Assembly (NCBI GenBank): GCA_030610945.1
Contig: JAUWQV010000002.1
Span: 156,633 to 220,632, forward strand
Source of the DNA: Methanocellales archaeon
GTDB lineage: Archaea > Halobacteriota > UBA148 > JAUWXC01
DNA: 64,000 nt
Direction: 5' to 3'
In this document: positions 1-64,000 of the stretch, piece after piece
How the letters are laid out: every line of letters begins with the position of its first letter
Position numbering within the stretch: the first letter of the stretch is position 1
Notes under the pieces: model-generated
Told to the model about the DNA's origin: nothing
What the model saw: the letters and a program-made list of their open reading frames with translations, nothing else
Databases searched by the model: none
Translations under genes and position numbers: made by a program

Positions 1-26
1 TCCTTAATTTCATATATGATGAAGAA

Positions 27-950
27 ATGTATACGCACAACCAAATAAAACTTAGCAAGTGCAGGTGCCCCATGACTTCACTAAAAGCATATGCATCGAT
101 TTTAGCAGCAGTACTCCTCTGGTCGGCGTCGTTCGTTCTTGTCAAGATTGGTTTGACAGAGGTGACGCCAATCTACCTGGCAGCGTTGCGATTCTCTTTT
201 GCCACGGTAATATTCGCGGGCTGTGCACTGGTAAAATTTGAGATGCACCAGATCAAGAGGTTCACGAAAGATAACTTTGCCACGTTATTTGCCCTTGGCA
301 TCGTGGGCGTCACGCTCCCGAACATATCGCAGAATCTCGGCATGCGCTATATAACGGCATCCATGTCGAGCATTCTGCAGAACAGCAGTCCTGCATTCAC
401 GTTGATCTTGGCGGCGATATTCCTGCATGAGTCACTTGGTCATAGAAAAGTGTCCGGCTTGGTACTCTCGTTGTTAGGCGTCACCATCATCTCGCTCAAT
501 GGCAGTTTTTCACTCCCTAGAGATTCAATGGCAGTCTATGGCAATCTGATGCTAATCTTCTCGGCGGTGTGTTACTCGATCTACACCATCATCGGCAAAA
601 AGATCGTTGTAAATAATAGCCCCCTACTCATATTGGCAGTCAGCACGCTTATAGGGACAATGCTATTAAACTTGATTTCCATAACAGTCGAGCCCATAGA
701 GCTCGCGTATTCGATGAACGTATGGAGTATCGTACTGGGACTGTCAATTCCCTGCACCGTTATTGGAACCTTGTTGTATTTTGAAGCGCTCAAGGAGTTG
801 GAGGCATCAAAGACGAATTTCTTCACATTTCTTATACCCATGTTCGCAATCATTCAGGCATCAGTGTTCCTATCAGAGCGAATTTATCCGTACCAAATAG
901 GATGCGGTGTTTTGGTTATATTCGGAATATGGCTTGCGCAGACGGAGTAA
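27..950 (+). CDS. EamA/DMT-family permease (about 10 TM)
   Basis: The 307-aa ORF is hydrophobic throughout and has two EamA-like halves (LLWSASFVLVKIGL... and ...YPYQIGCGVLVIFGIW). Confidence 0.8.
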   Translation: MYTHNQIKLSKCRCPMTSLKAYASILAAVLLWSASFVLVKIGLTEVTPIYLAALRFSFATVIFAGCALVKFEMHQIKRFTKDNFATLFALGIVGVTLPNISQNLGMRYITASMSSILQNSSPAFTLILAAIFLHESLGHRKVSGLVLSLLGVTIISLNGSFSLPRDSMAVYGNLMLIFSAVCYSIYTIIGKKIVVNNSPLLILAVSTLIGTMLLNLISITVEPIELAYSMNVWSIVLGLSIPCTVIGTLLYFEALKELEASKTNFFTFLIPMFAIIQASVFLSERIYPYQIGCGVLVIFGIWLAQTE

Positions 951-952
951 AA

Positions 953-2089
953 TCATTCCACTTTGATGACTTTATATTCCATCGAGCCCAATTCAAGTTT
1001 TTCCGCCGCCTCTAATTGATGCCGAGAGTGCGTCCACTCAAAGACGCTGTGGAATTTATCTTCGCCGTTCTGCGCCATTGAATTCGGGAGTATTGGCGCT
1101 TGATTCACCATGTCTACCGACGCTTTATCGATCGCGAGTATGTCATCCGAGGCAAGAATGCCCAAGTCAGGCACAATGGGGTTGTCCGAGTAAGGACAGC
1201 AGTCGCAGTGTGGCGTGATGTCGAGCAAGAAGTTCACATATCTAAAATTCTCCTTTCCGACACAGTCAATGACTGCCTTGGCACAATCCACGAATCGCTC
1301 GGAAAGGTCCCGGGACGAAACCCAATTGAGAGGTATGGCGCCATCTTTGCATACCTCGGCGCACCCCTGACAGCGGACGCACTTTTTAGGGTCTATCCCC
1401 CAGTCTTTTATGGCGTCAACCGGGCATATCTCGACGCAGGCGCCGCATTTTGTACAGCGCCCGGGGTCGATCGCCGGAGGCTCGCGAATATGCAGGTCGT
1501 ATTTGGATGTCTTTGCAACGCAACCAACGCCTATGCTCTTCAGCGCACCACCAAAACCGCTGTTCATATGTCCCTTGAAATGCGCCAGCGAAATCACCTT
1601 ATCCGCCTCTGCAATGTGCTTTGCTACATATGCCCTTTTAAGCTGAATACCGTTGACACTCACTTCTACACCATCAAGACCTTTTAGACCGTCAGCGATG
1701 ATAATCGGTGCAGATAGCGTTTGAGATGTATACCCGTTTTCCTCGGCAGTTGCAATCTTACTCACGGCAAAGCTCCTTTCTCTGGTCATTCCCAGCCCTG
1801 TCGTCTCGGTCACGAAGGGCATACCGCCTTTGTCCTTCACCATCTGAGCAACCTTTCTGATGAATACCGGACGCAGTGATTTAGTCGTCCCATGGATGCC
1901 AAAATGGGTTTTGATTGCGACCTGGTCGCCTTTTGAGATGTTATCCAGAATGCCGCTCTTTAACATCAAGCGCTCCAGCTTGCTGACAGCACTGAGCTTT
2001 GGCTGGTACCATCTGTCTGGCTGGTCAACTGGCGCCCTGGAGTCGGTGAAATATACCTGCGATATGGTCATTATGTCAAAATAAGACAA
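953..2089 (-). CDS. DUF362-type Fe-S protein with a 2x[4Fe-4S] ferredoxin insert
   Basis: The 378-aa ORF carries two CxxCxxCxxxCP-type motifs (CTKCGACVEICP and CVRCQGCAEVC). The N-terminal part resembles DUF362/COG2768. Confidence 0.7.
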   Translation of the reverse strand: MSYFDIMTISQVYFTDSRAPVDQPDRWYQPKLSAVSKLERLMLKSGILDNISKGDQVAIKTHFGIHGTTKSLRPVFIRKVAQMVKDKGGMPFVTETTGLGMTRERSFAVSKIATAEENGYTSQTLSAPIIIADGLKGLDGVEVSVNGIQLKRAYVAKHIAEADKVISLAHFKGHMNSGFGGALKSIGVGCVAKTSKYDLHIREPPAIDPGRCTKCGACVEICPVDAIKDWGIDPKKCVRCQGCAEVCKDGAIPLNWVSSRDLSERFVDCAKAVIDCVGKENFRYVNFLLDITPHCDCCPYSDNPIVPDLGILASDDILAIDKASVDMVNQAPILPNSMAQNGEDKFHSVFEWTHSRHQLEAAEKLELGSMEYKVIKVE

Positions 2090-2104
2090 GTATGATACAA
2101 AACG

Positions 2105-2686
2105 TTAATGGTGGAATTTTCTGCATACTTTCAAAAAATTCTGAAGCAGGTCTTCTCCATGCTCGGTATGTGACACTTCTGGGTGCCACTGCACACCGTA
2201 GAGCGGTTTCTTGATATGTTTCATGGCTTCTACCTCGCATACATCTGAGCGCGCCAATAATGTGAAATCCTCTGGCAAAATGCTCACCTCGTCGGCGTGA
2301 GATGCCCATGTTTTTATGGCAGGCGGAAAACCCTTAAATATGTCATTTTCATCAAGAATTTTAACCGTCACCTCTGCATACTCGCCATACTTGCCTTTGC
2401 GCACCTTACCGCCAAAGGTATGCGCCATCAGTTGATGCCCCAGGCAGATGCCCATGATTGGCAAATCAATACTGCGCACATATTCCGCACAATTGCCTAC
2501 CTGCTCTAAAGAGGGGGCCCCACTGAGAACTAATCCATCGGGTTCCTTCTTCAGAATATCCTCTACACGCAACTCGTTGCTTACCAGCGAACTTTTCGCG
2601 CCGAAGTCCCGCATTGCCCTGTGAATCAGGTGGCAGAACTGCCCGTAATTGTTTATGACCAGAATTTTAAGATTCGTAAGATTCAT
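2105..2686 (-). CDS. guaAA: GMP synthase (glutamine-hydrolysing) subunit A, class-I amidotransferase
   Basis: The ORF is 193 aa. It has the catalytic GICLGHQL motif and a C-terminal [13 protein letters not shown] motif. Its length fits the archaeal split GuaA. Confidence 0.85.
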
Positions 2687-2807
2687 GCGGAGATGACATC
2701 GGCAGTTATGGTACTTATAGGTTTTTTGAAATATGGTGCATCACTTTCGCTCTGCTATCATCAACCTTATTTATTATAACGCTGAGTTAAATGTGCCTCT
2801 CTAAATT

Positions 2808-3761
2808 GTGAAACAAGAGGCTAGGGGTATAGATATGGTAAAAGATATTGCAGAGCAGTTGAAATCTCGTTTTTCTGAGATGGGGCTCGATGTCCCATTA
2901 GAGGATATTGAATCGAAACTGGACGAACTTACCAATAAATTTGGGGTACCAGTTGATGAAGCAAAAAGAAGCGTTGTTAGCCAATATTTGAAGGAGTCAA
3001 ACATACCGAGAGGCGAGTTTTATGGGAAGGACTCAAGTCCCGTTAAGGTCAGGGATATATCCTCTGAAGGCCAGTGGGTTGGCCTTAAGGCAAAGGTTAT
3101 CCAACTTTGGCAGTCTGAGAGCGATAGTATAGCACAGGTTGGCTTGATAGGCGACGAAACTGGAACAATCAAATTCGTGAACTGGGCAAAATCAGCTCGC
3201 CCCCTGGTTGAAGAGGGCAAGTGCTACGTATTCAAGAACGTGGTAACGGATTCGTGGCAGGGAAGATTCCAAGTCAATTTCAATAAGAACACCGAAATTC
3301 AGGAAATAGAAGAGGATATCGAGGTCGGGTCTTCTGTAGAGGATATTACTGGTGCCATTGTTGACATTCAATCCGGCTCTGGCCTGATAAAAAGGTGCGA
3401 ATCGTGCAACAGAGCCCTTATCAAAGGCTCCTGCGGCGAGCACGGAAAGGTCGAAGGAAAGTATGACCTACGAGTGAAGGCGGTCATAGATGATGGAAAA
3501 ATTGTGCGAGATGCTATTCTGAACAGGGAAATTACCGAGAAGTTGACGGGTATCACATTAGATGCAGCAAAAAAGATAGCGGAAGAGGCGCTGGATCCGT
3601 CCAAGGTTGTAGATGTGATTACAGAACAGTTAATGGGGCACTATTATAGAGTTAAAGGACCCAAGGTTGGTCGCTATATCTTGGTGGAGGAAATGGAAAG
3701 AGCGGTTCCTGTCTCAGATGGAGATATCCAAGACGCAATTGCCATGGCGGAGGGGTTGTAA
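2808..3761 (+). CDS. rpa: Replication protein A (OB-fold ssDNA-binding protein with Zn ribbon)
   Basis: The ORF is 317 aa with an OB-fold-like core and a CESCNRAL..GSCGEHG zinc ribbon. The track start is GTG. An ATG at 2835 (MVKDIAEQL) with a purine-rich stretch upstream is a plausible true start. Confidence 0.8.
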   Translation: MKQEARGIDMVKDIAEQLKSRFSEMGLDVPLEDIESKLDELTNKFGVPVDEAKRSVVSQYLKESNIPRGEFYGKDSSPVKVRDISSEGQWVGLKAKVIQLWQSESDSIAQVGLIGDETGTIKFVNWAKSARPLVEEGKCYVFKNVVTDSWQGRFQVNFNKNTEIQEIEEDIEVGSSVEDITGAIVDIQSGSGLIKRCESCNRALIKGSCGEHGKVEGKYDLRVKAVIDDGKIVRDAILNREITEKLTGITLDAAKKIAEEALDPSKVVDVITEQLMGHYYRVKGPKVGRYILVEEMERAVPVSDGDIQDAIAMAEGL

Positions 3762-4390
3762 TGTTAGAACGAGAAGTGGCTAAACGGATATTTGCTCAAG
3801 AATATAATGAATCCAATTTGACGTTCAAGGAAAGTGACGACCAGTACGCGCCACTATATCTGTTGACACCGACTGGCGCGAGATGCAACCGGGTCTTCAT
3901 CGCTGGTACATTGACCGAAAAGGAAGATATCGGGGAGTCTGCAGAGCACTGGCGTGCTAGGGTAGCAGATCCAACTGGCGTCTTCACAATTTATGCCGGA
4001 CAGTACCAGCCAGAAGCGGCGCAGATGCTGTGTTCAATCGAGCCACCGCAATTCATCGCAGTCGTTGGTAAAACGAACACCTACGACACCGGCGAAAGCA
4101 TCATCACATCGATTAGGCCCGAATCCATACAGGTGATTGATGCTGAAACTCGGGACAGATGGATCATTGAAACAGCCAAGCATACTTTAGAGCGTATCGC
4201 AGCGCTTGGGAACGATGACCCAGATGCCACAAAGGCGAAAGAGCATTATTCACCTGACTTAGAACAATACAAGCAAATGGTGTTGCAGGCACTCAAGTCC
4301 ATAGGCACGAGACAGACCGTGGAGGAGAAGCCTGAGAAGGACGATGCAGAGAAGGTAGGGTTTGAAGTAATGGACCTGAGCAAGACCTAG
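3761..4390 (+). CDS. RPA-associated OB-fold protein (COG3390-like)
   Basis: The 209-aa ORF overlaps the rpa stop by 1 nt, suggesting translational coupling. This is the rpa-rpap gene order known from haloarchaea and methanogens. Confidence 0.6.
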   Translation: MLEREVAKRIFAQEYNESNLTFKESDDQYAPLYLLTPTGARCNRVFIAGTLTEKEDIGESAEHWRARVADPTGVFTIYAGQYQPEAAQMLCSIEPPQFIAVVGKTNTYDTGESIITSIRPESIQVIDAETRDRWIIETAKHTLERIAALGNDDPDATKAKEHYSPDLEQYKQMVLQALKSIGTRQTVEEKPEKDDAEKVGFEVMDLSKT

Positions 4391-4410
4391 ATTGTTTGTG
4401 GAGGGGGACA

Positions 4411-4848
4411 ATGGATTTCGCAATAGGAGCGCTCATAATCGGGATTTTCGTTGCCTTAATAATAGGTTACTATTTTGGAAGAAAAATCGTCGCAAGCGAG
4501 TACAAAGCCAGATTTGAGGAGTGGGTGCTCCAAAAGGAGCGTGAGATACGCGATGATGCGGTCAGAAGAAGTAGGTTGGTTCTTGGAGGCAAATTCAGCG
4601 AGCAATTGGCACCATACCTACCTGATTTCAAGTATGACCCCACGGACGCTAGATTCATCGGCACACCCATAGACATGCTCGTCTTTAAGGGTTTGTCAGC
4701 AAATGCCCCCGAAGAGATTATAATGCTCGAGATAAAAAGTGGAGAGGCGGGGCTTTCTCAACAAGAAAAGAAGATTAAAGAACTTGTGGAAAATAAGAAA
4801 GTCAGGTGGGAGTTGTATAGAGTCCCCAGCGACCTGACAAAACCTTAG
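4411..4848 (+). CDS. Membrane-anchored nuclease related to the archaeal Holliday-junction resolvase (Endonuc_Holl-like)
   Basis: It has an N-terminal TM helix (FAIGALIIGIFVALIIGYYF) and then the motifs DARFIGTPIDMLVF...EIKSG. The ATG at 4411 is preceded by GGAGGGGG. The track ORF starts at a TTG at 4396. Confidence 0.5.
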   Translation: MDFAIGALIIGIFVALIIGYYFGRKIVASEYKARFEEWVLQKEREIRDDAVRRSRLVLGGKFSEQLAPYLPDFKYDPTDARFIGTPIDMLVFKGLSANAPEEIIMLEIKSGEAGLSQQEKKIKELVENKKVRWELYRVPSDLTKP

Positions 4849-4940
4849 ATCAAATCGAAGATGAATGGAAATTGGCATTTTAGGAAGGTTTTTATACACC
4901 ACACTTACACTTTAATAATGGCAACATTTGGGGTGATTGA

Positions 4941-6740
4941 ATGGCTGGATTAATGGGAAAAATTTTGAGAGTGAACCTTTCGAGCGGGAACGTTCGAGAG
5001 GAAATGATATCCAAAGACATTGCGAGAGCGTACATTGGCGGCAGAGGACTTGCATCCAAGATATTATATGATGAGGTGGACCCAAAAACGGACGCGCTTA
5101 GCCCTAAGAACAAACTGATTTTTGCAGTCGGACCGTTGGCAGGGACATCCGCACCGGCACCATCCAGATACGAAGTTGTAACGAAATCACCACTGACTGG
5201 AACTATCGCAGGGGCAAATTGCGGCGGATTCTTTGGTGCAGAACTGAAGAAAACTGGATTCGACGCGATTGTAATCGAGGGCAAAGCGGACAAGCCAGTC
5301 TACTTGTGGGTAAATGATGGAAAGGCAGAGATAAAAGACGCAGGATATCTCTGGGGCAAGAACACACACGAGACAACCGACATGATAGTCAAGGAACTTG
5401 GAGATGAAAAGGTAAGCGTTGCCTGCATTGGACCGGCAGGAGAAAATCTTGTGAGGTTTGCATGCGTGATAAGCGATAAGCACAGAGCGTCAGGCCGGGG
5501 CGGCGTTGGAACGGTCATGGGTTCCAAGAGTTTGAAGGCTATTGCTGTCCGCGGAACAAAGAAGGTCGAAATCGCAAAGCCTGATGCATTCGAAAAGGCT
5601 GTGAAAGATTGCATCAAGAAGCTCAAGGATAACCCAATCACTGGACAAGGGCTTCCAACATATGGAAGTGCCATTCTGGTAAACATAATAAATCAAAGTG
5701 GAATATTTCCCACGAGGAACTTTCAGACAGGCGTTTTTGAAGGCGCTGAGAAGATAAGCGGGGAAACAATGAAGGACACGATTCTTGTTAAGAACAAGGC
5801 GTGTCACGGTTGTCCAATCGTTTGCGGCAGAGTAACCGAGGTCAAAGGAAAGTACGCTGGCAAGGGAGAAGGTCCTGAATATGAGACCATATGGGCGTTT
5901 GGCGCACAGTGCGGCGTAGATAATCTCGAGGCAATTGCGAAGGCAAACTACCTCTGCAACGAACTCGGCATTGACACGATTACAATGGGCAACACGATTG
6001 GGTGTGCGATGGAACTCTCCGAGAAAGAGTATCTCCCTGAGAAAGATGTGGGGATGAGGCTCACTTTTGGAGATGCAGATGCAATCGTTGAATTGACCAA
6101 GAAAACCGCATATAGAGACGGCTTTGGAGACGTTCTGGCAGAGGGGTCGTACAATCTTGCGGAGAAATACGGCCATCCTGAATTATCAATGAGTGTCAAG
6201 AAGCAAGAACTGCCTGCATACGACCCAAGAGGGGTGCAGGGACACGGACTCGAGTACGCAACATCCAACAGGGGCGGCTGTCACGTTAGGGGTTATATGA
6301 TTGCACCCGAGATTCTTGGCGTTCCAGAGAAACTCGATCCTCTGGTCACAGAAGGTAAAGCCGGGTGGACCAAGACGTTCCAAGATTTGACATCAGTTGT
6401 GGATTCGTGCAACATATGCCTGTTCACGACTTTTGCGCTGGGCGCAGACGATCTTGCGGCATTGCTATCCGCAGCGACAGGATTTGACTACACCACTGAA
6501 GAAGTTATGAAGGCAGGAGAGAGAATCTGGAACATGGAACGACTGTACAATATACGGGCTGGATTTGGCAGAAACGACGACACGTTGCCAGAGAGGTTGT
6601 TGAAGGAGAAGATGCCGGAAGGTGCAGCAAAAGGACATGTCTGGGAAAGAGATGCACTGTTAGGCGAGTACTACAAGGTCAGAGGCTGGGACAAGAACGG
6701 AGTCCCAACAAAAGACAAACTGAGGGAGCTTGGTTTATAA
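4941..6740 (+). CDS. aor: Tungsten-containing aldehyde:ferredoxin oxidoreductase
   Basis: The ORF is 599 aa with an AOR N-terminal signature (GKILRVNLSSG...YIGGRGLASKILYDEV), conserved CHGCPIVCGR cluster cysteines and a C-terminal WDKNGVPT motif. Confidence 0.95.
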   Translation: MAGLMGKILRVNLSSGNVREEMISKDIARAYIGGRGLASKILYDEVDPKTDALSPKNKLIFAVGPLAGTSAPAPSRYEVVTKSPLTGTIAGANCGGFFGAELKKTGFDAIVIEGKADKPVYLWVNDGKAEIKDAGYLWGKNTHETTDMIVKELGDEKVSVACIGPAGENLVRFACVISDKHRASGRGGVGTVMGSKSLKAIAVRGTKKVEIAKPDAFEKAVKDCIKKLKDNPITGQGLPTYGSAILVNIINQSGIFPTRNFQTGVFEGAEKISGETMKDTILVKNKACHGCPIVCGRVTEVKGKYAGKGEGPEYETIWAFGAQCGVDNLEAIAKANYLCNELGIDTITMGNTIGCAMELSEKEYLPEKDVGMRLTFGDADAIVELTKKTAYRDGFGDVLAEGSYNLAEKYGHPELSMSVKKQELPAYDPRGVQGHGLEYATSNRGGCHVRGYMIAPEILGVPEKLDPLVTEGKAGWTKTFQDLTSVVDSCNICLFTTFALGADDLAALLSAATGFDYTTEEVMKAGERIWNMERLYNIRAGFGRNDDTLPERLLKEKMPEGAAKGHVWERDALLGEYYKVRGWDKNGVPTKDKLRELGL

Positions 6741-6785
6741 AACCATCCCCCTCTTTTTTATTTTTTAGATACGCATGGACAAACA

Positions 6786-7073
6786 ATGGTCAAAGTAAAA
6801 TTTTTTGCGACATTCAGGGAAGTGACGCAAGAGAAAGAAACTGAAGTTGAAGCGTACAGCGTAGAAGAGCTCCTGCACAAACTCGTGGATAAATATGGTA
6901 AAAAATTTGAGAAACTCGTCTTTGAAAAGGATGAAATTCCAACGGAATTGAAACTCCGCGATTATGTCAAGATTCTCGCCAATGGAAGAAACATAGAGCA
7001 TCTTGACAAACTGAAAACCAGATTAAAAAATGATGACATAGTCGCGATATTTCCACCAGTGGGAGGAGGGTGA
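6786..7073 (+). CDS. MoaD/ThiS-family ubiquitin-like small modifier or sulfur carrier (SAMP-like)
   Basis: The 95-aa ORF ends in ...FPPVGGG, the beta-grasp diglycine terminus. It overlaps the next gene by 4 nt. Confidence 0.85.
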   Translation: MVKVKFFATFREVTQEKETEVEAYSVEELLHKLVDKYGKKFEKLVFEKDEIPTELKLRDYVKILANGRNIEHLDKLKTRLKNDDIVAIFPPVGGG

Positions 7074-7804
7074 TGCTTACCGATAGAGACGTGGAAAGGT
7101 ATGGTAGGCAAATCCTGCTGGACCACATTGGCAGAAAAGGGCAGGAAAAACTGAAGAAGGCAAGAGTTGCCATCGTTGGTGCAGGCGGTCTTGGAACTGT
7201 TGCATCTCTTTATTTAGCCGCCGCTGGCATTGGAAAAATGACCATAATAGACTGCCAAGCCCCCGAGTTGAGCAATTTGAACAGGCAAGTGCTCCACTGG
7301 GAGTGCGATATTGGGAAGACGAATAAGGCAGAATCCGCCAAAGAGAAATTGTTATCGCTAAATTCCGATATTAAAATAGATGCCTTCGTCAAAAAGATAA
7401 CTACAGAAAACATTGACGTATTAAAAGATGCCAATATCATAGTAGATTGTCTTGATAACTTCAGCACGCGATATACCCTAAATGAGTTCTGCGTTAAAAA
7501 TCAAAAACCACTCGTGCACGCGGCAGTAGAGGGCTTTTATGGGCAACTAACAACGATTATCCCATCAAAGACACCGTGCCTCAAGTGCATATTCCCGAAA
7601 GTGACGGATAAAGAAATATTCCCAATAATGGGCGTCACTACAGGATTATTCGGTGCTTTAGAGGCAAACGAAGTTATCAAGTTGATTACGGGCGCAGGCG
7701 AGGTGTTGGCTGGAAAATTGCTTTTTTACGACCTTTTATCCAACAGCTTCGACATCATCGAGATAAAAAAGAACGAAAAATGCGAAGTCTGTGCAAACAT
7801 TTAA
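7070..7804 (+). CDS. E1-like adenylyltransferase (MoeB/ThiF/UbaA family)
   Basis: The ORF is 244 aa with RYGRQILL, a nucleotide loop VGAGGLGT, and two CxxC pairs (CLKC and CEVC). Confidence 0.9.
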   Translation: MMLTDRDVERYGRQILLDHIGRKGQEKLKKARVAIVGAGGLGTVASLYLAAAGIGKMTIIDCQAPELSNLNRQVLHWECDIGKTNKAESAKEKLLSLNSDIKIDAFVKKITTENIDVLKDANIIVDCLDNFSTRYTLNEFCVKNQKPLVHAAVEGFYGQLTTIIPSKTPCLKCIFPKVTDKEIFPIMGVTTGLFGALEANEVIKLITGAGEVLAGKLLFYDLLSNSFDIIEIKKNEKCEVCANI

Positions 7805-8394
7805 ACCAGGTCAAAAAAGAAATTATGCAATCTCGTATCTCGGGTTAACTCTGGATGGAATGCGAGCGCCACCAACTTATCCTGTTTCGCGGCAACGATA
7901 TATCCATTGCATTTAGCAAGTATCTCAACATTTTTTTCAACCTTTGTGATGGCTGGCGCTCTGATGAAGATCGCATTGAACGCTTTTTCACCTATGACTG
8001 GGATCTTGAGTGGGGTTTCAAACGACTCTCTCTGGCGGCCAAAGGCGTTCCTTGTTATATGAATATTCATCAACTCAAGCAGGAATTGATTTGTTTGCTC
8101 TACTTGTTTATCGCCATATCTGGCGAGCAGGATTAGGCCTGCGCACGTTCCAAGGATCGGTACGTCGCCCTTCGCAGCTGACTTAATCTCATCGGCGATT
8201 CCCTCCCTGTGCATCAGTCTACCAATCGTCGTGCTTTCTCCGCCAGGCAGGATAATGGCATCGCAACTCGGAATGATACCGGCGTGCTTTACTAAAACGG
8301 CTTCGCCACCGCCCCTTTCAGATAGTGCCCTCTCTGCCGCTTTTACGTGCTCTTCTACACTGCCCTGTATCGCGATGATGCCGACTCTCATCAA
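7801..8394 (-). CDS. pdxT: Pyridoxal 5'-phosphate synthase glutaminase subunit
   Basis: The ORF is 197 aa with VGIIAIQGSVEEH, GTCAGLILL and FHPELT motifs. It lies directly downstream of pdxS. Confidence 0.95.
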   Translation of the reverse strand: MMRVGIIAIQGSVEEHVKAAERALSERGGGEAVLVKHAGIIPSCDAIILPGGESTTIGRLMHREGIADEIKSAAKGDVPILGTCAGLILLARYGDKQVEQTNQFLLELMNIHITRNAFGRQRESFETPLKIPVIGEKAFNAIFIRAPAITKVEKNVEILAKCNGYIVAAKQDKLVALAFHPELTRDTRLHNFFFDLV

Positions 8395-8396
8395 AA

Positions 8397-9293
8397 CTAC
8401 CAGCCGCGGGTTTGTAGGGTCTCGCCCTCACTCAATGTATGAGTATCCAACCCTTTCATCGCACCGCCAAGTCCTTTAGAAATCTCGGCGAGTATCTCAG
8501 GCCTGTCGTAATTGTTTACCGCTTCAACAATGGCTTTGGCCATCTTTTCTGGGGACTCGGCCTTAAAAACACCTGATCCGACAAAAACACCATCCGCGCC
8601 CATCTTCATCATCAGCGCCGCATCCGCAGGTGTGGCGATGCCACCAGCAGCAAAATTCACCACAGGGAGACGCTGCATCTCTGCGGTTTCTTTTACAAGT
8701 TCAAATGGCGCATCGATATCACGTGCAACTCTTAATAGCTCCTCATCGGTCTTTCCTCTCAATTCTCTGATGGTGCCCATGATTGCCCTCATGTGTCTGA
8801 CGGCTTCTTTTACATCGCCAGTTCCCGCCTCGCCCTTCGTCCGGATCATTGCAGCCCCCTCGTTTATGCGCCGTAGCGCTTCTCCGAGATCTCGTGCACC
8901 GCACACAAAGGGGATGGTAAATCTAAGCTTATCAATGTGATACTTTTCGTCAGCAGGCGTCAGCACCTCAGACTCATCTATCGTGTCCACGCCTATGGCT
9001 TCGAGTATCTCCGCTTCGACGAAGTGCCCTATTCGTACCTTCGCCATTACCGGAATCGTGACGGCATCCATAATTTCCAGTATTACCGCTGGGTCAGCCA
9101 TCCTGGCAACTCCGCCAGCGGCCCTAATGTCAGCTGGCACGGCATGGAGCGCCATCACAGCCACAGCTCCAGCCTCTTCTGCAATTCTGGCTTGCTTGGC
9201 GTTGGTGACGTCCATAATGACGCCGCCCTTCTGCATCTTGGCAAAGCCTTTCTTGAGCAATTCGGTCCCATGTCGCAATTCTTCTAATTTCAT
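8397..9293 (-). CDS. pdxS: Pyridoxal 5'-phosphate synthase lyase subunit
   Basis: The 298-aa ORF shows highly conserved PdxS sequence ([37 protein letters not shown]). Confidence 0.97.
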
Positions 9294-9352
9294 TGTGTCG
9301 CCCTTCTAAATTCGCTTCTCCTTTTAATATAGCTTAATTATAAAGTTGATGC

Positions 9353-10621
9353 TTATATACTAGGGTGCACATTCCCGCTCATTCTAATTAGTGGCTTAGA
9401 GATATGCCTCCTTGCAGAAGGAGGCACCTCATACAGTCCCAAATCTAGTTGCCCGTCGATAGGGACATACTCGGGTGTGTCAGCATGTGTTCCACACCTC
9501 TTGCACCTATACCCCTGATTGTGCCCGGCAGATTTCATTCTCTTTCCGCAGTCACAAACCGGGTTTTGTCTAATGAAGCGCCCTACAAGCGATGTGATTT
9601 CAATCTTTTCGAGATTGATTGTATGGTTCTTTGCAGCGCCGTAAACGGTTACTTTGTCGCCAACGCGTAGCTTTCGCACCACATCCCTGAAGTTTTTCGT
9701 TGGCTCATACGCTGCGCAGTCGATTTTATGCCCATTTTCTGCGATGGAGAAGATGACATGCCCTCCTTCAATCGTACGCGGTGGAGCGCTTACGACTCCT
9801 CCCAAGATATACGAACGCTCATCCTTTACTGAAGCCATTTCACCCTCCACGAGGTGCGCATCGGTACCCTGATTGGTCTTGAAGAGAATGTGCCGCCCCA
9901 CTGGCTCCGATTTAATCACCTCAAATGCCTTCTGAATCGCATCCACATCATCGCCCCGGATACCAAAGAGCACGGGACATGGTGAACTGGGCGAGAATAC
10001 GATTGTATTGTTGGCGAGGTCTACGGTGCCCCATGTCAGTGGATATGTTGCCCTGTTCGCATTGAATACCGATTCCTCGTCGATGTGCCTCGGGGTGCCG
10101 CATCGCTCTCTCTGTCGGTAGGCAATTAGTTCATGGGTATGGTCTTCCTCCAACGTTGCGCCTACCGCAGCCAGCGCACCGATAACCCCCCGCCCATTCT
10201 TAAATGCATGCACCTTGCCATATCTCCCAGCAAGATCAATCGCCTCTTTGATGCTGATGATGTCCTGTACCGCCCTTTTGGAAAACTCCTTTACTTCTTC
10301 AGGAATCTCATCCAAGATTACGATGCCAGGATTCGTGTTGGGGACATTAAACTCTGCCATCTCCTCCACGGTGCGAACAACAGTGTCTTCAATTCGCAGT
10401 GCGCAACCGCCCTTTTCCTCAAATTGAATAGCAACAGCACCATTCCCTCTTGTTTTATATCTGATGTTTGGATTCAGCCTCACCAACCTGGGGCAGCCGA
10501 TTAGTTGCCCATAATCTTGTAGCCGCTCCACTAATACTGTAGCCAAATATGTAGTGCACATGCCGTTTTTTGAGTCAGTATCGTCGATTCCAATATACAT
10601 TGTTGCTCCGAGTACCATCAC
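9353..10621 (-). CDS. tiaS: tRNA(Ile2) 2-agmatinylcytidine synthetase
   Basis: The ORF is 422 aa with the signature N-terminus MYIGIDDTDSKNGMCTTYLA, so the real start is possibly at 10600. It has a C-terminal Zn ribbon (CDCGKRMKSAG..YRCKRCG). Confidence 0.85.
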   Translation of the reverse strand: MMVLGATMYIGIDDTDSKNGMCTTYLATVLVERLQDYGQLIGCPRLVRLNPNIRYKTRGNGAVAIQFEEKGGCALRIEDTVVRTVEEMAEFNVPNTNPGIVILDEIPEEVKEFSKRAVQDIISIKEAIDLAGRYGKVHAFKNGRGVIGALAAVGATLEEDHTHELIAYRQRERCGTPRHIDEESVFNANRATYPLTWGTVDLANNTIVFSPSSPCPVLFGIRGDDVDAIQKAFEVIKSEPVGRHILFKTNQGTDAHLVEGEMASVKDERSYILGGVVSAPPRTIEGGHVIFSIAENGHKIDCAAYEPTKNFRDVVRKLRVGDKVTVYGAAKNHTINLEKIEITSLVGRFIRQNPVCDCGKRMKSAGHNQGYRCKRCGTHADTPEYVPIDGQLDLGLYEVPPSARRHISKPLIRMSGNVHPSI

Positions 10622-10663
10622 ACATAATATTATATAGAAGTATTGGATGAGTAATATAATAAG

Positions 10664-11605
10664 ATGAAAGAATTATTATTACCTCGGGTTTTAGATGTAT
10701 TAAAACGCGCTGGATTTATTACGTCAGAACCATGTGAAGTTCGCCCCAGATGTTTTGATATGGTTGCAAGTAGGAGGCATGTATTACTATTGGTGAAGGT
10801 GCTTTTAAACATTGGCGGGTTAAGCATGGACTCTGCCAACGAGATGAGATGCCTTGCAGAGCGGCTTCACTGCTCCCCACTAATAGTTGGCAAGAGAACG
10901 TGCAACAAACCACTGGACAACGGCGTGGTATACCTCCGCTACGGCATCCCATCCATCAATCTGCAAACCCTGCACGACCTTTTTGTCTTTGAAATACCGC
11001 CATTGATTTACGCGGCGCCAGGCGGATTATACGTTAACATCGATGGCGATGCGCTGCAAGAAGCCAGAACGAGTCGGGGAATATCCCTTGGTGAGATTGC
11101 CTCGCAGTTAGGCGTGTCCAGAAGAGCCATCAACAAGTACGAAGAGGGCATGAATGCAACGATTGGAGTGGCGCTGAAACTCGAATCTTTTTTGAATATG
11201 GCATTGTCCCACCCCATAGACATCTTGCACCCAAGGTCCTATGATACGCCGTCACATAGCCAGAAGACCATATCTCCAGTTGAGCAGGCGGTCTTCATGA
11301 TGATGATTGATATTGGATTCGATGTGTTGCCCATGGTACAGGCACCGTTTAATGCACTGTCTCAAGACAAAACGGCCACAATACTCACAGGTGTCGGTAA
11401 ATATGGCAAGCATATGATCAAAAGGGCAAAACTGATGAGCAGCATATCAGATGTGACCGAGACGCAATCCGTGTTCATCATTGAAGGCACATCCAAGTCA
11501 TTACAAATAGACAATACCACCTTAGTCAAAAGAAGTGAGTTAGAATCCATGGAAGATTCAGATGAATTTGTTACGTTAATCCAGAGCAGAAAGATTGAAT
11601 TCTGA
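10664..11605 (+). CDS. Archaeal HTH (XRE-type) putative transcriptional regulator of about 310 aa
   Basis: A central HTH_3-like segment (SRGISLGEIASQLGVSRRAINKYEEG) sits in the architecture of the conserved euryarchaeal family of putative HTH-type regulators. Confidence 0.75.
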   Translation: MKELLLPRVLDVLKRAGFITSEPCEVRPRCFDMVASRRHVLLLVKVLLNIGGLSMDSANEMRCLAERLHCSPLIVGKRTCNKPLDNGVVYLRYGIPSINLQTLHDLFVFEIPPLIYAAPGGLYVNIDGDALQEARTSRGISLGEIASQLGVSRRAINKYEEGMNATIGVALKLESFLNMALSHPIDILHPRSYDTPSHSQKTISPVEQAVFMMMIDIGFDVLPMVQAPFNALSQDKTATILTGVGKYGKHMIKRAKLMSSISDVTETQSVFIIEGTSKSLQIDNTTLVKRSELESMEDSDEFVTLIQSRKIEF

Positions 11606-11610
11606 ATCCA

Positions 11611-11740
11611 GCTTTGCACCTTAAGTAGCAAAAACTTAGGACTTTAGGTGCAGAATAGGGAGTTTAGGTGCAACTTCCCGACTTTAAGTGCAAGTCAGAC
11701 TTTAAGTGCAAAGCTTCTGAATCCCCAAGTTATATATAGA
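11611..11740 (+). promoter_or_regulatory. Thermosome promoter region with four phased direct repeats ACTTTARGTGCA, one inverted copy and a TATA box
   Basis: The 12-nt repeats start at 11641, 11661, 11681 and 11699, giving spacings of 20, 20 and 18 bp. An inverted copy TGCACCTTAA lies at 11615-11624. The TATA box TTATATATA is at 11730-11738 and the RBS AAGGAGG at 11774-11780. Confidence 0.5.
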
Positions 11741-11786
11741 ACTACAAACATTCCTTTTCGCTATTATTCTATAAAGGAGGCAGTAA

Positions 11787-13412
11787 ATGGTAGGACAATT
11801 ATCCGGACAACCCGTATTAATTCTAAGAGAGGGTAGTCAGAGAACAAGGGGTAGAGAAGCCCAGAGCATGAATATCATGGCGGCAAGAGCCGTCGCAGAG
11901 GCGGTTAGGACGACATTGGGTCCAAAGGGCATGGACAAGATGCTCGTAGATTCCATGGGCGACGTCGTGATTACGAATGATGGCGTGACCATCTTAAAGG
12001 AAATGGACATCGAACATCCTGCGGCGAAGATGATGGTTGAGATTGCGAAGACCCAGGAGGATGAAGTTGGCGATGGCACTACAACTGCGGTGGTCCTAGC
12101 TGGAGAGTTGCTTAAAAAGGCAGAGGCACTCTTAGACCAAGATGTTCACCCAGTAATCATAGCCTCTGGTTATAGAATGGCAGCACAAAAATCATATGAA
12201 ATTTTGAATGCCATAGCATCACCTATAGCATCAGATGATGAAAGTGCACTGGAGAATGTTGCCAGTACTGCAATGACCGGAAAAGGGGCAGAGGCAGCAA
12301 AAACGCATCTCGCCAAATTGTGTGTGAAAGCTGTCCGGTCCATAGTTGAAGATGACACAGTTGATATAGATAACATTAAAGTCGAAAAGAGGGTCGGCGG
12401 AGGCATCGAAGACTCTGAACTCATAGAAGGAATGGTCATAGATAAGGAGAGGGTACACTCAAGCATGCCAAAAAAGGTCGAGAATGCAAAAATTCTGTTG
12501 CTTGATACTGCCATTGAATTAAAAGGAACCGAGATGGATGCCGAAATTTCAATAACATCTCCAGAACAGATGCAGGCATTCCTCGCTGAAGAAGAACGCA
12601 TGCTGAAGAAGATAGTAGATGCCATCAAGGACAGCGGCGCAAATGTCGTTTTCTGCCAGAAGGGCATTGATGATATGGCGCAGCACTATCTTGCCAAGGC
12701 AAGCATTTTAGTTGCAAGGAGAGTCAAGAAGTCGGATATAGATAAATTAGCCAAGGCAACCGGCGCCTCTATCATAACAAGGGCAGGCGATATCACTAAA
12801 GGTGACTTGGGCGAGGCTGGTTTAGTCGAAGAGAAAAAGGTGGCGGATGAAGATATGATTTTCGTCACGAAATGTAAGAATCCCAAGGCAGTATCCCTGA
12901 TTGTGCACGGTGGGACAGAGCACGTCGTTGACGAGGTCGATAGGGCTATACATGATGCACTGCGTGTCGTGGGCGTTGCAATAGAGGACAAAAAACTGGT
13001 TGCAGGAGGCGGTTCCTCTGAGGTAGAGATGGCGCTACAACTTCGGAAATATGCATCAACGGTCGGTGGCAGAGAACAACTTGCTATAGAGGCATTCGCA
13101 GACGCGCTGGAGGTTATCCCCCGAACATTAGCAGAAAACGCCGGTTTGAATACCATCGATTCCCTGGTGAGCCTACGCTCAAAACACGAAAAAGGAGATA
13201 AAAATGCCGGATTGGATGTCTACACTGGCAGTGTTATCGATATGCAGGAGGCTAACGTTCTTGAGCCTCTCCGCATAAAAACGCAGGCCATAGGTTCAGC
13301 TGCAGAATCGGCGGTTATGATTCTGAGAATCGATGATGTGATAGCCGCCAGTGGTTTGAGCAAAAAAATGCCGGAAATGCCGCCAGAAATGGGTGGCATG
13401 CCGCCGATGTAG
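11787..13412 (+). CDS. ths: Thermosome subunit (group II chaperonin)
   Basis: The ORF is 541 aa with the motifs [25 protein letters not shown] and VAGGG, and a C-terminal GGMPPM tail. Confidence 0.97.
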
Positions 13413-13505
13413 TAGAAAGGTGGATGAAGCGCTCTGACAGCTTTGAAGATTTGGCAGAGAAAAGGATAATTAAGAGAAAGGAGCAAGATAGAACAAGAAG
13501 GCCAA

Positions 13506-13524
13506 AGTGGGACGTATGCCCACT
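13506..13524. terminator. Hairpin between the convergent ths and aCPSF1 genes
   Basis: AGTGGG-ACGTATG-CCCACT forms a 6-bp stem and is followed by GTTT. Archaeal termination does not require hairpins, so this call is weak. Confidence 0.3.
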
Positions 13525-13541
13525 GTTTGATCTGTGTGACT

Positions 13542-15446
13542 TTAGATAAGTCGTATCGTCTCCAAGTTCATTGGCACTCTTGTCTCTATTTTATATTTCT
13601 TGTACAATGAACTCGCAAGGTCCAAGCACTTGCTTTCCTCACCATGGCTGAGGAATATGCGCTCAGGGCAGGGGTTCATTCTCCTGACGAAATTCATTAA
13701 CTGTCGTCGATCAGAGTGACCAGAGAACCCATCAACTGTCTCGACATCCATATTAACCTTGATAGTTTCTGTCTTTCCTTCTATTGAAAATGGGAGTTCT
13801 TTCCATCCCTTTTGAATTCTTCTTCCCAATGTCCCCTCTGCCTGGTAGCCTACGAATACGAGCGTGTTTCGCTCATCAGGAGCGAACGCTTTGAGATACT
13901 CCATCACAGGCCCACCATTCAACATGCCCGATGTAGCAAGTATAACGCAAGGGTCACCATTGATAATATCCCGACGTTTATTTGATTTGACCCGAATAAA
14001 ATTATCTGATAAAAATGGATTTAACCCTTTATGGAAGATTTGCGTCCTCAATTCACTATTTAGGTACTCAGGATGCGTAGTATGAATCGCAGTTGCCTCC
14101 CAGATCATGCCATCCAGGTATACTGACACATCGCCGAGAACGCCCGTTCTAATTGCCTCCTCTAACACAATCATGACTTCCTGGCTTCTACCCACGGCAA
14201 AGGCTGGTATCAAAACCTTGCCCCCCCTATCAATCGTCTGCTTTACGACAGTGTGAAGCTTATGTTCCGCTTCCCTGCGAGATGGTTGATAGTCCCTGGC
14301 ACCGCCATATGTAGATTCCATTACCAGCGCCTCTAATCTTGGAAAATCATTTACTGCTGGATCAAAGAGCCTTGTTGGCTCATATTTAAAATCGCCGGTA
14401 AAGGCAATATTGTATAGACCCTCACCGATGTGAAAATGCGCTATCGATGACCCGAGAATATGCCCCGCATTATAGAATGTTAACCTGATGTCCGGCGCAA
14501 TGTCGGTGACTTCCCCATAGTTTAACATGATTGTATGTTTGAGCGCCTCTCTAATCATCGCAGAGTCATAAGGCGCCTTTTTACCCTCTCTGACTGCCAC
14601 TTCGATGTAATCCAGTTGCAGTAATAACGCCAAATCTCTGGTAGGCGGGGTTAAATAAAGAGGGCCATCGTAACCATATTTGTACAACAAGGGCAATAAA
14701 CCAGAATGGTCCAAATGAGCATGTGTGAGAACTACCGCATCAATCTGATTAATCGGACTGACCTCCGGCGCATATAGATATGGAGTTCCGTTATTCTCTG
14801 ATCCAAGATTAACACCACAATCAATCAGAACCCTTGTCTCAGGCGTTGATAATAAGTATGAACTTCTTCCTACCTCTCTGCAGCCGCCCAGAGCTGTTAT
14901 GCGTATCCACGAATCCTTAGAGGTTAAATCCCTGTGGATTTTTTTACCAATTTGCCTTAAAATTGTTTTTCTGGCCTTACTCTCAACGCGCATGTACTGG
15001 CGTATATTTTTTATGATAGACGACTCGATGGGAGGTGTCCTTACCACTTTTGGTGACCATCCAATGCTCTTCGTAATATCCCTGAGCATGGCACCATGCC
15101 GCCCTATAACCAATCCCGGCTTTTCTGCCTCGATGACAACTTCACCTCTATCCATATCAAAGAAATAATCAGTAATTTTGGCTTCTGCCGGAACGATTTG
15201 TTCGATCTTTTTGATGGCATCGTCGGGCTCGGCAAGAACTTCTGGGTCTGGCCGCACAGTGATTCGCTTGCGTATATCCTTAGCAAGCGTCCTGATTATA
15301 TCCCCATTATCTGCAAATTTCCGAGGCTCTTTTGTGTACAGAACAAGTTCCGGCCCCTCAAACTCGAGGCTAGATATAGTTATGCCTACCGGTAATCTCT
15401 TTTGAATTTTCTCTTTGAGCTCGCTTAAAACTTCTTCTACCGTCAT
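13542..15446 (-). CDS. fttA: aCPSF1/FttA: KH-domain beta-CASP metallo-beta-lactamase ribonuclease (archaeal transcription termination factor)
   Basis: The ORF is 634 aa with N-terminal KH domains, an HAHLDHSG motif and a beta-CASP region ending in ...SGHSDRRQL...HGE. Confidence 0.93.
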
Positions 15447-15496
15447 TGAGTTTTTCTCTCGATTCTGTATTGATATATAAATAAAAATAAAAACAA

Positions 15497-16129
15497 CTAC
15501 GTCAATGGACTCGCCCTTTTGGAGAGTTCTTCTTCACCTAAGACTCTATATTTATCTGGCGTGATCGTGACTACCTCTATTCCATCACCAGAGGCGGCGT
15601 CTCGCTTGATGGCAGCGTGTAGCGCCCGTATTGCCAGGTTGACGCCTTCGTCCAACGACATGTTGTCTTTATATCTGTCTTCTAAGATGCCATATGCAAT
15701 AGGTGAACCCGAGCCCGTAGCAACCACTTTTGTTTCCTCTATCTGACCGCCCAGTGGGTCCAACGAGAAGAGACGTGACCCTTTGGTATCAACCCCTCCA
15801 ATAATCAGCTGGGTCATATATGGAAAATATCTCTGTGTGCTCAGGATATTAGATAACAGTGTAGAAACTGCACCAACTGCCATGGGCTCCCCTCTTCGAA
15901 TCTTATAGAGTTTTGCTTCTATTGTAATTATCCTCGCCAGAACCTGGGCATCACCAACCGCACCTGCAGTAGTCATGCCAATTCGATCGTCAACCTGGTA
16001 TATCTTTTTCGCGTCTCTACTCGCGATGAAAGTGCCCATAGTCGCTCTTTTTTCGCTTGCCAATACAACGCCGTTACCACAGACTAAGCCAACCGTAGTG
16101 GTTCCTTTGTATCTATTGTCGCTAACCAT
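15497..16129 (-). CDS. psmB: Proteasome beta subunit
   Basis: The ORF is 210 aa. A propeptide is followed by the catalytic [21 protein letters not shown] sequence. Confidence 0.95.
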
Positions 16130-16320
16130 CTTTATCCCCTTTAATCAAAACCAGGAAAACCAGTTACATACTCCTTAGTCATTTCCATATTTAAGCCTTG
16201 CTATGCAATGCCATCTTTAAAATCGCAAATCCTAAACCCCCTCTTAGTTCCATAAAAACTATCAAAGAAGCATATAATATGGAGACGAAATATAAATATG
16301 AGTAATAGGATAATGGCATC

Positions 16321-16557
16321 ATGAATTTGATAGGAAAGTACATGGAAAATGTACTTGTATTCTCCGCCAAGGCATTTAACGAGGCACATCAACAAAGCCT
16401 GAAAGCAACACATACGCCTGAGCAGGAATTGACTATAAGAGCATATGATGCGATAAAAAATCTTGAGACAAAAGGACACGAAATAGACCTAATCATCGTA
16501 CTTATGGGACAAATGATCATCCTGTACGGGAATGATAAATACATTGTGATAAAATGA
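16321..16557 (+). CDS. Hypothetical small protein
   Basis: The 78-aa ORF has a 4-nt ATGA overlap with the next ORF. I recognise no family. Confidence 0.3.
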   Translation: MNLIGKYMENVLVFSAKAFNEAHQQSLKATHTPEQELTIRAYDAIKNLETKGHEIDLIIVLMGQMIILYGNDKYIVIK

Positions 16558-16838
16558 ATCCTGATTTCACGCGCCTTGCAATTTGGATGTGTGCATTCTT
16601 TGCAATAACGTTGACCGCGAGGTTCATCTTTTTAGTTAGAAATATCATGCAATCCGGCAGAAAGGCAATCAGGGATGTGCTACGACAATCAGGCGGCGAG
16701 ATATTTTACTTTGATATGGTGGAACAAACTGGTTTTTCCAAGGCAAGGATTGAGATTTTGCTCAGGGACATGGAGAGAAAGGGCATGATCCAAAGGGTTC
16801 CGCAGGGAGAAGACATTTTGATCAAACTCATCGAGTGA
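16554..16838 (+). CDS. Membrane-anchored winged-helix-like protein
   Basis: The 94-aa ORF has one N-terminal TM helix. A wHTH-like segment follows (MVEQTGFSKARIEILLRDMERKGMIQRV). Confidence 0.45.
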   Translation: MNPDFTRLAIWMCAFFAITLTARFIFLVRNIMQSGRKAIRDVLRQSGGEIFYFDMVEQTGFSKARIEILLRDMERKGMIQRVPQGEDILIKLIE

Positions 16839-17344
16839 TGGTTGTGAGATTCGTAGTTGACAGGATGTTGGGTAAACTGACCACTTGGCTCAGGTTGCTC
16901 GGTTATGATGTGGTCAGCGCAAGCGATTTTGACCTGAGTGCGGAAGAGGATGACCTGTTATTGAACCTGACAAAAGAGGGAAGAATTCTTCTCACGAGAG
17001 ATAGGGCGATTAGGTCAAAAGCGGAGAAACAGGGCATGCCGATTTGTTTCATCCACTCTGACATGGCGATAGAGCAACTGGAAGAAGTGTATTCCTGCTG
17101 CAATATTCAGCTGGAGCCAAAAATAAGCAGGTGCACGATATGCAATACCTCCATCAGAAAGGCAAGAGCAGAAGATGAAGACGCACTAAGAAAAAAGGAT
17201 TATGTACCGGACAGACTGATTGGCACCATCGATTTCTGGGTGTGTGATAACTGCGGGCAGGTCTACTGGGAAGGCAGCCACTGGGATAACATTAGAAAAA
17301 GGATGGATGAGTTAAAGAAGAAGTTATCGCTGAAGATTTTATAA
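16838..17344 (+). CDS. Mut7-C (DUF82) PIN-like RNase domain protein with C-terminal Zn ribbon
   Basis: The ORF shows FVVDRMLGKLTTWLRLLGYD, LLTRDR and CTICN...CDNCGQVYWEGSHW. The ATG at 16838 overlaps the upstream TGA. The track ORF starts at a GTG at 16835. Confidence 0.8.
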   Translation: MVVRFVVDRMLGKLTTWLRLLGYDVVSASDFDLSAEEDDLLLNLTKEGRILLTRDRAIRSKAEKQGMPICFIHSDMAIEQLEEVYSCCNIQLEPKISRCTICNTSIRKARAEDEDALRKKDYVPDRLIGTIDFWVCDNCGQVYWEGSHWDNIRKRMDELKKKLSLKIL

Positions 17345-17540
17345 CTACCTTCTGGGGGGGGCGTTGCCAGTGAGATAAAAAGGAGGTGAAAAGTTAGAAA
17401 AACTCTGCCAAATTAAGAAGTTCGCTTTAACCCCCAGATTAGATGCTAAAACGAGCGAAAAATTCGATAAATAGTCGTTAAATACAATAAATTCAGAGCC
17501 CCTCGATAAATTTATATTCTTACTCTAATTCTAATAAATT

Positions 17541-18197
17541 ATGGATGTTAGAAAATCAATCAATCAATTTTTAAATGGACAAGGCAAAAACAAAGGAAGA
17601 TTGCCTAATGAAAGATATGCTTCCTTTGATTATTGTTACAATTATTTTTATTCATTCTATAAAGAGAATAAACTTAGCGAGTTATCAAATGATAAAAATT
17701 TACAGATAAGTTGTTTACAATTAGGTTTTTATCTCGCTAGCTGGGGGATGATGAGGGGGTCGTCTTTTCTGCTTGAAAAAAGCGTAAAAAATTATACAAA
17801 ATTAATAATCGCGATTTCTAACATGGATCGAAAATTATTGGAAATTGATGTAGACAATTACACTGAAGAAAATATTAATCTCTTGTTAGATTGTAAACAA
17901 CGAATTATAGACGCTCTTGGTAAAGAGAATAATCCGAGTGATACGTTAGTAACAAAAATAATGTTGGGTGTTTTTGCTAATATTCCTGCTTTTGATCAGT
18001 ACGTTAAAAAAAGTTTGAAAGTTTATTCGGTTAGCAAGAAATCATTATTAAAAATAAAAGAGTTTTACGAGAGAAACAAATCTATCTTTGACTCCTTTGA
18101 AATTCACACCTTTGATTTTTTAAGTTCTAAAGAGACAAATGTAGTATATACAAAAGCAAAATTGATTGATATGTGTGGTTTTATGGATGGGCAGTAA
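17541..18197 (+). CDS. Hypothetical protein (orphan in an AT-rich islet)
   Basis: The 218-aa ORF is uninterrupted in very AT-rich DNA and has a Lys/Asn/Ile-rich composition. I recognise no family. One distinctive motif is ERYASFDYCYNYFYSF. Confidence 0.55.
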   Translation: MDVRKSINQFLNGQGKNKGRLPNERYASFDYCYNYFYSFYKENKLSELSNDKNLQISCLQLGFYLASWGMMRGSSFLLEKSVKNYTKLIIAISNMDRKLLEIDVDNYTEENINLLLDCKQRIIDALGKENNPSDTLVTKIMLGVFANIPAFDQYVKKSLKVYSVSKKSLLKIKEFYERNKSIFDSFEIHTFDFLSSKETNVVYTKAKLIDMCGFMDGQ

Positions 18198-18212
18198 CGG
18201 GGCTCATGAATA

Positions 18213-19625
18213 CTAATACGTCCTCGCCATCAGCACGACCTTGTCGGCATCTTTGCCACAGACAGGGCATTTTCCTTTTTTGGTCTGCGCCAATTCGCCC
18301 AGTACATCTGCACCAGTGCCATCCTCCATCTTTATGCCGCATTGCTCATCGCCGCACCAGTTGACTCTGGCAATGCCCTTTTTGACCGCAGTTTTTACCT
18401 CGCTTAACGTAGCACACTCAACAACTCTTTCATCGAATGATTTTTTGGCTCTCACACAGAGATTCGCGTGTATGTCTTTCAGTTTTTGGTTAATTGCTGG
18501 AACTAAGTCGGGCACAGGTATAGAAGTCTTCTCAGATGTGTCTCTTCGCACAAGCGTCACTGAATTGGATTTCAAATCGCGCGGCCCTACCTCTATTCGC
18601 AGGGGAACGCCTTTCATCTCCCACTTGTAGAACTTCGCACCTGGCCTCTCATCCGAGCTGTCCAACGCCGCGCGGAATCCTGCATCGCTAAGCATCTTGT
18701 GAACACGCTTGGATGCCTCGAGCACATCTTTTCCTTTGCCAAATGGAATTGGGATGACCACAACCTGAATCGGCGCGACCTCTGGCGGAAAGACCAGGCC
18801 CTTATCGTCGCCATGTATCGCGATGACTGCCGCTATGCATCGCTCAGAGATGCCATAACATGTCTGATGGACGTATTGCTGCTCCCCATTCACATCCTCG
18901 TACGTGATGTCAAATGTTTTGGCAAAATTGGAACCTAGGTGGTGAATCGTGCCTATCTGTAGCGTTTTGCCGTCAGGCATGAGTGTATCAACTGCAATCG
19001 AGTAATCCGCACCAGGAAACTTGTCCCAGTTCGGGCGTTTCGTGATAATATACGGGATCGCCAACCTGTCATAGAACTCGGAATAAATTCGCATGGCTTC
19101 ATGTACCTGCTTTTCTGCAGCTTCCCATGTAGTATGAGCGGTGTGCGCCTCTTTGAACGATGTAATCTCCCTCACGCGAATAAGCGGCCTGGTATGCTTT
19201 GTTTCATAGCGGAACGTGTTCACTATCTGGTACATCTTCAACGGCAAATCCGCATGAGAGCGTATCCATAATTTAAACATGGGATAAATCGCAGTTTCGG
19301 ATGTGGGACGCAGCGCAAGTGGAACGTCTAAGGGCGTGGTTCCACCTTTTGTAACCCAGTAAACCTCTTCTTCAAATCCCTTGATGTGTTCGGCCTCTTT
19401 CATGAACTCGGTTTCTGGAATGAGCAGTGGGAAAAGCGCCTCTTGGTGGTCCACATCCAGCAACGACCTGAGAATCAAATACACCTTGTTTTTGAGGACC
19501 AAACCGAAGGGATGCCACACACAAAGCCCTTTTATAGGGTACCGGACATCTACAATCCCTGCCATTGACAGTATCTCACTGTACCATTCGCTGAAATTCG
19601 CTTTTTTAGGGAGTGCTTTTGCCAC
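18213..19625 (-). CDS. proS: Prolyl-tRNA synthetase (archaeal/eukaryal type)
   Basis: The ORF is 470 aa with class II aaRS motifs ([24 protein letters not shown]) and a C-terminal Zn-binding CGDEQCG...CPVCG. Confidence 0.95.
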
Positions 19626-19677
19626 GAAATCACCTGTTACAAACTCTTAAGGGGGCCATAAGATATATCATTTTTAC

Positions 19678-20274
19678 TCATATGACAAGTGCTGTCTCAA
19701 TGGCGGCTGCGACGAACAAGAGCGGCAGAATCCAGAAGGCATATATTCTAAGACCGTCTATGAGCGTCTTTTTGATAGCCCCCTCTCCCAGGAGCTTTTT
19801 GATAGTCTCATGACCAAGGCGGATGCCGATAGCAGCACTCAAGAGGACCATTGGAATTTCAATAACTCCATGCGGAAGAATATTGAGCAGGACGAGTGCG
19901 ATTCCATGTTTCTGGCTTACTGCGCAGATTACTGCGCCAACTATGAACCCGTTATACATGAGAAACACTATTGGGATAATGCCAAATAAAATTCCCAATA
20001 GTATTACAGCAAAACATAGAACCGAGTTTTGCGCAAAAATTCTGAGCATTAACAATAACGGGGGGAGTTCGACCAATGCACCAAACTGGCTGCTCAACTT
20101 GTTCATCAATTCGGCTGAGAATCCTGGACTAAGAGCCGCGCATCTATATCCAGTCACCGTGGATGCTGCAAAAACCAGCACCGCCAAGAGCAAATGATAC
20201 CTCATAGTAACAATATATTCTTGAAATTCCTCGTGCGTTGGCCTGTGTATTAGCATGATAGATTCACACCCCAA
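19678..20274 (-). CDS. SpoIIM-like (DUF95) integral membrane protein
   Basis: The 198-aa ORF is multi-TM with an HGVIEIPMVLLSAAIG motif. Confidence 0.65.
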   Translation of the reverse strand: MGCESIMLIHRPTHEEFQEYIVTMRYHLLLAVLVFAASTVTGYRCAALSPGFSAELMNKLSSQFGALVELPPLLLMLRIFAQNSVLCFAVILLGILFGIIPIVFLMYNGFIVGAVICAVSQKHGIALVLLNILPHGVIEIPMVLLSAAIGIRLGHETIKKLLGEGAIKKTLIDGLRIYAFWILPLLFVAAAIETALVI

Positions 20275-21100
20275 GCATCATTCTGAGCACATTTCTCGTT
20301 CCAGGAGCAAGTCCGAGAACCAGAATCGCAAGTTTTGCCATGTTTTTAAGGTCGTCGTCTTCGCCCAGATATGAATCGATAAAGAACAATGCCGGAATGA
20401 TTACCGCGACTTTCAGCGGGTACATTACCAGTGCAGTTCCACACAGCTTTGTCAAGAGTGCGCTCAATACGTGCTTCTCCACATATCCCATGCAATTTAC
20501 CCCTATAAATGTAGAAGATGCGTCAAACATATGCGCCCAGATGATGAGTGTATTAAGTCCATCCGACAGGAAATGAATGCGTAAACTTCTGGCAGTGGCG
20601 TAAATTATGGCGGCTAAAAGCGTGGCGATGCTAATGGCCGCAAATGGTATCCAAGCAAAAAGGATTTCCTGGTTCCATAATAGGGCAGCCAGACACAGCA
20701 GTGCCCAGAACGCCCCAATGGAGGCAAAGACTGGCTCAATGTTATCTATCTTGCCGGCACTACGCAATCGTGCCAGCGCCAGCAATACGCCAGCACATCC
20801 AGCAAATACGACGAAGTATATCAGCGGTGTTACGAACAGATAACTCAAAGGGGATGGAAATAACTCTGCGTCCTCCATGACCCTGAGCATGCTGCCAACA
20901 AGGACGTACGGCACGGTCGCAAGTACAAACCGCCGACCTACGCCAATGTCCAATTTTTCCAGTAACTTTAATAGTCCAAAGAGGCTAATGCCTAACAAAA
21001 TGCCCCATGTTAATGTATTCACAGGGTTATATCCTGCATCATACACAACGGGGTTAATGTAGTATTTGACGATGAAATCTTGGATTAATAGAAGACTCAT
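20264..21100 (-). CDS. DUF63-family archaeal membrane protein
   Basis: The 278-aa ORF is polytopic. Its N-terminus YYINPVVYDAGYNPVNTLTWGILLG is typical of DUF63. Confidence 0.7.
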   Translation of the reverse strand: MSLLLIQDFIVKYYINPVVYDAGYNPVNTLTWGILLGISLFGLLKLLEKLDIGVGRRFVLATVPYVLVGSMLRVMEDAELFPSPLSYLFVTPLIYFVVFAGCAGVLLALARLRSAGKIDNIEPVFASIGAFWALLCLAALLWNQEILFAWIPFAAISIATLLAAIIYATARSLRIHFLSDGLNTLIIWAHMFDASSTFIGVNCMGYVEKHVLSALLTKLCGTALVMYPLKVAVIIPALFFIDSYLGEDDDLKNMAKLAILVLGLAPGTRNVLRMMLGV

Positions 21101-21111
21101 GAGGTGTCAAT

Positions 21112-22170
21112 TTGAACCAAGAAGGCTTAAATCTCACTAAATGGATGCAACTGCCGAGGTACGTAGTTATAGGACATGATGCGATAAACAGCGTCGACAA
21201 GGTCTGTAAAGACCTTGGACTAGAGGGAGAAGCGATAGTGGTAACCGGTCCAACCACTAGGAAGATCGCAGGCGAGACCGTCGCTGACATAATATCAAGT
21301 GAAGGGCATGGCACCAGCATAATCGAGATTTTGTCTGCATCCATGCAGGAGGTTGAGAGGGTAAAAGAAAAGGCGAGCAATGCATCCTTTTTGCTCGGCG
21401 TTGGAGGCGGCAAATCGATAGACGCCGCCAAACTGGCATCCATGCAATTAAACATACCATTCTTGAGTGTCCCCACGGCTGCATCCCATGATGGAATTGC
21501 ATCTTCAAGGGCATCAATATCCCAGGGCAAAGGAAGCGTTTCGGCATCTGCGCAGGCACCGCTAGCCGTAATCGCCGATACAAAGATAATCGTATCTGCA
21601 CCATACCGGCTGCTTGCATCCGGCTGCGGAGATATCATCTCAAACTACACCGCGATAAAAGACTGGCAACTCGCGCACAAGTTATATGGCGAAGAGTACA
21701 GCGAGTATGCCACAGCCCTCGCCCAGATGACTGCACAGATTGTAATTGATGCAGCAGAATCAATCAAGCATGGATTCGAAAAATCTGCGCGAATTGTAAC
21801 CAAGGCGCTCATCTCTTCTGGAGTGGCGATGAGTATTGCTGGGAGCAGTAGACCTGCTTCCGGCTCGGAGCACAAGTTCAGCCATGCATTGGATAAAATA
21901 GCGCCCAAGCCGGCGTTACACGGCGAGCAATGCGGCGTTGGTACGATTATGATGATGTATCTGCATAACGGCAACTGGCGACTCATTAGAGATACATTGA
22001 AGAAAGTAGGAGCGCCGACAAATGCAAAAGAGCTCGGTATCGATGAGCATTACATCGTTGAAGCACTGGTACACGCACATGAAATTCGGCCGGAGAGATA
22101 CACCATTCTGGGAGATGGACTGACCAGAAAGGCAGCAGAAAATCTCGCGAAAGCCACCAAAGTGATTTAA
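21112..22170 (+). CDS. egsA: sn-Glycerol-1-phosphate dehydrogenase (archaeal lipid backbone synthesis)
   Basis: The ORF is 352 aa with [24 protein letters not shown], and SHD/HG metal ligands. The track start is TTG, and an ATG at 21145 is also possible. Confidence 0.9.
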
Positions 22171-22179
22171 GGTGTTTTA

Positions 22180-22632
22180 ATGAGCGGCACGAATACGAAA
22201 GTAACCCTCATAGGAAAAAGGCAAGCTATGATTGGAGCGGAATTCGTGTTCCTGGGCACGAGCACTGAGTGCAAAAACTGCAAACTAAGAAAGACATGCA
22301 TGAATCTCGATGCTGGAAGGAGATACGTAATAACAGGTTTGAGAAATGTGCAACACGAGTGTCCTGTGCATGAGTCTGGGGCAACTGTTGTCGAAGTGAT
22401 GGAAGCGCCAATTGTGGCAGCGATAGATGTCAAGAGAGCATTAAAGGGCGCCAAGATATCATTTGAAATGCCAAAATGTGATGAAAAGATGTGCAGAGCA
22501 TATGATTGTTGCCATCCGGCTGGGCTACAAAATGGCGATAAGTGTACGATTGTCAAAGTAGTTGGCGAGATGCCTGAGCATGATTGCAAGCGCTCACTCA
22601 AATTGGCCGAATTGAAAAGGTCTACTTCTTAG
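22180..22632 (+). CDS. UPF0179-family protein
   Basis: The ORF is 150 aa with the conserved cysteine pattern ECKNCKLRKTC...HECPVH seen in UPF0179 proteins of methanogens. Confidence 0.8.
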   Translation: MSGTNTKVTLIGKRQAMIGAEFVFLGTSTECKNCKLRKTCMNLDAGRRYVITGLRNVQHECPVHESGATVVEVMEAPIVAAIDVKRALKGAKISFEMPKCDEKMCRAYDCCHPAGLQNGDKCTIVKVVGEMPEHDCKRSLKLAELKRSTS

Positions 22633-23386
22633 CAACCTTCTTGGGCTTTGATGTTTTTCTTTGTTTTGTTGCCTTCTTTGCTGGCTTCTTGGATACTTTA
22701 GCCGCCTTTTTGACTTCTTTCTCTGCCTTTGGAACCATATGCTTCTCCACGTATTGGACTTCCTTGAGATTGGTATGGACTAAAACATCGTCAGCGATCT
22801 GCTTCTTCGATAACAACCAGTGCTGGTCAAACGATAATGCATATGGGACGCTGATAATAGCCGCGTCGCCCTTAACATCAACATCGAGATTAGTATGCGC
22901 ATACATCTCTATAAGCCCATTGATCTTGTTTTTAGTATCCTTGACTTGCTCCTCGATAGTGTAATCGTACACAACGGTTTGGCCTGCCAGAGGATGATTG
23001 AAGTCGACCCTTACACGCCGCCCTATGACAGTGCTGATGGTGCCCACTCTTCCATTTAGGTTAACCCTTGCCCCCATTATAGGCCTTTCCTTAAACTTGG
23101 TTATAGAAAATGTCTCGACCAATTTTGGGTTATGCTCCCCAAATCCTTTTTCTGATGGGACCTCAACTGTGCCCTTATAGCTGACGGCTTTGCCAATAAT
23201 ATCGCCCTCCAATCCTTTGACGGAATACCCTGAACCAACCACAATTAGCTGAGGGCCATACTTGACATTTTCATTGAATATATCCGCCTCTTTCGCAACC
23301 TTTTCGTCTGTTGCGTCAAAGACATCACCGTCCTTAACCCGCCCTGTATATGATATCTTGATAAAATCTCCTTTTTTAATCGGCAT
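22622..23386 (-). CDS. Long-type FKBP peptidyl-prolyl cis-trans isomerase with a Lys-rich C-terminal tail
   Basis: The ORF is 254 aa with an FKBP N-terminus (KGDFIKISYTGRVKDGDVFDAT), an IF-insert plus a C-terminal domain, and a KKAAKVSKKPAKKATKQRK tail. Confidence 0.9.
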   Translation of the reverse strand: MPIKKGDFIKISYTGRVKDGDVFDATDEKVAKEADIFNENVKYGPQLIVVGSGYSVKGLEGDIIGKAVSYKGTVEVPSEKGFGEHNPKLVETFSITKFKERPIMGARVNLNGRVGTISTVIGRRVRVDFNHPLAGQTVVYDYTIEEQVKDTKNKINGLIEMYAHTNLDVDVKGDAAIISVPYALSFDQHWLLSKKQIADDVLVHTNLKEVQYVEKHMVPKAEKEVKKAAKVSKKPAKKATKQRKTSKPKKVAKK

Positions 23387-23439
23387 GATATAGCCTAAAG
23401 CAATGCTTTATACTTCAAAGTTTCCATCTCTAGCATCAC

Positions 23440-23964
23440 ATGATCGAAGTTGAAATTAAAGCACCCATAAAAGATATAGGGGCGTTGAAGCGCAGACTGG
23501 AAGAGCTTGGCGCCCAATTTATCGCAGAAGAGGATGAAAGAGATGTATATTTTAATGCACCCCACCGCGACTTTGCCAAGACGGACGAGGCGCTGAGGAT
23601 ACGTTTCAGTAGAGATACAACGCTGACATACAAAGGTCCAAAGTTGGACAAAGTGAGCAAGACGCGCAAGGAAATAACAGTGCCAGTAGCAGATGCGGAG
23701 AGGGCAATGGCCATGCTTAAAGCGCTTGGTTTCGAAGAAGTTGCAACCGTGATAAAACGCAGACAGGTATATCGACTGCATGATCTCACCATATCAATCG
23801 ATGACGTACAAGGCCTCGGGACGTATATGGAAATAGAGGCAATAGTAGCACATAAAGAGTATCAACCAGCGCTCAACCGCATTTTTGAAATATTGCGCAA
23901 GTTGGGCATGAGAAAGGAAGACACAATTCGCGAGTCATACCTGGAGCTCATTCTACGTCGATGA
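23440..23964 (+). CDS. CYTH-domain protein (class IV adenylate cyclase or triphosphatase)
   Basis: The ORF is 174 aa with an N-terminal EVEIK motif, DEALRIR, and a later YMEIE motif. Confidence 0.88.
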   Translation: MIEVEIKAPIKDIGALKRRLEELGAQFIAEEDERDVYFNAPHRDFAKTDEALRIRFSRDTTLTYKGPKLDKVSKTRKEITVPVADAERAMAMLKALGFEEVATVIKRRQVYRLHDLTISIDDVQGLGTYMEIEAIVAHKEYQPALNRIFEILRKLGMRKEDTIRESYLELILRR

Positions 23965-24589
23965 AATCCACGTTTACCGCACCATTGAAGGTAATGACGG
24001 CTGCATATCCATCTGATGCTTTTCCCGGATTGACAATCGTCGTGTCCCCCACCTTCTTGACACCTCTCGCCTCGTGTATGTGGCCGCACACGACTAAATC
24101 AATTTGATTCAATATTTCCCGTATTGCTTCACTGCCAACGTTGCCGTGTGGTGTTTCGTCCAGCGTATTTCTTGGTGGCGCATGAGATACTAATACCATC
24201 CTGCTGGTGCGTGGCGTACGCAAAAGCAATTCTCTCAGCATTTCCCGAATCTCATCTTCCGAATACTCAAATGGCGTGTTGAACGGAGTTGGATTTGACC
24301 CACCCAATCCGATAAAGGTCACATCGTCCAATTTGAATGATGAATTATGAAGACTGATTACTCCTGATGACTTTATGGTGTTAAGCACTTCTTTTGGGTC
24401 ACAATTTCCTGGAATTGCTAATACCGTATTTCCTGCAAGGAGATTAAATAGCTCTTTTGCCTTTCCCTCTGGACCGAAATTTGTGATGTCTCCAACAACG
24501 AGAATCGCATCCACGTCTCCTGCTTTCTCTAATATGGGTTCAATCTTGGAGAAATTTCCATGTGTATCTGAAATGGCTAGTATCCTCAT
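23948..24589 (-). CDS. Metallophosphoesterase (MJ0936/YfcE-like)
   Basis: The ORF is 213 aa with MRILAISDTHGN, VGDITNFG, GNCD and CGHIH motifs. Confidence 0.85.
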   Translation of the reverse strand: MRILAISDTHGNFSKIEPILEKAGDVDAILVVGDITNFGPEGKAKELFNLLAGNTVLAIPGNCDPKEVLNTIKSSGVISLHNSSFKLDDVTFIGLGGSNPTPFNTPFEYSEDEIREMLRELLLRTPRTSRMVLVSHAPPRNTLDETPHGNVGSEAIREILNQIDLVVCGHIHEARGVKKVGDTTIVNPGKASDGYAAVITFNGAVNVDFIDVE

Positions 24590-24647
24590 GTTGTTCCCCC
24601 ATTACTGCATAAATCTATATAACTCCAGCGATAAGGAGTATTTTGTT

Positions 24648-24842
24648 ATGCCAGAAGAGATGATGCCTCAGGTTGTAAGAGCGCTTTCGGTTGGAACTGA
24701 ACTGGCTTTTTCTATAATTATCGGTGCATTTGTAGGATATGTTATTGGAAGTAAGCTGGGAGACAGATGGATTTTCCTGACGCTTGGCATCGTCGTAGGA
24801 CTCGTCGGGGGGCTTTATCATATTTATAAAACATATGGATGA
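24648..24842 (+). CDS. Small two-TM membrane protein (AtpZ/AtpI-like)
   Basis: The ATG at 24648 is preceded by AAGGAG at 24633-24638. The product is 64 aa with two hydrophobic helices. The longer track ORF (24375..) runs antisense through the neighbouring gene and is unlikely. Confidence 0.45.
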   Translation: MPEEMMPQVVRALSVGTELAFSIIIGAFVGYVIGSKLGDRWIFLTLGIVVGLVGGLYHIYKTYG

Positions 24843-24849
24843 ATGGTAG

Positions 24850-25254
24850 TTACCCGATATCAACTTCTATATACCCTTCAATCCCATTTACCAGAACAAC
24901 ATCACCATCGTGAATTATCTCAAATGGATTGCGCTCCAGTTGGTCCACCGCTGGAATATCGGATATGATAGCACCTATCGCAATTATCGCCTCACATCGA
25001 AGATTGATGATTGCACACGGCGCAACCCCATTTTTCTTGAGTTGATACATCACATATGATCCGACGGTAGAGCCCTTGCCATGCGGAAAAATCAGAACCT
25101 TGTCCTTAATTGAAATTCCTTCCAATTCATGCCCATGCTCGACGATTTGTCCTGTAGGCGGGTCAATACCACCGAGAAATGAAATCGGCTGAGATGTCAT
25201 CAGCGCTGGCCCACTTGCAATTCCTTTAGATATCGTCCTTCCTTTGACTTTCAT
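24850..25254 (-). CDS. Aconitase-X swivel-domain protein (DUF126), the phosphomevalonate dehydratase small subunit
   Basis: The ORF is 134 aa with SFLGGIDPPTG and FPHGKGSTVGSYV motifs. It lies directly downstream of the DUF521 gene. Confidence 0.85.
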   Translation of the reverse strand: MKVKGRTISKGIASGPALMTSQPISFLGGIDPPTGQIVEHGHELEGISIKDKVLIFPHGKGSTVGSYVMYQLKKNGVAPCAIINLRCEAIIAIGAIISDIPAVDQLERNPFEIIHDGDVVLVNGIEGYIEVDIG

Positions 25255-26403
25255 CTAATCACACGCAGTTTTTATGCAGTCCTCGGTGTTTGCAAGCATG
25301 GCATCAACGCCACACATACTGGGCAAATATTGCAAAGCCTTGCCGGAGTTCACCATTACCCTTTTAAATTTTTCAGTGGCAGGCGACACCACCATGCACG
25401 TATCGCAGATGACTTTGGCGCCACATTGCTCTATTCGCGTTACTGCCTCCTTATTCTGTTCCCTTACCCTGCGAGATGTGCAAATCCATAGTTCAGTACG
25501 CGCTTTTTTACCTTCCAGTAAATCCGCGATTTTGCTTAACTCAGCACCCGAGCAGTGCGGACAGCCAAGTGCAACTAAATCTGGCGTGTTGCCACCATAT
25601 GCTTTCTTGATATCCTCTGAGTCCACAGATATGCACTCTGTAGGCACGTCAAAATTGCCGGACTCTGGCGTGACATCCTTCACGTGATAAAGTGCGACCG
25701 CCCCTGAGGCCCCCAAGGCAGCGCCGAGCGCTTTGAGTTCATCCTTGCTCGGACTTAACGGCAATCTGAACAGAGGCACTTTATCACCAACTATCTTTCC
25801 AACTGCATATCCTAATGCGCCATAATCCGCGTCATGCAGTTCTATATCAACCCTTACCAGCACCTCTGGAGCCCTGTTTTCATCCAAATGAAGTCCGTAG
25901 CAGGGAGTTTTTCCAATGAGCGCTGCCGCCAGTGCACTTGGACCGGCCTCCCTATTTGTCCTCGCTCCCAAGACGGAGTTCGCATATGCCACCGCAGATG
26001 ATTCTGCCCAGGCAAGATGAGCGCCGAATGCAGGCGGATTGAGGTAGTACGGGGTACATGTGCACTCTAGGGAAACGCCGAGTCGCTCATAGACTTTTAA
26101 TATCTCTTTTTGCTTTGCCGCGAATTCTTCTGAAACGCCCATCTCACTCCATTTTTCCCTGTCCATCCCTGCAGGATTTAAGATGGCGGGGACTTTTACC
26201 CTGTCATCCAAACTTGAAATCCACTCCAAGCCAGCATCGCCTATAGTTTTATAAGAAACTCCCGATATTTGCGCACTCTCTATTTCAATCAAAGATTCGG
26301 CGCCATAGATATCACCCAATGCAACGAGTATTTCCATGGCTTTTTGTTTTGTTGCGCCAAACTCGCCATTGTAGATTGCCTCTTCCTCTTTTGTAAGATG
26401 CAT
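25255..26403 (-). CDS. Aconitase-X catalytic-domain protein (DUF521), the phosphomevalonate dehydratase large subunit
   Basis: The likely start is MHLTKEEEAIYNGEFG at 26403. The track ORF extends to 26541, where it would overlap the upstream UbiD-like gene. The Cys ligands match the AcnX family. Confidence 0.85.
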   Translation of the reverse strand: MHLTKEEEAIYNGEFGATKQKAMEILVALGDIYGAESLIEIESAQISGVSYKTIGDAGLEWISSLDDRVKVPAILNPAGMDREKWSEMGVSEEFAAKQKEILKVYERLGVSLECTCTPYYLNPPAFGAHLAWAESSAVAYANSVLGARTNREAGPSALAAALIGKTPCYGLHLDENRAPEVLVRVDIELHDADYGALGYAVGKIVGDKVPLFRLPLSPSKDELKALGAALGASGAVALYHVKDVTPESGNFDVPTECISVDSEDIKKAYGGNTPDLVALGCPHCSGAELSKIADLLEGKKARTELWICTSRRVREQNKEAVTRIEQCGAKVICDTCMVVSPATEKFKRVMVNSGKALQYLPSMCGVDAMLANTEDCIKTACD

Positions 26404-26410
26404 CTTGACC

Positions 26411-27676
26411 TCAAGCTTTTTCAAAACGGTTCGTAGCCCTCTCAAATTTTTCTTCACCAAGGGGCTTGGTAGCGTCAATGCCCATCTTGGTAGTCGTGCC
26501 ATCTGGTGCATTGCACGGGTCCAGTGATGAGCCTCTGACATGCGGAAGCATCATGATATCCCTATCACCTCTCACTCGTGTTGCCATCGCATATTCGACA
26601 TCGTTGGGGTCAAAGATGTTTATGTCGTCATCGACAACCATCACATGTTTCAGGCTGTGATGTGCGGAAAGTGCAGCCAATATCGCATTTTTGCCATCCT
26701 CTTCCTTCTGCTTCTCAATCTGAACAAGGGCGTGAAGATAGCAACATCCTCCTTCCGGCAGTATGACATTTTTCACCTTGGCGACCTTGCTGACCGCTTC
26801 GTAAATCTTCGGTTCATACGGCACGCCCATCAGAAGTTTGTGCTCACCCCCGGCGGGAAGAATGCCATGATAAATGAAATCCCTGCGGTGCATCATTCTC
26901 GTCAATTCTATCACAGGTTCAGTTCTCACAAGGTCATACGTGCCGGTGATGTCCACAAAAGGGCCTTCTGGGGCGCGCCTTGTCGGATGAATGTAGCCCT
27001 CCAACACGATTTCAGCATGCGGCACATGAACGCCATTCTCGCATCTAAATAGTTCAACCGGCACCCCTTTCAATGCAGAGGCGTAATTGAATTCCTCTCC
27101 GGGAGGTACCCTGGTGCATGTGGCGAATAATGTAATGGGGTCGATGCCTATCGCAATTGCTATTGGCAATGGCTTGCCCTGCTCTGATGCTTTTTTGTGC
27201 AGAAGATACGTATGACGTGGCGCCACCAGTCTCGCTATCAGCTCAGTCTTGCTGAGCACCATCAATCTATGTACAGACGCATTCATGACGCCTTCAAACT
27301 CGGACACAAGCACACCTGCAGTTATGTATGGTGCGCCGTCTTTGTCGAAGTGAGTCATTATGGGAAGTTTGCTCAGGTCCGGCTTGGAAATAACTTCCTT
27401 CGTTGGCGAGTTATCCACAATGGTCGTGCTGCCATTACCGACGTTGATAAGCCGGCTGATGATGTCTTGAGGAGGTGTATCCAACACCATAGCCAATGCA
27501 TCGCGCGAGTTTAGAAGGTTCATCACGGCCTTTGTGCCGTTCACATTATGGAACAGAATCGGTTGTCCTGCCTTTTTTGCCATCGCTGGCACTTCTAATT
27601 TGGGCGACACTGGCTCATGAACCTCCATTAACTTGCCGGCTTCAGCCAATTGTTGGATGAAACCTCTAAAACTCAA
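26411..27676 (-). CDS. UbiD-family decarboxylase (candidate anhydromevalonate-phosphate decarboxylase)
   Basis: The 421-aa ORF is UbiD-like over its whole length. It sits between ubiX and the AcnX genes. Confidence 0.85.
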   Translation of the reverse strand: MSFRGFIQQLAEAGKLMEVHEPVSPKLEVPAMAKKAGQPILFHNVNGTKAVMNLLNSRDALAMVLDTPPQDIISRLINVGNGSTTIVDNSPTKEVISKPDLSKLPIMTHFDKDGAPYITAGVLVSEFEGVMNASVHRLMVLSKTELIARLVAPRHTYLLHKKASEQGKPLPIAIAIGIDPITLFATCTRVPPGEEFNYASALKGVPVELFRCENGVHVPHAEIVLEGYIHPTRRAPEGPFVDITGTYDLVRTEPVIELTRMMHRRDFIYHGILPAGGEHKLLMGVPYEPKIYEAVSKVAKVKNVILPEGGCCYLHALVQIEKQKEEDGKNAILAALSAHHSLKHVMVVDDDINIFDPNDVEYAMATRVRGDRDIMMLPHVRGSSLDPCNAPDGTTTKMGIDATKPLGEEKFERATNRFEKA

Positions 27677-28227
27677 TGTATGCCCTCCCAGCGCTTGTAT
27701 AACTCGTGTTCTATGCCCAGAACATCAAGAATGCGCCCCACGATGAAATCGATGACATCAGAAACATTTTTTGGTCTGGGATAAAATCCGGGACAGGCAG
27801 GCAAGATCATCGCTCCCGCTTCCTTTACCCCAGTCATATTCCTCAAGTGAATAAGGCTGAGAGGCGTTTCCCTTGGCACCAAGACTAACGTTCGCCCTTC
27901 TTTTAGGCATATATCAGCAACGCGCGTGATTAGCGTATCGGAAATGCCGTTTGCAATCGCCCCTAACGTCTTCATGCTGCATGGTGCAACGACCATCGCG
28001 TCGAACTTGCATGAGCCTGATGCAATATCGGCAGCAAGGTCATCATTGGCGTAAACATGAGATGCAAGCCTCGTAACATCGCCAGCGCTATATCCAGTTT
28101 CAACCTCGATAATCTGCTTCGCAGTTTTAGAAATGATTAAATATGTCTCGTGACCCTTCAGCACCTCTAGCAATCGTATGCCATATTGTGCACCAGATGC
28201 ACCGCTTATTCCAATTACTACCTTCAT
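27673..28227 (-). CDS. ubiX: Flavin prenyltransferase UbiX
   Basis: The ORF is 184 aa with the motifs VIGISGASGAQYG, APCSMKTLGAIANG and LVPRETPL. Confidence 0.92.
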   Translation of the reverse strand: MKVVIGISGASGAQYGIRLLEVLKGHETYLIISKTAKQIIEVETGYSAGDVTRLASHVYANDDLAADIASGSCKFDAMVVAPCSMKTLGAIANGISDTLITRVADICLKEGRTLVLVPRETPLSLIHLRNMTGVKEAGAMILPACPGFYPRPKNVSDVIDFIVGRILDVLGIEHELYKRWEGIH

Positions 28228-29424
28228 TTAATCCCCTGATAATTTATGTTGAACGGGCGGTTTTCTGACGCTTAGTATGGTGCTTGCTGCCCCTCCCACC
28301 TTTTCCTTGTGTTCCTCTGGTGCATAGACGCCCAACTTCCAGTTGTCCCACTGTGCGTCCACCAGGATGCGAACGAGATGTGATATCTCGTCCAAGCGCT
28401 TCATTTCACCGTTGACCATAATCCTTGCCTTCATCTCAATCATCTCCGGTCTTTTAGGGATATCCAACAGCACATGACCTTCTGGAACACCAGATTCTTT
28501 AGCAATTTCGCTCTCCACTTTTCTGGCTTCGTCCCTGAGCTTCAGCATCCGCTCCACGTTTACAGAGTCCTTGCCTACATAGAGCGCTCTCTTGAACAAT
28601 CTGCGGTTATCCATACGCGCACATATTTCCTTGGAATAACCTTTGGAACTGCGTAGTAGTGCCATCAGTGCATAATCGTCCATTCTGCTCAACTCCACAG
28701 GGTCCAATCCAGAGCGGATTATCTCATCAATCGCATGCGCGAACATCGCCTCTGCGATCCTGCTCACATGGTGATAATACACGGTTGGATGCATCAAGAA
28801 ACGCGAGACAAGCAAGGATTCCGCTGCCTGAATACCGCCCTCTCTTATGACCAGTTGCCCTTCACAAAACTCCATTTCGTGTATCAGTCGTACGTAATCG
28901 ATGGTCCCATATGCTACGCCCGTATAATGGGCATCTCGAACCAAGTAATCCATTTTATCCACATCGATTTCACTGTTTATCAACTGCCCACAAGGAGTGT
29001 CCCCTTTGATAAGTTGGGCGATACGCACAGGATCCAGCAAATGTGCCTTTAGCACATCTGCAATTGCACCATTTGAAAGCAGCTCTTCCACATCATCATG
29101 GCTCTTGCCCGTATGTTGAAGTATCAGTCCCTCTGTGGCATGCGAGAATGGTCCATGCCCAATATCATGCAGCAATGCAGCTGCTCGAACTTCGTCTCGC
29201 TCTAGGCCCGTGACTTGCAATTGATCTAGAAGTTGATCTATAAGGTGCAACGTACCAAGCGAGTGTTCAAATCTGGTATGGTTTGCCCCGGGATAGACGA
29301 AGTTAGATAGGCCAAGTTGTCTGATACGACGGAGGCGTTGCACCTCTGGCGTGTCGATCAGTCCTAGTGCAAGCTCGTCCAATAATATGTACCCATGGAT
29401 AGGGTCCTTGACGACTTTCATCAC
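28228..29424 (-). CDS. HD-domain phosphohydrolase (SAMHD1/dNTPase-like)
   Basis: The ORF is 398 aa with DPIHGYI, RLRRIRQLG, RFEHSLGT, HDIGHGPFSH and DKMDYLVRD motifs. Confidence 0.85.
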   Translation of the reverse strand: MMKVVKDPIHGYILLDELALGLIDTPEVQRLRRIRQLGLSNFVYPGANHTRFEHSLGTLHLIDQLLDQLQVTGLERDEVRAAALLHDIGHGPFSHATEGLILQHTGKSHDDVEELLSNGAIADVLKAHLLDPVRIAQLIKGDTPCGQLINSEIDVDKMDYLVRDAHYTGVAYGTIDYVRLIHEMEFCEGQLVIREGGIQAAESLLVSRFLMHPTVYYHHVSRIAEAMFAHAIDEIIRSGLDPVELSRMDDYALMALLRSSKGYSKEICARMDNRRLFKRALYVGKDSVNVERMLKLRDEARKVESEIAKESGVPEGHVLLDIPKRPEMIEMKARIMVNGEMKRLDEISHLVRILVDAQWDNWKLGVYAPEEHKEKVGGAASTILSVRKPPVQHKLSGD

Positions 29425-29465
29425 CTATAAGTAGTGCTCCATATTATAACGTTTTTCTGATGGTT

Positions 29466-29681
29466 TCAATAGAAGTACATGAGTAATGCGCCGGTCAAGA
29501 TCAACAACAGGCCAACGAGACGCACAACATTATCGCTCCACTTCGGTATCCATTCTATCAACCATTCTGCGAAACCGATTCCTTTCTTCTTACACCAAGC
29601 AGGTGCTGCCAGTCTTATTATGCCTCCGATTATCAAGAGCGCACCGATAACATCCCAGACCGTGCAAGTTAGACAAACCAT
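29466..29681 (-). CDS. Small membrane protein
   Basis: The 71-aa ORF has two predicted TM helices. I recognise no family. Confidence 0.4.
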   Translation of the reverse strand: MVCLTCTVWDVIGALLIIGGIIRLAAPAWCKKKGIGFAEWLIEWIPKWSDNVVRLVGLLLILTGALLMYFY

Positions 29682-29847
29682 AGGATATCCTTCCTAGACA
29701 GTGTTGATTTTGACAGGACAGTACTTATCTGTTTCGTATTATCGAGCGGAGCGGTTGTGGAAAGATATACTTGGTGGCGAACTGCATCGACGAGATTTTG
29801 ATCTTATTTTGCAAAAATATTAAACCCATCACCATCCACTTAAATAG

Positions 29848-31140
29848 GTGAAGTGGCTGAACAGAATCTTTGGCAGGAAGGAGATAGCATCTACGATCAC
29901 CTTCGATGGAATAGATGCTTGGTTAGATACAATACCGGGAGCGCTATTTCGTGGTTTGAGTGCAAATGCCAGCCGGTTGTATGGCGAGATAGAGAAGATA
30001 TGCGACAGGCTTAAGCAAAACACCTCCGAGCTTCGGGATGCCGAGCCAACTGAGCATATACCCGCCCCTATCGCAAAATCGGGATTGGCCACCCGCAATA
30101 AGATGGTGAAACATCTCAATTATTTGGTCGAAAAGATGTCGATCCCGACCCAAACCGATTATAAAACGGTTTTATCCTTTCATAGGACAACAACCTCCCG
30201 CATGGATTTTGCACTGGCGATGTCGCGGAAGAACATCTACTGTGTTAGGTCCCTCTTTCCAAATGAGGTTGGAAAAGCCGTCTCAAATCTCGATCGACTG
30301 AAAATCCTTCTTAACCAACTTATCGCACCTCTCACGGAAAAAGAAAGTCAAATTATGGATTTGGATAGGGCGCCAGAGATAGTACGAAGTGTAAAAGGTA
30401 TCAAATCTGCAATAGATAGAGAAAAGGGGGTGGTTAACGATCGAGAGGAGGGAGCATTCGCACTCGAAAAGAGAATCGAAGTGGATGAGGAAAGAATGAG
30501 GATACTTGAAGAAGGGGAAGAGTGGATACAGTTCAAGGAACTTGAAACTAAATTATCTTCGTCAGAAAAAAAGTTGAGCATGCTTGAGTCAGATATCTAC
30601 AAGCTTTTCTCACCGATCAACAAAACGCTCAAACTCTTAAAGAAGCAGGATGAGACTGGGCGGTATACTCTCTCCCATAAAGACCGAAGAATACTATCCT
30701 CGATACTATCATCGCCAATTCATGTGCTAGATGAGAATCTTGCCGATTTTCTTCGCACCCTACAGAATATCATCGAAGGAGATATCCTCCCTCTAAAAGG
30801 ACGAGGGCGAGAGAAGGTAGTGAGATGGATAAACTCTCTATCAGATATTGAAATATCTTCTATCAAGAGGAGGCACGACTCACTGCAGTCGGAGATCGAA
30901 GAGGATAAAGGCCGACTTTCAAATATAACGATACTCAAAGATAGAAGGGAAATCGAACGAACAATCGTTTCAATTGAGGGGCAACTCACCCAATTACGAG
31001 AAGAGATAGAACGCTCGAAAAGGCACATAGCTTCGTTGGAAGAAGACCTCGCCGATGAAATGAGGTTATTAGTAAAAACTCTGGAGCGGATTGCTGGCAA
31101 AAAGATCGATGTTAAATTTGAGTTAAACCAAAATGTGTGA
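29848..31140 (+). CDS. Coiled-coil protein of unknown function
   Basis: The 430-aa ORF starts at a GTG. It has long heptad-like E/K/L/R-rich segments, and I recognise no catalytic motif. Confidence 0.55.
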   Translation: MKWLNRIFGRKEIASTITFDGIDAWLDTIPGALFRGLSANASRLYGEIEKICDRLKQNTSELRDAEPTEHIPAPIAKSGLATRNKMVKHLNYLVEKMSIPTQTDYKTVLSFHRTTTSRMDFALAMSRKNIYCVRSLFPNEVGKAVSNLDRLKILLNQLIAPLTEKESQIMDLDRAPEIVRSVKGIKSAIDREKGVVNDREEGAFALEKRIEVDEERMRILEEGEEWIQFKELETKLSSSEKKLSMLESDIYKLFSPINKTLKLLKKQDETGRYTLSHKDRRILSSILSSPIHVLDENLADFLRTLQNIIEGDILPLKGRGREKVVRWINSLSDIEISSIKRRHDSLQSEIEEDKGRLSNITILKDRREIERTIVSIEGQLTQLREEIERSKRHIASLEEDLADEMRLLVKTLERIAGKKIDVKFELNQNV

Positions 31141-31155
31141 AAGCCTTAAACTCAA

Positions 31156-32079
31156 ATGGACAAGAACATGATAATATTATCCGGTGGAACTGGAACTCCA
31201 AAATTGTTGGGCGGCTTAAAAAAGATAGTCCCAGAAGAAAACATAGCTGTGATCGTAAACACCGCTGAGGATAGGTGGGTTTCCAGCAACCTGGTTTGCC
31301 CTGATATCGACACCGTTTTATATACATTCGCAGACTTGATCGACGAGAGAAAATGGTGGGGCGTCAGAGACGATACCTTTTACACGCATGAGATTCTGAA
31401 GGCATTGGGACATCATGAGCCGATGATGCTCGGAGACCAAGATAGAGCGACGCACATCCTTCGTTCTGAGCTAATCCGAGATGGTCTCACACTGACTCGA
31501 TCCACAGACGAGCTGAGATCATCGTTTATGATTAAAGCCAAGATATTGCCGATGACGAATGACCCTGTAGCAACGATGGTTGATACACCTAACGGCGAGA
31601 TGCACTTTCAGGATTTTTGGATTGCACATAAAGGAGAGCCGAAGGTATTGGATGTCAGATTTGATGGCATTGATGCAGCCAAACCCACACCGGAGGTGAT
31701 GAATGCGCTAAGCTCTGAGGATACCATCGTCATCGGTCCCTCCAATCCGATTACAAGCATCAGTCCGATTTTGGGGTTGAAAGGAGTTATTCCCATACTA
31801 CAAAAAAAGCACGTGATTGCTGTATCCCCCATTATCGGAAATAAACCAATAAGCGGTCCTGCAGGGAAATTGATGCGCGCTAAAGGCTATGAGGTTTCGT
31901 CAGCTGGCGTTGCACAGTGTTATGAAGATTTTTTGGATGTGCTGGTGGTTGACCGGGGGGATAATTGTGTTATTCCAAACATCGAGGTAGTAAAAACAAA
32001 CACGATTATGAGCTCTGTGGAGAGAAGCATGGAGCTGGCAAGGTTTATCGTTGGATTAGTGCAAAGTCCCAAAAGATAA
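31156..32079 (+). CDS. cofD: 2-Phospho-L-lactate transferase (F420 biosynthesis)
   Basis: The 307-aa ORF is colinear with methanogen CofD (LSGGTGTPKLL, VNTAEDRWVS, PDIDTVLYTFADL, GPSNPITSI, SPIIGNKPISGPAGKLM). Confidence 0.92.
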   Translation: MDKNMIILSGGTGTPKLLGGLKKIVPEENIAVIVNTAEDRWVSSNLVCPDIDTVLYTFADLIDERKWWGVRDDTFYTHEILKALGHHEPMMLGDQDRATHILRSELIRDGLTLTRSTDELRSSFMIKAKILPMTNDPVATMVDTPNGEMHFQDFWIAHKGEPKVLDVRFDGIDAAKPTPEVMNALSSEDTIVIGPSNPITSISPILGLKGVIPILQKKHVIAVSPIIGNKPISGPAGKLMRAKGYEVSSAGVAQCYEDFLDVLVVDRGDNCVIPNIEVVKTNTIMSSVERSMELARFIVGLVQSPKR

Positions 32080-32083
32080 CTCA

Positions 32084-32128
32084 ATTTGTGGTAATTAACC
32101 AAAATATTTATGTATTTGTGGTAATTAA
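32084..32128. repeat. Two 15-bp direct repeats ATTTGTGGTAATTAA upstream of the Fic gene
   Basis: Perfect copies lie at 32084-32098 and 32114-32128, 30 bp apart. They end 9 nt before the ATG at 32137. Confidence 0.6.
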
Positions 32129-32136
32129 TTATTATC

Positions 32137-33060
32137 ATGGCATACCTAAAAAGGGTAAAGATAAAAGGTAGGGAGTATTGGTATTTCTTCCACACAGTCA
32201 GAGTAGGCAACAAATTCTTAAAAAAGAGTAGATACATAGGTAAAGAATTGCCAAGTGAGGTAGAATTAGATAAAATAAAAAAGGATTTTTTACGAGAGTT
32301 AACTACCACAAAATCCAAGTATCTATCTCTCGAGGACGTTCAAAGGCTAGAGAGCATCAAAAAGAATTTTAACAGGAATTACTCACAGTTCTCCAAATCT
32401 GAAAAAGAGAAGTACATGAGGAATTTTTTAGTGAAATTCACATATAATACGAACGCCATAGAGGGCAGTACGTTAACACTGAAAGATACCTCTCTGATTT
32501 TAGTAGATGGAATCACGCCGAAAGGAAAAATGATTGAGGAAATCCTCGAGGCTCAGAACATGGAGAGATGCTTTGATCTGATGCTCAATTACAAAAAAAA
32601 CATCAGCCTCAAATTCATTCTAAGATTGCATAAAACCCTGATGACAAGGATAGATGATGAGATTGCTGGAACCATCAGAAAGATGGATGTTGCGATCTAT
32701 GGTTCAGAGTTTAAACCTCCAAGTTATGCTGTGTTAGATTATGAACTAGAGGAAATTTTCAGATGGCATGAGAAAGCAAGAAAAACTCTGCATCCCTTAG
32801 AATTGGCATCTCTAGTCCATCTAAAATTTGTGACGATACACCCCTTTGTGGACGGAAATGGTAGAATCTCACGTCTTTTGATGAATTTCATGCTGAAAAA
32901 ACACGATTTTCCAATGCTCAATGTCAGATACAGAGATAGGGAAGATTATTATGATTCATTGGAAAGATGTCAGATAAAGGAAATAGAAAAGCCGTTCATC
33001 GACTACATCAAGAAGGAGTATTTCAGAGCATATGGAGAATTTGAAAAGAGGGGGAAGTGA
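32137..33060 (+). CDS. Fic/DOC-family protein (AMPylase-type)
   Basis: The ORF is 307 aa with the canonical Fic motif HPFVDGNGRISR. The gene is AT-rich relative to its flanks. Confidence 0.9.
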   Translation: MAYLKRVKIKGREYWYFFHTVRVGNKFLKKSRYIGKELPSEVELDKIKKDFLRELTTTKSKYLSLEDVQRLESIKKNFNRNYSQFSKSEKEKYMRNFLVKFTYNTNAIEGSTLTLKDTSLILVDGITPKGKMIEEILEAQNMERCFDLMLNYKKNISLKFILRLHKTLMTRIDDEIAGTIRKMDVAIYGSEFKPPSYAVLDYELEEIFRWHEKARKTLHPLELASLVHLKFVTIHPFVDGNGRISRLLMNFMLKKHDFPMLNVRYRDREDYYDSLERCQIKEIEKPFIDYIKKEYFRAYGEFEKRGK

Positions 33061-33107
33061 GGTCAGGCAAGATTTATCGTTGAACTGGCCAAGTATTAAT
33101 TGGGAAA

Positions 33108-34208
33108 ATGAGGCGCACTGGCACTACAACTCTCCCTCTGCATGGAGGAAGAGCTCCGAGATGGTTGTTTGAACGAATGGTCAAGTTAGCTGGTGGCATC
33201 ACTAAAGTCCTGGTTTATGAATATGGCCAGGAGGAGTTTTTAAGGAGGGTCGCGGACCCCTATTGGTTTCAGGCATTTTCTTGCGTTCTTGGTTTTGACT
33301 GGCACTCTTCGGGCACGACTACCACGACATGCGGCGCCCTAAAAATGGCGATTGACCCCGGAGAACTTGGCATTAAGGTCGCAGGCGGCAAGGGCAGGGC
33401 ATCAAGGAGGACGCTGGGCGAGATAGAGAAGACAGCCGATACATTCTCCCTGTCCACGGACAATGTTGAGAGATTGAAGCATGCAAGCAGGCTATCCGCC
33501 AAGGTGGACAATAATTGCGTTCAGGATGGATACCAGCTCTACCATCATTCCTTCATTTTTACCGAGAAAGGCGACTGGGTGGTTGTGCAGCAGGGTATGA
33601 GCGAGTCCTATGCACGACGGTATCACTGGTTATCTGACAGGGTTGAGAGCTTTGTAGAAGAGCCCCATACCGGAATATGCTCTGATAAAATAGAAAAAGT
33701 AGTCCTAGATTTAACCTCCAGAGACAGCAGGGAAACAAGGGAGGGCAGTCTCGAGCTGATTAGGAGCGAAAAGGACTTGAAAGAGTATCTCCGGCCCGCA
33801 AAACAGAAACTGCTGACCGATTTTGAGGCTGAGGGATTCTCCATGCCTGCTCATCATCCCATACTGGACATCGACATCACCAAGCAGGGAATGAGGGTGC
33901 TGCAGAAGGCATATGAAATACAGCCAGAGAACTACGAGGAATTAGTATCATTGAAGGGAATGGGGCCGAAGAAAATAAGAGCATTAGCCCTGATTTCTGA
34001 TTTAGTGTACGGTACACAGCCGAGCTGGAAGGACCCTGTAAAATACAGCTTTACCCATGGAGGTAAGGATGGACATCCTTATCCAGTTGATAGAGCAGTA
34101 TACGACAGTTCGATTCAAACGTTAGAGGATGCGATAGAAAACGCCAAACTCGACAGGAAAGACAAGTATTATGCCATCAAGAGGCTAAAGGACTTTTGTG
34201 TTGTGTGA
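33108..34208 (+). CDS. DUF763-family protein
   Basis: The ORF is 366 aa with the N-terminus LPLHGGRAPRWLFERM...DPYWFQAFSCVLGFDWHSSGTTTT, characteristic of DUF763. Confidence 0.8.
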   Translation: MRRTGTTTLPLHGGRAPRWLFERMVKLAGGITKVLVYEYGQEEFLRRVADPYWFQAFSCVLGFDWHSSGTTTTTCGALKMAIDPGELGIKVAGGKGRASRRTLGEIEKTADTFSLSTDNVERLKHASRLSAKVDNNCVQDGYQLYHHSFIFTEKGDWVVVQQGMSESYARRYHWLSDRVESFVEEPHTGICSDKIEKVVLDLTSRDSRETREGSLELIRSEKDLKEYLRPAKQKLLTDFEAEGFSMPAHHPILDIDITKQGMRVLQKAYEIQPENYEELVSLKGMGPKKIRALALISDLVYGTQPSWKDPVKYSFTHGGKDGHPYPVDRAVYDSSIQTLEDAIENAKLDRKDKYYAIKRLKDFCVV

Positions 34209-34873
34209 TGCTGATTGGTCTTATCGCAGACATACATTCAAATCTGCCTGCACTTAGCGCCATCTTGGAGCACATGGATGTCGACAAGATTTTATGCGCT
34301 GGCGATATCGTCGGCTATTATCCCTATCCCAATGAAGTCATCGAAATTATGAGGAAATGTAAAATCGTCTCGATTAAGGGGAACCATGATACGGCGGTAA
34401 TCACCGGCGATACGAGCTGGTTTAATCCGCTTGCCGCATCTGCGATAGAATGGACGCGCAACAATATCTCTCCCGAAGACATGATGTTCCTGAAAACGCT
34501 TCCAGAGAAACTCACTTTTGAAGATATCGCCATTTTTCATGGCAGTCCTGTTGACCCAGATGAATACGTGTATCCTATGACGTTGCCTGCGCGGCTCGTA
34601 GGATTTTTAGACCAAGTAGGCAAGAAAATTCTTGTTCTGGGCCACACTCATGTCCAGTGGAGTCTTGAACTTGATGATAGAAAGATTATCAATCCAGGGG
34701 CAGTAGGTCAGCCCAGAGATGGAAATCCCAAAGCGGCATATGCCATCTATAATACAGAGTCGGAGGAGTTAACAATGCGCAGAACCGAGTACGACATCGA
34801 AGAGGTCGCGTCCAAGACCATTGACGCAGGGTTACCACCATATCTGGCGCAACGCCTATCTATTGGAGTATAA
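34208..34873 (+). CDS. Metallophosphoesterase (YfcE/MJ0936 family)
   Basis: The ATG at 34208 overlaps the upstream TGA (TGATG). Motifs are IADIHSN, AGDIVGY, GNHD and GHTH. Confidence 0.85.
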   Translation: MLIGLIADIHSNLPALSAILEHMDVDKILCAGDIVGYYPYPNEVIEIMRKCKIVSIKGNHDTAVITGDTSWFNPLAASAIEWTRNNISPEDMMFLKTLPEKLTFEDIAIFHGSPVDPDEYVYPMTLPARLVGFLDQVGKKILVLGHTHVQWSLELDDRKIINPGAVGQPRDGNPKAAYAIYNTESEELTMRRTEYDIEEVASKTIDAGLPPYLAQRLSIGV

Positions 34874-34887
34874 CTGCTTATGTAGAG

Positions 34888-35736
34888 GTGTTCATGAATC
34901 CGAAACACATCACAAGGTGCGCCCAACTTGCCATGATGTTGGAAGTTTCCGCCACGCCAAAACCGGGCAACGTTGATAAGGACCATGATTTTCCTGATAT
35001 CACATATGGTCATTTTTTGGCATCTGCAATCGGCGTTGAGCCTGTGTTTGAGAAGGCTGCTATGAGCAATGTAGGGGCAGGGACATTGATTAGGGAGGCT
35101 ATCGAAGTGAGCGCGAGATGGAACGGGGGTAAAAACACGCATTTTGGCACATTTCTCTTGTTAATGCCGTTGACCATGGCAGCCGGCAAAGGAGATGTTC
35201 ATCAGGCAAACGAAATCGTGCAAAAAACTACGGTCGAAGATGCAGTTGAATTTTATAAAGCATTCAAATGCATTGATGTGTATTTAGAGGATGTTGACGA
35301 TTTGAGCGTTAATGATGCGAAATCAATTGATGAGATTGAGAGGAGAGGGTTGACACTGTACGATATCATGAAAATGTCTGCAGGGCAGGACGAAATCGCA
35401 CAGGAATGGGTGCGTGGTTTTCCAAGGACATTCGCTGGTGCCAGGATGTTAGCGGAAAAGGTAAAAGAGATGGGCATTAACGATGCCATTGTGCATAGTT
35501 ATCTGACACTACTTGCAGAGCAGCCTGACACCCTGGTTCAGAAGAAGTTCGGCTCGTCAGTAGCAGAAGAGGTTAGCAGAAAGGCATCCGCAGTGCTGAA
35601 AGAGTGGAGCATCGATGCCGTACGTTTATTTGACGATGAATTGATTCGCAGGAGAATAAATCCGGGCACAACAGCAGATATAACAGCAGCCGCCCTGTTC
35701 ATACATCTTCTGGAGGAATATGATGAAACTGCGTGA
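34888..35736 (+). CDS. Triphosphoribosyl-dephospho-CoA synthase-like protein (CitG/MdcB family)
   Basis: The ORF is 282 aa with PKPGNVDKDHDF and NPGTTADITAA motifs. Confidence 0.8.
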   Translation: MFMNPKHITRCAQLAMMLEVSATPKPGNVDKDHDFPDITYGHFLASAIGVEPVFEKAAMSNVGAGTLIREAIEVSARWNGGKNTHFGTFLLLMPLTMAAGKGDVHQANEIVQKTTVEDAVEFYKAFKCIDVYLEDVDDLSVNDAKSIDEIERRGLTLYDIMKMSAGQDEIAQEWVRGFPRTFAGARMLAEKVKEMGINDAIVHSYLTLLAEQPDTLVQKKFGSSVAEEVSRKASAVLKEWSIDAVRLFDDELIRRRINPGTTADITAAALFIHLLEEYDETA

Positions 35737-36301
35737 TTTTGGCATCCATGAAGGCATATCAGAGGTCATTGCCACCACAATATCATCAACTGGAAAGCCA
35801 AACGCTGCGCCGATTGGCATTATATCTGATGGAAAGATGTATGCCATAATTTATCCCAATACGCACACTTACTCAAACATTAAGGCAACAAAAAAACTTG
35901 TTGCAAATATCGTAAGCGACGCCTTGTTGTTCGTGTTATCCGCGTTAGGAGATTTAGACGAGAAGGAGTTTTATACAGTCGATGAAATGCCAGCATTGAG
36001 ATATGCAGATGCCTGGGTGCTATTTGAATGCGAGAAAGATGGACAAGATGATACTCTGATACATTTACATCCCACAAAGGGCAAAATCCTTCGAAAGAGA
36101 GTGCGGGCAATCAACAGGGGCACCAATGCCGTAATCGAGGCAACGATACACGCTACGCGCTATCTGGCTACGAAAGACGAAAAGTATCTAGAGTGGATTG
36201 CACATTACGAGGAAATCGTGAAAAAATGCGGTGGCGCGCGCGAGAAAGAGGCGATGAAAAAGTTGAAGGAGTTCTTGAGGGGTAGGTATGAAGAATCGTG
36301 A
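35720..36301 (+). CDS. DUF447-family (FMN-binding split-barrel-like) protein
   Basis: The 193-aa ORF overlaps the citG-like gene. Its N-terminus GISEVIATTISSTGKPNAAPIGI is typical of DUF447. Confidence 0.8.
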   Translation: MMKLRDFGIHEGISEVIATTISSTGKPNAAPIGIISDGKMYAIIYPNTHTYSNIKATKKLVANIVSDALLFVLSALGDLDEKEFYTVDEMPALRYADAWVLFECEKDGQDDTLIHLHPTKGKILRKRVRAINRGTNAVIEATIHATRYLATKDEKYLEWIAHYEEIVKKCGGAREKEAMKKLKEFLRGRYEES

Positions 36302-36310
36302 TTCGTGTCA

Positions 36311-36577
36311 TTACTTCTTATAGATTTTATCGTGATGATTGTAATCCTCTATAATCACCAATTTCTTGGACTCACCAACGGAAAATACCAATACAAAACT
36401 CTTGTCTATATGAACCCGTTTTAAGTGCTGAAGAGGTCTTCTTAAATTTTTGTAATGGTGTGGGTTTGTTCTTATTTCTTGAATCTTTTCATAAATGGTT
36501 TCTAACTGCTTTGGATTCTCTTTAGCAAGCTTAAAGAAAATCTTCTCTACAGATTTTCTTAATTCAACATCGTACAT
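36311..36577 (-). CDS. RelE/ParE-superfamily type II toxin
   Basis: The ORF is 88 aa with a pattern like that of archaeal RelE/YafQ-like toxins (NPHHYKNLRRPLQHLKRVHIDKSFVLVF). It starts 1 nt after the stop of the upstream small gene. Confidence 0.75.
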   Translation of the reverse strand: MYDVELRKSVEKIFFKLAKENPKQLETIYEKIQEIRTNPHHYKNLRRPLQHLKRVHIDKSFVLVFSVGESKKLVIIEDYNHHDKIYKK

Positions 36578-36578
36578 T

Positions 36579-36824
36579 CTATTCTAATCCAAAATGCTTT
36601 CTAAAATCCTTTACGATAACAGTAGGTTCCCTCTCCCTACTCCTCATTTTTTCTATGAACTCCGGTCTAAGTTCTGGTTCTAAAAATTCTTGTTCGTATT
36701 CGTCGATTATTAATCTTAGTGCCTCTGACTTATTTCTTAAACCGAACTTTCCTTTAACGATATTCACGATTCTGTCCTCATACTCACTTAGATCTACAAT
36801 TGCTTTGACCATGACAACCGCCAA
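36579..36824 (-). CDS. Cognate antitoxin candidate (DUF2683-like)
   Basis: The ORF is 81 aa and contains VDLSEYEDRIVNIVKGKFGLRNKSEALRLII. It sits immediately upstream of the toxin. Confidence 0.65.
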   Translation of the reverse strand: MAVVMVKAIVDLSEYEDRIVNIVKGKFGLRNKSEALRLIIDEYEQEFLEPELRPEFIEKMRSREREPTVIVKDFRKHFGLE

Positions 36825-36921
36825 TTATGTTTTATTACCACTTATGATGTTTTACTATAGAGTATAATATTATGTTATTTAAATTCTTCTTAGAGAAGTG
36901 CAATTGTGGATAACGTTCCCA

Positions 36922-37080
36922 GTGTATGCGAAGTTGCCCATAAAGGTAATTTGGGCGAGGGCGTCAGCCCGAACCGCATACACCGTGTTATACGCACCCG
37001 ATAGGAACGAGGGAGCGACAACGACCGAAGAGTCGTGGGCAAAAAGCCCGTTCCCTTTATGTTCATGTGGTATATGCACG
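36922..37080. ncRNA. Candidate structured RNA of unknown class (two nested three-way junctions)
   Basis: This non-coding patch is G+C-rich inside an AT-rich islet.
- Stem 36922-30/36975-83 (9 bp) encloses hairpins 36934-40/36952-58 and 36959-62/36967-70.
- Stem 37004-08/37050-54 encloses hairpins 37021-25/37032-36 and 37037-40/37046-49.
- An outer helix forms between 36984-97 and 37067-80.
The strand is undetermined. Confidence 0.35.
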
Positions 37081-37092
37081 CCCTACCTTTAC

Positions 37093-37683
37093 TCAACTTA
37101 CAAACTGGATAATGCCATCGATACATTTTTGTTTGTCTTTTTTCCATTCAAATTCCCAAATGACAACTAACTCAACCCCCATCTCTTTGAAATATTCTTT
37201 TCTTTCCTCCTCTTCATTTGCTCGATGCCAATGCTCGCCAAATAGGTCGATGCATTTATTTGTTCCTTCAACAATAAAATCTGGATTTTTTCTACCAACA
37301 AAGAGGGAAAAATCCCCGGTATATCTTAAATTTGGAATGTAACCAATCATCGTTTGGAAAAAATCCAATTCCAATTTATTTGGCTTCAGGTTGAGAGAGG
37401 CTTTCATTTTCTCCTGGTATTCTTTATCTTCCCATCTCTTTTTGATCATTTTTATTTTAATATTTGGTTTAAAATAAACTTTATTTACTGCAAAAGTCAG
37501 TTTGCATTCTTGACAACTGATTAAAAAAGGCGGTTTCTTCTGTTTAAAGTAAAGGTCATAAATATCATAATACGCTTTGCATATTGGGCATCTTACCTGC
37601 ATTCTTCTATTTCCAATATCCAAGTATGCAATTCGTTCTATTACCTTTTTTCCCATGAAATCACCAACTAGGATAGTTGTCAA
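37093..37683 (-). CDS. Zn-ribbon protein with a C-terminal Vsr/DUF559-like (PD-(D/E)XK-type) nuclease domain
   Basis: The ORF is 196 aa. The N-terminal ribbon is CPICK...CQEC. The C-terminal NPDFIVEGTNKCIDLFGEHWH...VVIWEFEW matches the Vsr-type endonuclease core pattern. Confidence 0.6.
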   Translation of the reverse strand: MTTILVGDFMGKKVIERIAYLDIGNRRMQVRCPICKAYYDIYDLYFKQKKPPFLISCQECKLTFAVNKVYFKPNIKIKMIKKRWEDKEYQEKMKASLNLKPNKLELDFFQTMIGYIPNLRYTGDFSLFVGRKNPDFIVEGTNKCIDLFGEHWHRANEEEERKEYFKEMGVELVVIWEFEWKKDKQKCIDGIIQFVS

Positions 37684-37745
37684 TATATATAATTTTGTCC
37701 TCTTTAAGTCGCTTCACTCCCTCCTTTAAAATCGCCTGCCATCAG

Positions 37746-38699
37746 TCAATCTATTTCACTTAATGTCTTTTTCACAAAATCAGGCTCATAAATAATATCA
37801 AGCTTATCTATCCTTTTGAACAAATTTTTTAATCCTTCATCATACTTTTTATCCGATTGAATGTACTCTTTAAACCATTTCTTTATCATTATCTCAACTT
37901 GATCTACATCTACAAAATATCCCGTGGGTACTAAAACTCCTCCAAACTCTTCAAATATGCCTTTAGAAATTTTCGACGGCTTTCCAATACTGATTAATAA
38001 CTCATTTGCAATAAAATCGGGCACGATTTTATCCGCGATAATATCCCATAACCCGTTTTCCTCAATCCAATCAAGATTAAAGGAGTCATTAGTGTTTATG
38101 TGAATTAACTCGTGAATAATACTATGAGTCACATCATCTCTATTGGGTTCTATCCATTTATCGCTGGGATTGATTAAAACAGAAATTACGTTAAAACCAG
38201 GGATAGTATGCCCTGTACCAACTTCAGAATCAAATAACCCTTCATAAAACCTCGCAATAAAAACTGTGACTGATTTTCTTTTCCATTTTGCCTTTGTAAG
38301 AGTTTGTATATTTTTAACAACCTCTCCAAAATCTATGTCTTCCAACACCAATTCCTTCATTCTAAGGAAACGATCTTTATCGATTCCCCAATCTGTATCA
38401 TAAGCCATCAATGCGTTTTTAAAATATTTGATATGGCTTTTGCCTACTTTTTCTTCGATTATCTCACAAATATACTGATCAGATGATATTTCATTGGCTA
38501 TGAGTAGCATACCTAGTAATTCCCAAAACAATTTTGTTTTTGCTTTGTTTCTGTGATAAGGCTTTGCTAATTCATGTACAACACCTTTATCGAATTGTTT
38601 TATATCAATTGACTGATTTGATGTTCCATGCCAAAGTCCCAAGGCAATATTTCCTATTGTTGCATATTTCGAGATTTTAATTTCAATATTTGGAAACAT
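37746..38699 (-). CDS. Hypothetical HExxH (zinc-metallopeptidase-motif) protein
   Basis: The 317-aa ORF is AT-rich with a single HELIH motif (SIIHELIHIN). I recognise no family. Confidence 0.5.
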   Translation of the reverse strand: MFPNIEIKISKYATIGNIALGLWHGTSNQSIDIKQFDKGVVHELAKPYHRNKAKTKLFWELLGMLLIANEISSDQYICEIIEEKVGKSHIKYFKNALMAYDTDWGIDKDRFLRMKELVLEDIDFGEVVKNIQTLTKAKWKRKSVTVFIARFYEGLFDSEVGTGHTIPGFNVISVLINPSDKWIEPNRDDVTHSIIHELIHINTNDSFNLDWIEENGLWDIIADKIVPDFIANELLISIGKPSKISKGIFEEFGGVLVPTGYFVDVDQVEIMIKKWFKEYIQSDKKYDEGLKNLFKRIDKLDIIYEPDFVKKTLSEID

Positions 38700-38940
38700 T
38701 CCCTACCCCCTATTATCTCAAGTTACTATCTATCATGTAGCTTGTTAAACATTCTTCCTCATATCCAAGCACCTTTTTATCACATTTTGGATGTGCATAT
38801 ACCTTTCTTTACCTTTTGCTCACGATTGCGTATAACAACATATCAACGCATTGCGTTAATACTGTTTAATTTAACAAAAAGGCGCATAAATTATCTTGGT
38901 TATGCTCATTTTATGGTACTCGTTTAAACTAAAACTTGAA

Positions 38941-39690
38941 ATGGATGCCATTAAGAAGGTTAAAAGTCATATTGAAGATTTACAGATTCTTGCGGGAGAG
39001 ATAAACATGAACATCGCATGGGGCATTACCGGCGCCGGGCATCTTTTGCAGGAAAGCTATGATGGTATGAGAGCGCTTGCGCAGAAACATCAAATCACGA
39101 CATTCGTGTCGGGCGCGGGCGAAGAAGTGCTGCGCATGTATGGTTTGCTCGACAAATTGAATGAAATATCCGGCGGAGAATATCTGCGCGAAATCATCTT
39201 CGAGAGCGAAGCGGGAGCGAGCGCGCCAAAAGCAGGGCGCTTTTTACTGAAGAAATATGATGCATTGATCGTATCGCCTGCAACATCTAACACGGTTGCC
39301 AAAATCGTGCACGGAATTGCAGATTCTCTTATCACGAATGCAGTTACCCAGGCCAACAAAAGTGGGACGCCGGTGTACGTAGTGCCAGTGGACCTAAGTG
39401 GCGAAGTAACATCGCCGCTCCCATATCATATAGACAGAGAGCTTTGCAAGAAGTGCGATGAATGTCCGCCGAAGGACAAGTGCCCTGAGCATGCAATCTC
39501 GGACCAGATTGACCTGTTAAAATGCACTGGGTGTGGCGTCTGCATTGACCTTTGCCCGCACGATGCCATCAAGGGAGGAAATGTGATGCTCAAGGTACGC
39601 GATATCGATGCACACAATGTAAAGACGTTACGCTCCATGAACAGTATCACTGTCTTAGACCATCCGAGCAAGATTCTAACGGTGCTTTGA
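38941..39690 (+). CDS. Archaeoflavoprotein (AfpA-like) fused to 2x[4Fe-4S] ferredoxin, DmrX-like dihydromethanopterin reductase
   Basis: The flavoprotein core shows IAWGITGAGH and SPATSNTVAKIVHGIADSL. The C-terminus has the Cys clusters CKKCDECPPKDKCP and CTGCGVCIDLCP. The start is uncertain, with candidates at 38896, 38941 and 39007. Confidence 0.75.
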   Translation: MDAIKKVKSHIEDLQILAGEINMNIAWGITGAGHLLQESYDGMRALAQKHQITTFVSGAGEEVLRMYGLLDKLNEISGGEYLREIIFESEAGASAPKAGRFLLKKYDALIVSPATSNTVAKIVHGIADSLITNAVTQANKSGTPVYVVPVDLSGEVTSPLPYHIDRELCKKCDECPPKDKCPEHAISDQIDLLKCTGCGVCIDLCPHDAIKGGNVMLKVRDIDAHNVKTLRSMNSITVLDHPSKILTVL

Positions 39691-40347
39691 AATAAATCGA
39701 TGCATGCGGCGCGGCACGCCCCTAATACTTTGTTTAGCAAATATATGCAATGGAATCTTTTTCGCCCTTATCTTGGTGTCCCCTGCCTTAATCGCGTCTA
39801 AAACGTCACCCACATCTGGCTTTGCGTTTATCTCCGTTATCGCATAGCCGACCATGGCGGCAGTGTGTGCATCAGAGCCGGCAACCATGCTCATGCCCAT
39901 GCACGCTGCAGCATTCCTTGCACGCTCATTTGAATAACCTAGGATAGACCTGGAGTTGTACACCTCGACAGCGTCTACATCCTTTGGAACGTAACCCAAC
40001 CCATGCCTGAATGGATGAAATGGGTGGGGCACGATGACGATCCCACCCAATCCCTTTATAATTTTAATCGTTTCGTCCACGGGCAAGTCGGGCGGGATGT
40101 CCTTGGTAATGCCCAACGCAACGAGATGACCTTCAGCAGTGGAAACTTCAACTCCGGGAATCACCATCAAATCCAGTCTAAGATCTCTTGCCCTCTCGAC
40201 TCCAACCAACCCGCCTTCAACTGTATTATGGTCGGTGATTGCAATGCCATGCAATCCAATCTCCTTGGCGCGTTTAAGAATCGTATCTACTGAATCATAT
40301 CCATCACGCGAAAAATTCGAATGAATATGCAAGTCAAATCGAAGCAT
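39676..40347 (-). CDS. PHP-domain metal-dependent phosphoesterase
   Basis: The ORF is 223 aa with FDLHIHSNFSRDG, ITDHNT and GSDAH motifs. Confidence 0.85.
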   Translation of the reverse strand: MLRFDLHIHSNFSRDGYDSVDTILKRAKEIGLHGIAITDHNTVEGGLVGVERARDLRLDLMVIPGVEVSTAEGHLVALGITKDIPPDLPVDETIKIIKGLGGIVIVPHPFHPFRHGLGYVPKDVDAVEVYNSRSILGYSNERARNAAACMGMSMVAGSDAHTAAMVGYAITEINAKPDVGDVLDAIKAGDTKIRAKKIPLHIFAKQSIRGVPRRMHRFISKHR

Positions 40348-40391
40348 GGTATCAATAACGTTTTGTTTTAGATGAGATATAAAACATTAAT

Positions 40392-41834
40392 ATGCGCATT
40401 TTGATAGTGACTGGACGAAAAGCATACGATTCGATAAAAAGGGCAGTTGGCGATAAGGCTGATGTCCTGTTGTTAGATGCAGATGTAGCCGCGCTCATCA
40501 CGCCTTCGCTACTACGAACGATTCCAAATATAAGTTCATACGACCTAATCCTCATTCCCGGCTTGGCATCAGGTGATTTTACATCTCTTGAGAGAGAACT
40601 CGGCGTCAAGATGCGGCTGGGGCCTAAACATGCATGCGATCTTGGCTGGGCACTACAATACGTTGATGAGATTGAATTTTCGCACACCATACCCGCGTGC
40701 CAATTGTTATCAGGCAAAAAGCGCAGCGATGCGCTGGAAAAGATTCATCGACTAGAAGAACACGCGGAGCCACAGTTCACCATTAAAGATGTAAAAATTG
40801 GTGGCAACTCCAGAATGAAGGTGATGGGTGAAATCGTGGACGCAACCCGATTAGGCGAGGAGGGTCTTCATAGAGTTGCAGAACAATACCTGCACGAGGG
40901 CGCAGACATCATCGATCTCGGAATCTCCATGGATGCCACTCCTGCTGAAGTAAGGCGTGCTGTCGAGACTGTTTCCTCTTTAGGCGTTCCAATCAGCATC
41001 GATACTCTGGACCCGAATCTAATTTTGGCAGGCGTTGAAGCAGGTGCGGATATGGTGCTCAGCTTGAACGGTAATAACATCAAATCAGTGGGCTGGGCAG
41101 TCGCATCCCAGGACATGGCAGCTGTGGTGATACCGGATGATGATTTCGAAAGCCTGTGGAAAAACATAGAGATTGCCCAAGAGATTGGAATCAAGAAAAT
41201 CATTGCAGACCCGATTCTCGCCCCAATAGGGCATGGATTCGTCGATTCACTAACATCCTATCATAAATTTAGAGAGGCGAGCGATTTACCGCTGTTCTTC
41301 GGTGCGGGAAACATCACAGAACTGATGGATGCCGATTCCATTGGTATCAACGCAACTCTGGCAGGCATAGCCATGGAGCTTGGCGCCAGCATACTATTCA
41401 CACCCCAATACAGCGACAAGGCAAAAGGAAGTATCAAGGAACTTAAGACCGCTGCCCAGATGATGCTTCTTGCTAAAGAGAGAGGCACCGCCCCCAAGGA
41501 TTTGGGATTTGACCTCCTAGTTATCAAGGAGAAGAGGCGCAGGGAAGATAAAATAGAGGTTGAAAATCCTGTTGAAGCGACACGATATAAAGAATGGACA
41601 CAGGACCCCGGGGGGTGCTTTAGAATTTCACTTCAGGATGAGAAAATCGTCGCCATGCACGAGGAAAAGGGCGTAACCATAACTGGCACCAGTGCCAAAG
41701 CCGTGTTTGATACCATACAGGATTTAGGATTTGTATCTTTGACTGAACATGCCGCTTATCTGGGGCGAGAATTGATGAAGGCAGAATTGGCCTTAAAATT
41801 CGGAAGAAGTTATATGCAGGATGATGTGTTTTAA
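40392..41834 (+). CDS. Dihydropteroate-synthase-like pterin-binding protein (methanopterin pathway type, with a C-terminal extension)
   Basis: The 480-aa ORF has a pterin-binding TIM-barrel region (GADIIDLGISMD, ISIDT, GAGNITELMDADS). Confidence 0.8.
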   Translation: MRILIVTGRKAYDSIKRAVGDKADVLLLDADVAALITPSLLRTIPNISSYDLILIPGLASGDFTSLERELGVKMRLGPKHACDLGWALQYVDEIEFSHTIPACQLLSGKKRSDALEKIHRLEEHAEPQFTIKDVKIGGNSRMKVMGEIVDATRLGEEGLHRVAEQYLHEGADIIDLGISMDATPAEVRRAVETVSSLGVPISIDTLDPNLILAGVEAGADMVLSLNGNNIKSVGWAVASQDMAAVVIPDDDFESLWKNIEIAQEIGIKKIIADPILAPIGHGFVDSLTSYHKFREASDLPLFFGAGNITELMDADSIGINATLAGIAMELGASILFTPQYSDKAKGSIKELKTAAQMMLLAKERGTAPKDLGFDLLVIKEKRRREDKIEVENPVEATRYKEWTQDPGGCFRISLQDEKIVAMHEEKGVTITGTSAKAVFDTIQDLGFVSLTEHAAYLGRELMKAELALKFGRSYMQDDVF

Positions 41835-41919
41835 TCTGGGCGTTAATAACTTAAATATGAATGAGGGCGTATATTATGACGGAAAAGAATAAGTATACTC
41901 ATTGATACTATCCAATGCA

Positions 41920-42035
41920 CCCGCCTTAACTCAGCCTGGTTAGAGTGCGCGGCTGTAGTTTGCTAATGCGCCCTTTAGAGCGCACATTACCGCGCAGAAA
42001 CCGCGATGTCCCCGGTTCAAATCCGGGAGGCGGGA
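41920..42035 (+). tRNA. tRNA-Tyr (GTA) with a 41-nt intron at the canonical 37/38 position
   Basis: - Acceptor stem: CCCGCCT/AGGCGGG, with the C1:G72 Tyr identity pair.
- D stem: ACTC/GAGT.
- Anticodon stem: CGCGG/CCGCG with loop CTGTAG.
- Intron: 41959-41999.
- T arm: CCCGG-TTCAAAT-CCGGG.
- Discriminator: A. Confidence 0.8.
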
Positions 42036-42065
42036 TCTGGCCTTAGCTCAAAAATACAACCCCTT

Positions 42066-42138
42066 GCCCGGGTAGTGTAGTGGCCTATCATGAAGCCCTG
42101 TCGAGGCTTCGACTCGGGTTCAAATCCCGACCTGGGCG
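42066..42138 (+). tRNA. tRNA-Asp (GTC)
   Basis: - Acceptor stem: GCCCGGG/CCTGGGC.
- Anticodon arm: AAGCC-CTGTCGA-GGCTT.
- T arm: TCGGG-TTCAAAT-CCCGA.
- Discriminator: G. Confidence 0.9.
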
Positions 42139-42181
42139 TTTGCATATTAGCGTAGCATTGTCTCAAGTTTTTCCTTAGTAT

Positions 42182-42274
42182 AGGATCAATGGTTATTGTG
42201 ACGTCTTTGGTTTTCACCCTTGTGCACACGCTTTTAACACCAAACGAGTCGAAGGCAACCAAGTCTATTTTCAT
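42182..42274 (-). pseudogene. Possible N-terminal remnant of an MBL-fold hydrolase gene
   Basis: The first 31 codons or so (MKIDLVAFDSFGVKSVCTRVKTKDVTITIDP) look like the start of an archaeal metallo-beta-lactamase-fold protein. The similarity then ends. The rest of the track ORF runs antisense through tRNA-Asp. Confidence 0.3.
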
Positions 42275-42399
42275 ATACCTCTACCTACAATGTGCAGCTT
42301 TCAACAGAAGTAATCATTGTTTATCATATTTGTTACCAATATTGTATTCATATATGATATAAGAACCCATAGCCTTATATAATATTGTAATCAATCTTT

Positions 42400-42474
42400 T
42401 GTCAGACATATGTCATGCCAATACCAGACAAAACGCATACGTGTGGCATACGCAAAAATGACATGTGTCAGACA
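42400..42474. promoter_or_regulatory. Imperfect 17-bp inverted repeat (TGTCAGACATATGTCAT / ATGACATGTGTCAGACA) upstream of cdrS-ftsZ
   Basis: The arms lie at 42400-42416 and 42458-42474 and match at 15 of 17 positions. They flank a direct GCATACG...GCATACG pair. A TATA-like TTATATAA lies at about 42374-42381. Confidence 0.4.
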
Positions 42475-42497
42475 AGCGTCATACAAGGTGGGAGTAT

Positions 42498-42674
42498 ATG
42501 GAGCGAATAACAATCAGGCTCCCGAAACAACAGATAGATATGGTCGGCTTAATGGTCGATGCGGGAGAGTTTCCGTCCAAGAGTGAAGCAATCAGGGCGG
42601 CTGTTAGAGGTTTAGTAGATGATAGGAGTGATAAACTCCTGAATAAAATAGAGAAAATATCTGCATTAGCATAA
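42498..42674 (+). CDS. cdrS: Ribbon-helix-helix (CopG-family) regulator, CdrS-like
   Basis: [16 protein letters not shown]...[13 protein letters not shown] is an RHH fold pattern. The ATG at 42498 is preceded by GGTGGGAG. The gene lies 15 nt upstream of ftsZ, the conserved cdrS-ftsZ2 arrangement. Confidence 0.7.
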
Positions 42675-42689
42675 AATAAAAAGAGGGGG

Positions 42690-43784
42690 ATGGGGATGCA
42701 ATCTATAGTAGAAGAAGCGTTAAAATACGCTGAAAAAGAGCGAGCGCAAACTGAAGACATTAACGATTTTGATGAATTCGGACAACCACAAATAGTAATC
42801 ATAGGATGCGGCGGAGCAGGGAACAACACCATTAACAGATTGTTCAGCATGGGTGTCGAGGGTGCAGAAATGATAGCCCTAAACACCGATAAACAACACC
42901 TAGATGCCATCAAGGCAGACAAAAAAATCTTAGTCGGTAAGTCGCTTACCAGAGGGCTTGGTGCTGGTGGCGATCCAGATGTTGGAAGGCGTGCAACCGA
43001 ACTCGCAAGAGGGACGCTGGAAGACATATTGAAAGACGCTGATTTAGTCTTCCTCACGGCAGGCATGGGCGGAGGAACCGGAACCGGTGCGGCGCCAGTA
43101 GTTGCAGAGGTTGCTAGGAAACATGGCGCCATTGTCGTTGGAATGGTATCAACTCCATTTAGGGTAGAACGAGCCAGAATGGTTCAAGCCGAGGAAGGGT
43201 TAGAAGACCTAAGGGATGCTGTAGACACCGTGATAGTTCTGGATAACAACAGGCTCCTGGAATATGTGCCAAACCTTCCGATAGAACAGGCATTCTCAGT
43301 GATGGACCAGCTGATTGCCGAAACTGTCAAGGGCATATCCGAAACGATTACTCAACCATCGTTAATCAACCTGGATTTCGCTGACATCAAGACAGTAATG
43401 AGTTGTGGTGGAGTTGCGGTCATGCTGGTTGGCGAGACAAAAGGGCAGGACAAATCTGATGATGTCGTGCGAGCAGCGTTGAATCATCCATTGTTAGATG
43501 TTGATTACAGAGGGGCAGCCGGTGCACTGATTCACATAACTGGTGGACCTGACCTGACGCTGAGCGAGGCGGAGAACATCGCACAGCAAATCACGTACGA
43601 ACTTGATCCAAGGGCGAATGTGATCTGGGGCTCGCGGATTAACCCTGACTTTGAAGGCAGAGCCAGAGTGATGGCCATCATGACAGGCGTGCAATCAGCA
43701 CAAGTACTTGGGCCAACGAGAATGCTGGATATGCACGGAGCGCCCGAGGCACAAGAGAAGCGGCTTATCGACATTATTCGATAG
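42690..43784 (+). CDS. ftsZ: Cell division GTPase FtsZ (FtsZ2-type, judged by synteny with cdrS)
   Basis: The ORF is 364 aa with GCGGAGNN, the tubulin signature [13 protein letters not shown], and NLDFADI. Confidence 0.95.
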
Positions 43785-44721
43785 CACTCTCTTTTTTCCC
43801 TTTTTTATTTTTTAAGTCCCCTAATAGCTTACAGGCTTGACATGTTGTAGCGAATGTGGGCTCTCCACACACGCTGCATTGCTTGAGTTCAACTTGCGGC
43901 AATCCTTCTTCCAGCAAGCCCAACATCTTATAAAAGCCACTCATTATTGCATACATGGTGCCAGGGTGCCTATCCTCAAAATCGTTTAATATGCACTCTA
44001 CTTCTCCCCTGAGAGACAAATCCTTGTAGGGACATTGAGTAAAATCTACAGGCAGATTCTCAACCCGCGCGTACAGGGCAATCTCTGCCTCTGGAACATC
44101 TCTCAGCGGCTTAACCCTGGGCACCAATCCTGGGCGGGGCCTCATGGGAACTAATCTCACCAGCCTGTCCACGTCCCCCCGCATGACGTTCATCAGTACC
44201 GATTGTGCCTCATCATCCAGATTGTGCCCTGTTACCACCTTGGTGGCGCCCAACGCTTGGGCAGTCCTGTTCAGAAGCGTTCTCTTGAGCACAGCACAAA
44301 AACTGCATGGGAATTTGTCCTTTCTCACCTGCACTATTTGGTTCAGCGTCCATCCAAAACTCTCGTCGAATGACACTATGGTATGCGGCACATCAAGCTC
44401 TTTGCACAGGGATTTCGCTGCCCTGATTGTCTTCTTGCGATATCCTCTTATCCCCTCGTCGACCGATACCGCCATTATCGAGATGTCTGAGCGGTTGCCA
44501 AATAGTGAGTTCAATACGTGCAGCGCAACCATGCTGTCCTTCCCTCCGCTCAGTGCAACCGCGATGGTGTCGCCTCTTTCTATCATTTTGTATTTCCGCA
44601 TGCTCCTCTTGATCTTGCGTTCTACATCCTCTTTGAGATGCGCGCCACAAAGATGCATGCCAGAATACCTTTGGTAGACAATCGACTTGCGGTTACACTT
44701 ATCGCATTTCGTCTCCATCAA
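43774..44721 (-). CDS. ncsA: PP-loop ATPase tRNA 2-thiolation protein (NcsA/Ncs6/TtuA family)
   Basis: The ORF is 315 aa with an N-terminal Zn finger (CDKCN...LCGAH), the PP-loop ALSGGKDS, a central CSFC and a C-terminal CSVCG...CQAC. Confidence 0.88.
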
Positions 44722-44754
44722 AAACTATCTTTATCATGATATGTTATAATTGAT

Positions 44755-45990
44755 TTGGAGCGAGTCATGCGGTCCAGAAAGAGGAAATATCTCATCGTTG
44801 GCGTAGACCCGGGCACGACCATGGCGGTTGCAATACTCGACTTGAAGGGTAAGCTGCTAAGCCTATCCAGCTCCAGATCGATTTCGCTCTCGAGCATAGT
44901 AGAGCATATAGCCGCACACGGACGGCCACTAATCATAGCCACAGATGTAACTCCACCGCCAGCCATGGTAGAGAAGGTCAAGAGAGCGTTTCATGCAGTC
45001 CTGTTTTCCCCAAGAGGGTCGCTATCTATCGACGAAAAAATCGCTTTGACAGAGTCTTTTGAGTGTTCCAACGACCATGAACGGGATGCGTTGGCTGCTG
45101 CACGCATGGCATACAAAGACTGCAAAAACAAGTTTGCTCAAATTGAAAAGAAAACTCCCACTGGTATTGAGCCGGATGAAGTTAAAGCGCTGGTAGTTCA
45201 AGGCGTCTCGGTGAACTCTGCCATCACCCAGTTATCTGCGGTGCCTGAGAAGACGGTTGAAAGGGTCGAAAAAACGAAGGAAGTAGACGAACGAGTACAA
45301 ACGTTACAAGAGACGGTACATCGTCAAAAAGACCAGATCAACAGGCTAAGAGCCTATGTTGAGGAGCTACGATCTGAGTTATCCGCGAGAGACGATGAGA
45401 TTAAACGACTTACTAGCAAGACAGACAGAATGACGTTGAGAGAGTTAAGAAAGTTGGCGAAGACGAAAGAAATCAGGGTACGCAACGAAAGAATCAAGCG
45501 ACTAAGAGAGAAAGTAAAGGAGTTACAGGATACGATATCTTATTTGTCTCACCAAATCGAACAACTGAAGGGTATTAGAGCGCTGGAAACCTCTCATACC
45601 AAACCTGTAAAGGTCATATCCTCCTTTACCAAGGATGCCATTTTAGATGCTGACGCAAAATACGGGTTGAAAAAGGGAGACGTAGTTTTTTTAGAAGATG
45701 CCAGTGGCGGCGGAAGCGTTACAGCCAAAATGTTGGCAGATAAGAGCATAAAGGCGGTCATCATCCAGAATGAGATGTCTCACTCCGCCACGGAAGAATT
45801 TCACGCGAGCAATGTCCCAGTTTTCACGACTGAAGAGATTTCAATTCATAGAGTTGATGACTTAGTAGCTATTGACCCTGATGCCCTGGATAAAGCGATT
45901 ACTCGATGGAGAGTACGCAGCGAGAAGACAAAAATTAGAAAGAATGTCACGTTTTTAGAGTCCATCCTTGAAGAATATAGAAGTAGAAGA

Positions 45991-46005
<15 letters not shown>
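44755..46005 (+). CDS. DUF460-family protein (RNase H/RuvC-like N-terminal domain plus coiled coil)
   Basis: The ORF is 416 aa. LIVGVDPGTTMAVAILDLKGKLL...PLIIATDVTPPP is typical of DUF460. Confidence 0.8.
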
Positions 46006-47205
<1,200 letters not shown>

Positions 47206-47226
47206 ACACTTATAACAATTTCTAAA

Positions 47227-48051
47227 TCAGATAGTAGGCGCCATCTCAACGATTTGCAACCCATCTTTATATATTCGCACAATCCCGCCACTTTGGGATA
47301 CTGTAACGGCAATTGCCTGCGTATCCCTGGTTATCGCTGCAGACGCTGCATGCCTTCCGCCAAGTCCTGTTTTAACATTGATACTACTTGCATCTACATC
47401 CAGATACATTCCAGCTGCCATGATATGCCCATCCGCTCTAACGACAAATACGCCATCCAACTGTGCAAAATTTTTGACCGATTCCCAGTTGTCAGGATTT
47501 GTTATGTCTCTATCTTTCTTTTTATGCCCTTTGTAGGGATTCAAAACCATTTGATGCGAACGCTTAAGCACCTCGTCTGAGTCGCCGATGATGAAGGCAG
47601 TGCCAATTTTTCTGCTCTCCCGCCCTTCATATCCCAGTTCCAGAGCCAGTTTAAGAACGTTTCTAATCACCCTTGCATTTATCCTGATGTCTTTATCTAT
47701 GCCTCTGATTATTAGGGATTCGCTAACGTCGTACACCATGATTGTGTCAGCATGCTCGCCGCCAATAACGCCCACCACCACATCACTTGCCTTTATGCTG
47801 CCCTCAAGATATGCATCCATTACGGCATGCCTCAGTTGATTGGCACTAGTGGATGCTCCGGAAAGCAAATTGACTGCCATGTCGTCCTTGATTATATCAG
47901 CGCCCCCGCCTACAGACGCTACTATTACCGGGATGTCGGTTTTGATTTTTTTCCCTGACCCATCATCGACTACGATGATTGCGGCAGCGCCAATCTCCTC
48001 TGCCAGTTTCACTGCAGCGTTACTGATGGCTGTTTTTACGTTTCGCTTCAT
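47227..48051 (-). CDS. dacZ: Diadenylate cyclase (DAC/DisA_N domain, archaeal DacZ-like)
   Basis: The 274-aa ORF has a C-terminal DAC domain with GTAFIIGD, DGVFVV and GGRHAASAAITRDT..AVTVSQSGG motifs. Confidence 0.85.
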   Translation of the reverse strand: MKRNVKTAISNAAVKLAEEIGAAAIIVVDDGSGKKIKTDIPVIVASVGGGADIIKDDMAVNLLSGASTSANQLRHAVMDAYLEGSIKASDVVVGVIGGEHADTIMVYDVSESLIIRGIDKDIRINARVIRNVLKLALELGYEGRESRKIGTAFIIGDSDEVLKRSHQMVLNPYKGHKKKDRDITNPDNWESVKNFAQLDGVFVVRADGHIMAAGMYLDVDASSINVKTGLGGRHAASAAITRDTQAIAVTVSQSGGIVRIYKDGLQIVEMAPTI

Positions 48052-48127
48052 CCTATTGCCCGTTTAGTATTATCATCGGTTAAGATATATAAGAGGTGTG
48101 TGACCATACAAGAGGCGTATAAGGATT

Positions 48128-49393
48128 GTGTTGGGGATACCAATGAGCAAAACAATGACAGAGAAGGTTCTTTCAAAGAAGAGTGGTACAGATGTTTTCG
48201 CAGGTGACCTGATCATTGCTCCAGTAGACCTGGTCTTTGCCCATGATGGCACTATGCCGCTTGCAATACAGCAGATGGAGTCCGGATTATCGAAACAAAG
48301 CGTATTCGATCCTAATAGGGTTGTAGGCGTATGCGACCATGCATCACCCTCTCCGAGTGAAAAAGTGTCCAACGTTCATAGTTTCATGCGTAAATTCGCC
48401 GTTGAGAATAATTTGCAATTTTTCGAGAACGGCGATGGTATATGCCACCAGATAGTAGTAGAGAGATTTGCCGCCCCATGGAAAGTCATTATAGGGGCGG
48501 ATAGCCATACCTGCACGCATGGTGGACTTGGTGCGTTTGCAACCGGCATGGGCTCTACTGATGTAGCAGCGATTATGGCCTATGGAAAAACATGGCTCAA
48601 GGTACCGGAGTCGTTTAAAGTTGAGATAACAGGCCAGTTGCCAGAGCACGTGCATTCCAAGGATGTAATTCTGCATGTAATCGGAGAGATAACGGCAGAT
48701 GGTGCGACGTACATGTCCATGGAATTTCTTGGCGACGCCGTAGAGAGGATGAGTCTCGCATCGAGACTGACGATGTGCAACATGGCAATTGAGGCGGGCG
48801 CTAAAGCGGGAATGTGTCAAGCTGACGAAAAAGCCAGAGAATTTTTGGAATCTCATGGCAGAGGCAAAGAGTACGCACCGCTTGCTCCGGACAAAGGGGC
48901 AACGTATGCCGATGAAATCATCGTCGAAGCAGAAAAAATTGAGCCAATGATTGCATTTCCGCACAAGGTGGATAACGTCGCCCCTGTGACGCAGTTCGAG
49001 GACGTAGAACTCGATCAGGTATGTATAGGGACCTGTACGAATGGGCGCATAGAGGATTTGCGTGTCGCTGCACAGATACTGAAGGGGAAGAGGGCCGCAG
49101 AGGGTACTCGATTGGTCGTATACCCTGCAAGCAGGGGAGTTTTGCTCCAGGCAATCAAAGAGGGCATCATGGAAACATTTCTGCAAGCAGGAGCATCCAT
49201 CGGAGCACCAGGATGTGGTTTTTGCATTGGAAGGACTGTCGCCCTTGGAGATGGCGAGGTAGCGCTCTCGACGCAGAACAGAAACTTCAAGGGGAGGATG
49301 GGCAACGATAATGCAGAAATATACCTGTGCAGTCCTGCCACTGCAGCAGCGAGCGCGATAACAGGACACATAACAGACCCACGGGGTGTATAG
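48128..49393 (+). CDS. Aconitase-family dehydratase large subunit (LeuC/HacA type)
   Basis: The ORF is 421 aa with DHASPSP, the GADSHTCTHG cluster region, and the CGFCIG and CTNGR cysteines. An ATG at 48143 is the likely start. Confidence 0.9.
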   Translation: MLGIPMSKTMTEKVLSKKSGTDVFAGDLIIAPVDLVFAHDGTMPLAIQQMESGLSKQSVFDPNRVVGVCDHASPSPSEKVSNVHSFMRKFAVENNLQFFENGDGICHQIVVERFAAPWKVIIGADSHTCTHGGLGAFATGMGSTDVAAIMAYGKTWLKVPESFKVEITGQLPEHVHSKDVILHVIGEITADGATYMSMEFLGDAVERMSLASRLTMCNMAIEAGAKAGMCQADEKAREFLESHGRGKEYAPLAPDKGATYADEIIVEAEKIEPMIAFPHKVDNVAPVTQFEDVELDQVCIGTCTNGRIEDLRVAAQILKGKRAAEGTRLVVYPASRGVLLQAIKEGIMETFLQAGASIGAPGCGFCIGRTVALGDGEVALSTQNRNFKGRMGNDNAEIYLCSPATAAASAITGHITDPRGV

Positions 49394-49394
49394 A

Positions 49395-49910
49395 ATGGAC
49401 AAAATCAAGGGAACTGTGTTGCGAGTGTTTGCAAAGGATGTTAATACAGATGAGATAATATCAGGGAAATACAAGTACGACGAGCTGGACATCAAGAAGC
49501 TGGCAGTTCATACATTCGAAGCTATTGACTCCAAGTTCTATGAAGGTGCAAAGAAGGTGAAAAATCCGATACTTATCGCCTCTGAGAATTTTGGATGCGG
49601 CTCATCCAGGGAGCAGGCGCCATGGGTCATTAAAGCATGCAACGTATCCTGTATCATCGCCAATTCGTTCGCCAGGATATTCTACAGGAATGGCTTTAAC
49701 ATAGGCATACCGCTGGTGGAGTGCAAGGACATATCGAAGAGGGTTTCTCAAGGCGACAAACTTGAGATAGATTTTAGCGCAGGAATCATTAAGAATCTTA
49801 CAAAAAACGAGACATACGAGTTTAAGCCAATCCCGGAGTTTATGCAGAAACTACTGGATGCCGGCGGACTGATGCCATACCTGCTGAAGAACAACGGCTT
49901 TGGAGAGTAG
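49395..49910 (+). CDS. Aconitase-family dehydratase small subunit (LeuD/HacB type)
   Basis: The ORF shows GENFGCGSSREQAP and SFARIFYRNGFNIG. The substrate-specificity loop reads SGKYKYDE. That is neither the YLVY (IPMI) nor the YLRT (homoaconitase) pattern I recall from M. jannaschii. Confidence 0.88.
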   Translation: MDKIKGTVLRVFAKDVNTDEIISGKYKYDELDIKKLAVHTFEAIDSKFYEGAKKVKNPILIASENFGCGSSREQAPWVIKACNVSCIIANSFARIFYRNGFNIGIPLVECKDISKRVSQGDKLEIDFSAGIIKNLTKNETYEFKPIPEFMQKLLDAGGLMPYLLKNNGFGE

Positions 49911-49914
49911 AAAC

Positions 49915-50937
49915 ATGGGCAAAAAAGTAGCTGTGATTAAAGGAGATGGCGTGGGACCAGAGCTCATCGATGCCGCACTCAAAGTCCTGGAGGTTACGAA
50001 TCCAGATATTGAGACTATCGTATGTGATGCTGGCATGGAGTGGTGGGAGAAACATGGAGGAGATTCACTGATTCCAGATGCGACGTGGGAAGTTCTCAGA
50101 GAAACGGATGCATGCTTCAAGGGACCGACTACTACGCCCGGCGGAGAGGGTACACCAAAAAGCGTGGCAGTTTCGATAAGGCAGGGGTTGAACCTGTATG
50201 CTAATGTTAGGCCCATCAAAACGTTTCCGAACACACCCAAGCCATTGGGGGATGTTAATTTCGTCTGCGTTCGAGAAGGGACTGAGGGGCTTTATTCCGG
50301 CCTCGAAACCAAGGAAGATGACACGTACATCGCCTTCAGAAAAATCACGAAATCCGCAAGTGAAAAAATCGCCAAATTTGCGTTTGAAGAGGCGAAACGC
50401 AGGGGCTGGAAGACGGTAGTAGTGATTCATAAGAGTAATATTCTCAAACTGACGTGTGGCGCATTTTTAGATGCAGTTAGAAGGGTAGGAGAAAGTTATC
50501 CAGATATAAAGATAGAGGAGTATCACATCGACAACATGGCGCAACAGCTCATCAAAAACCCCCAACTATTCAATAACAAGGTGCTTCTTTCTACCAACTT
50601 GTTTATGGATGTCCTCAGCGAGGAGTGCTCTGCCCTGGTAGGAAGCATTGGCCTGGTATATTCAGCAAACTTCGGTGACGACTATGCGATGTTCGAGCCG
50701 GCTCACGGTTCTGCACCCAAATATGCCGGAAAAGACAAGGTGAATCCCACGGCAACGATCCTTGCGGGCGCATGGATGCTGGAACATCTGGGCGAAAAAG
50801 AGGGCGCAAATGCAATATTCAGAGCAACGGAAGACGTTATCTCAGAGGGCAAGGTCACCTACGATTTGGGAGGAAAAGCAGCGCTCAGCGAGATGGCAGG
50901 CGAGATTGCAAAACGCACAGCAGATATATTAGGATGA
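49915..50937 (+). CDS. Isocitrate/isopropylmalate/homoisocitrate dehydrogenase family protein
   Basis: The ORF is about 340 aa with IKGDGVGPE, FKGPTTTPGG...SIRQGLNLYANVRP and EPAHGSAPKYAGK. The GPTTTP segment looks more like isocitrate dehydrogenase than IPMDH. Confidence 0.88.
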   Translation: MGKKVAVIKGDGVGPELIDAALKVLEVTNPDIETIVCDAGMEWWEKHGGDSLIPDATWEVLRETDACFKGPTTTPGGEGTPKSVAVSIRQGLNLYANVRPIKTFPNTPKPLGDVNFVCVREGTEGLYSGLETKEDDTYIAFRKITKSASEKIAKFAFEEAKRRGWKTVVVIHKSNILKLTCGAFLDAVRRVGESYPDIKIEEYHIDNMAQQLIKNPQLFNNKVLLSTNLFMDVLSEECSALVGSIGLVYSANFGDDYAMFEPAHGSAPKYAGKDKVNPTATILAGAWMLEHLGEKEGANAIFRATEDVISEGKVTYDLGGKAALSEMAGEIAKRTADILG

Positions 50938-51014
50938 TGTCTGTGGACCTAATATTATACTTTTTAGTATAATTTTAAATACAACGAGCGCCATATATAG
51001 CACAGGTGGTATTA

Positions 51015-51215
51015 ATGCATATATCAGGCGAAGTCAAAAAGTGGGGCAACTCACTTGGCTTAGTGATTCCCGTGAAAATAGCCCGAAAACTGAGGATAAA
51101 AGAGGGTGAGTCGGTAGACGTGGACATAAGAAAGAAAGCCAAGATAGACGGATTCAGGATATTCGCAGGAGCGAGACATTTCAGAGAGGAGAAAGAGCAT
51201 GAAGATCTCTGGTAA
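51015..51215 (+). CDS. vapB: AbrB/SpoVT-type antitoxin (VapB-like)
   Basis: The ORF shows GEVKKWGNSLGLVIPVKIARKL, the swapped-hairpin motif. It lies directly upstream of a PIN gene. The track start is a GTG at 51006. Confidence 0.8.
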   Translation: MHISGEVKKWGNSLGLVIPVKIARKLRIKEGESVDVDIRKKAKIDGFRIFAGARHFREEKEHEDLW

Positions 51216-51224
51216 GGCGGTTTC

Positions 51225-51614
51225 ATGAAATACGTCATCGACACTTATGCGTGGGTTGAATACTTTATTGGGAGTGGGAAAGGTCAAAAAGTAAAAAAGA
51301 TCATCCATGACAAAGGAAATGAGATAGTAACGCCAGAATGTTGCCTTGCAGAACTGAAAGGATGGTGTATGCGAGAAAGAAGAGATTTTGAGAGAGCGTA
51401 TTTAATCATTAGGAGCGATTCGGAAATAGAGTCAATTTATACAGAAGACTGGCTAGAGTCTGCCGAGATCAAACACGAAGTGCGGAGAAAAATAAAAGAT
51501 TTTGGATTGATTGACTCTACCATAGTCGCAAAACAGAGGAGACATGGGTGCACGGTTCTAAGCGGAGACAAACATTTCAAGACACTCAAAAACGTTGAAT
51601 ATGTAGGCGATTAA
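51225..51614 (+). CDS. vapC: PIN-domain ribonuclease toxin (VapC)
   Basis: The ORF is 129 aa with the N-terminal YVIDTYAW acidic residue, a central E, DSTIVA, and a C-terminal SGDKHF. Confidence 0.85.
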   Translation: MKYVIDTYAWVEYFIGSGKGQKVKKIIHDKGNEIVTPECCLAELKGWCMRERRDFERAYLIIRSDSEIESIYTEDWLESAEIKHEVRRKIKDFGLIDSTIVAKQRRHGCTVLSGDKHFKTLKNVEYVGD

Positions 51615-51615
51615 G

Positions 51616-52176
51616 TCATCCCCTATATTCAATCTCTAGGGGCTTTGGAGGCATGGGGAACATGCTCTTGAATTTTTCAGGGTCTTCGGCCGCTTCCTTT
51701 AATTGCTTTCTGGTTATGTCTAAAAGGTCTTCAAGATAAATCGTCTCCGTCGCCTTCTTCACGCCCTCTGCCAGTTTTTGTATCTTTTCAACGTCTTTCT
51801 TGACTTTTTTATAGTCGCAGTTACCAGGACAACACTTCTTGATGTTGTTCAACGCCGAGAGATGTTTCTTTATCTTTTGTTTATCCAAAGATGCAAGCTG
51901 CGCCTCCAAAGAGTGCTTAAGTTCCTCTGTTTTAATTTCCATAGAAACTGGCATCGGCTTCACACCATCTTTCGTAGCGAATATCACTGGAAAATTCCCT
52001 AAGTATTCGCCATATGCAATGTCTAAACTTTCCCTCGCCTCTCTGGAATACAAAACCTTGTCCGCAACGCACTTAGAATTTCGGCACATGGAGCAGTATC
52101 TCGTGAATTTTTCTGCTGCCTGGTAAAAGTCGATGGTGCCGCTCAGAGGTGATTCCGCCCTCATTTCTAAGGTCAT
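51616..52176 (-). CDS. Hypothetical Cys-containing protein co-oriented with the upstream synthase gene
   Basis: The ORF is 186 aa and starts 2 nt after the upstream stop. It carries the motifs CSMCRNSKC and CCPGNCDYKK. I recognise no family. Confidence 0.5.
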   Translation of the reverse strand: MTLEMRAESPLSGTIDFYQAAEKFTRYCSMCRNSKCVADKVLYSREARESLDIAYGEYLGNFPVIFATKDGVKPMPVSMEIKTEELKHSLEAQLASLDKQKIKKHLSALNNIKKCCPGNCDYKKVKKDVEKIQKLAEGVKKATETIYLEDLLDITRKQLKEAAEDPEKFKSMFPMPPKPLEIEYRG

Positions 52177-52178
52177 AA

Positions 52179-53471
52179 CTACTCCCCCCTGGAGAGGTCA
52201 TCTTCCACGATGGGCGCGAACATGAAATACTTCTCAGTATATGCCTTAATCTCTTCATCGGATATGCACGAGCGCCTGCTCCCTTCTTCGTAAAGCCTTT
52301 GAATATCTCTATGGATGGTTTTTATGCGCGGGTCCTTTTTGTTAATCTTGGTTTTAACGCCCATCAACTCGGATAGCGCCTTCTCGACCTTCATCCGTAT
52401 GACTTCCGCACCGGATGTGTCACCGATTAATAGTTCGCGCTTTGCGCCGACCAGTTCCGGCGGAAACGGTTCGTATGTAAACGGATTTCTGATAACTCCA
52501 GCAGTATGAATGCCACTTTCATGGGCAAACACATTCTTGCCTACTACCGACTTGTTTCTTGGCACCCTGATTCCTACCTCGTCTTCCATATATCTCGCAA
52601 ATTTGACAAGATTTTTTAGATTGTATTTCTGGAATCCTTCGACCCTGTGTACCAAGAACAGCAGAACTTTTTCCAGTTCAGTATTTCCTGCCCTCTCCCC
52701 TATGCCCAGGAACGTCAAACTGGACCAGTTCGCACCGCACCAGTACCCTGCCATAGTATTTGCCATGCCAAACCCAAAATCATCATGCATATGCGTTTCT
52801 ATGTCTTTAACACCAACCTCTTTGAGCCGACTGATTATTTTGGGTATGCCATATGGTAAATCGACCTCTTGGAAAGGCAACCCCATATTTATGGTGTCGC
52901 AAATTCTGATGATTGCATCCGGTGCCCGGTCTATAATCTTTTTGACTAATGGAATGACAAAACCCTCTATATCTGCCCTTGTCGTGTCCTCGAGGTGGCA
53001 TCTGACGCGCAGGCCATGGTCAATGGCATAGTCCAAAGCATTTAGATACTTTTCCTCGGCTTCCTCTCTGCTCTTGAGTCTCATTTTATCGAATATGTGC
53101 ACATCAGAAACCGACATTAATATACCCGTCTCTTTTATACCGTCCATATTTATGGCTAAGTCTATGTCCTCTGGAACGGCCCTTGCCCATGCGGTCACCT
53201 CTGGAACTTCGTAGCTTTTATCCAGCATCGCTCTGGCTGCGACCTTATCCCTTTCGTTGAACAGGAACGTCTCGATTTTCTCAATTCCAATCTCGTGTAA
53301 AAATTCGTAGATTTGTAATTTGTGTTCTTTTTTGAGCACGATGCCTGGCATCTGGGCACCATCCCGTATGGTACTGTCACTTATCTTTGCCTCCATATTA
53401 TGAGGCAATTTTATCTTGGGCATCTCCTCGTACGTACGATACATCACATCATCTAATCGTGGAATGCACAT
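52179..53471 (-). CDS. HMGL-like domain protein of the homocitrate/isopropylmalate/citramalate (or Re-citrate) synthase family
   Basis: The 430-aa ORF has a TIM-barrel region in which [11 protein letters not shown] replaces the canonical DTTLRDGEQ. It also has HMHDDFG and HESGIH metal and active-site motifs. Confidence 0.8.
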
Positions 53472-53507
53472 AAAATTAACTATGAGAAGGGGCTAGATGA
53501 AAGAGCA

Positions 53508-54029
53508 ATGAAAAGAATCGTCGTTCTTCGTCTCGGACATCGCCCGTTTCGCGACCAGAGGATGACGACACATGTCGCCCTGGCAGCGCGAGCCCTCGGT
53601 GCAGAGGGCATATTACTCACTTCTGGCGATAAATCCATAGAACAGAATGTAGATGACGTCACGAAACGATGGGGGGGCGAGTTTTATGTCAGGGAGGGTG
53701 TTAATTGGAAAAGAGAAATCAAGACATGGAAGGATAGTGGCGGGAAGGTCTGCCATCTCACGATGTATGGGATTAATTTGCCCGATGTAATCGATGAGAT
53801 CAAAGATGCGGAAAAACTTATGGTCATTGTTGGCGCGGAAAAGGTCCCGGCAGAAGTATACGACCTGGCAGACTGGAACGTTGCCATTGGTCAGCAACCA
53901 CACTCCGAAGTGGCAGCGCTGGCAATTTTCCTTGACAGGTTGCAGGAAGGAGAAGAATTAAAACGTAGTTTTAAGAGAGGATTGAAGATTATTCCCCAGA
54001 GAAAAGGCAAGTGCGTAAAGAGGGGTTAA
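53508..54029 (+). CDS. trm56: tRNA (cytidine56-2'-O)-methyltransferase aTrm56 (SPOUT)
   Basis: The ORF is 173 aa. [28 protein letters not shown] is the Trm56 signature. Confidence 0.9.
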
Positions 54030-54116
54030 ATGAAGGCTGTACACATGGCGATGAAAAATGCGCTTTTGATTAAACACGCTGGGCAAGTTTAAAGTCCTTC
54101 GAGCGCGTTATTAATA

Positions 54117-54647
54117 ATGGTGACAAGTTTGGCACGATTGAAAGATGCAGTTGCCAGGGCATATCTTACAAAATTAATCGGTGAAGATGGCCTCACTATG
54201 GTCAACAAGGCACCGAAAGGCGAGATGCCCGATGAAAAAGTGGCAGAGTCAACGGGTATAGCTCTAAACACGGTGAGGCGGGCGCTGTACATTCTGTATG
54301 AAAACGGATTAGCATCGTATCGCAGGGAGAGGGATAAGGACAGTGGATGGCTAACCTACCTATGGCAGATCGATTTGAGCAATATATACGATGTTTTAGA
54401 TGCAGAGATGCAAAAGCTGTTAAAAAATCTCCAGAAACGATTGGATGCTGAAAAAGACAACATGTTTTACGCGTGCGTTGATGGTTGTGGACGATTTTTA
54501 TTTACCCTAGCGGCAGAAACTAATTTCGTTTGCCCGATTTGTGGAGCAACACTTGAATACCAGGATAACATCGAACTCGTTGAAGTGCTTGAAAAGAGGG
54601 TCAACGAAATACAAAAATGCGTGCGCACTACACAGGGCGCACAATGA
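54117..54647 (+). CDS. tfe: Transcription factor E alpha subunit
   Basis: The ORF is 176 aa with a winged helix (DEKVAESTGIALNTVRRALYILYENGL), WLTYLW, and a Zn ribbon (CVDGCG...CPICG). Confidence 0.85.
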   Translation: MVTSLARLKDAVARAYLTKLIGEDGLTMVNKAPKGEMPDEKVAESTGIALNTVRRALYILYENGLASYRRERDKDSGWLTYLWQIDLSNIYDVLDAEMQKLLKNLQKRLDAEKDNMFYACVDGCGRFLFTLAAETNFVCPICGATLEYQDNIELVEVLEKRVNEIQKCVRTTQGAQ

Positions 54648-54969
54648 TATTCTCGCCCTCCAACCATACCTTCACGTTGTTTTTTCCTTTGAGTATCGCA
54701 TTTTCTATTTCAATAGGGATGCCAACCACCCTGCGCCCGCCAGACTGAGTCAGCTTGCGCTCGAAGACGATGGAGGGTTGCTTAAATTTCTGCCATATCT
54801 CATCGATGTTCTCATCTGACTCCGGGTCAAAGTATATTTCGCCGCATTTTGGACAAATTTCGCCTGACAGGTTGACTATGACGAGTGTTCTGCCCCCGAT
54901 GGGCGCTGTGAAAGTCAAATCACTGGATTCGTCAACGTTTGCGCCGCATATCTGGCATGCATATCTCAT
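54628..54969 (-). CDS. YgiT/MqsA-type zinc-finger protein fused to an AbrB/SpoVT-like domain (antitoxin candidate)
   Basis: The ORF is 113 aa with CQICG...CPKCGEIYF, the YgiT pattern. The C-terminal GGRRVVGIPIEIENAILKG is a swapped-hairpin pattern. Confidence 0.6.
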   Translation of the reverse strand: MRYACQICGANVDESSDLTFTAPIGGRTLVIVNLSGEICPKCGEIYFDPESDENIDEIWQKFKQPSIVFERKLTQSGGRRVVGIPIEIENAILKGKNNVKVWLEGENIIVRPV

Positions 54970-55127
54970 GATTCCTCCAGCGTTATTAGCAGCAGGTTAT
55001 TTCGAACAGAAAACTTGAGCTTGACGTCCTCAGCGCTCACGCCCTCTTCCAGCATCCTGAGCTTGGCGCGCCCTGATATTCTGTAATTCCGTGATTTCCA
55101 TAGCTCCAGTGCTTGTGCTCTATCCAT
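54966..55127 (-). CDS. 53-aa mini-ORF with a DUF4258-like N-terminal motif (possible truncated toxin), not in the ORF track
   Basis: Hand translation gives MDRAQALELWKSRNYRISGRAKLRMLEEGVSAEDVKLKFSVRNNLLLITLEES. Its stop overlaps the downstream ATG (ATGA). The segment RISGRAKLRMLEEGVSAEDV resembles the DUF4258 HAxxRMxERGI motif. Confidence 0.4.
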   Translation of the reverse strand: MDRAQALELWKSRNYRISGRAKLRMLEEGVSAEDVKLKFSVRNNLLLITLEES

Positions 55128-55150
55128 TTTTACTCTCTTACTCTTTAATC

Positions 55151-55169
55151 ACTCTTATGATATAAGAGT
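55151..55169. promoter_or_regulatory. Perfect palindrome ACTCTTAT-GAT-ATAAGAGT in a divergent intergenic region
   Basis: The arms are 8 bp with a 3-nt spacer. The palindrome sits about 25-40 nt upstream of the mini-ORF start, so it is a plausible operator or TATA overlap. Confidence 0.4.
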
Positions 55170-55213
55170 TTTGGAAGAACAAGTTTAATAGCCCCTATGA
55201 ATGGTTTAATTCT

Positions 55214-55702
55214 GTGAAAAAAGAAGACGCCATCAATATGCTGAGAAAAGCGGGCTGCTCGGAGAAAGTAATCGACCATTGCGTAGCAGTCGCAGGACTC
55301 GCAAGCGAATTAGCCAAGCGTCATGATGCAGATCATAACCTAGTCACGACGGCTGCTCTACTTCACGACATCGGAAGGGGAAAAACGCACGGCATTGACC
55401 ATGCAGTGGTCGGTGCAGAGATTGCAAGGGATTTTGGCCTCGATGAGAGGATTGCTAAAATCATAGAGCGTCACATAGGTGCCGGGATCCCAGCCGACGA
55501 AGCCCGGAAATTGGGTTTGCCCAAAAAAGATTATGTACCCAAAACACTCGAGGAGAAAATCGTCGCGCACGCCGACAATCTCGTGATGGGTACCAAGAAG
55601 GTGTCCATCGACGAAGTAATCAAAAATATGCAGAAGACATTAGGAAAACGGCATCCAGCGATTCAACGAATGAGAAAACTTCATGCAGAATTATGCCAGT
55701 AA
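55214..55702 (+). CDS. HD-domain phosphohydrolase (TIGR00295-like)
   Basis: The 162-aa ORF starts at a GTG and shows ALLHDIGRGKTHGIDHAVVGAEIA and IIERHIGAGI. Confidence 0.85.
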   Translation: MKKEDAINMLRKAGCSEKVIDHCVAVAGLASELAKRHDADHNLVTTAALLHDIGRGKTHGIDHAVVGAEIARDFGLDERIAKIIERHIGAGIPADEARKLGLPKKDYVPKTLEEKIVAHADNLVMGTKKVSIDEVIKNMQKTLGKRHPAIQRMRKLHAELCQ

Positions 55703-55708
55703 TGTATA

Positions 55709-56212
55709 TCAGTAGACGGTAACGCTTTTTACAGACGATATCTTCATCAGCGCGTCCACGAGCGTTCCGGGAACTTTCGTATCCGTGATTATCGTGAGTT
55801 TCGGGTCATCCGTGAAATATGGGTCATCTGTTATAGCCTGCCGGATGCTGACACCATGCTTTGCAACAATAGTGGCGACGTTGCCCAGTATGCCTTTTTC
55901 CCTGGCATCGGTGGGAGTGATGACTATGACGCCAAGGTCGAGCGCCGGTGCGACGTCCCTCAAAAAAGCTACTGACTTTATGTTCTGAAGCACTTTTTTG
56001 AGCACGTCATCGCTCAACACCAATTCGGCCGTTGCATCAACGACCCTCCTGTCTACACCGACTTCTTTTGCAATCTGCGTGTGCGGGATTTCGATGCTAC
56101 CGGAAACCACCTTGCCCTTGGAATTTACCTGAAAACCACGCTCGATGAGGAGGCGAATCACTTTTTCTTGTGCAGGAAACTTGCTGAATTTTTCTATAAT
56201 TTTGGTCCACAT
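55709..56212 (-). CDS. ACT-domain regulator of amino-acid metabolism (COG2150-like)
   Basis: The likely start is MWTKIIEKF at 56212. It has an N-terminal wHTH-like part and a C-terminal ACT-like part (LGVIVITPTDAREKGILGNVATIVAKHGVSIRQ). Confidence 0.7.
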   Translation of the reverse strand: MWTKIIEKFSKFPAQEKVIRLLIERGFQVNSKGKVVSGSIEIPHTQIAKEVGVDRRVVDATAELVLSDDVLKKVLQNIKSVAFLRDVAPALDLGVIVITPTDAREKGILGNVATIVAKHGVSIRQAITDDPYFTDDPKLTIITDTKVPGTLVDALMKISSVKSVTVY

Positions 56213-56322
56213 ATCAACTTCACCGCTCAAAGATATACATTGAAGTCCCTGTACAAAGGTTTTGTGCGAGATGATAATTCTATGCACCCAAATCTTTATA
56301 TTTGAGAAAATGTCAATAGATA

Positions 56323-56568
56323 ATGGTAAAAATGGCAATAAAAACTGCCGAGATTGGGGGGAATGGGAGGGTTGTAATACCCAAAAATGTCAGAGAGGAC
56401 CTTGGTGTTAAGAAGGGCGACACACTATTATTTGAGAATATTTCAAAGGGAGAATTGCGGGTCAAGGTAATAAGGGGCGAGGACCCTTTTTTTAGAATTA
56501 TCCGCAATCCAAAAAAGGGCAAGGCGATTAAACCCTCTAAGCTGAAAGAGGAGCTCTGGTCAGGATGA
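56323..56568 (+). CDS. vapB: AbrB/SpoVT-type antitoxin (VapB-like)
   Basis: The ORF is 81 aa with GGNGRVVIPKNVREDLGVKKGD. It overlaps the PIN gene by 4 nt. Confidence 0.8.
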   Translation: MVKMAIKTAEIGGNGRVVIPKNVREDLGVKKGDTLLFENISKGELRVKVIRGEDPFFRIIRNPKKGKAIKPSKLKEELWSG

Positions 56569-56966
56569 TCTTCGTAGACTCCAACATTTTCATGTTCGCC
56601 AGCGACGAAAACTATCCTGAACACATGAATGCGAAGGGCTTTTTTGAAGAAAAAAGGGAAAAACTCTGTTTTAATACCATCATCGCCCTCGAATCCCATT
56701 ATGGATATCTAAGAAACTTGGGCGCAGAGGAGGCAGAAGTCAGGCTGAAGGCCATGCTAGGATCCAGGCTTCTCAAGTATTATGCCATAACCGAAGGAGA
56801 TTTGATTAAGGGGGCGGAGATCTCCCGGAGATATGACATAAAAACGAATGATGCCACAATAATTGCAAACATGCTGAGGAATGACATTGACAGGATAGCC
56901 ACAGACAACGTAAAGGATTTCAGCAAACATCCCAAGGTTAAGGTAACTAATCCCATCGAGCGGTAG
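56565..56966 (+). CDS. vapC: PIN-domain ribonuclease toxin (VapC)
   Basis: The ORF is 133 aa with an MIFVDSNIF acidic start, NDATIIA, and a C-terminal TDNVKDF. Confidence 0.85.
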   Translation: MIFVDSNIFMFASDENYPEHMNAKGFFEEKREKLCFNTIIALESHYGYLRNLGAEEAEVRLKAMLGSRLLKYYAITEGDLIKGAEISRRYDIKTNDATIIANMLRNDIDRIATDNVKDFSKHPKVKVTNPIER

Positions 56967-56995
56967 TTGATTTCGTCAGTAAAAATATGGACATT

Positions 56996-57577
56996 TTAAA
57001 GCTCAGATAGGGTGAAACAAGTTTTCTCATCATATTTCACGTTCCACAGATCGAATACCTCTCTAAAAGAGTCGGAATGTTCTACGGGAACCATGATGAC
57101 ACCTCTCCCTAAATAAACACCCCCGTATTTCTCTACCAATCCCTCTCCACTTTTTCTGCCCTTTAGGGTGTAGGTTAGTCTGACCTTTTCAGAGGCGGAG
57201 AGACCCTCCAATGAGTATGAGAAAATAACCACCGATCTCATACCAAGAAGCTCTGAGATGGGGCTGTTTCTTAAGACTGAGTAACCCTCATGAAAAATGG
57301 CCCTCCAAATTGGCTCTCCTTCAAATAGAGACTCTAAAGAAGAATACGTTACGTGGAATCTTTCTCCAAGAATGTTGCTCAGGTCTTTTACAATTTCTAT
57401 TCTTTCCTCTGGGGTTTTGGTGTGTCCAATTACGCAGACATCGATGTCTCTATACCTCTCCCCCCTAATGAAAGAGCCAAAGACAACTATGTCTATTAAA
57501 TCGTTATCTTCGACGAGTCTTTCAATCTTCCTTAAATCCAATGAGTTCCTTTGCCTTAAGAATTCCTTTTCTAACAT
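56996..57577 (-). CDS. Minimal nucleotidyltransferase (MNT) domain protein with an extra C-terminal domain of about 95 aa
   Basis: It has a GS...D.D motif (VVFGSFIRGERYRDIDVCVI). The C-terminal half (VVIFSYSLEGLSASEKVRLTYTLKGRK...) is not part of standard MNT. Confidence 0.7.
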   Translation of the reverse strand: MLEKEFLRQRNSLDLRKIERLVEDNDLIDIVVFGSFIRGERYRDIDVCVIGHTKTPEERIEIVKDLSNILGERFHVTYSSLESLFEGEPIWRAIFHEGYSVLRNSPISELLGMRSVVIFSYSLEGLSASEKVRLTYTLKGRKSGEGLVEKYGGVYLGRGVIMVPVEHSDSFREVFDLWNVKYDEKTCFTLSEL

Positions 57578-57857
57578 AGCTCACGTCCTCTTCAGAGACG
57601 AACTCATCATACGTCTTGGTATAGAATGTGAAGATGTCGTCATACACCCCATATAGCTCTGGTAGATGTCTTCTCAGCATCCTAAACCTCTGAGTGTGAT
57701 TTCCCGCCATCCTGCCAGTTTTCTTCAGTAGCGCATGATCGCACAGTTCAACCAAGGCTTTGAAATAGTTGCTTATCGCAACCCGAAGAGCCTTCTCACT
57801 ATATGCTCTTTCTCCCCACTCGTAAAACTCCTTGAAAGCCTCTTCCTGGATCGTCAT
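57522..57857 (-). CDS. HEPN-like domain protein
   Basis: The 111-aa ORF is all-helical with an R-x4-6-H-like segment (RFRMLRRH). It is adjacent to the MNT gene. Confidence 0.6.
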   Translation of the reverse strand: MTIQEEAFKEFYEWGERAYSEKALRVAISNYFKALVELCDHALLKKTGRMAGNHTQRFRMLRRHLPELYGVYDDIFTFYTKTYDEFVSEEDVSYVRKGILKAKELIGFKED

Positions 57858-57880
57858 CCTACTATCCTATTTCTGTTAAT

Positions 57881-57966
57881 ATGTTAACATTAAGGATTTA
57901 TAAACCTTTCTATGTTAATATAATAACAATGGTCGGATGTAGTGGCATCTACGTTAACATGTTAAC
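57881..57966. promoter_or_regulatory. GTTAAC-centred palindromes in the divergent region between the HEPN/MNT genes and the cytochrome gene
   Basis: ATGTTAACAT lies at 57881-57890, a half-site TATGTTAATA at 57911-57920, and a perfect 14-bp GTTAACATGTTAAC at 57953-57966. Confidence 0.4.
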
Positions 57967-58151
57967 AAAGAACGAGGTTAAAGTGCCTTATCTCCCATAA
58001 TCCTTAATAACTCTTATATAGCATTTTACTTAATAACTTATAATTAACTTATATTACATAGAGGGGGCATAATAGAGGGGGGACATAACGACAGAGAGCG
58101 AGTGTCCTGACCCTATTTCACCATCGAATAACAGGCCAAATAGCAGAGGGG

Positions 58152-61100
58152 ATGGAACGCTTGGAAATGGATCGCAGAATAGGTAGAAGGACCATAGGAC
58201 CGTTGGTATCATTCCTAGCCTTGGCTTTTCTGCTTTTTTCCTTTTATGGAACTGCGACGCCGACATCTTTCAGCGATGGAGATGGCACCACCCCTAACAT
58301 TTTGATTATTTACAACACCAGTGGTAGCCTCGCAGGTAGTGGAGCGCCTCCAGGGACCTCCGCAGAAAACATGAACATCACCCTCTCCGATGCAGGGGGG
58401 AACGTGACCATCTGGAACATCACGGCAGAGGGAAGGCTGCCAACCCTTGCTGAAGCGAATTTCTACAACGCGACCATATATACCCAGGGAACGAGAAACC
58501 AGACCCTGAACGATGAAACAATGGCATTTTTAGATGCCTACCTGTATGGAGATGTCGGGCACCTTATCATCGAGGGGCAAAACGTCCTGAATGATGCAGG
58601 GTTGATAGAGGGCAACACGACGTTCGTCGAGAGGGTCCTTCGCTGCGACTCCAGCGATATAATCAACATAACAGATGTCGGCGTGTACACAAACTTGGGG
58701 GTCTCAGATTCCACGCATCCGATTACGTATGGGCTTACCTCTAATACCAGCACCACATACAGCATAGGACTGCAAGACGATATCCAAGCCATTCCCCCTG
58801 CCAAGATAGTCATAGACGGTGCGACTGATACCCGATCTGGCTTAGGTGCAGTCAACACATGGGAGAACACGACCACAGAGCACAGGATGGTGTACATGGC
58901 GTTCCCGTGGAATGAGAACAGCACGTACGATACCATAGACGACCAGACGTTCAGAGACGAACTCTTGATTAACTGCGTCAACTGGGTGCGGGATTTCAAC
59001 AAGCCAACGGCGAATATAACTCACCCTGCCCAGGATGCACAGCTTTCAGGCACCGCGACCGTCAATGGCACCGCATCGGACATAGATGACGGGACCGGAG
59101 TCAGGAAAGTAGAGCTCACCTGGGATAATGGCCTGAACTGGCATCTTGTCGATGGGAATACATCCTGGACATACCAGTGGCACACCGCAGCGGTTCCGAG
59201 TGCGAATTACACCTTAATCGCCAGGGCAACGGACTATGCAGGCAATTACAATGATTCTGTAGGCGTCAACGTCACCGTATACAATGCGGGCGGCGAGGCA
59301 AAGCCATACGGTCCGCCATCGATCATAGTGACCGTCAACAGATACATCATCCTCGATGACCCTGTGGCCGGCACTGAATCAACTGGATATCGAAATCCAA
59401 ATAATATTGGCTATGCTAAATGGGATGGCGAAAGCACAACCATCAGGGTGCACGTGCTTGCGATAAACAACACAGGACTGGCAGATGTCAATTTGAACGT
59501 GACATTTAAACTCAAGAAGCCTAATGCTACCGTTCTTGATACGCAATATATACTCACCGATAGCAACGGCCTTGCAAAATATTCCTATGACCTCAATGCC
59601 CAGAACCACTGGGGAGTGTGGACGGTTACCGTCAATGCCACACAATTCAATAAGACCGGCAGTGAAACGAACACGATAGAGAATACCACGTTCATCTACA
59701 ACTGGTGGGGATGCGGGGACTGCCATAGTTCTTCGTGGAAGAAAGTTGAGGACTGGGTTACACCGGTGACGCCAAATTCGCCATATACAAAGGGATATGA
59801 CAAAATGCACACGGTGGCCTGGAGACATGATCTAGACGACAATAACTGCCTAAAGTGCCACAAGTCATACGGCACCGGCTCTGCAGGATATCAAACCCCA
59901 GCAGGTCGACATAGCCAGAATAGTAGTAATCAGCAGTATTGTCAGGACTGCCATGGAACTGGTACTTATATAAGATCTCAACCTACTGGCATCCCTGACA
60001 TGCCCTCGTGTTATGCCGCGAGTTGTCATCCGCAGTATAACACTCACCCGGCAGAGATGCACACGTTGAACGACTCTATGACCGACTCTCGAGATCCACC
60101 TCAACCTCGAATGTTCTATTCTGGAGACCCGTATGATCCAAGCAAGCCCATGACCGCACACGAGCCGAGTCCGCGTACGAGTGTGCCGTGTATATCCTGT
60201 CATGGCATAGGGCACAAAATTCATTCATTCTATCCAGACGGGGCTGGAAACAACGTGACCGAACTCGAACTGTGTATCTGCTGCCATACCGGCTACGTGA
60301 ACCACAACAATGTGATTAGTTGCACAGAGGAGTGCCATTGTCAGGATGCACATAATATGTCTTATCTCAATTTTACAGGAAATCTGACGTCGGACAGGAC
60401 CCAGGCAGTGAACTGCACATCCTGTCATCAGACATCTGCGTTGCCTGCAATACATCATGGAGTGGACGTGCGCAAGCCGCTGAATCACAGCAATAACAAC
60501 AGCGGTCAGCGTTGGGGCGATTACTGGACGGATGACCTGGGGTCGTGCCTCTATTGCCATGGTGACACGATGCATACCGGATTATCGTTGGGATGGGTGA
60601 GGCGTTTCCAGGGAAACAACGTCCCGAACTCGGCCATAGACATAGAAGAGTCCAACTGGTGTGCCAGTTGCCACTGGGTAGGCTATAAAAGCGGGGATGC
60701 CAACTACACCACCATGACCGATACGTTTGAGGAAGCAGGACTCCCCCTACCGCCTGAGATCACCAATGGCACAGACTGGAACGGCATAGATAGCGGGTAC
60801 TACAATCATACGCTGGGCAATTATAATGATGAGGGATGCAAGGACTGTCACTATGACCCATTTACGACGGACAAGATGACCGAGTTCACGCACAACGTGT
60901 CCGAAGGGATAGAGGCCGATTATGATTGCGTCAGATGTCACGACCTGGGCAAGAACGCACCAGAGCACGTGGATGTTACCGTGTTGAAGACCAGTACACA
61001 TGTAGATCTGAATAAAAACGCAGTGAACGTCTCAAGGTTGACCGACGATATTGACAAAGCCTGCTGGGGGTGCCATGGTGAAGATGACAACGAAGACGGG

Positions 61101-64000
61101 CTTGCCAACGAGACCGAACAGCCCACAGGTGTGCATCCTACCAACTATGAGACGCCAAGAAATTGTCTGGATTGTCACAACAATACCGCGGCATCCAACT
61201 TTAGTGCAAAGCAGACATACGGGCACACATGGTACAGCACCAAGATAACGACGCCTGCTGTGACATGGTGTACTGACTGCCATGCCAAATCCGAGATGAT
61301 AATGCCGAACAGTGACCCGGATGAAGGCACAATCAATGCCACATCATCTCACTATGAGCGGAAAAGGACGGATTTAAAGGCTCTCATAGGCACGGACGCA
61401 TACTGCAACTACTGTCACCAGAACTCCACCACAGTATTCCCATTTGCCGTTGAAGATAATAAAACGAGAAGTGACCACGCAAGACAGAATTCTCCGCAAT
61501 GTACCAACTCCTCCTGTCATGGACCGTATGAGTTACATGAAGAAGGATTGCAAAACCCGAGATGGTTCACCGATACGAATTGTACCGAGTGCCATTCCGA
61601 GAAATTCCACAATGGCACCGTTACATGTACTGATTGTCATCTTGGAACTCCTGCTGACATACATCCAACCCACTACCTGCAACACGACGGAGTGACCTAT
61701 TCGACAGCGAAGGAGGTCGCAGCAGACTGTCATGACTGCCATGAGAGTACCAAGGCGGATGCCACGATAGGAGAGACTTCACCTCAGGTGCCTACACAAC
61801 ATCACAGCGATGATGTAACAAACGGCACGAAATGGGGCAACTATTGGAAGTATACAAAGCAGGCCACTACGTTTGTCACGAGCTATGCCAATACGACTGG
61901 AACGGTCGCTAACTTCACGAATGCCCAGAGCACCGCTACCAATTACACGACCATTGCAGAGGAGAATGTCAGCGGCGTGTACAGATATAACGTGACGTTT
62001 GACTTTACTGACGTAGTCGATTACGTCAACAAGACGCTGGAGCTCGACTACAAGATACATGGCGAGAGCTGCACGATGTTTGTGTACAACGGAACTGCCT
62101 GGAACGAGAGGGCAACGCTGTATAAAGGGGCATTTACACCTACCACCTATGAACTGACATCCGATGAGTACGTCAACGGCAACGTCTCGGTACGATTTAT
62201 CGACGAATCCCAGGCCAGCGATACCGTTGCAAGCAGCATAGACGTGAAGTATTTCTACGTTCACTCGGACACAGGATTGTTATATCCCTGTGGATATTGC
62301 CACCATCCCAATATGCACTACGAAGACGCACTGGGAATGCCATCTAGTTACAAGGGCAATAACATCGAAAATCAATCGATAACCGCCGGCAACTGGTGTG
62401 CAGGCTGCCATTACCAAAGCTATACCAGTGGAGCCGCCACCTATGACGATACGGTGGTGGCATTCCAGAATGCCGGTTTGTCGGTACCGCCAGAAATCAC
62501 GGGAAATGCTACATATGGTGCCAATCAAAGCAATCCGGATTATTACAACCACTCTGGAATCGCTGGTTTCAATGATTCTGATTGCCATGGTTGTCATGGC
62601 TCACTTGTATCAATTGATGCAGGCACGACAAATTTCGTGCACAACGTATGTGAGGGTAAATTTGGTCCTGATTGTATATCCTGTCATGATGTTGGGAGAG
62701 ATGTTGCCAGGGTGAACGTGACTGCGATGAACCAGTCAGACTCGATTCATGCTAATGTGAATAGTGCTGCCAACGATACCACTGGAAATCTGGACAACAA
62801 GATGTGCTGGGGATGCCATCAGAGCGATGGTAGTCAGCCTGCTGCAGATCAGCATCCGGATAAGGTTAGCGATCCATACACATGCTGGGAATGTCACAAT
62901 GGTACCAGCAAGCCGTACGTGAACGTGAGCGATGCATTGAACGTCACAGAGCACTTCAGATCTGGGGAGAACATTACTGCAGTCTCTAGTGCGGATAACA
63001 ACACATGGTCATGTTTGGGGTGTCATAACAAAGATGAGATGATGGTTTCATACACAGAACCGGATGCCATAGACACTACTTTATCTCTTACTTCCCACTA
63101 TGGTAAGAAGAGGACAGACTTAAGCGATCAAGTAAATACTGACCCATATTGTAACTATTGTCACAATAATGTATCAACGGTGTTTCCGTTCGCTGTTGCA
63201 CACAAGAAAGGAATCTTCGAGCACACCGCCAATAGTACAGCAGATGTCACAAACGCCACGACTCTCTCGTGTAACAATACGAACTGCCATGCTACTGGAA
63301 GAATACACAACGACACACTAACGGTTCCCTCTGTGTCGGCCTGGACATCTGGCAAGAGTGATTACTGTGCTCCGTGTCACTCTCCTACGGACGCGATCTC
63401 TAATCTAAACATTTCCAACGAGGCACACAACACCACCCAGGCCACGATCAGCGACTGCGGCTACTGCCACAACGCCGACGTGCTGGCAACTGGCAACGCA
63501 TATCAGAATCTCCACTCCGACAATCTGACCAAAGCAGATGCAACCCATGATAACTGCAGTGAGTGCCATGTAGACACTGCATGGGTGCAACGCGAGATAT
63601 CCGAGCACACCGACAATACCAGTGCAGACATCTCCCGCTCTTATCTCACATGCGACAACAGCAGCTGTCATGCATCGAGCCAGCCACACAGCAGCTCCCT
63701 TAACAATGGATCGACATTGTCTTCTGGCTGGTCTGGTGCCTCCAACAGCGTATGTGCCCCGTGCCATGAACAGGGCGGGACCTCGATAAACGTTTACACG
63801 CACAACGTCACATGGACTGGCATCGATGACTGTGCCCAGTGCCACAACTCCGAGACACATGGTCAACCTGATGCATACCAAGACATACACTCCACCAACC
63901 TCACCGCAGGCGGCAACGCCAGCTTTAACGACTGTTACGAATGTCACCAAGATACCGGGCTCGCCTTTGTTTCAAAAACCATCCTCGAGCACACCAACGA
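58152..64000 (+). CDS. Giant secreted or signal-anchored multiheme c-type cytochrome (5' complete, 3' runs off the window)
   Basis: Hand translation finds no stop from the ATG at 58152 to the window end (1,949 codons). The nearest upstream in-frame stop is at 58086.
- N-terminus: MERLEMDRRIGRRTIGPLVSFLALAFLLFSFYG, a signal peptide or anchor.
- Heme motifs: 31 CxxCH plus 5 CX3-4CH, the first at 59712.
- Glycosylation: about 80 N-x-S/T sequons.
The ORF is absent from the track, presumably because it has no stop. Confidence 0.9.
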   Translation, partial: MERLEMDRRIGRRTIGPLVSFLALAFLLFSFYGTATPTSFSDGDGTTPNILIIYNTSGSLAGSGAPPGTSAENMNITLSDAGGNVTIWNITAEGRLPTLAEANFYNATIYTQGTRNQTLNDETMAFLDAYLYGDVGHLIIEGQNVLNDAGLIEGNTTFVERVLRCDSSDIINITDVGVYTNLGVSDSTHPITYGLTSNTSTTYSIGLQDDIQAIPPAKIVIDGATDTRSGLGAVNTWENTTTEHRMVYMAFPWNENSTYDTIDDQTFRDELLINCVNWVRDFNKPTANITHPAQDAQLSGTATVNGTASDIDDGTGVRKVELTWDNGLNWHLVDGNTSWTYQWHTAAVPSANYTLIARATDYAGNYNDSVGVNVTVYNAGGEAKPYGPPSIIVTVNRYIILDDPVAGTESTGYRNPNNIGYAKWDGESTTIRVHVLAINNTGLADVNLNVTFKLKKPNATVLDTQYILTDSNGLAKYSYDLNAQNHWGVWTVTVNATQFNKTGSETNTIENTTFIYNWWGCGDCHSSSWKKVEDWVTPVTPNSPYTKGYDKMHTVAWRHDLDDNNCLKCHKSYGTGSAGYQTPAGRHSQNSSNQQYCQDCHGTGTYIRSQPTGIPDMPSCYAASCHPQYNTHPAEMHTLNDSMTDSRDPPQPRMFYSGDPYDPSKPMTAHEPSPRTSVPCISCHGIGHKIHSFYPDGAGNNVTELELCICCHTGYVNHNNVISCTEECHCQDAHNMSYLNFTGNLTSDRTQAVNCTSCHQTSALPAIHHGVDVRKPLNHSNNNSGQRWGDYWTDDLGSCLYCHGDTMHTGLSLGWVRRFQGNNVPNSAIDIEESNWCASCHWVGYKSGDANYTTMTDTFEEAGLPLPPEITNGTDWNGIDSGYYNHTLGNYNDEGCKDCHYDPFTTDKMTEFTHNVSEGIEADYDCVRCHDLGKNAPEHVDVTVLKTSTHVDLNKNAVNVSRLTDDIDKACWGCHGEDDNEDGLANETEQPTGVHPTNYETPRNCLDCHNNTAASNFSAKQTYGHTWYSTKITTPAVTWCTDCHAKSEMIMPNSDPDEGTINATSSHYERKRTDLKALIGTDAYCNYCHQNSTTVFPFAVEDNKTRSDHARQNSPQCTNSSCHGPYELHEEGLQNPRWFTDTNCTECHSEKFHNGTVTCTDCHLGTPADIHPTHYLQHDGVTYSTAKEVAADCHDCHESTKADATIGETSPQVPTQHHSDDVTNGTKWGNYWKYTKQATTFVTSYANTTGTVANFTNAQSTATNYTTIAEENVSGVYRYNVTFDFTDVVDYVNKTLELDYKIHGESCTMFVYNGTAWNERATLYKGAFTPTTYELTSDEYVNGNVSVRFIDESQASDTVASSIDVKYFYVHSDTGLLYPCGYCHHPNMHYEDALGMPSSYKGNNIENQSITAGNWCAGCHYQSYTSGAATYDDTVVAFQNAGLSVPPEITGNATYGANQSNPDYYNHSGIAGFNDSDCHGCHGSLVSIDAGTTNFVHNVCEGKFGPDCISCHDVGRDVARVNVTAMNQSDSIHANVNSAANDTTGNLDNKMCWGCHQSDGSQPAADQHPDKVSDPYTCWECHNGTSKPYVNVSDALNVTEHFRSGENITAVSSADNNTWSCLGCHNKDEMMVSYTEPDAIDTTLSLTSHYGKKRTDLSDQVNTDPYCNYCHNNVSTVFPFAVAHKKGIFEHTANSTADVTNATTLSCNNTNCHATGRIHNDTLTVPSVSAWTSGKSDYCAPCHSPTDAISNLNISNEAHNTTQATISDCGYCHNADVLATGNAYQNLHSDNLTKADATHDNCSECHVDTAWVQREISEHTDNTSADISRSYLTCDNSSCHASSQPHSSSLNNGSTLSSGWSGASNSVCAPCHEQGGTSINVYTHNVTWTGIDDCAQCHNSETHGQPDAYQDIHSTNLTAGGNASFNDCYECHQDTGLAFVSKTILEHTN

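Follow-up and report, generated by a model that had tools for sequence, protein, structure and literature searches.

A folded non-coding element in a Methanocellales archaeon as the probable recombination site of an integron-like gene cassette

The window analysed here (the whole stretch of 64,000 nt from a Methanocellales archaeon) carries a two-gene islet between a flavoprotein gene and a toxin-antitoxin pair, with a G+C-rich non-coding element beside the second of the two genes (Table 1). The first-pass annotation had placed this element between a Vsr-like nuclease gene and a RelE-type pair, and this context is roughly borne out: the adjacent 196-aa open reading frame (probably 187 aa from its true start) has weak Zn_ribbon_4 and REase_MTES_1575 matches, and the neighbouring pair proves to be a ParE-like toxin with a DUF2683 partner. 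Only 7 homologues of the nuclease were found, and a PADLOC search of the four islet proteins returned nothing.

Table 1. Coordinates of genes, helices and site components at the cassette locus (positions in the window)
Feature	Position	Strand	Remarks
ParE-like toxin + DUF2683 partner, flanking	36311..36824	-	at same locus in cassette-free relatives
attC-like ('class A') recombination site (Domain 1 + flanks)	36903..36996	-	model R1 match, alignment, covariation
Domain 1 closing stem, GTGTATGCG / CGCATACAC	36922-30 / 36975-83
Domain 1 hairpin TTGCCCA / TGGGCGA
Domain 1 hairpin GGGC-GTCA-GCCC	36959-70
Outer helix	36984-97 / 37067-80
G+C-rich spacer ACTCTTCGGTCGTTGTCGCTCCCTCGTTCCTATCGGG between long-range arm and R''	36997..37033	-	includes CGAC-TCTTCG-GTCG hairpin (37021-36)
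Domain 2 hairpin ACGAC-CGAAGA-GTCGT	37021-36
Long-range helix H1, 3' arm, cassette-sense CTTTTTGCCCACG	37034..37046	-	inverted copy of 38812-38824
Domain 2 hairpin GGGC-AAAAA-GCCC	37037-49
Outer inverted repeat H0, arm GGTATATGCAC	37069..37079	.	11-nt perfect inverted repeat
Cassette gene 2, Zn-ribbon + Vsr/REase_MTES_1575-like nuclease	37093..37683	-	weak Pfam matches
Cassette gene 1, 317-aa protein	37746..38699	-	HExxH motif; no family match; DNA 90% identical in L001/L002
H0 second arm GTGCATATACC, near cassette 5' end	38793..38803	.	11-nt perfect inverted repeat
Conserved cassette 5' end TTATACGCAAT-CGTGAGCAAAAGG	38812..38835	-	last 13 nt = H1 5' arm
Host-side target site ('class B'-like), palindrome TTAACGCA-ATGCGTTGA, then TATGTTG + G of G|TTAT	38836..38880	-

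The element had been described as a candidate novel structured RNA of two nested domains. Every stem listed for it is present at the coordinates given, and the minimum free energy structure of the plus strand (36900-37095) reproduces these stems except in Domain 2, where GGAAC/GUUCC gives way to AGGGAGCG/CGUUCCCU. This fold reaches -70.8 kcal/mol, against -53.7 ± 4.5 in shuffled sequences (z = -3.84; 0/200 shuffles as good), and that of the minus strand -67.8 (z = -2.33). The local rise in G+C is also real (0.53, as compared to approximately 0.33 for the islet and 0.47 for the host), as is the non-coding nature of the stretch: Pfam searches of its open reading frames gave no match, and the four frames spanning the element being empty, it does not appear to be a decayed protein gene. 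The failure to match known RNAs was repeated with Rfam at gathering and permissive thresholds: a search of 36700-37300 at E ≤ 10 returned only chance-level snoRNA and Gut-1 matches, and the sole gathering-level match in the window is a tRNA-Asp at 42066. Within the window the element is single-copy, the near-match to CGTGAGCAAAA at 16756 lying inside a coding region and looking like chance.

Contrary to what its first description implied, the element does not stand alone. Methanocellales-type relatives possess the same locus without the segment corresponding to approximately 36914-38835, which makes the element the last ~180 nt of a 1.9-kb insertion. The empty site, found in contigs L015-L019, reads flavoprotein, approximately 200 nt, DUF2683/toxin, DUF447 and CitG, with no cassette. 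Because the toxin/DUF2683 pair is present there, its distribution assigns it to the host backbone, outside the cassette. Homology between the window and these relatives breaks at 36894-36914 on one side and at 38825-38869/38998 on the other. The insertion junctions are host GTTG|TTATACGCAATCGTGAGC and GGGAACG|TTATCCACAATTGCAC; written as GTTG|TTATACGC... and ...GGGAACG|TTATCCAC..., they are compatible with a G|TT crossover, the breakpoint falling anywhere within 12 shared nucleotides. The host-side target site has the same sequence in the uninserted relatives L015-L019. As judged from this genomic comparison, a 1.9-kb cassette is shown to have been inserted at a pre-existing hairpin and GTTAT site, between the flavoprotein gene and the toxin-antitoxin pair. 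It is a single cassette at an orphan site rather than an array, with genes co-oriented with the site. The same two-gene cassette (317-aa protein and nuclease) is also found in other contexts (L001 and L003/L011). The element does not recur only beside similar nuclease genes, as a near-identical tail is found 3' of an unrelated nucleotidyltransferase cassette in L001; a guide-like RNA tied to the nuclease was rejected on this ground.

Part of the element belongs to a larger family. The family covariance model R1 detects 79 sites (77 distinct sequences) at E ≤ 3.1e-05 in environmental contigs, and matches the window site with 84.3 bits (E = 6e-19), its sole strong match in the window. By model match, the window site is a member of a family of at least 77 distinct sites, ranging in length from 75 to 153 nt (median 96 for the 77 distinct sequences; 94 nt in the window). 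Read on the minus strand, the window site starts with the R''-like box TGCGTATAAC (36996-36987), AC and the arm GTGTATGCG (36983-36975), continues with two variable hairpins around CCCAAAT, and ends with ACTTC, the arm CGCATACAC (36930-36922), TGGGAAC and an R'-like box (GTTATCC, 36914-36908) that faces GTATAAC at the other extremity. Among the 77 sites, R'' is most often GTATAAC (34), ATATAAC (9) or GCCTAAC (8), and R' GTTATAC (29), GTTATAT (10) or GTTAGGC (5), the third position often being A/T where the attC consensus has Y/R. In the 27 aligned sites TAAC and GTTA vary little or not at all, and the enclosed hairpins differ in length and sequence.

The pairing itself is under selection. In the 27 homologues aligned, the closing stem of Domain 1 shows changes on both sides in 8/8 pairs with 90% of cells paired; the absence of compensatory changes, which would have counted against a structured element, was thus not what we observed. 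Over the covariation test as a whole, 87.5% of cells are paired versus 70.9% in shuffles, for a score of 0.451 versus 0.140 ± 0.014 (0/500 shuffles reach it) and at most 0.126 in slid controls. This conservation is a property of Domain 1, which is kept across relatives, but not of the inner helices of Domain 2 (GGGC/GCCC and GGAAC/GTTCC), which are specific to this copy. Pattern searches outside the family were uninformative: Domain 1 and Domain 2 patterns had no match in viral contigs, the one Domain 1 match in the genome collection (L013) falls within coding sequence of a bacterial MAG of high G+C and is due to chance, and the sole junction-pattern match among viral contigs (L082) is without the GTTAT context and also looks like chance.

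The variation at the ends of the sites bears on the position of the crossover. R' is constant among sites where R'' varies, and the only two sites with a variant R' tail (the window and L071b) are exactly those without the consensus cassette start downstream. That the R' tail tracks the next cassette is in keeping with a crossover at G|TT, in which case TTAT... would be part of the next cassette or of the host. The cassette-start 20-mer RCGCAATCGTGAGCAAAAKG occurs in 62 metagenome contigs, almost always with GTTAT just before it. The 5' end of the cassette pairs with a segment located 30-45 nt upstream of R'', and this long-range arrangement (H1 type) is found in most of 52 complete cassettes, changing in step when the 5' end differs; matches of 16, 13, 11 and 10 nt are retained despite differing sequence in L020, L080, L027 and L071, respectively. 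In the window copy, the 3' arm of H1 also forms the local GGGC-AAAAA-GCCC hairpin. The H0 arm at 37069-79 likewise pairs both locally with 36984-97 (the 'outer helix') and across the cassette with 38793-38803, and in L001 both H0 arms carry a matching change (GGCATATGCA / TGCATATGCC). The spacer between the long-range arm and R'' is typically 30-45 nt in the family, and that of the window is found with nearly the same sequence at the 3' end of unrelated cassettes (the L001 nucleotidyltransferase gene, L059 ~5690-5745 and L078 ~2180-2238).

The family sites mark off the units of cassette arrays, in which a hairpin-repeat site comes first and 1-5 cassettes come after it, each made of 1-4 co-oriented genes and closed by a family site; in all arrays examined, genes and sites are co-oriented. 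The host-side target site of the window resembles the hairpin-repeat sites preceding the first cassette of these arrays. Among the cargo are defence-like genes, which encode an AbiV-like HEPN protein, a NOV_C/ATPase protein and the Vsr-like nuclease. A motif scan combined with tblastn revealed a tyrosine recombinase gene or C-terminal fragment upstream of the first (hairpin-repeat) site, and co-oriented with the cassettes, in about nine contigs (L077, L035, L044, L059, L069, L063, L020, L081 and L056). The distance from recombinase to first site was read directly in L077, L059 and L044 only (~60-150 nt), where the order is recombinase stop, hairpin-repeat site, G|TTAT, cassette and site. Other fragments are present in L052, L073 and L050, that of L050 being downstream of the array. 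Most arrays, as tested on their upstream genes, start beside housekeeping genes with no recombinase nearby, and by the same motif scan and tblastn no recombinase gene or fragment is found in the 64-kb window.

These recombinases are related to integron integrases. Their best structural relative by sequence is the integron integrase 2a3v (E = 3e-44), and relatives of the recombinase itself number in the thousands. On the NCBIfam integron-integrase model TIGR02249 they score 221-232 bits, below the cut-off of 265 and split into two stretches, and they pass the NCBIfam XerA model NF040815 (240-248 bits, cut-off 220). When aligned with VchIntIA (2a3v), residues 254-282 lie opposite residues 175-245, that is 29 versus 71 residues with approximately 42 missing. 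By this alignment, the associated recombinase is without the IntI-specific domain; it also carries some 85 additional aa at the N-terminus.

Archaeal integrons with attC sites of the GTATAAC...GTTATAC type have been described, including one in a Methanocellales-labelled MAG (Ghaly et al. 2022, PMC9668308, Data S1 and S9). The family sites resemble attC sites in starting with an RYYYAAC-type box and ending with a complementary GTTRRRY-type box, mostly GTATAAC/GTTATAC as in the Hadarchaeota attC of Data S9 (PMC9668308), with canonical GCCTAAC and GTTAGGC also represented. They further share an imperfect palindrome kept in structure over sequence, with variable terminal structure, a similar length (75-153 nt, as compared to about 57-141 nt for attC), a position 3' of promoter-proximal co-oriented genes in tandem arrays, a junction compatible with G|TT crossover and a bottom strand that folds better. 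As in integrons, the cargo includes toxin-antitoxin and defence-type genes. The family sites differ from attC in having no canonical L box (..CAGCCGAC..), an unpaired spacer of 2-3 nt by 5-7 nt rather than ~5 by 5, no recurrent extrahelical bases in the stem, conserved CCCAAAT and ACTTC inside the 'variable' part, an additional helix formed over long range, together with a G+C-rich bulge of 30-45 nt outside the R box, and, for many cassettes, a common conserved 25-nt 5' end. A canonical-attC model (R2) of ten verified attC sites (aadA7 and 9 archaeal), and thus built from 10 sequences only, gave no match at the element when run on 36000-39500 without filters at E ≤ 10; among family members its highest scores are 11.7 bits (E = 0.77) and 10.6 bits (E = 1.6), and a 23-bit match in L044 (6456-6500) is inside a 282-aa ORF and probably due to chance. 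By this model, the signature of L box, spacer and extrahelical bases departs from the canonical one.

The platform as a whole compares to integrons in a similar manner. A tyrosine recombinase gene lies beside a primary site with repeated recombinase-type binding units, followed by the cassette array, and the many arrays without recombinase are comparable to CALINs. In contrast to classical integrons, where the integrase gene is divergent, the recombinase (without IntI-specific domain and with its ~85 aa N-terminal extension) is encoded in the direction of the cassettes, hairpin palindromes make up the primary site, and orphan primary sites such as that of the window are found between housekeeping genes. 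The Vibrio cholerae repeats are long attC sites (~120 nt) with high identity between cassettes of one lineage; the sequence signature of the present family is instead kept across contigs from many environments and, by recombinase homologues, many phyla. Xer/dif elements (IMEX, pdif) share with it Xer-like recombinase relatives, A/T-rich ..TATAA / TTATA.. arms and inverted sites bounding modules, but the junction of the family lies outside the palindromes, and covariation at the level of structure argues for a folded single strand.

Taken together, these observations suggest that a mobile gene cassette recombines at this element, which would act as a folded single strand of DNA, as integron attC sites do, and would not be an RNA gene; we put the probability of this reading at roughly 0.78. 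The system is termed integron-like rather than integron because the verified-attC model misses the element and the recombinase is without the IntI-specific domain. The cassette would move as an excised circle, one strand of which, probably the bottom strand (the plus strand of the window), would fold so that TGCGTATAAC pairs with GTTATACGCA as the R box and GTGTATGCG with CGCATACAC as an L-type stem. Further out, base pairing would join the two cassette ends (37034-46 to 38812-24, and 37069-79 to 38793-803). The folded site would imitate a double-stranded target site, at which a tyrosine recombinase supplied in trans would exchange strands at G|TT; in related contigs, the candidate enzyme is the IntI/XerA-like recombinase without IntI-specific domain, whose gene precedes the arrays and points the same way as the cassettes. 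The predicted circle junction is ...GGGAACG|TTATACGCAATCGTGAGC..., which can also be written ...CACTGGGAACG|TTATACGCAATCGTGAGCAAAAGG..., and in folding predictions the reconstructed junction adopts the outer helix, the R box and the L stem.

The element is non-coding and strongly structured, as first noted. An alternative reading is a functional RNA, either a 3'-UTR stabiliser or terminator of the cassette mRNA on the minus strand or an independent plus-strand sRNA antisense to the 3' end of the nuclease gene. Strong folding and strong covariation are in its favour, and covariation is unable to separate folded single-stranded DNA from RNA; integron attC sites, too, form part of the transcribed cassette mRNAs. 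Upstream on the plus strand an A/T-rich TTTAAAT (36879-85) can be seen by eye, as can T-runs (37126-42) downstream. CTTCGG, equivalent to the C(UUCG)G tetraloop of RNA, is found in 33 hairpin loops on the top (cassette-sense) strand of the family sites versus 0 on the other, a bias that could reflect an RNA-level role on the sense transcript. However, the strand that folds better is the bottom one (71/77 sites, and also in the window), not the one with the UUCG loops, and the same loops read on the bottom strand are C-GAA-G, a very stable DNA mini-hairpin motif; G-U and A-C counts in stems (~14 versus 11) indicate no clear strand bias. Furthermore, no Rfam family matches, the element ends exactly at the insertion junction, its invariant parts are the TAAC/GTTA boxes at its extremes rather than loops or junctions, one conserved pairing partner is 1.8 kb away beyond the genes, and its relatives are always at cassette boundaries, some of them near a recombinase. 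The recombination-site features at the insertion junction leave the RNA-gene part of the first description unsupported, and we consider it unlikely.

Movement by the host XerA chromosome-dimer resolvase at dif-like double-stranded sites (the IMEX/pdif mechanism), with neither folded strand nor dedicated integrase, would explain why no recombinase is encoded in the window and is in keeping with the XerA scores given above (240-248 bits versus a cut-off of 220). The hairpin-repeat sites are palindromes of the 11-6-11 type (for example GGATATACGAC-ATCGAT-GTCGTATATG), and GGTGCGTATAA resembles the XerC arm of E. coli dif. Yet the G|TTAT junction is outside the palindromes, 5-8 nt downstream of the right arm and not at the edge of the 6-bp centre, and among known structures the closest in sequence to the recombinase is that of an integron integrase. 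The sequence of the long stem varies freely with pairing kept, and selection therefore acts on structure and not on a double-stranded sequence read by a protein. We consider this mechanism unlikely as well. The structured end of a transposon, of either the terminal inverted repeat or the IS200/IS605-like single-strand type, could account for inverted repeats at both cassette ends (CGTGAGCAAAAGG / CTTTTTGCCCACG and GGTATATGCAC / GTGCATATACC), a subterminal hairpin and insertion beside a fixed short sequence. Against this, the cassette yielded no transposase, TnpA or TnpB in Pfam and PADLOC searches, the inverted repeats are not flanked by a target-site duplication, and the ends are common to cassettes whose genes are quite different. 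The sequences bordering the repeats (GCAAT at one end, ACWCT at the other) are also the same in independent copies, and the mobile unit therefore extends past the repeats. A transposon end is thus very improbable.

Literature searches on the junction sequence and on integron-like systems with Xer-type recombinases turned up no account of the present family of sites. It is possible, and we propose it only tentatively, that the element in the window represents a large and apparently undescribed class of integron-like platforms spread across Bacteria and Archaea. These platforms would combine an IntI-related recombinase without IntI-specific domain, co-directional with its cassettes, with sites that have integron-type R boxes, a different inner architecture and an extra long-range helix possible only in the excised circle. 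Their orphan primary sites between housekeeping genes would capture single, often defence-type, cassettes, of which the nuclease cassette would be an example.

If the reading as a cassette recombination site is correct, what looked like a mystery structured RNA would instead serve to recognise the traffic of gene cassettes in a methanogen-related archaeon, and the locus would show exactly how a chromosome looked before and after a cassette arrived. Capture at folded attC-type sites would then not be restricted to recombinases with the IntI-specific domain, which is currently used to define and find integrons. Surveys based on that domain or on models of canonical attC sites would overlook this family of sites, for which the R1 model would offer a direct handle for finding such cassettes.

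The decisive comparison is provided by the DUF2683 locus of contigs L015-L019, in which the same chromosomal order of flavoprotein, ~200 nt, DUF2683/toxin, DUF447 and CitG is found without the 317-aa gene, the nuclease gene or the structured element. Window similarity to these contigs ends at 36894-36914 and starts again at 38825-38869 and 38998; as it breaks on both sides, the intervening ~1.92 kb is an insertion, of which Domains 1 (36922-36983) and 2 (stems within 36984-37080) form the final ~180 nt. The sequence is ...TTAGCGCAATGCGTTAATATGTTGTTATACGCAAT-TGCAATTC... at the empty site, ...GTTG TTATACGCAAT-CGTGAGCAAAAGG... at the left junction of the filled site and, at its right junction, ...CACTGGGAACG TTATCCACAAT-TGCACTTC.... 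Among contigs carrying a nuclease homologue, DNA similarity extends a variable distance beyond the nuclease stop codon (~26 nt in L010, to window 37007 in L001, to ~36986 in L003/L011) and never includes Domain 1. Host genes around the cassette are CitG, DUF447 and a flavoprotein-ferredoxin fusion, and the DUF2683 protein has a 92%-identical counterpart in 'MAG: Methanocellales archaeon', both indicating an archaeon of methanogen type. Relatives retain the DUF2683 gene at this locus but with a different partner: in L018 it is followed by an RHH protein and a ParE toxin instead of the 88-aa toxin. In L014 the DUF2683/toxin pair lies in another context, adjoining DDE transposases.

Every stem drawn in the first-pass annotation is present in the sequence of 36900-37095. 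Folded as a single strand, the plus strand of this stretch reaches -70.8 kcal/mol vs -53.7 +/- 4.5 for dinucleotide shuffles (n=200; z = -3.84, 0/200 as good), and the minus strand -67.8 kcal/mol (z = -2.33). G+C content peaks at 0.53 at the element, within a 2.6-kb islet of ~0.33 and a host background of ~0.47. Rfam gave no match to the element at gathering thresholds and no meaningful one at E <= 10, and no Pfam family matched the four ORFs crossing the stretch, which is single-copy within the 64-kb window. The sole Rfam or ARAGORN match in the window is a tRNA-Asp unrelated to the cassette.

A scan of metagenome contigs found RCGCAATCGTGAGCAAAAKG in 62 of them, and its flanks, which played no part in the selection, are also conserved in nearly all (GTTAT directly upstream, often CTTAA downstream); L064, L066, L074, L079 and the viral L082, without this context, look like chance matches. 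The sequence upstream of the junction is of either of two kinds. Class A, with about 30 loci, is a homologue of the window's Domain 1 and consists of GCGTATAAC, A, a stem arm of 9-12 nt, a GGYTCG... hairpin, CNCCCAAAT, a second hairpin, ACTTC, the complementary stem arm, 5-7 nt and GTTAT. Class B, the kind found at the uninserted site of the window's relatives, has two or three palindromes of the type GGATATACGAC-ATCGAT-GTCGTATATG separated by CCAAAAT-like spacers, then 5-8 nt and GTTAT. In a structure-blind MAFFT alignment of 27 class A sites, the RNAalifold consensus recovers the Domain 1 closing stem and second hairpin, with compensatory changes in 14/15 pairs, and both-side changes occur in 8/8 pairs of the main stem. 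When the helix between the integron-type end boxes R'' (..TAAC) and R' (GTTA..) is added, 87.5% of cells are paired vs 70.9 +/- 1.0% in shuffled alignments, and the covariation score is 0.451 vs 0.140 +/- 0.014 (0/500 reach the real score; slid partners <= 0.126). The R''/R' helix itself is 82% paired with little covariation, since R'' varies against an almost invariant R'. Variant R' tails occur only in the window (GTTATCCACAAT) and at L071b (GTTATCCAAAAT), precisely the sites without a consensus cassette start after them. We read TTAT... as probably belonging to whatever lies downstream of the site, which would place the crossover at G|TT, as it is in integrons.

A covariance model of the family (R1) retrieved 79 sites at E <= 3.1e-05 among the collected loci and a single one in the window. 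New matches sit downstream of class B or other class A sites, forming arrays with one to four genes between sites, every one oriented toward the next site; an AbiV-type HEPN protein and a NOV_C/ATPase protein are among the cargo. The tail behind the nuclease gene in the window (Domain 2) has a counterpart in L001, where GGGCATTTTGCTCACGAC...GGGATGCGTATAACA stands 3' of a small nucleotidyltransferase gene, and where GCAAT-CGTGAGCAAAA precedes both that gene and the 324-aa/nuclease gene pair. With the same tail trailing an unrelated gene, a role as nuclease accessory is rejected, and the tail is a cassette-boundary sequence. A second A+T-rich stretch of the window, 16000-18000 (G+C 0.386), carries small ORFs; a near-match to CGTGAGCAAAA at 16756 is inside coding sequence, and R1 found no family site there.

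Two pairs of inverted copies are carried by the ends of the insert. In 52 complete cassettes, the 13-16 nt after the 5'-end TTATACGCAA recur in reverse-complementary form 30-45 nt upstream of R'' in the cassette's own 3' site, and where the 5' end deviates from consensus the 3' copy deviates to match. The arms of this long-range helix, kilobases apart when integrated, come together only in an excised circle or where two cassettes of an array meet, and the reconstructed circle junction, in computed folding of either strand, forms the outer helix, a 10-bp R box and the L stem. The GGGC-AAAAA-GCCC hairpin proposed for Domain 2 uses one long-range arm; it is present in the window and not kept in L001, L003, L059 and L078, existing only in the window copy because this reads GCCCACG, not GCTCACG. 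Between arm and R'' lies a G+C-rich spacer with a CGAC-TCTTCG-GTCG hairpin, conserved in sequence in several cassettes. In L071, two family sites are just 87 nt apart; the mini-cassette between them has no gene, yet a 10-nt inverted repeat is retained at its ends (TTGGCAAACA).

No protein family recurred in most loci, and the first-tested genes upstream of array starts were housekeeping genes. A motif scan followed by tblastn identified a tyrosine recombinase, which in about nine contigs is encoded upstream of the class B site, in the orientation of the cassettes (gene end to site ~60-150 nt, as read in L077, L059 and L044); in L050 a fragment is downstream of the array. The same searches found no copy or fragment within the 64-kb window. 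In L020 and L063 just the last ~59 codons remain upstream of the hairpin-repeat site, and these loci look like decayed platforms, a recombinase remnant followed by intact cassette arrays. The enzyme is intermediate between two NCBIfam models: it scores above the cut-off for XerA (240-248 bits vs 220), a model whose product name is 'site-specific tyrosine recombinase/integron integrase', and below that for integron integrase (221-232 bits vs 265), the match to the latter being split in two. Among proteins of solved structure, the closest in sequence is the Vibrio integron integrase 2a3v (E = 3e-44), with 29 residues opposite 71 where the IntI-specific domain is located; the alignment with archaeal XerA (5hxy) is unbroken. 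At E <= 1e-40 there are matches to over 7,900 clusters, with source names including Nitrospirota, WOR-3, Stahlbacteria, Thermodesulfobacteriota, Acidobacteriota and Micrarchaeota. The L077 and L035 proteins have an additional N-terminal region of ~85 aa (...HRWHPEGKYWSFP...), and homologues carry the precomputed Pfam domain PF22823, not reported in our Pfam search.

The neighbours first described as a Vsr-like nuclease and a RelE-type toxin-antitoxin pair are roughly borne out by the nuclease ORF and the ParE-like toxin with DUF2683. The 317-aa protein always accompanies the nuclease (window, L001, L002, L010), and the two may form a defence or restriction-like module. Only seven homologues are detectable for the nuclease; the only distant one of its nuclease domain, P0006 (48% identity over 55% of query), is encoded on contigs L004-L009, whose many small co-oriented genes without Pfam match look virus-like.

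Features of the window and of the comparison contigs
Feature	Contig	Position (strand)	Details
ParE-like toxin and DUF2683 partner	window	36311-36824	neighbours of element
Family site (R1)	window	36903-36996 (-)	84.3 bits
Insertion	window	36914-38835	if break at G|TT
Spacer	window	36997-37033	
Inverted ends, long-range helix arms	window	38812-24; 37034-46	CGTGAGCAAAAGG; CGTGGGCAAAAAG
Second inverted pair	window	38793-803; 37069-79	GTGCATATACC; GGTATATGCAC
Nuclease ORF	window		196 aa; weak Zn-ribbon and REase_MTES_1575 (Vsr-like fold) matches
317-aa ORF	window	37746-38699 (-)	HExxH motif (SIIHELIHINT); no Pfam or PADLOC match
tRNA-Asp (GTC)	window	42065-42139	
Array	L020	6452; 9796, 12526	class B; sites
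Array	L080		five sites within 3.8 kb
Array	L071		five sites within 2.5 kb
Arrays	L024, L030, L040, L072		similar
Matched non-consensus arm	L020		AATTCGCCCGCAGGAA, 16 nt
Matched non-consensus arm	L080		TTGCCCGCATTTC, 13 nt
Matched non-consensus arm	L027		TGCCAGAGCCC, 11 nt
Matched non-consensus arm	L071		TTGGCAAACA, 10 nt
Mini-cassette sites	L071	147-401	
Recombinase, complete	L077	3-1097	
Recombinase, complete	L035	1472-2557	
Recombinase, fragmentary or cut by contig end	L044, L059, L069, L063, L020, L081, L056, L052, L073, L050		
Recombinase remnant	L020	6153-6329	
Recombinase remnant	L063	6063-6239	
Canonical-attC model match	L044	6456-6500 (-)	45 nt; 23.3 bits (E = 2.5e-4)
P0006 contig (example)	L004	5001-5678	
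DUF2683, RHH, ParE	L018	6001-6754	
DUF2683/toxin	L014	6001-6502	

The idea of a novel structured RNA holds as far as the structure, which is real and selected (the compensatory changes fall in the Domain 1 closing stem and second hairpin), and fails on molecule and function. The strand complementary to the cassette genes (window plus strand) is the more stable in 71/77 distinct sites, and in the window, and wobble counts in stems show no clear strand bias. Across the same 77 sites (L020-L081 and window 36903-36996), the gene-sense strand carries CTTCGG 33 times and the opposite one never (TTCG 151 vs CGAA 22). Read as RNA, CTTCGG gives the C(UUCG)G tetraloop; the other DNA strand reads C-GAA-G, an unusually stable DNA mini-hairpin. 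This asymmetry could reflect either the tetraloop on cassette transcripts or the mini-hairpin on the strand that recombines. Given that bias, the sites may have a secondary role at the RNA level, for instance in stabilising the 3' ends of cassette mRNAs, although the better-folding strand is the opposite one.

Archaeal integrons, mainly attC clusters without integrase, have been described by Ghaly et al. 2022 (PMC9668308), one of them in a Methanocellales-labelled MAG (Data S1), and their Hadarchaeota attC starts GTATAAC and ends GTTATAC (Data S9). Integron attC sites and the window family have in common R boxes, a palindromic architecture with variable terminal structure, length range, array position and the inferred G|TT junction, and differ in their inner part. 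A canonical-attC model (R2) was built from aadA7 plus nine attCs of archaea, its consensus comprising an R box, a 6x6 loop and a bulged L box; even with filters off it did not match the window element, and it gave marginal matches to just two family members. Its match in L044 is inside a 282-aa ORF whose translation runs through, and is probably chance. Unlike integrons, the window family has a recombinase without the domain that defines IntI and encoded in the same direction as the cassettes, hairpin palindromes as primary site, an extra long-range helix and a conserved 5' end common to many cassettes. A literature search, incomplete in coverage, found no description of such an integron-like system.

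Given the demonstrated insertion, family, covariation, arrays and recombinase association in relatives, the best-supported reading, with a probability of about 0.78, is that a single gene cassette was captured at an orphan primary site and that the element is its attC-like recombination site. The cassette would form a circle and its site would fold as a single strand, with crossover presumably at G|TT; the recombinase acting in the window genome would be of the kind associated with arrays in relatives. An archaeal cassette alone is unsurprising after 2022, but a broad integron-like system lacking any IntI-type domain would, if true, be notable.

What the first reader, a model, noticed from the sequence alone, without database searches (positions are those of the whole stretch)
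58152..64000. Giant multiheme c-type cytochrome, open-ended and missing from the ORF track
**What the sequence shows**
- Frame 3 on the plus strand is open from the ATG at 58152 to the end of the window. That is 1,949 codons, and the gene is still incomplete.
- The product starts with a basic region followed by a hydrophobic signal or anchor.
- A heme-free extracellular-looking region of 520 aa follows.
- After that I counted 31 canonical CxxCH heme-c attachment sites and 5 extended CX3-4CH sites.
- The supplied track lists only short minus-strand ORFs here, and these are mirror artefacts.

**Interpretation**
- Proteins of this size and heme load are known from ANME-2 and Methanoperedens and from iron-cycling Archaeoglobales. 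There they are proposed to act as extracellular electron-transfer conduits.
- Very few have been characterised, and their domain architectures vary between lineages.
- Together with the F420 and H4MPT genes in this window, this suggests a methane- or alkane-cycling or metal-reducing archaeon with an outward-facing redox wire.
Basis: partly seen in the sequence, partly recalled or inferred. Interest (0 to 1): 0.85.

Follow-up and report, generated by a model that had tools for sequence, protein, structure and literature searches.

The report
Giant multiheme cytochrome, strain-variable locus
The open reading frame is real and encodes the first 1,949 residues (36 heme sites) of a giant secreted cytochrome of the type that methane-oxidising archaea are thought to use as an external electron wire, but its host is a different archaeal lineage, whose closest sequenced relative is a single 987-kb record, and close relatives lack, truncate or swap the gene.

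Summary
**Observation: confirmed.**
- Frame +3 is open from 58152 to the window end: 1,949 codons with no stop. The other five frames carry 31-114 stops.
- It has 31 CxxCH, 1 CX3CH and 4 CX4CH motifs, the first at residue 521.
- There is one N-terminal hydrophobic segment.
- It has 83 N-x-S/T sequons against 32±5 expected.

**What it is.**
- It belongs to the giant modular archaeal multiheme cytochromes known from ANME-2 and Methanoperedens. An exhaustive search found 319 cluster representatives.
- The unit is a ~455-aa module with 12 hemes. All 12 heme motifs and 9-10 further histidines are invariant across module copies.
- dN/dS against an 82%-identical relative is 0.15-0.37.
- Most likely function (inferred): a glycosylated extracellular heme wire. 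The direction of electron flow is unknown.

- The host is not ANME or Methanoperedens. Its aCPSF1 is 99% identical to CP061209.1 (a 987-kb record), 76% to Methanocellales MAGs and 71% to Methanoperedens.
- The locus is hypervariable:
  - CP061209.1 has a deletion scar and no cytochrome.
  - One metagenome contig carries the gene with two in-frame stops.
  - Another contig carries a different gene of more than 3,538 aa behind the same promoter region.
  - Met12 has a 177-aa, 5-heme cytochrome at this position.
- The 3' end could not be recovered, and both structure models failed.

**Verdict:** a new member of a known kind, of moderate interest.

The parts
57866..57967 (.). Three 24-nt direct repeats spaced exactly 39 nt apart. 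Each holds a GTTAAYATRTTAAC-type palindrome and looks like an operator site upstream of the cytochrome gene.
   Evidence: The repeats are family D1 and the palindromes are I1, I2 and I4. Copies 2 and 3 are conserved in the related contig L011. A regulatory role is inferred only.
58006..58060 (+). AT-rich, promoter-like stretch with a TATA-like TTATATAG at 58014-58021. It is conserved upstream of three different cytochrome alleles.
   Evidence: The stretch aligns between the window, L001 and L011. The blastn matches start at 58006 for L001 and cover 57912-58058 for L011.
58152..64000 (+). Giant multiheme c-type cytochrome gene, incomplete at the 3' end (1,949 codons visible, 36 heme-attachment motifs).
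   Evidence: dN/dS against L001 is 0.15-0.37. The family was found.
58152..58259 (+). Signal peptide or N-terminal membrane anchor (residues 1-36). An alternative start lies at 58167.
   Evidence: It holds the five top-scoring 19-residue hydropathy windows of the visible protein (Kyte-Doolittle 1.8-2.0, starting at residues 13-18).
58260..59003 (+). Heme-free N-terminal domain of unknown fold (residues 37-284). It was found only here and in P0001.
   Evidence: There is no Pfam hit at E<=10 and no hit in the word-index search. The AlphaFold2 model reached pLDDT 35 and is not usable. dN/dS is 0.147 for residues 33-385.
59004..59216 (+). Ig-like domain (Big_7, residues 285-355).
   Evidence: Pfam PF17957, E=7.7e-9, above the curated cut-off.
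59304..59696 (+). MG2-like beta-sandwich 'head' ending in FIYNWWGC (residues 385-515). In many family members this is the start of the mature protein.
   Evidence: Pfam MG2 scores 25.2 bits, below the cut-off. The region is collinear with the extreme N-terminus of P0008 (E=4e-45). The same head is visible in P0013, P0019 and P0024.
59697..60518 (+). Heme 'head' region (residues 516-789) with 8 heme motifs, including CX4CH at 620 and CX3CH at 724.
   Evidence: Motif positions are. CTEECH aligns with a CxxCH in P0008.
60519..61763 (+). 12-heme module, copy A (residues 790-1204).
   Evidence: phmmer finds this module up to five times in tandem in relatives. All 12 motifs are invariant in alignments A3 and A4.
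61764..62279 (+). Heme-free insert of about 170 aa (residues 1205-1376). It holds Tyr1367 (62250-62252), which is a TAA stop in relative L001.
   Evidence: There is no Pfam hit. Homologous inserts occur in L003 and L006 and, by eye, in P0007, P0009, P0011 and P0015.
62280..63641 (+). 12-heme module, copy B (residues 1377-1830).
   Evidence: It matches module A at E=6e-56 and is 56% identical to L011 residues 686-1250.
63642..64000 (+). A further 4-heme unit (residues 1831-1949, motifs at 1834, 1868, 1894 and 1928). The ORF runs off the window.
   Evidence: Motif positions are. The region is part of the TIGR03508 DmsE-type match at residues 1736-1935. The aligned relatives P0009 and L011 continue far beyond this point.
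56323..57577 (.). Toxin-antitoxin genes directly upstream: MazE (56323-56568, +), PIN (56565-56966, +) and a nucleotidyltransferase (56996-57577, -). They mark the edge of the variable segment.
   Evidence: Pfam assignments are.

Best explanation
**What it is**
The ORF encodes the N-terminal 1,949 residues of a giant, exported, heavily N-glycosylated c-type multiheme cytochrome. It belongs to the modular family known from ANME-2 and Methanoperedens.

**Shown by tool results**
- The frame is intact.
- It has 36 heme-attachment motifs.
- It has a single N-terminal hydrophobic segment.
- Sequons are enriched 2.6-fold over shuffled sequence.
- It is built from an MG2-like head plus ~455-aa, 12-heme modules that recur in tandem in relatives.
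- All 12 motifs and 9-10 non-motif histidines are invariant across module copies.
- The gene has evolved under purifying selection.

**Inferred from established knowledge of c-type cytochromes and of MtrC, OmcS and ANME cytochromes**
- The protein is exported by Sec.
- Hemes are attached outside the membrane by Ccm.
- Nearly all hemes are bis-His ligated and packed into a continuous chain, one heme per ~38 residues in the heme regions.
- That chain carries electrons over tens of nanometres between the cell surface and an external partner, such as a mineral, another cell or a shuttle.
- The heme-free N-terminal domains (orphan domain, Ig, MG2-like) and the ~170-aa insert are most likely attachment or spacing elements.

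**Open points**
- The direction of flow (export or uptake) is open.
- The C-terminal anchoring is open. Relatives end either in an S-layer domain plus a transmembrane helix, or in a short basic tail.

**Population context**
The gene is an accessory, fast-rearranging payload of a 'cytochrome locus' downstream of a MazE-PIN pair.
For: - **ORF and motifs:**
- **Pfam:** Cytochrome_C7 (six stretches, E=1e-28), Cytochrom_c3_2 and Big_7.
- **Family size:** 319 representatives at E<=1e-3 and 153 at E<=1e-30, up to 5,724 aa long.
- **Named homologues:** 32-45% identical in ANME-2 and Methanoperedens MAGs, with 59-65 heme motifs.
- **Module repeats:**
- **Invariant residues:**
  - All 12 heme motifs are invariant in both alignments.
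  - His97, 125, 161, 236, 278, 320, 340 and 429 are invariant in both.
  - His206 and His364 are invariant in A3 only.
  - His19 is invariant in A4 and nearly invariant in A3.
- **Profile against solved structures:** the best hits are extracellular electron-transfer cytochromes, namely OcwA 6qvm (3e-7), chain A of the MtrCAB entry 6r2q (1.5e-6) and MtrF 3pmq (4e-6).
- **Relatives' domains:**
  - Relatives carry MtrC/MtrF domain II/IV hits.
  - P0008 and P0017 also carry the S-layer domain PF07752.
  - P0008 and P0017 end in a hydrophobic C-terminal segment.
- **Sequons:** 83 against 32.4±5.1 in shuffles. Family members have 3.0-6.4 per 100 aa.
- **Selection:** dN/dS is 0.15-0.37 in every region.
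- **Literature:** ANME large cytochromes and their proposed conduit role are described in PMC9012536.
Against: - There is no experimental or expression evidence.
- The 3' end is missing, so anchoring is unknown.
- The cytochrome c maturation genes of this genome could not be checked.
- Both AlphaFold2 models were unusable (pLDDT 35 and 39), so a continuous heme chain is not shown structurally.
- The window protein itself does not reach the Pfam MtrC/MtrF model.
- The matches to solved structures are weak and partly driven by the heme motif itself.
- The closest sequenced genome lacks the gene and a close relative carries it with stop codons. It is therefore dispensable in at least some strains.
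Confidence: 0.72

Rival explanations
1. The gene is a decaying or dispensable accessory gene. It is intact in the visible part but no longer used, and is on its way to the loss seen in relatives.
For: - CP061209.1 (99% aCPSF1 identity) keeps only the first ~127 nt of the PIN gene and has no cytochrome at this position.
- L001 has TAA at Tyr1367 and TGA inside a CxxCH motif.
- The part of the gene beyond 64000 is unseen.
Against: - The frame has 1,949 codons without a stop (P of about 1e-41 by chance).
- All module heme motifs and the conserved histidines are retained.
- dN/dS is 0.15-0.37, including 0.245 for the stretch that lies behind the stop in L001. Those stops are therefore recent, or sequencing errors.
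Confidence: 0.1
2. The protein is a multiheme protein whose main role is not long-range conduction. It could act as an electron store (capacitor), a redox buffer, or a surface enzyme that reduces a soluble substrate.
For: - Sequence alone cannot separate a wire from a store. Heme count and density fit both.
- The profile also weakly matches NrfA, cytochrome c554 and NapB-type proteins.
Against: - There is no CxxCK motif and no match to octaheme or HAO-type enzyme families.
- There are nearly as many invariant non-motif histidines as hemes per module. That leaves little room for an open catalytic heme.
- The best matches among solved structures are terminal extracellular reductases and conduits.
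Confidence: 0.12
3. The long ORF is an assembly chimera or a recent fusion of two separate cytochrome genes joined near residue 1370.
For: - L001 ends its called gene exactly there, with TAA at residue 1367.
- The part after residue 1377 is closer to a different allele, 56% identical to L011 residues 686-1250.
Against: - The independently assembled L001 is collinear across the same junction in the same frame.
- P0007, P0009, P0011 and P0015 read through the equivalent insert-to-module junction. The motif is (R/K)Y(L/F)(Y/F)(V/I)(H/Y)(S/T)D, and the Tyr that is a stop in L001 is conserved (read by eye).
- The downstream piece has no start codon or signal peptide of its own.
Confidence: 0.04

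Closest known systems
Large ANME multiheme cytochromes, types A, B and C (Chadwick et al. 2022, PMC9012536; first noted by McGlynn et al. 2015)
   Same: - The size class is the same: 20-86 hemes and thousands of residues.
- Both mix CxxCH with extended CX3-4CH sites.
- Both have heme-free N-terminal domains and are proposed to act as extracellular conduits.
- The family found with the window module includes proteins with the type-A hallmarks. P0008 and P0017 have an S-layer domain and a C-terminal hydrophobic helix.
- It also includes one protein (P0089) whose N-terminal ~900 residues are repeat-rich and, by eye, resemble a beta-helix (not tested).
   Different: - In the visible 1,949 residues there is no S-layer domain, no peptidase-M6-like domain and no pectin-lyase-like domain.
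- The N-terminal 350 residues (orphan domain plus Big_7) were found only here and in P0001.
- No CcmF gene lies next to it on the upstream side.
- The host is not an ANME lineage.
Giant cytochromes of Candidatus Methanoperedens MAGs (loci L003, L004, L006; 2,646-3,189 aa, 59-65 heme motifs)
   Same: They carry the same 455-aa, 12-heme module, repeated in tandem, at 28-38% identity over hundreds of residues. Some carry the same kind of heme-free insert.
   Different: - They have a different N-terminus, with the first heme at residue 218 instead of 521.
- They end in a short basic tail with no transmembrane segment.
- They are always followed by an ~820-970-aa FG-GAP beta-propeller gene. Whether that gene follows here is unknown.
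MtrC/MtrF/OmcA decaheme cytochromes and OcwA (bacterial terminal extracellular reductases)
   Same: - The module profile matches OcwA, chain A of the MtrCAB entry 6r2q, and MtrF at E of 1e-6 to 1e-7.
- Relatives hit Pfam MtrC/MtrF domain II/IV.
- The proposed job is the same: moving electrons across and away from the cell surface.
   Different: - The similarity is remote and partly carried by the heme motif.
- The window protein does not reach the Pfam model.
- There is no outer membrane or porin partner in an archaeon.
- It has at least 3.6 times as many hemes in one chain.
177-aa, 5-heme cytochrome ATZ60873.2 of Met12 ('Ca. Serpentinarchaeum', PMC11176372)
   Same: - It occupies the same genomic slot, directly after the ACT-like gene, MazE and PIN. 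That block is 83% identical in DNA to window 55706-56962.
- It shares a 5' leader stretch and its first five codons with the giant allele of L011.
   Different: - It is tiny, with a PGF-CTERM-like tail.
- It has no specific similarity to the window protein beyond the heme motifs.
- The Met12 authors state that none of Met12's five cytochromes resembles the ANME giants.

Membership tests
c-type multiheme cytochrome | Several CxxCH (or extended CXnCH) heme-attachment motifs, far more than chance would give | tested here: met
   There are 31 CxxCH, 1 CX3CH and 4 CX4CH motifs. Shuffled sequences give 0.15 CxxCH.
c-type multiheme cytochrome | An export signal, because heme attachment takes place outside the cytoplasmic membrane | tested here: met
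   A basic stretch is followed by a hydrophobic one at residues 13-36, which gives the five highest 19-residue hydropathy windows in 1,949 residues. No dedicated signal-peptide predictor was available.
c-type multiheme cytochrome | Conserved distal ligands (a second His per heme) | tested here: met
   Nine or ten invariant non-motif histidines accompany the 12 hemes of each module across 17-copy alignments.
c-type multiheme cytochrome | Cytochrome c maturation genes (ccm) in the genome | not testable with these tools
   None was seen among the window ORFs scanned. Met12 is listed as having ccmA, ccmB, ccmC and ccdA.
Giant modular archaeal cytochromes (ANME-2 / Methanoperedens type) | The ~455-aa, 12-heme module, homologous and in the same motif order | tested here: met
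   The window holds two copies. The module matches relatives at E of 1e-45 to 1e-104, and all 12 motifs are invariant.
Giant modular archaeal cytochromes (ANME-2 / Methanoperedens type) | More than 1,000 aa and more than 20 hemes in one polypeptide | tested here: met
   At least 1,949 aa and at least 36 motifs are visible.
ANME MHC type A | S-layer domain (PF07752) with a heme motif in its linker | tested here: inconclusive
   It is absent from the visible 1,949 residues. In relatives P0008 and P0017 it lies near the C-terminus, which is beyond the window here.
ANME MHC type A | C-terminal transmembrane helix | not testable with these tools
   The ORF runs off the window, and attempts to extend it failed.
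ANME MHC type B | N-terminal heme-free peptidase-M6-like domain and an adjacent CcmF2 gene | tested here: not met
   Residues 33-284 have no Pfam hit at E<=10. The upstream neighbours are toxin-antitoxin and housekeeping genes. The downstream side is unseen.
ANME MHC type C | [quoted passage not shown] | tested here: not met
   There is no such Pfam hit. The N-terminus holds an orphan domain, Big_7 and an MG2-like domain instead.
MtrC/OmcA/MtrF family | Match to the MtrC/MtrF domain II/IV model (PF22113) or to the solved proteins | tested here: inconclusive
   The window protein gives no PF22113 hit at E<=1. Homologues hit it strongly. The module profile matches MtrF at 4e-6 and OcwA at 3e-7.

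The most novel reading that the evidence does not exclude
**The reading**
The slot downstream of the conserved ACT-like/MazE/PIN block is a 'cytochrome cassette' locus. It occurs in archaeal lineages whose closest sequenced relatives have ~1-Mb genome records.

**Evidence that does not exclude it**
- One promoter and leader region drives interchangeable extracellular cytochromes.
- These range from 177 aa with 5 hemes (Met12) to more than 3,538 aa with more than 81 hemes (L011).
- Modules are shuffled, truncated or deleted between near-identical strains.

**What it would imply**
- Strains would be rapidly retuning how they exchange electrons with minerals or partners.
- In a Met12-like, mcr-less host this could be electron uptake rather than export.
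- A single gene would take up about 0.6-1.1% of the genome.
Probability: 0.3. Interest if true: 0.7.

Novelty: new member of a known kind. Interest (0 to 1): 0.48.

Why it matters
**What is already known.** Giant multiheme cytochromes are the leading candidates for how archaea move electrons to minerals or partner cells, yet none has been characterised. The kind of protein is therefore already known.

**What this case adds.**
- The family occurs outside ANME, Methanoperedens and the Archaeoglobales. The host's closest sequenced relative is a single 987-kb record.
- Four natural variants of one locus are available: absent, truncated, this allele and a permuted allele of more than 3,500 aa. The locus could therefore be a natural experiment on which parts of such a wire are needed.
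- If the host resembles the mcr-less, electron-fed Met12 archaeon, the protein could bear on electron uptake from rock.

**Limits.** All functional statements are still inferences from sequence.

Tried and rejected
**Extending the 3' end (all failed).** The source record is a 226,273-bp NCBI contig, but it was never returned.
- Exact look-ups of window proteins found nothing or only a 1.1-kb contig.
- The genome scan and the metagenome scan found only relatives at 32-45% identity.

**Structure (both models unusable).**
- The AlphaFold2 model of residues 33-520, built from 2 sequences, reached pLDDT 35.
- The model of module A, built from 17 sequences, reached pLDDT 39.
- I therefore ran no fold search.

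**Sequence searches that gave nothing.**
- The full-length sequence search against solved structures gave no hit.
- The word-index search with the N-terminal domain gave no hit and did not even recover P0001. It is therefore not evidence that the domain is absent elsewhere.
- Pfam at E<=10 found nothing for residues 33-284 or for the 1205-1376 insert.
- My guess that the N-terminal domain is a ThuA or GATase1-like alpha/beta fold could not be tested.

**Searches for the origin of the related records.** Literature searches for CP061209, GCA_026016205 and JGI sample 3300029811 found nothing.

**Ideas rejected.**
- Selenocysteine or pyrrolysine read-through of the stops in L001. They are TAA and TGA, and I have no supporting evidence for recoding.
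- Horizontal origin judged from composition. GC3 is 0.565 against 0.506±0.033 for the neighbouring genes, only about 1.8 SD higher.
- Specific homology between Met12's small cytochrome and the window protein. Only the heme motifs match.
Full report
**1.

Translating 58152-64000 on the plus strand gives 1,949 codons with no stop. The nearest upstream in-frame stop is at 58086-58088. At the local base composition an open frame of this length has a chance probability of about 1e-41. The other five frames carry 31-114 stops, with longest open stretches of 60-188 codons. The short minus-strand ORFs listed are therefore shadows of the long frame.

- 31 CxxCH motifs.
- One CX3CH (CTEECH, residue 724).
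- Four CX4CH (residues 620, 1117, 1707, 1834).
- The first motif is at residue 521.
- Shuffled sequences give 0.15 CxxCH on average.

The N-terminus, with its basic stretch followed by a hydrophobic one, holds the five highest-scoring hydropathy windows in the visible protein.

Two additions:
- There are 83 N-x-S/T sequons against 32.4±5.1 in composition-preserving shuffles. This is what one expects of an archaeal surface glycoprotein.
- A second ATG at 58167 is the start called for the closest homologue and may be the true start.

**2. It is a real gene under selection**

The only close homologue is P0001, which is 82% identical and lies on a 5.5-kb JGI contig, L001. Nei-Gojobori dN/dS between the window and L001 is 0.15-0.37 in every region.

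L001 has two in-frame stops:
- TAA where the window has TAT (Tyr1367).
- TGA inside the motif that is CISCH in the window.

The stretch behind the first stop still shows dN/dS of 0.245 at dS of 0.44. The stops are therefore recent mutations or sequencing errors. Other family members read straight through the equivalent junction and keep that tyrosine (sequences, read by eye). This argues against the long ORF being a chimera.

**3. What family it belongs to**

*Direct domain hits.* Pfam finds Cytochrome_C7 (six stretches, E=1e-28), Cytochrom_c3_2, a Big_7 Ig domain (residues 285-355) and a sub-threshold MG2 domain (residues 430-501). NCBIfam gives a weak DmsE-type decaheme match at residues 1736-1935.

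*Family size and members.* An exhaustive HMMER search with residues 515-1714 found 319 cluster representatives at E<=1e-3 and 153 at E<=1e-30. Many are 2,000-5,700 aa long. A scan of species-representative genomes found homologues at 32-45% identity. They lie in an ANME-2 cluster archaeon and in four Methanoperedens or Methanoperedenaceae MAGs. The three full-length Methanoperedens proteins are 2,646-3,189 aa and carry 59-65 heme motifs.

*The repeating module.* The unit is a ~455-aa module with 12 hemes. The window has two copies (residues 790-1204 and 1377-1830), and relatives have up to five in tandem.

*Conservation across copies.* I built two alignments of 17 module copies each. In both, all 12 heme motifs are invariant, including the one that is CX4CH here and CxxCH in Methanoperedens. 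Nine or ten non-motif histidines are also invariant. It also fits bis-His ligation of nearly every heme.

*The head region.* Residues 385-789 (an MG2-like domain ending in FIYNWWGC, plus eight hemes) are collinear with the extreme N-terminus of family member P0008 (E=4e-45).

*Other family architectures.* P0008 and P0017 go on to an S-layer domain (PF07752) and end in a hydrophobic C-terminal segment. This is the 'ANME MHC type A' layout of Chadwick et al. 2022 (PMC9012536).

*Similarity to solved structures.* A profile of the module weakly matches the solved extracellular electron-transfer cytochromes. The hits are OcwA (3e-7), chain A of the MtrCAB entry 6r2q (1.5e-6) and MtrF (4e-6). Relatives hit Pfam's MtrC/MtrF domain II/IV.

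*What is particular to this protein.* Two features stand out:
- The first ~350 residues: an orphan domain plus Big_7, with no hit.
- The ~170-aa heme-free insert between the modules. The insert does occur in some relatives.

**4. How it most likely works**

Shown by tool results:
- An export signal.
- Dense, conserved heme sites.
- Conserved second histidines.
- Sequon enrichment.
- Modular homology to proteins proposed as archaeal conduits.

Inferred from established knowledge of cytochrome c biogenesis and of MtrC, OmcS and ANME-type cytochromes:
- The protein is exported by Sec.
- The protein is N-glycosylated.
- It folds so that the 36 or more hemes form one chain.
- That chain passes electrons over tens of nanometres to or from an external partner.
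- The non-heme domains serve attachment or spacing.

I put this at about 0.7. Neither the direction of electron flow nor the C-terminal anchoring can be read from the window.

**5.

The window is ordinary archaeal chromosome. It encodes the thermosome, aCPSF1, a proteasome subunit, ProRS, FtsZ, archaeal SAM synthetase, aTrm56, TFE, CofD and a pterin-binding H4MPT-type gene.

Its aCPSF1 compares with other genomes as follows:

| Compared with | Identity |
|---|---|
| CP061209.1 ('Methanosarcinales archaeon', a single 987,146-bp record) | 99% |
| A few unnamed MAGs | 87-88% |
| 'Methanocellales archaeon' MAGs | 76% |
| Methanocella | 73% |
| Methanoperedens and ANME-2 | 71% |

No mcr, ccm or second cytochrome gene is visible in the window (and the Pfam scans). 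The genome itself could not be searched.

**6. The locus is hypervariable**

This was the unexpected part. Four versions of the locus were found.

- **CP061209.1 (L012).** It is syntenic with window 50001-56690 at 94% DNA identity. It then keeps only the first ~127 nt of the PIN gene and runs on to argininosuccinate lyase, GatD and GatE. That is a deletion scar, and there is no cytochrome.
- **JGI contig L011.** It is syntenic at 92-95% up to the PIN gene and lacks the nucleotidyltransferase gene. It shares the AT-rich promoter-like stretch (57912-58058).
  - It then carries a different giant cytochrome. The called gene is 3,538 aa and runs to the contig end. In the 3,219 aa seen there are 76 CxxCH and 5 extended motifs.
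  - Its parts are a permutation of the window's parts:
    - Window residues 1377-1947 match L011 686-1250 at 56% identity.
    - Window residues 376-764 match L011 1838-2216.
    - Window residues 718-1239 match L011 2306-2832.
- **L001, from the same sample.** It has the window-type allele with stop codons and without the MazE/PIN/nucleotidyltransferase genes.
- **Met12 ('Ca. Serpentinarchaeum').** This is a 1.07-Mb, mcr-less archaeon proposed to be an electron-fed acetogen (PMC11176372).
  - The same ACT-like/MazE/PIN block is 83% identical in DNA to the window.
  - It is followed by a 177-aa, 5-heme cytochrome with a PGF-CTERM-like tail.
  - That small gene and L011's giant share a leader stretch and their first five codons.
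  - The Met12 authors state that none of Met12's five cytochromes resembles the ANME giants.

**7. Comparison with known systems, and novelty**

The kind of protein is known: the large ANME, Methanoperedens, Geoglobus and Ferroglobus cytochromes. This is a new member with its own N-terminal architecture, and such variation is normal in the family. It cannot be filed under ANME types A, B or C:
- No M6-like or pectin-lyase-like domain is present (not met).

What is new is the host lineage and the variation at the locus.

**8. What failed**
- Every attempt to extend the 3' end failed.
- Both AlphaFold2 models had pLDDT below 40, so I ran no fold search.
- The full-length sequence search against solved structures gave no hit.
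- The origin of CP061209.1 and of the JGI sample could not be traced in the literature.

**Verdict**

The proposed conduit role is plausible but inferred. The host inference is not supported. I score interest at about 0.5. The protein class is already described, but the strain-variable 'cytochrome locus' in this lineage deserves follow-up.

Noticed in passing
window 55706-58151; L012 (CP061209.1) 12380-12720; L011 6790-7680; L001 1-940: The segment between the ACT-like gene and the cytochrome differs in every relative. CP061209.1 keeps only ~127 nt of the PIN gene and then runs into argininosuccinate lyase. L011 lacks the nucleotidyltransferase gene, and L001 lacks MazE, PIN and the nucleotidyltransferase. 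The area is rich in toxin-antitoxin genes (two MazE-PIN pairs, an MqsA-like gene and a nucleotidyltransferase).
   Followed up: yes
L013 (Met12, CP017966.2) 9132-11068: Met12 shares the ACT-like/MazE/PIN block at 83% DNA identity and follows it with a 177-aa, 5-CxxCH cytochrome. That protein ends in a Pro/Glu-rich linker plus IPGFGAISAIVLLLAAAFLAMRRR, which looks like a PGF-CTERM archaeosortase signal. Its leader stretch and first five codons (MHDDG) are identical to those of L011's giant cytochrome.
   Followed up: partly
window 57866-57967: Three 24-nt direct repeats lie exactly 39 nt apart, each with a GTTAAYATRTTAAC palindrome. They sit between the divergent 111-aa ORF and the cytochrome promoter-like region, and two of the copies are conserved in L011. 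They may be a regulator binding array.
   Followed up: partly
L003 8024-10498; L004 15241-18162; L005 14503-17388; L006 9580-12378: In all four Methanoperedens-family loci the giant cytochrome is directly followed by an ~820-970-aa FG-GAP beta-propeller protein. It has Ig-like domains and a FIMAH or dockerin C-terminus, so it may be a conserved partner. Whether it follows the window gene is unknown.
   Followed up: partly
L011 3318-4376 compared with window 54032-54042: L011 has an extra ATP-grasp gene (352 aa) inserted between aTrm56 and TFE. The window and CP061209.1 lack it.
   Followed up: no
window 58152-64000: The database search did not return the window's own full-length protein, although other proteins of the same 226-kb NCBI contig are in the collection. 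The gene may be unannotated or marked as a pseudogene in the source record, or it may be masked. GC3 of the gene is 0.565 against 0.506±0.033 for neighbouring genes.
   Followed up: no
L007 (Planctomycetota MAG contig, 1,406 bp): A 35%-identical fragment of the same cytochrome module sits on a very short contig binned as a Planctomycetota bacterium. This could be a binning error or a bacterial family member.
   Followed up: no
window 57522-57857 (-): A 111-aa ORF next to the nucleotidyltransferase gene has no Pfam hit. It may be the HEPN-like partner of a toxin-antitoxin pair, but this was not verified.
   Followed up: partly
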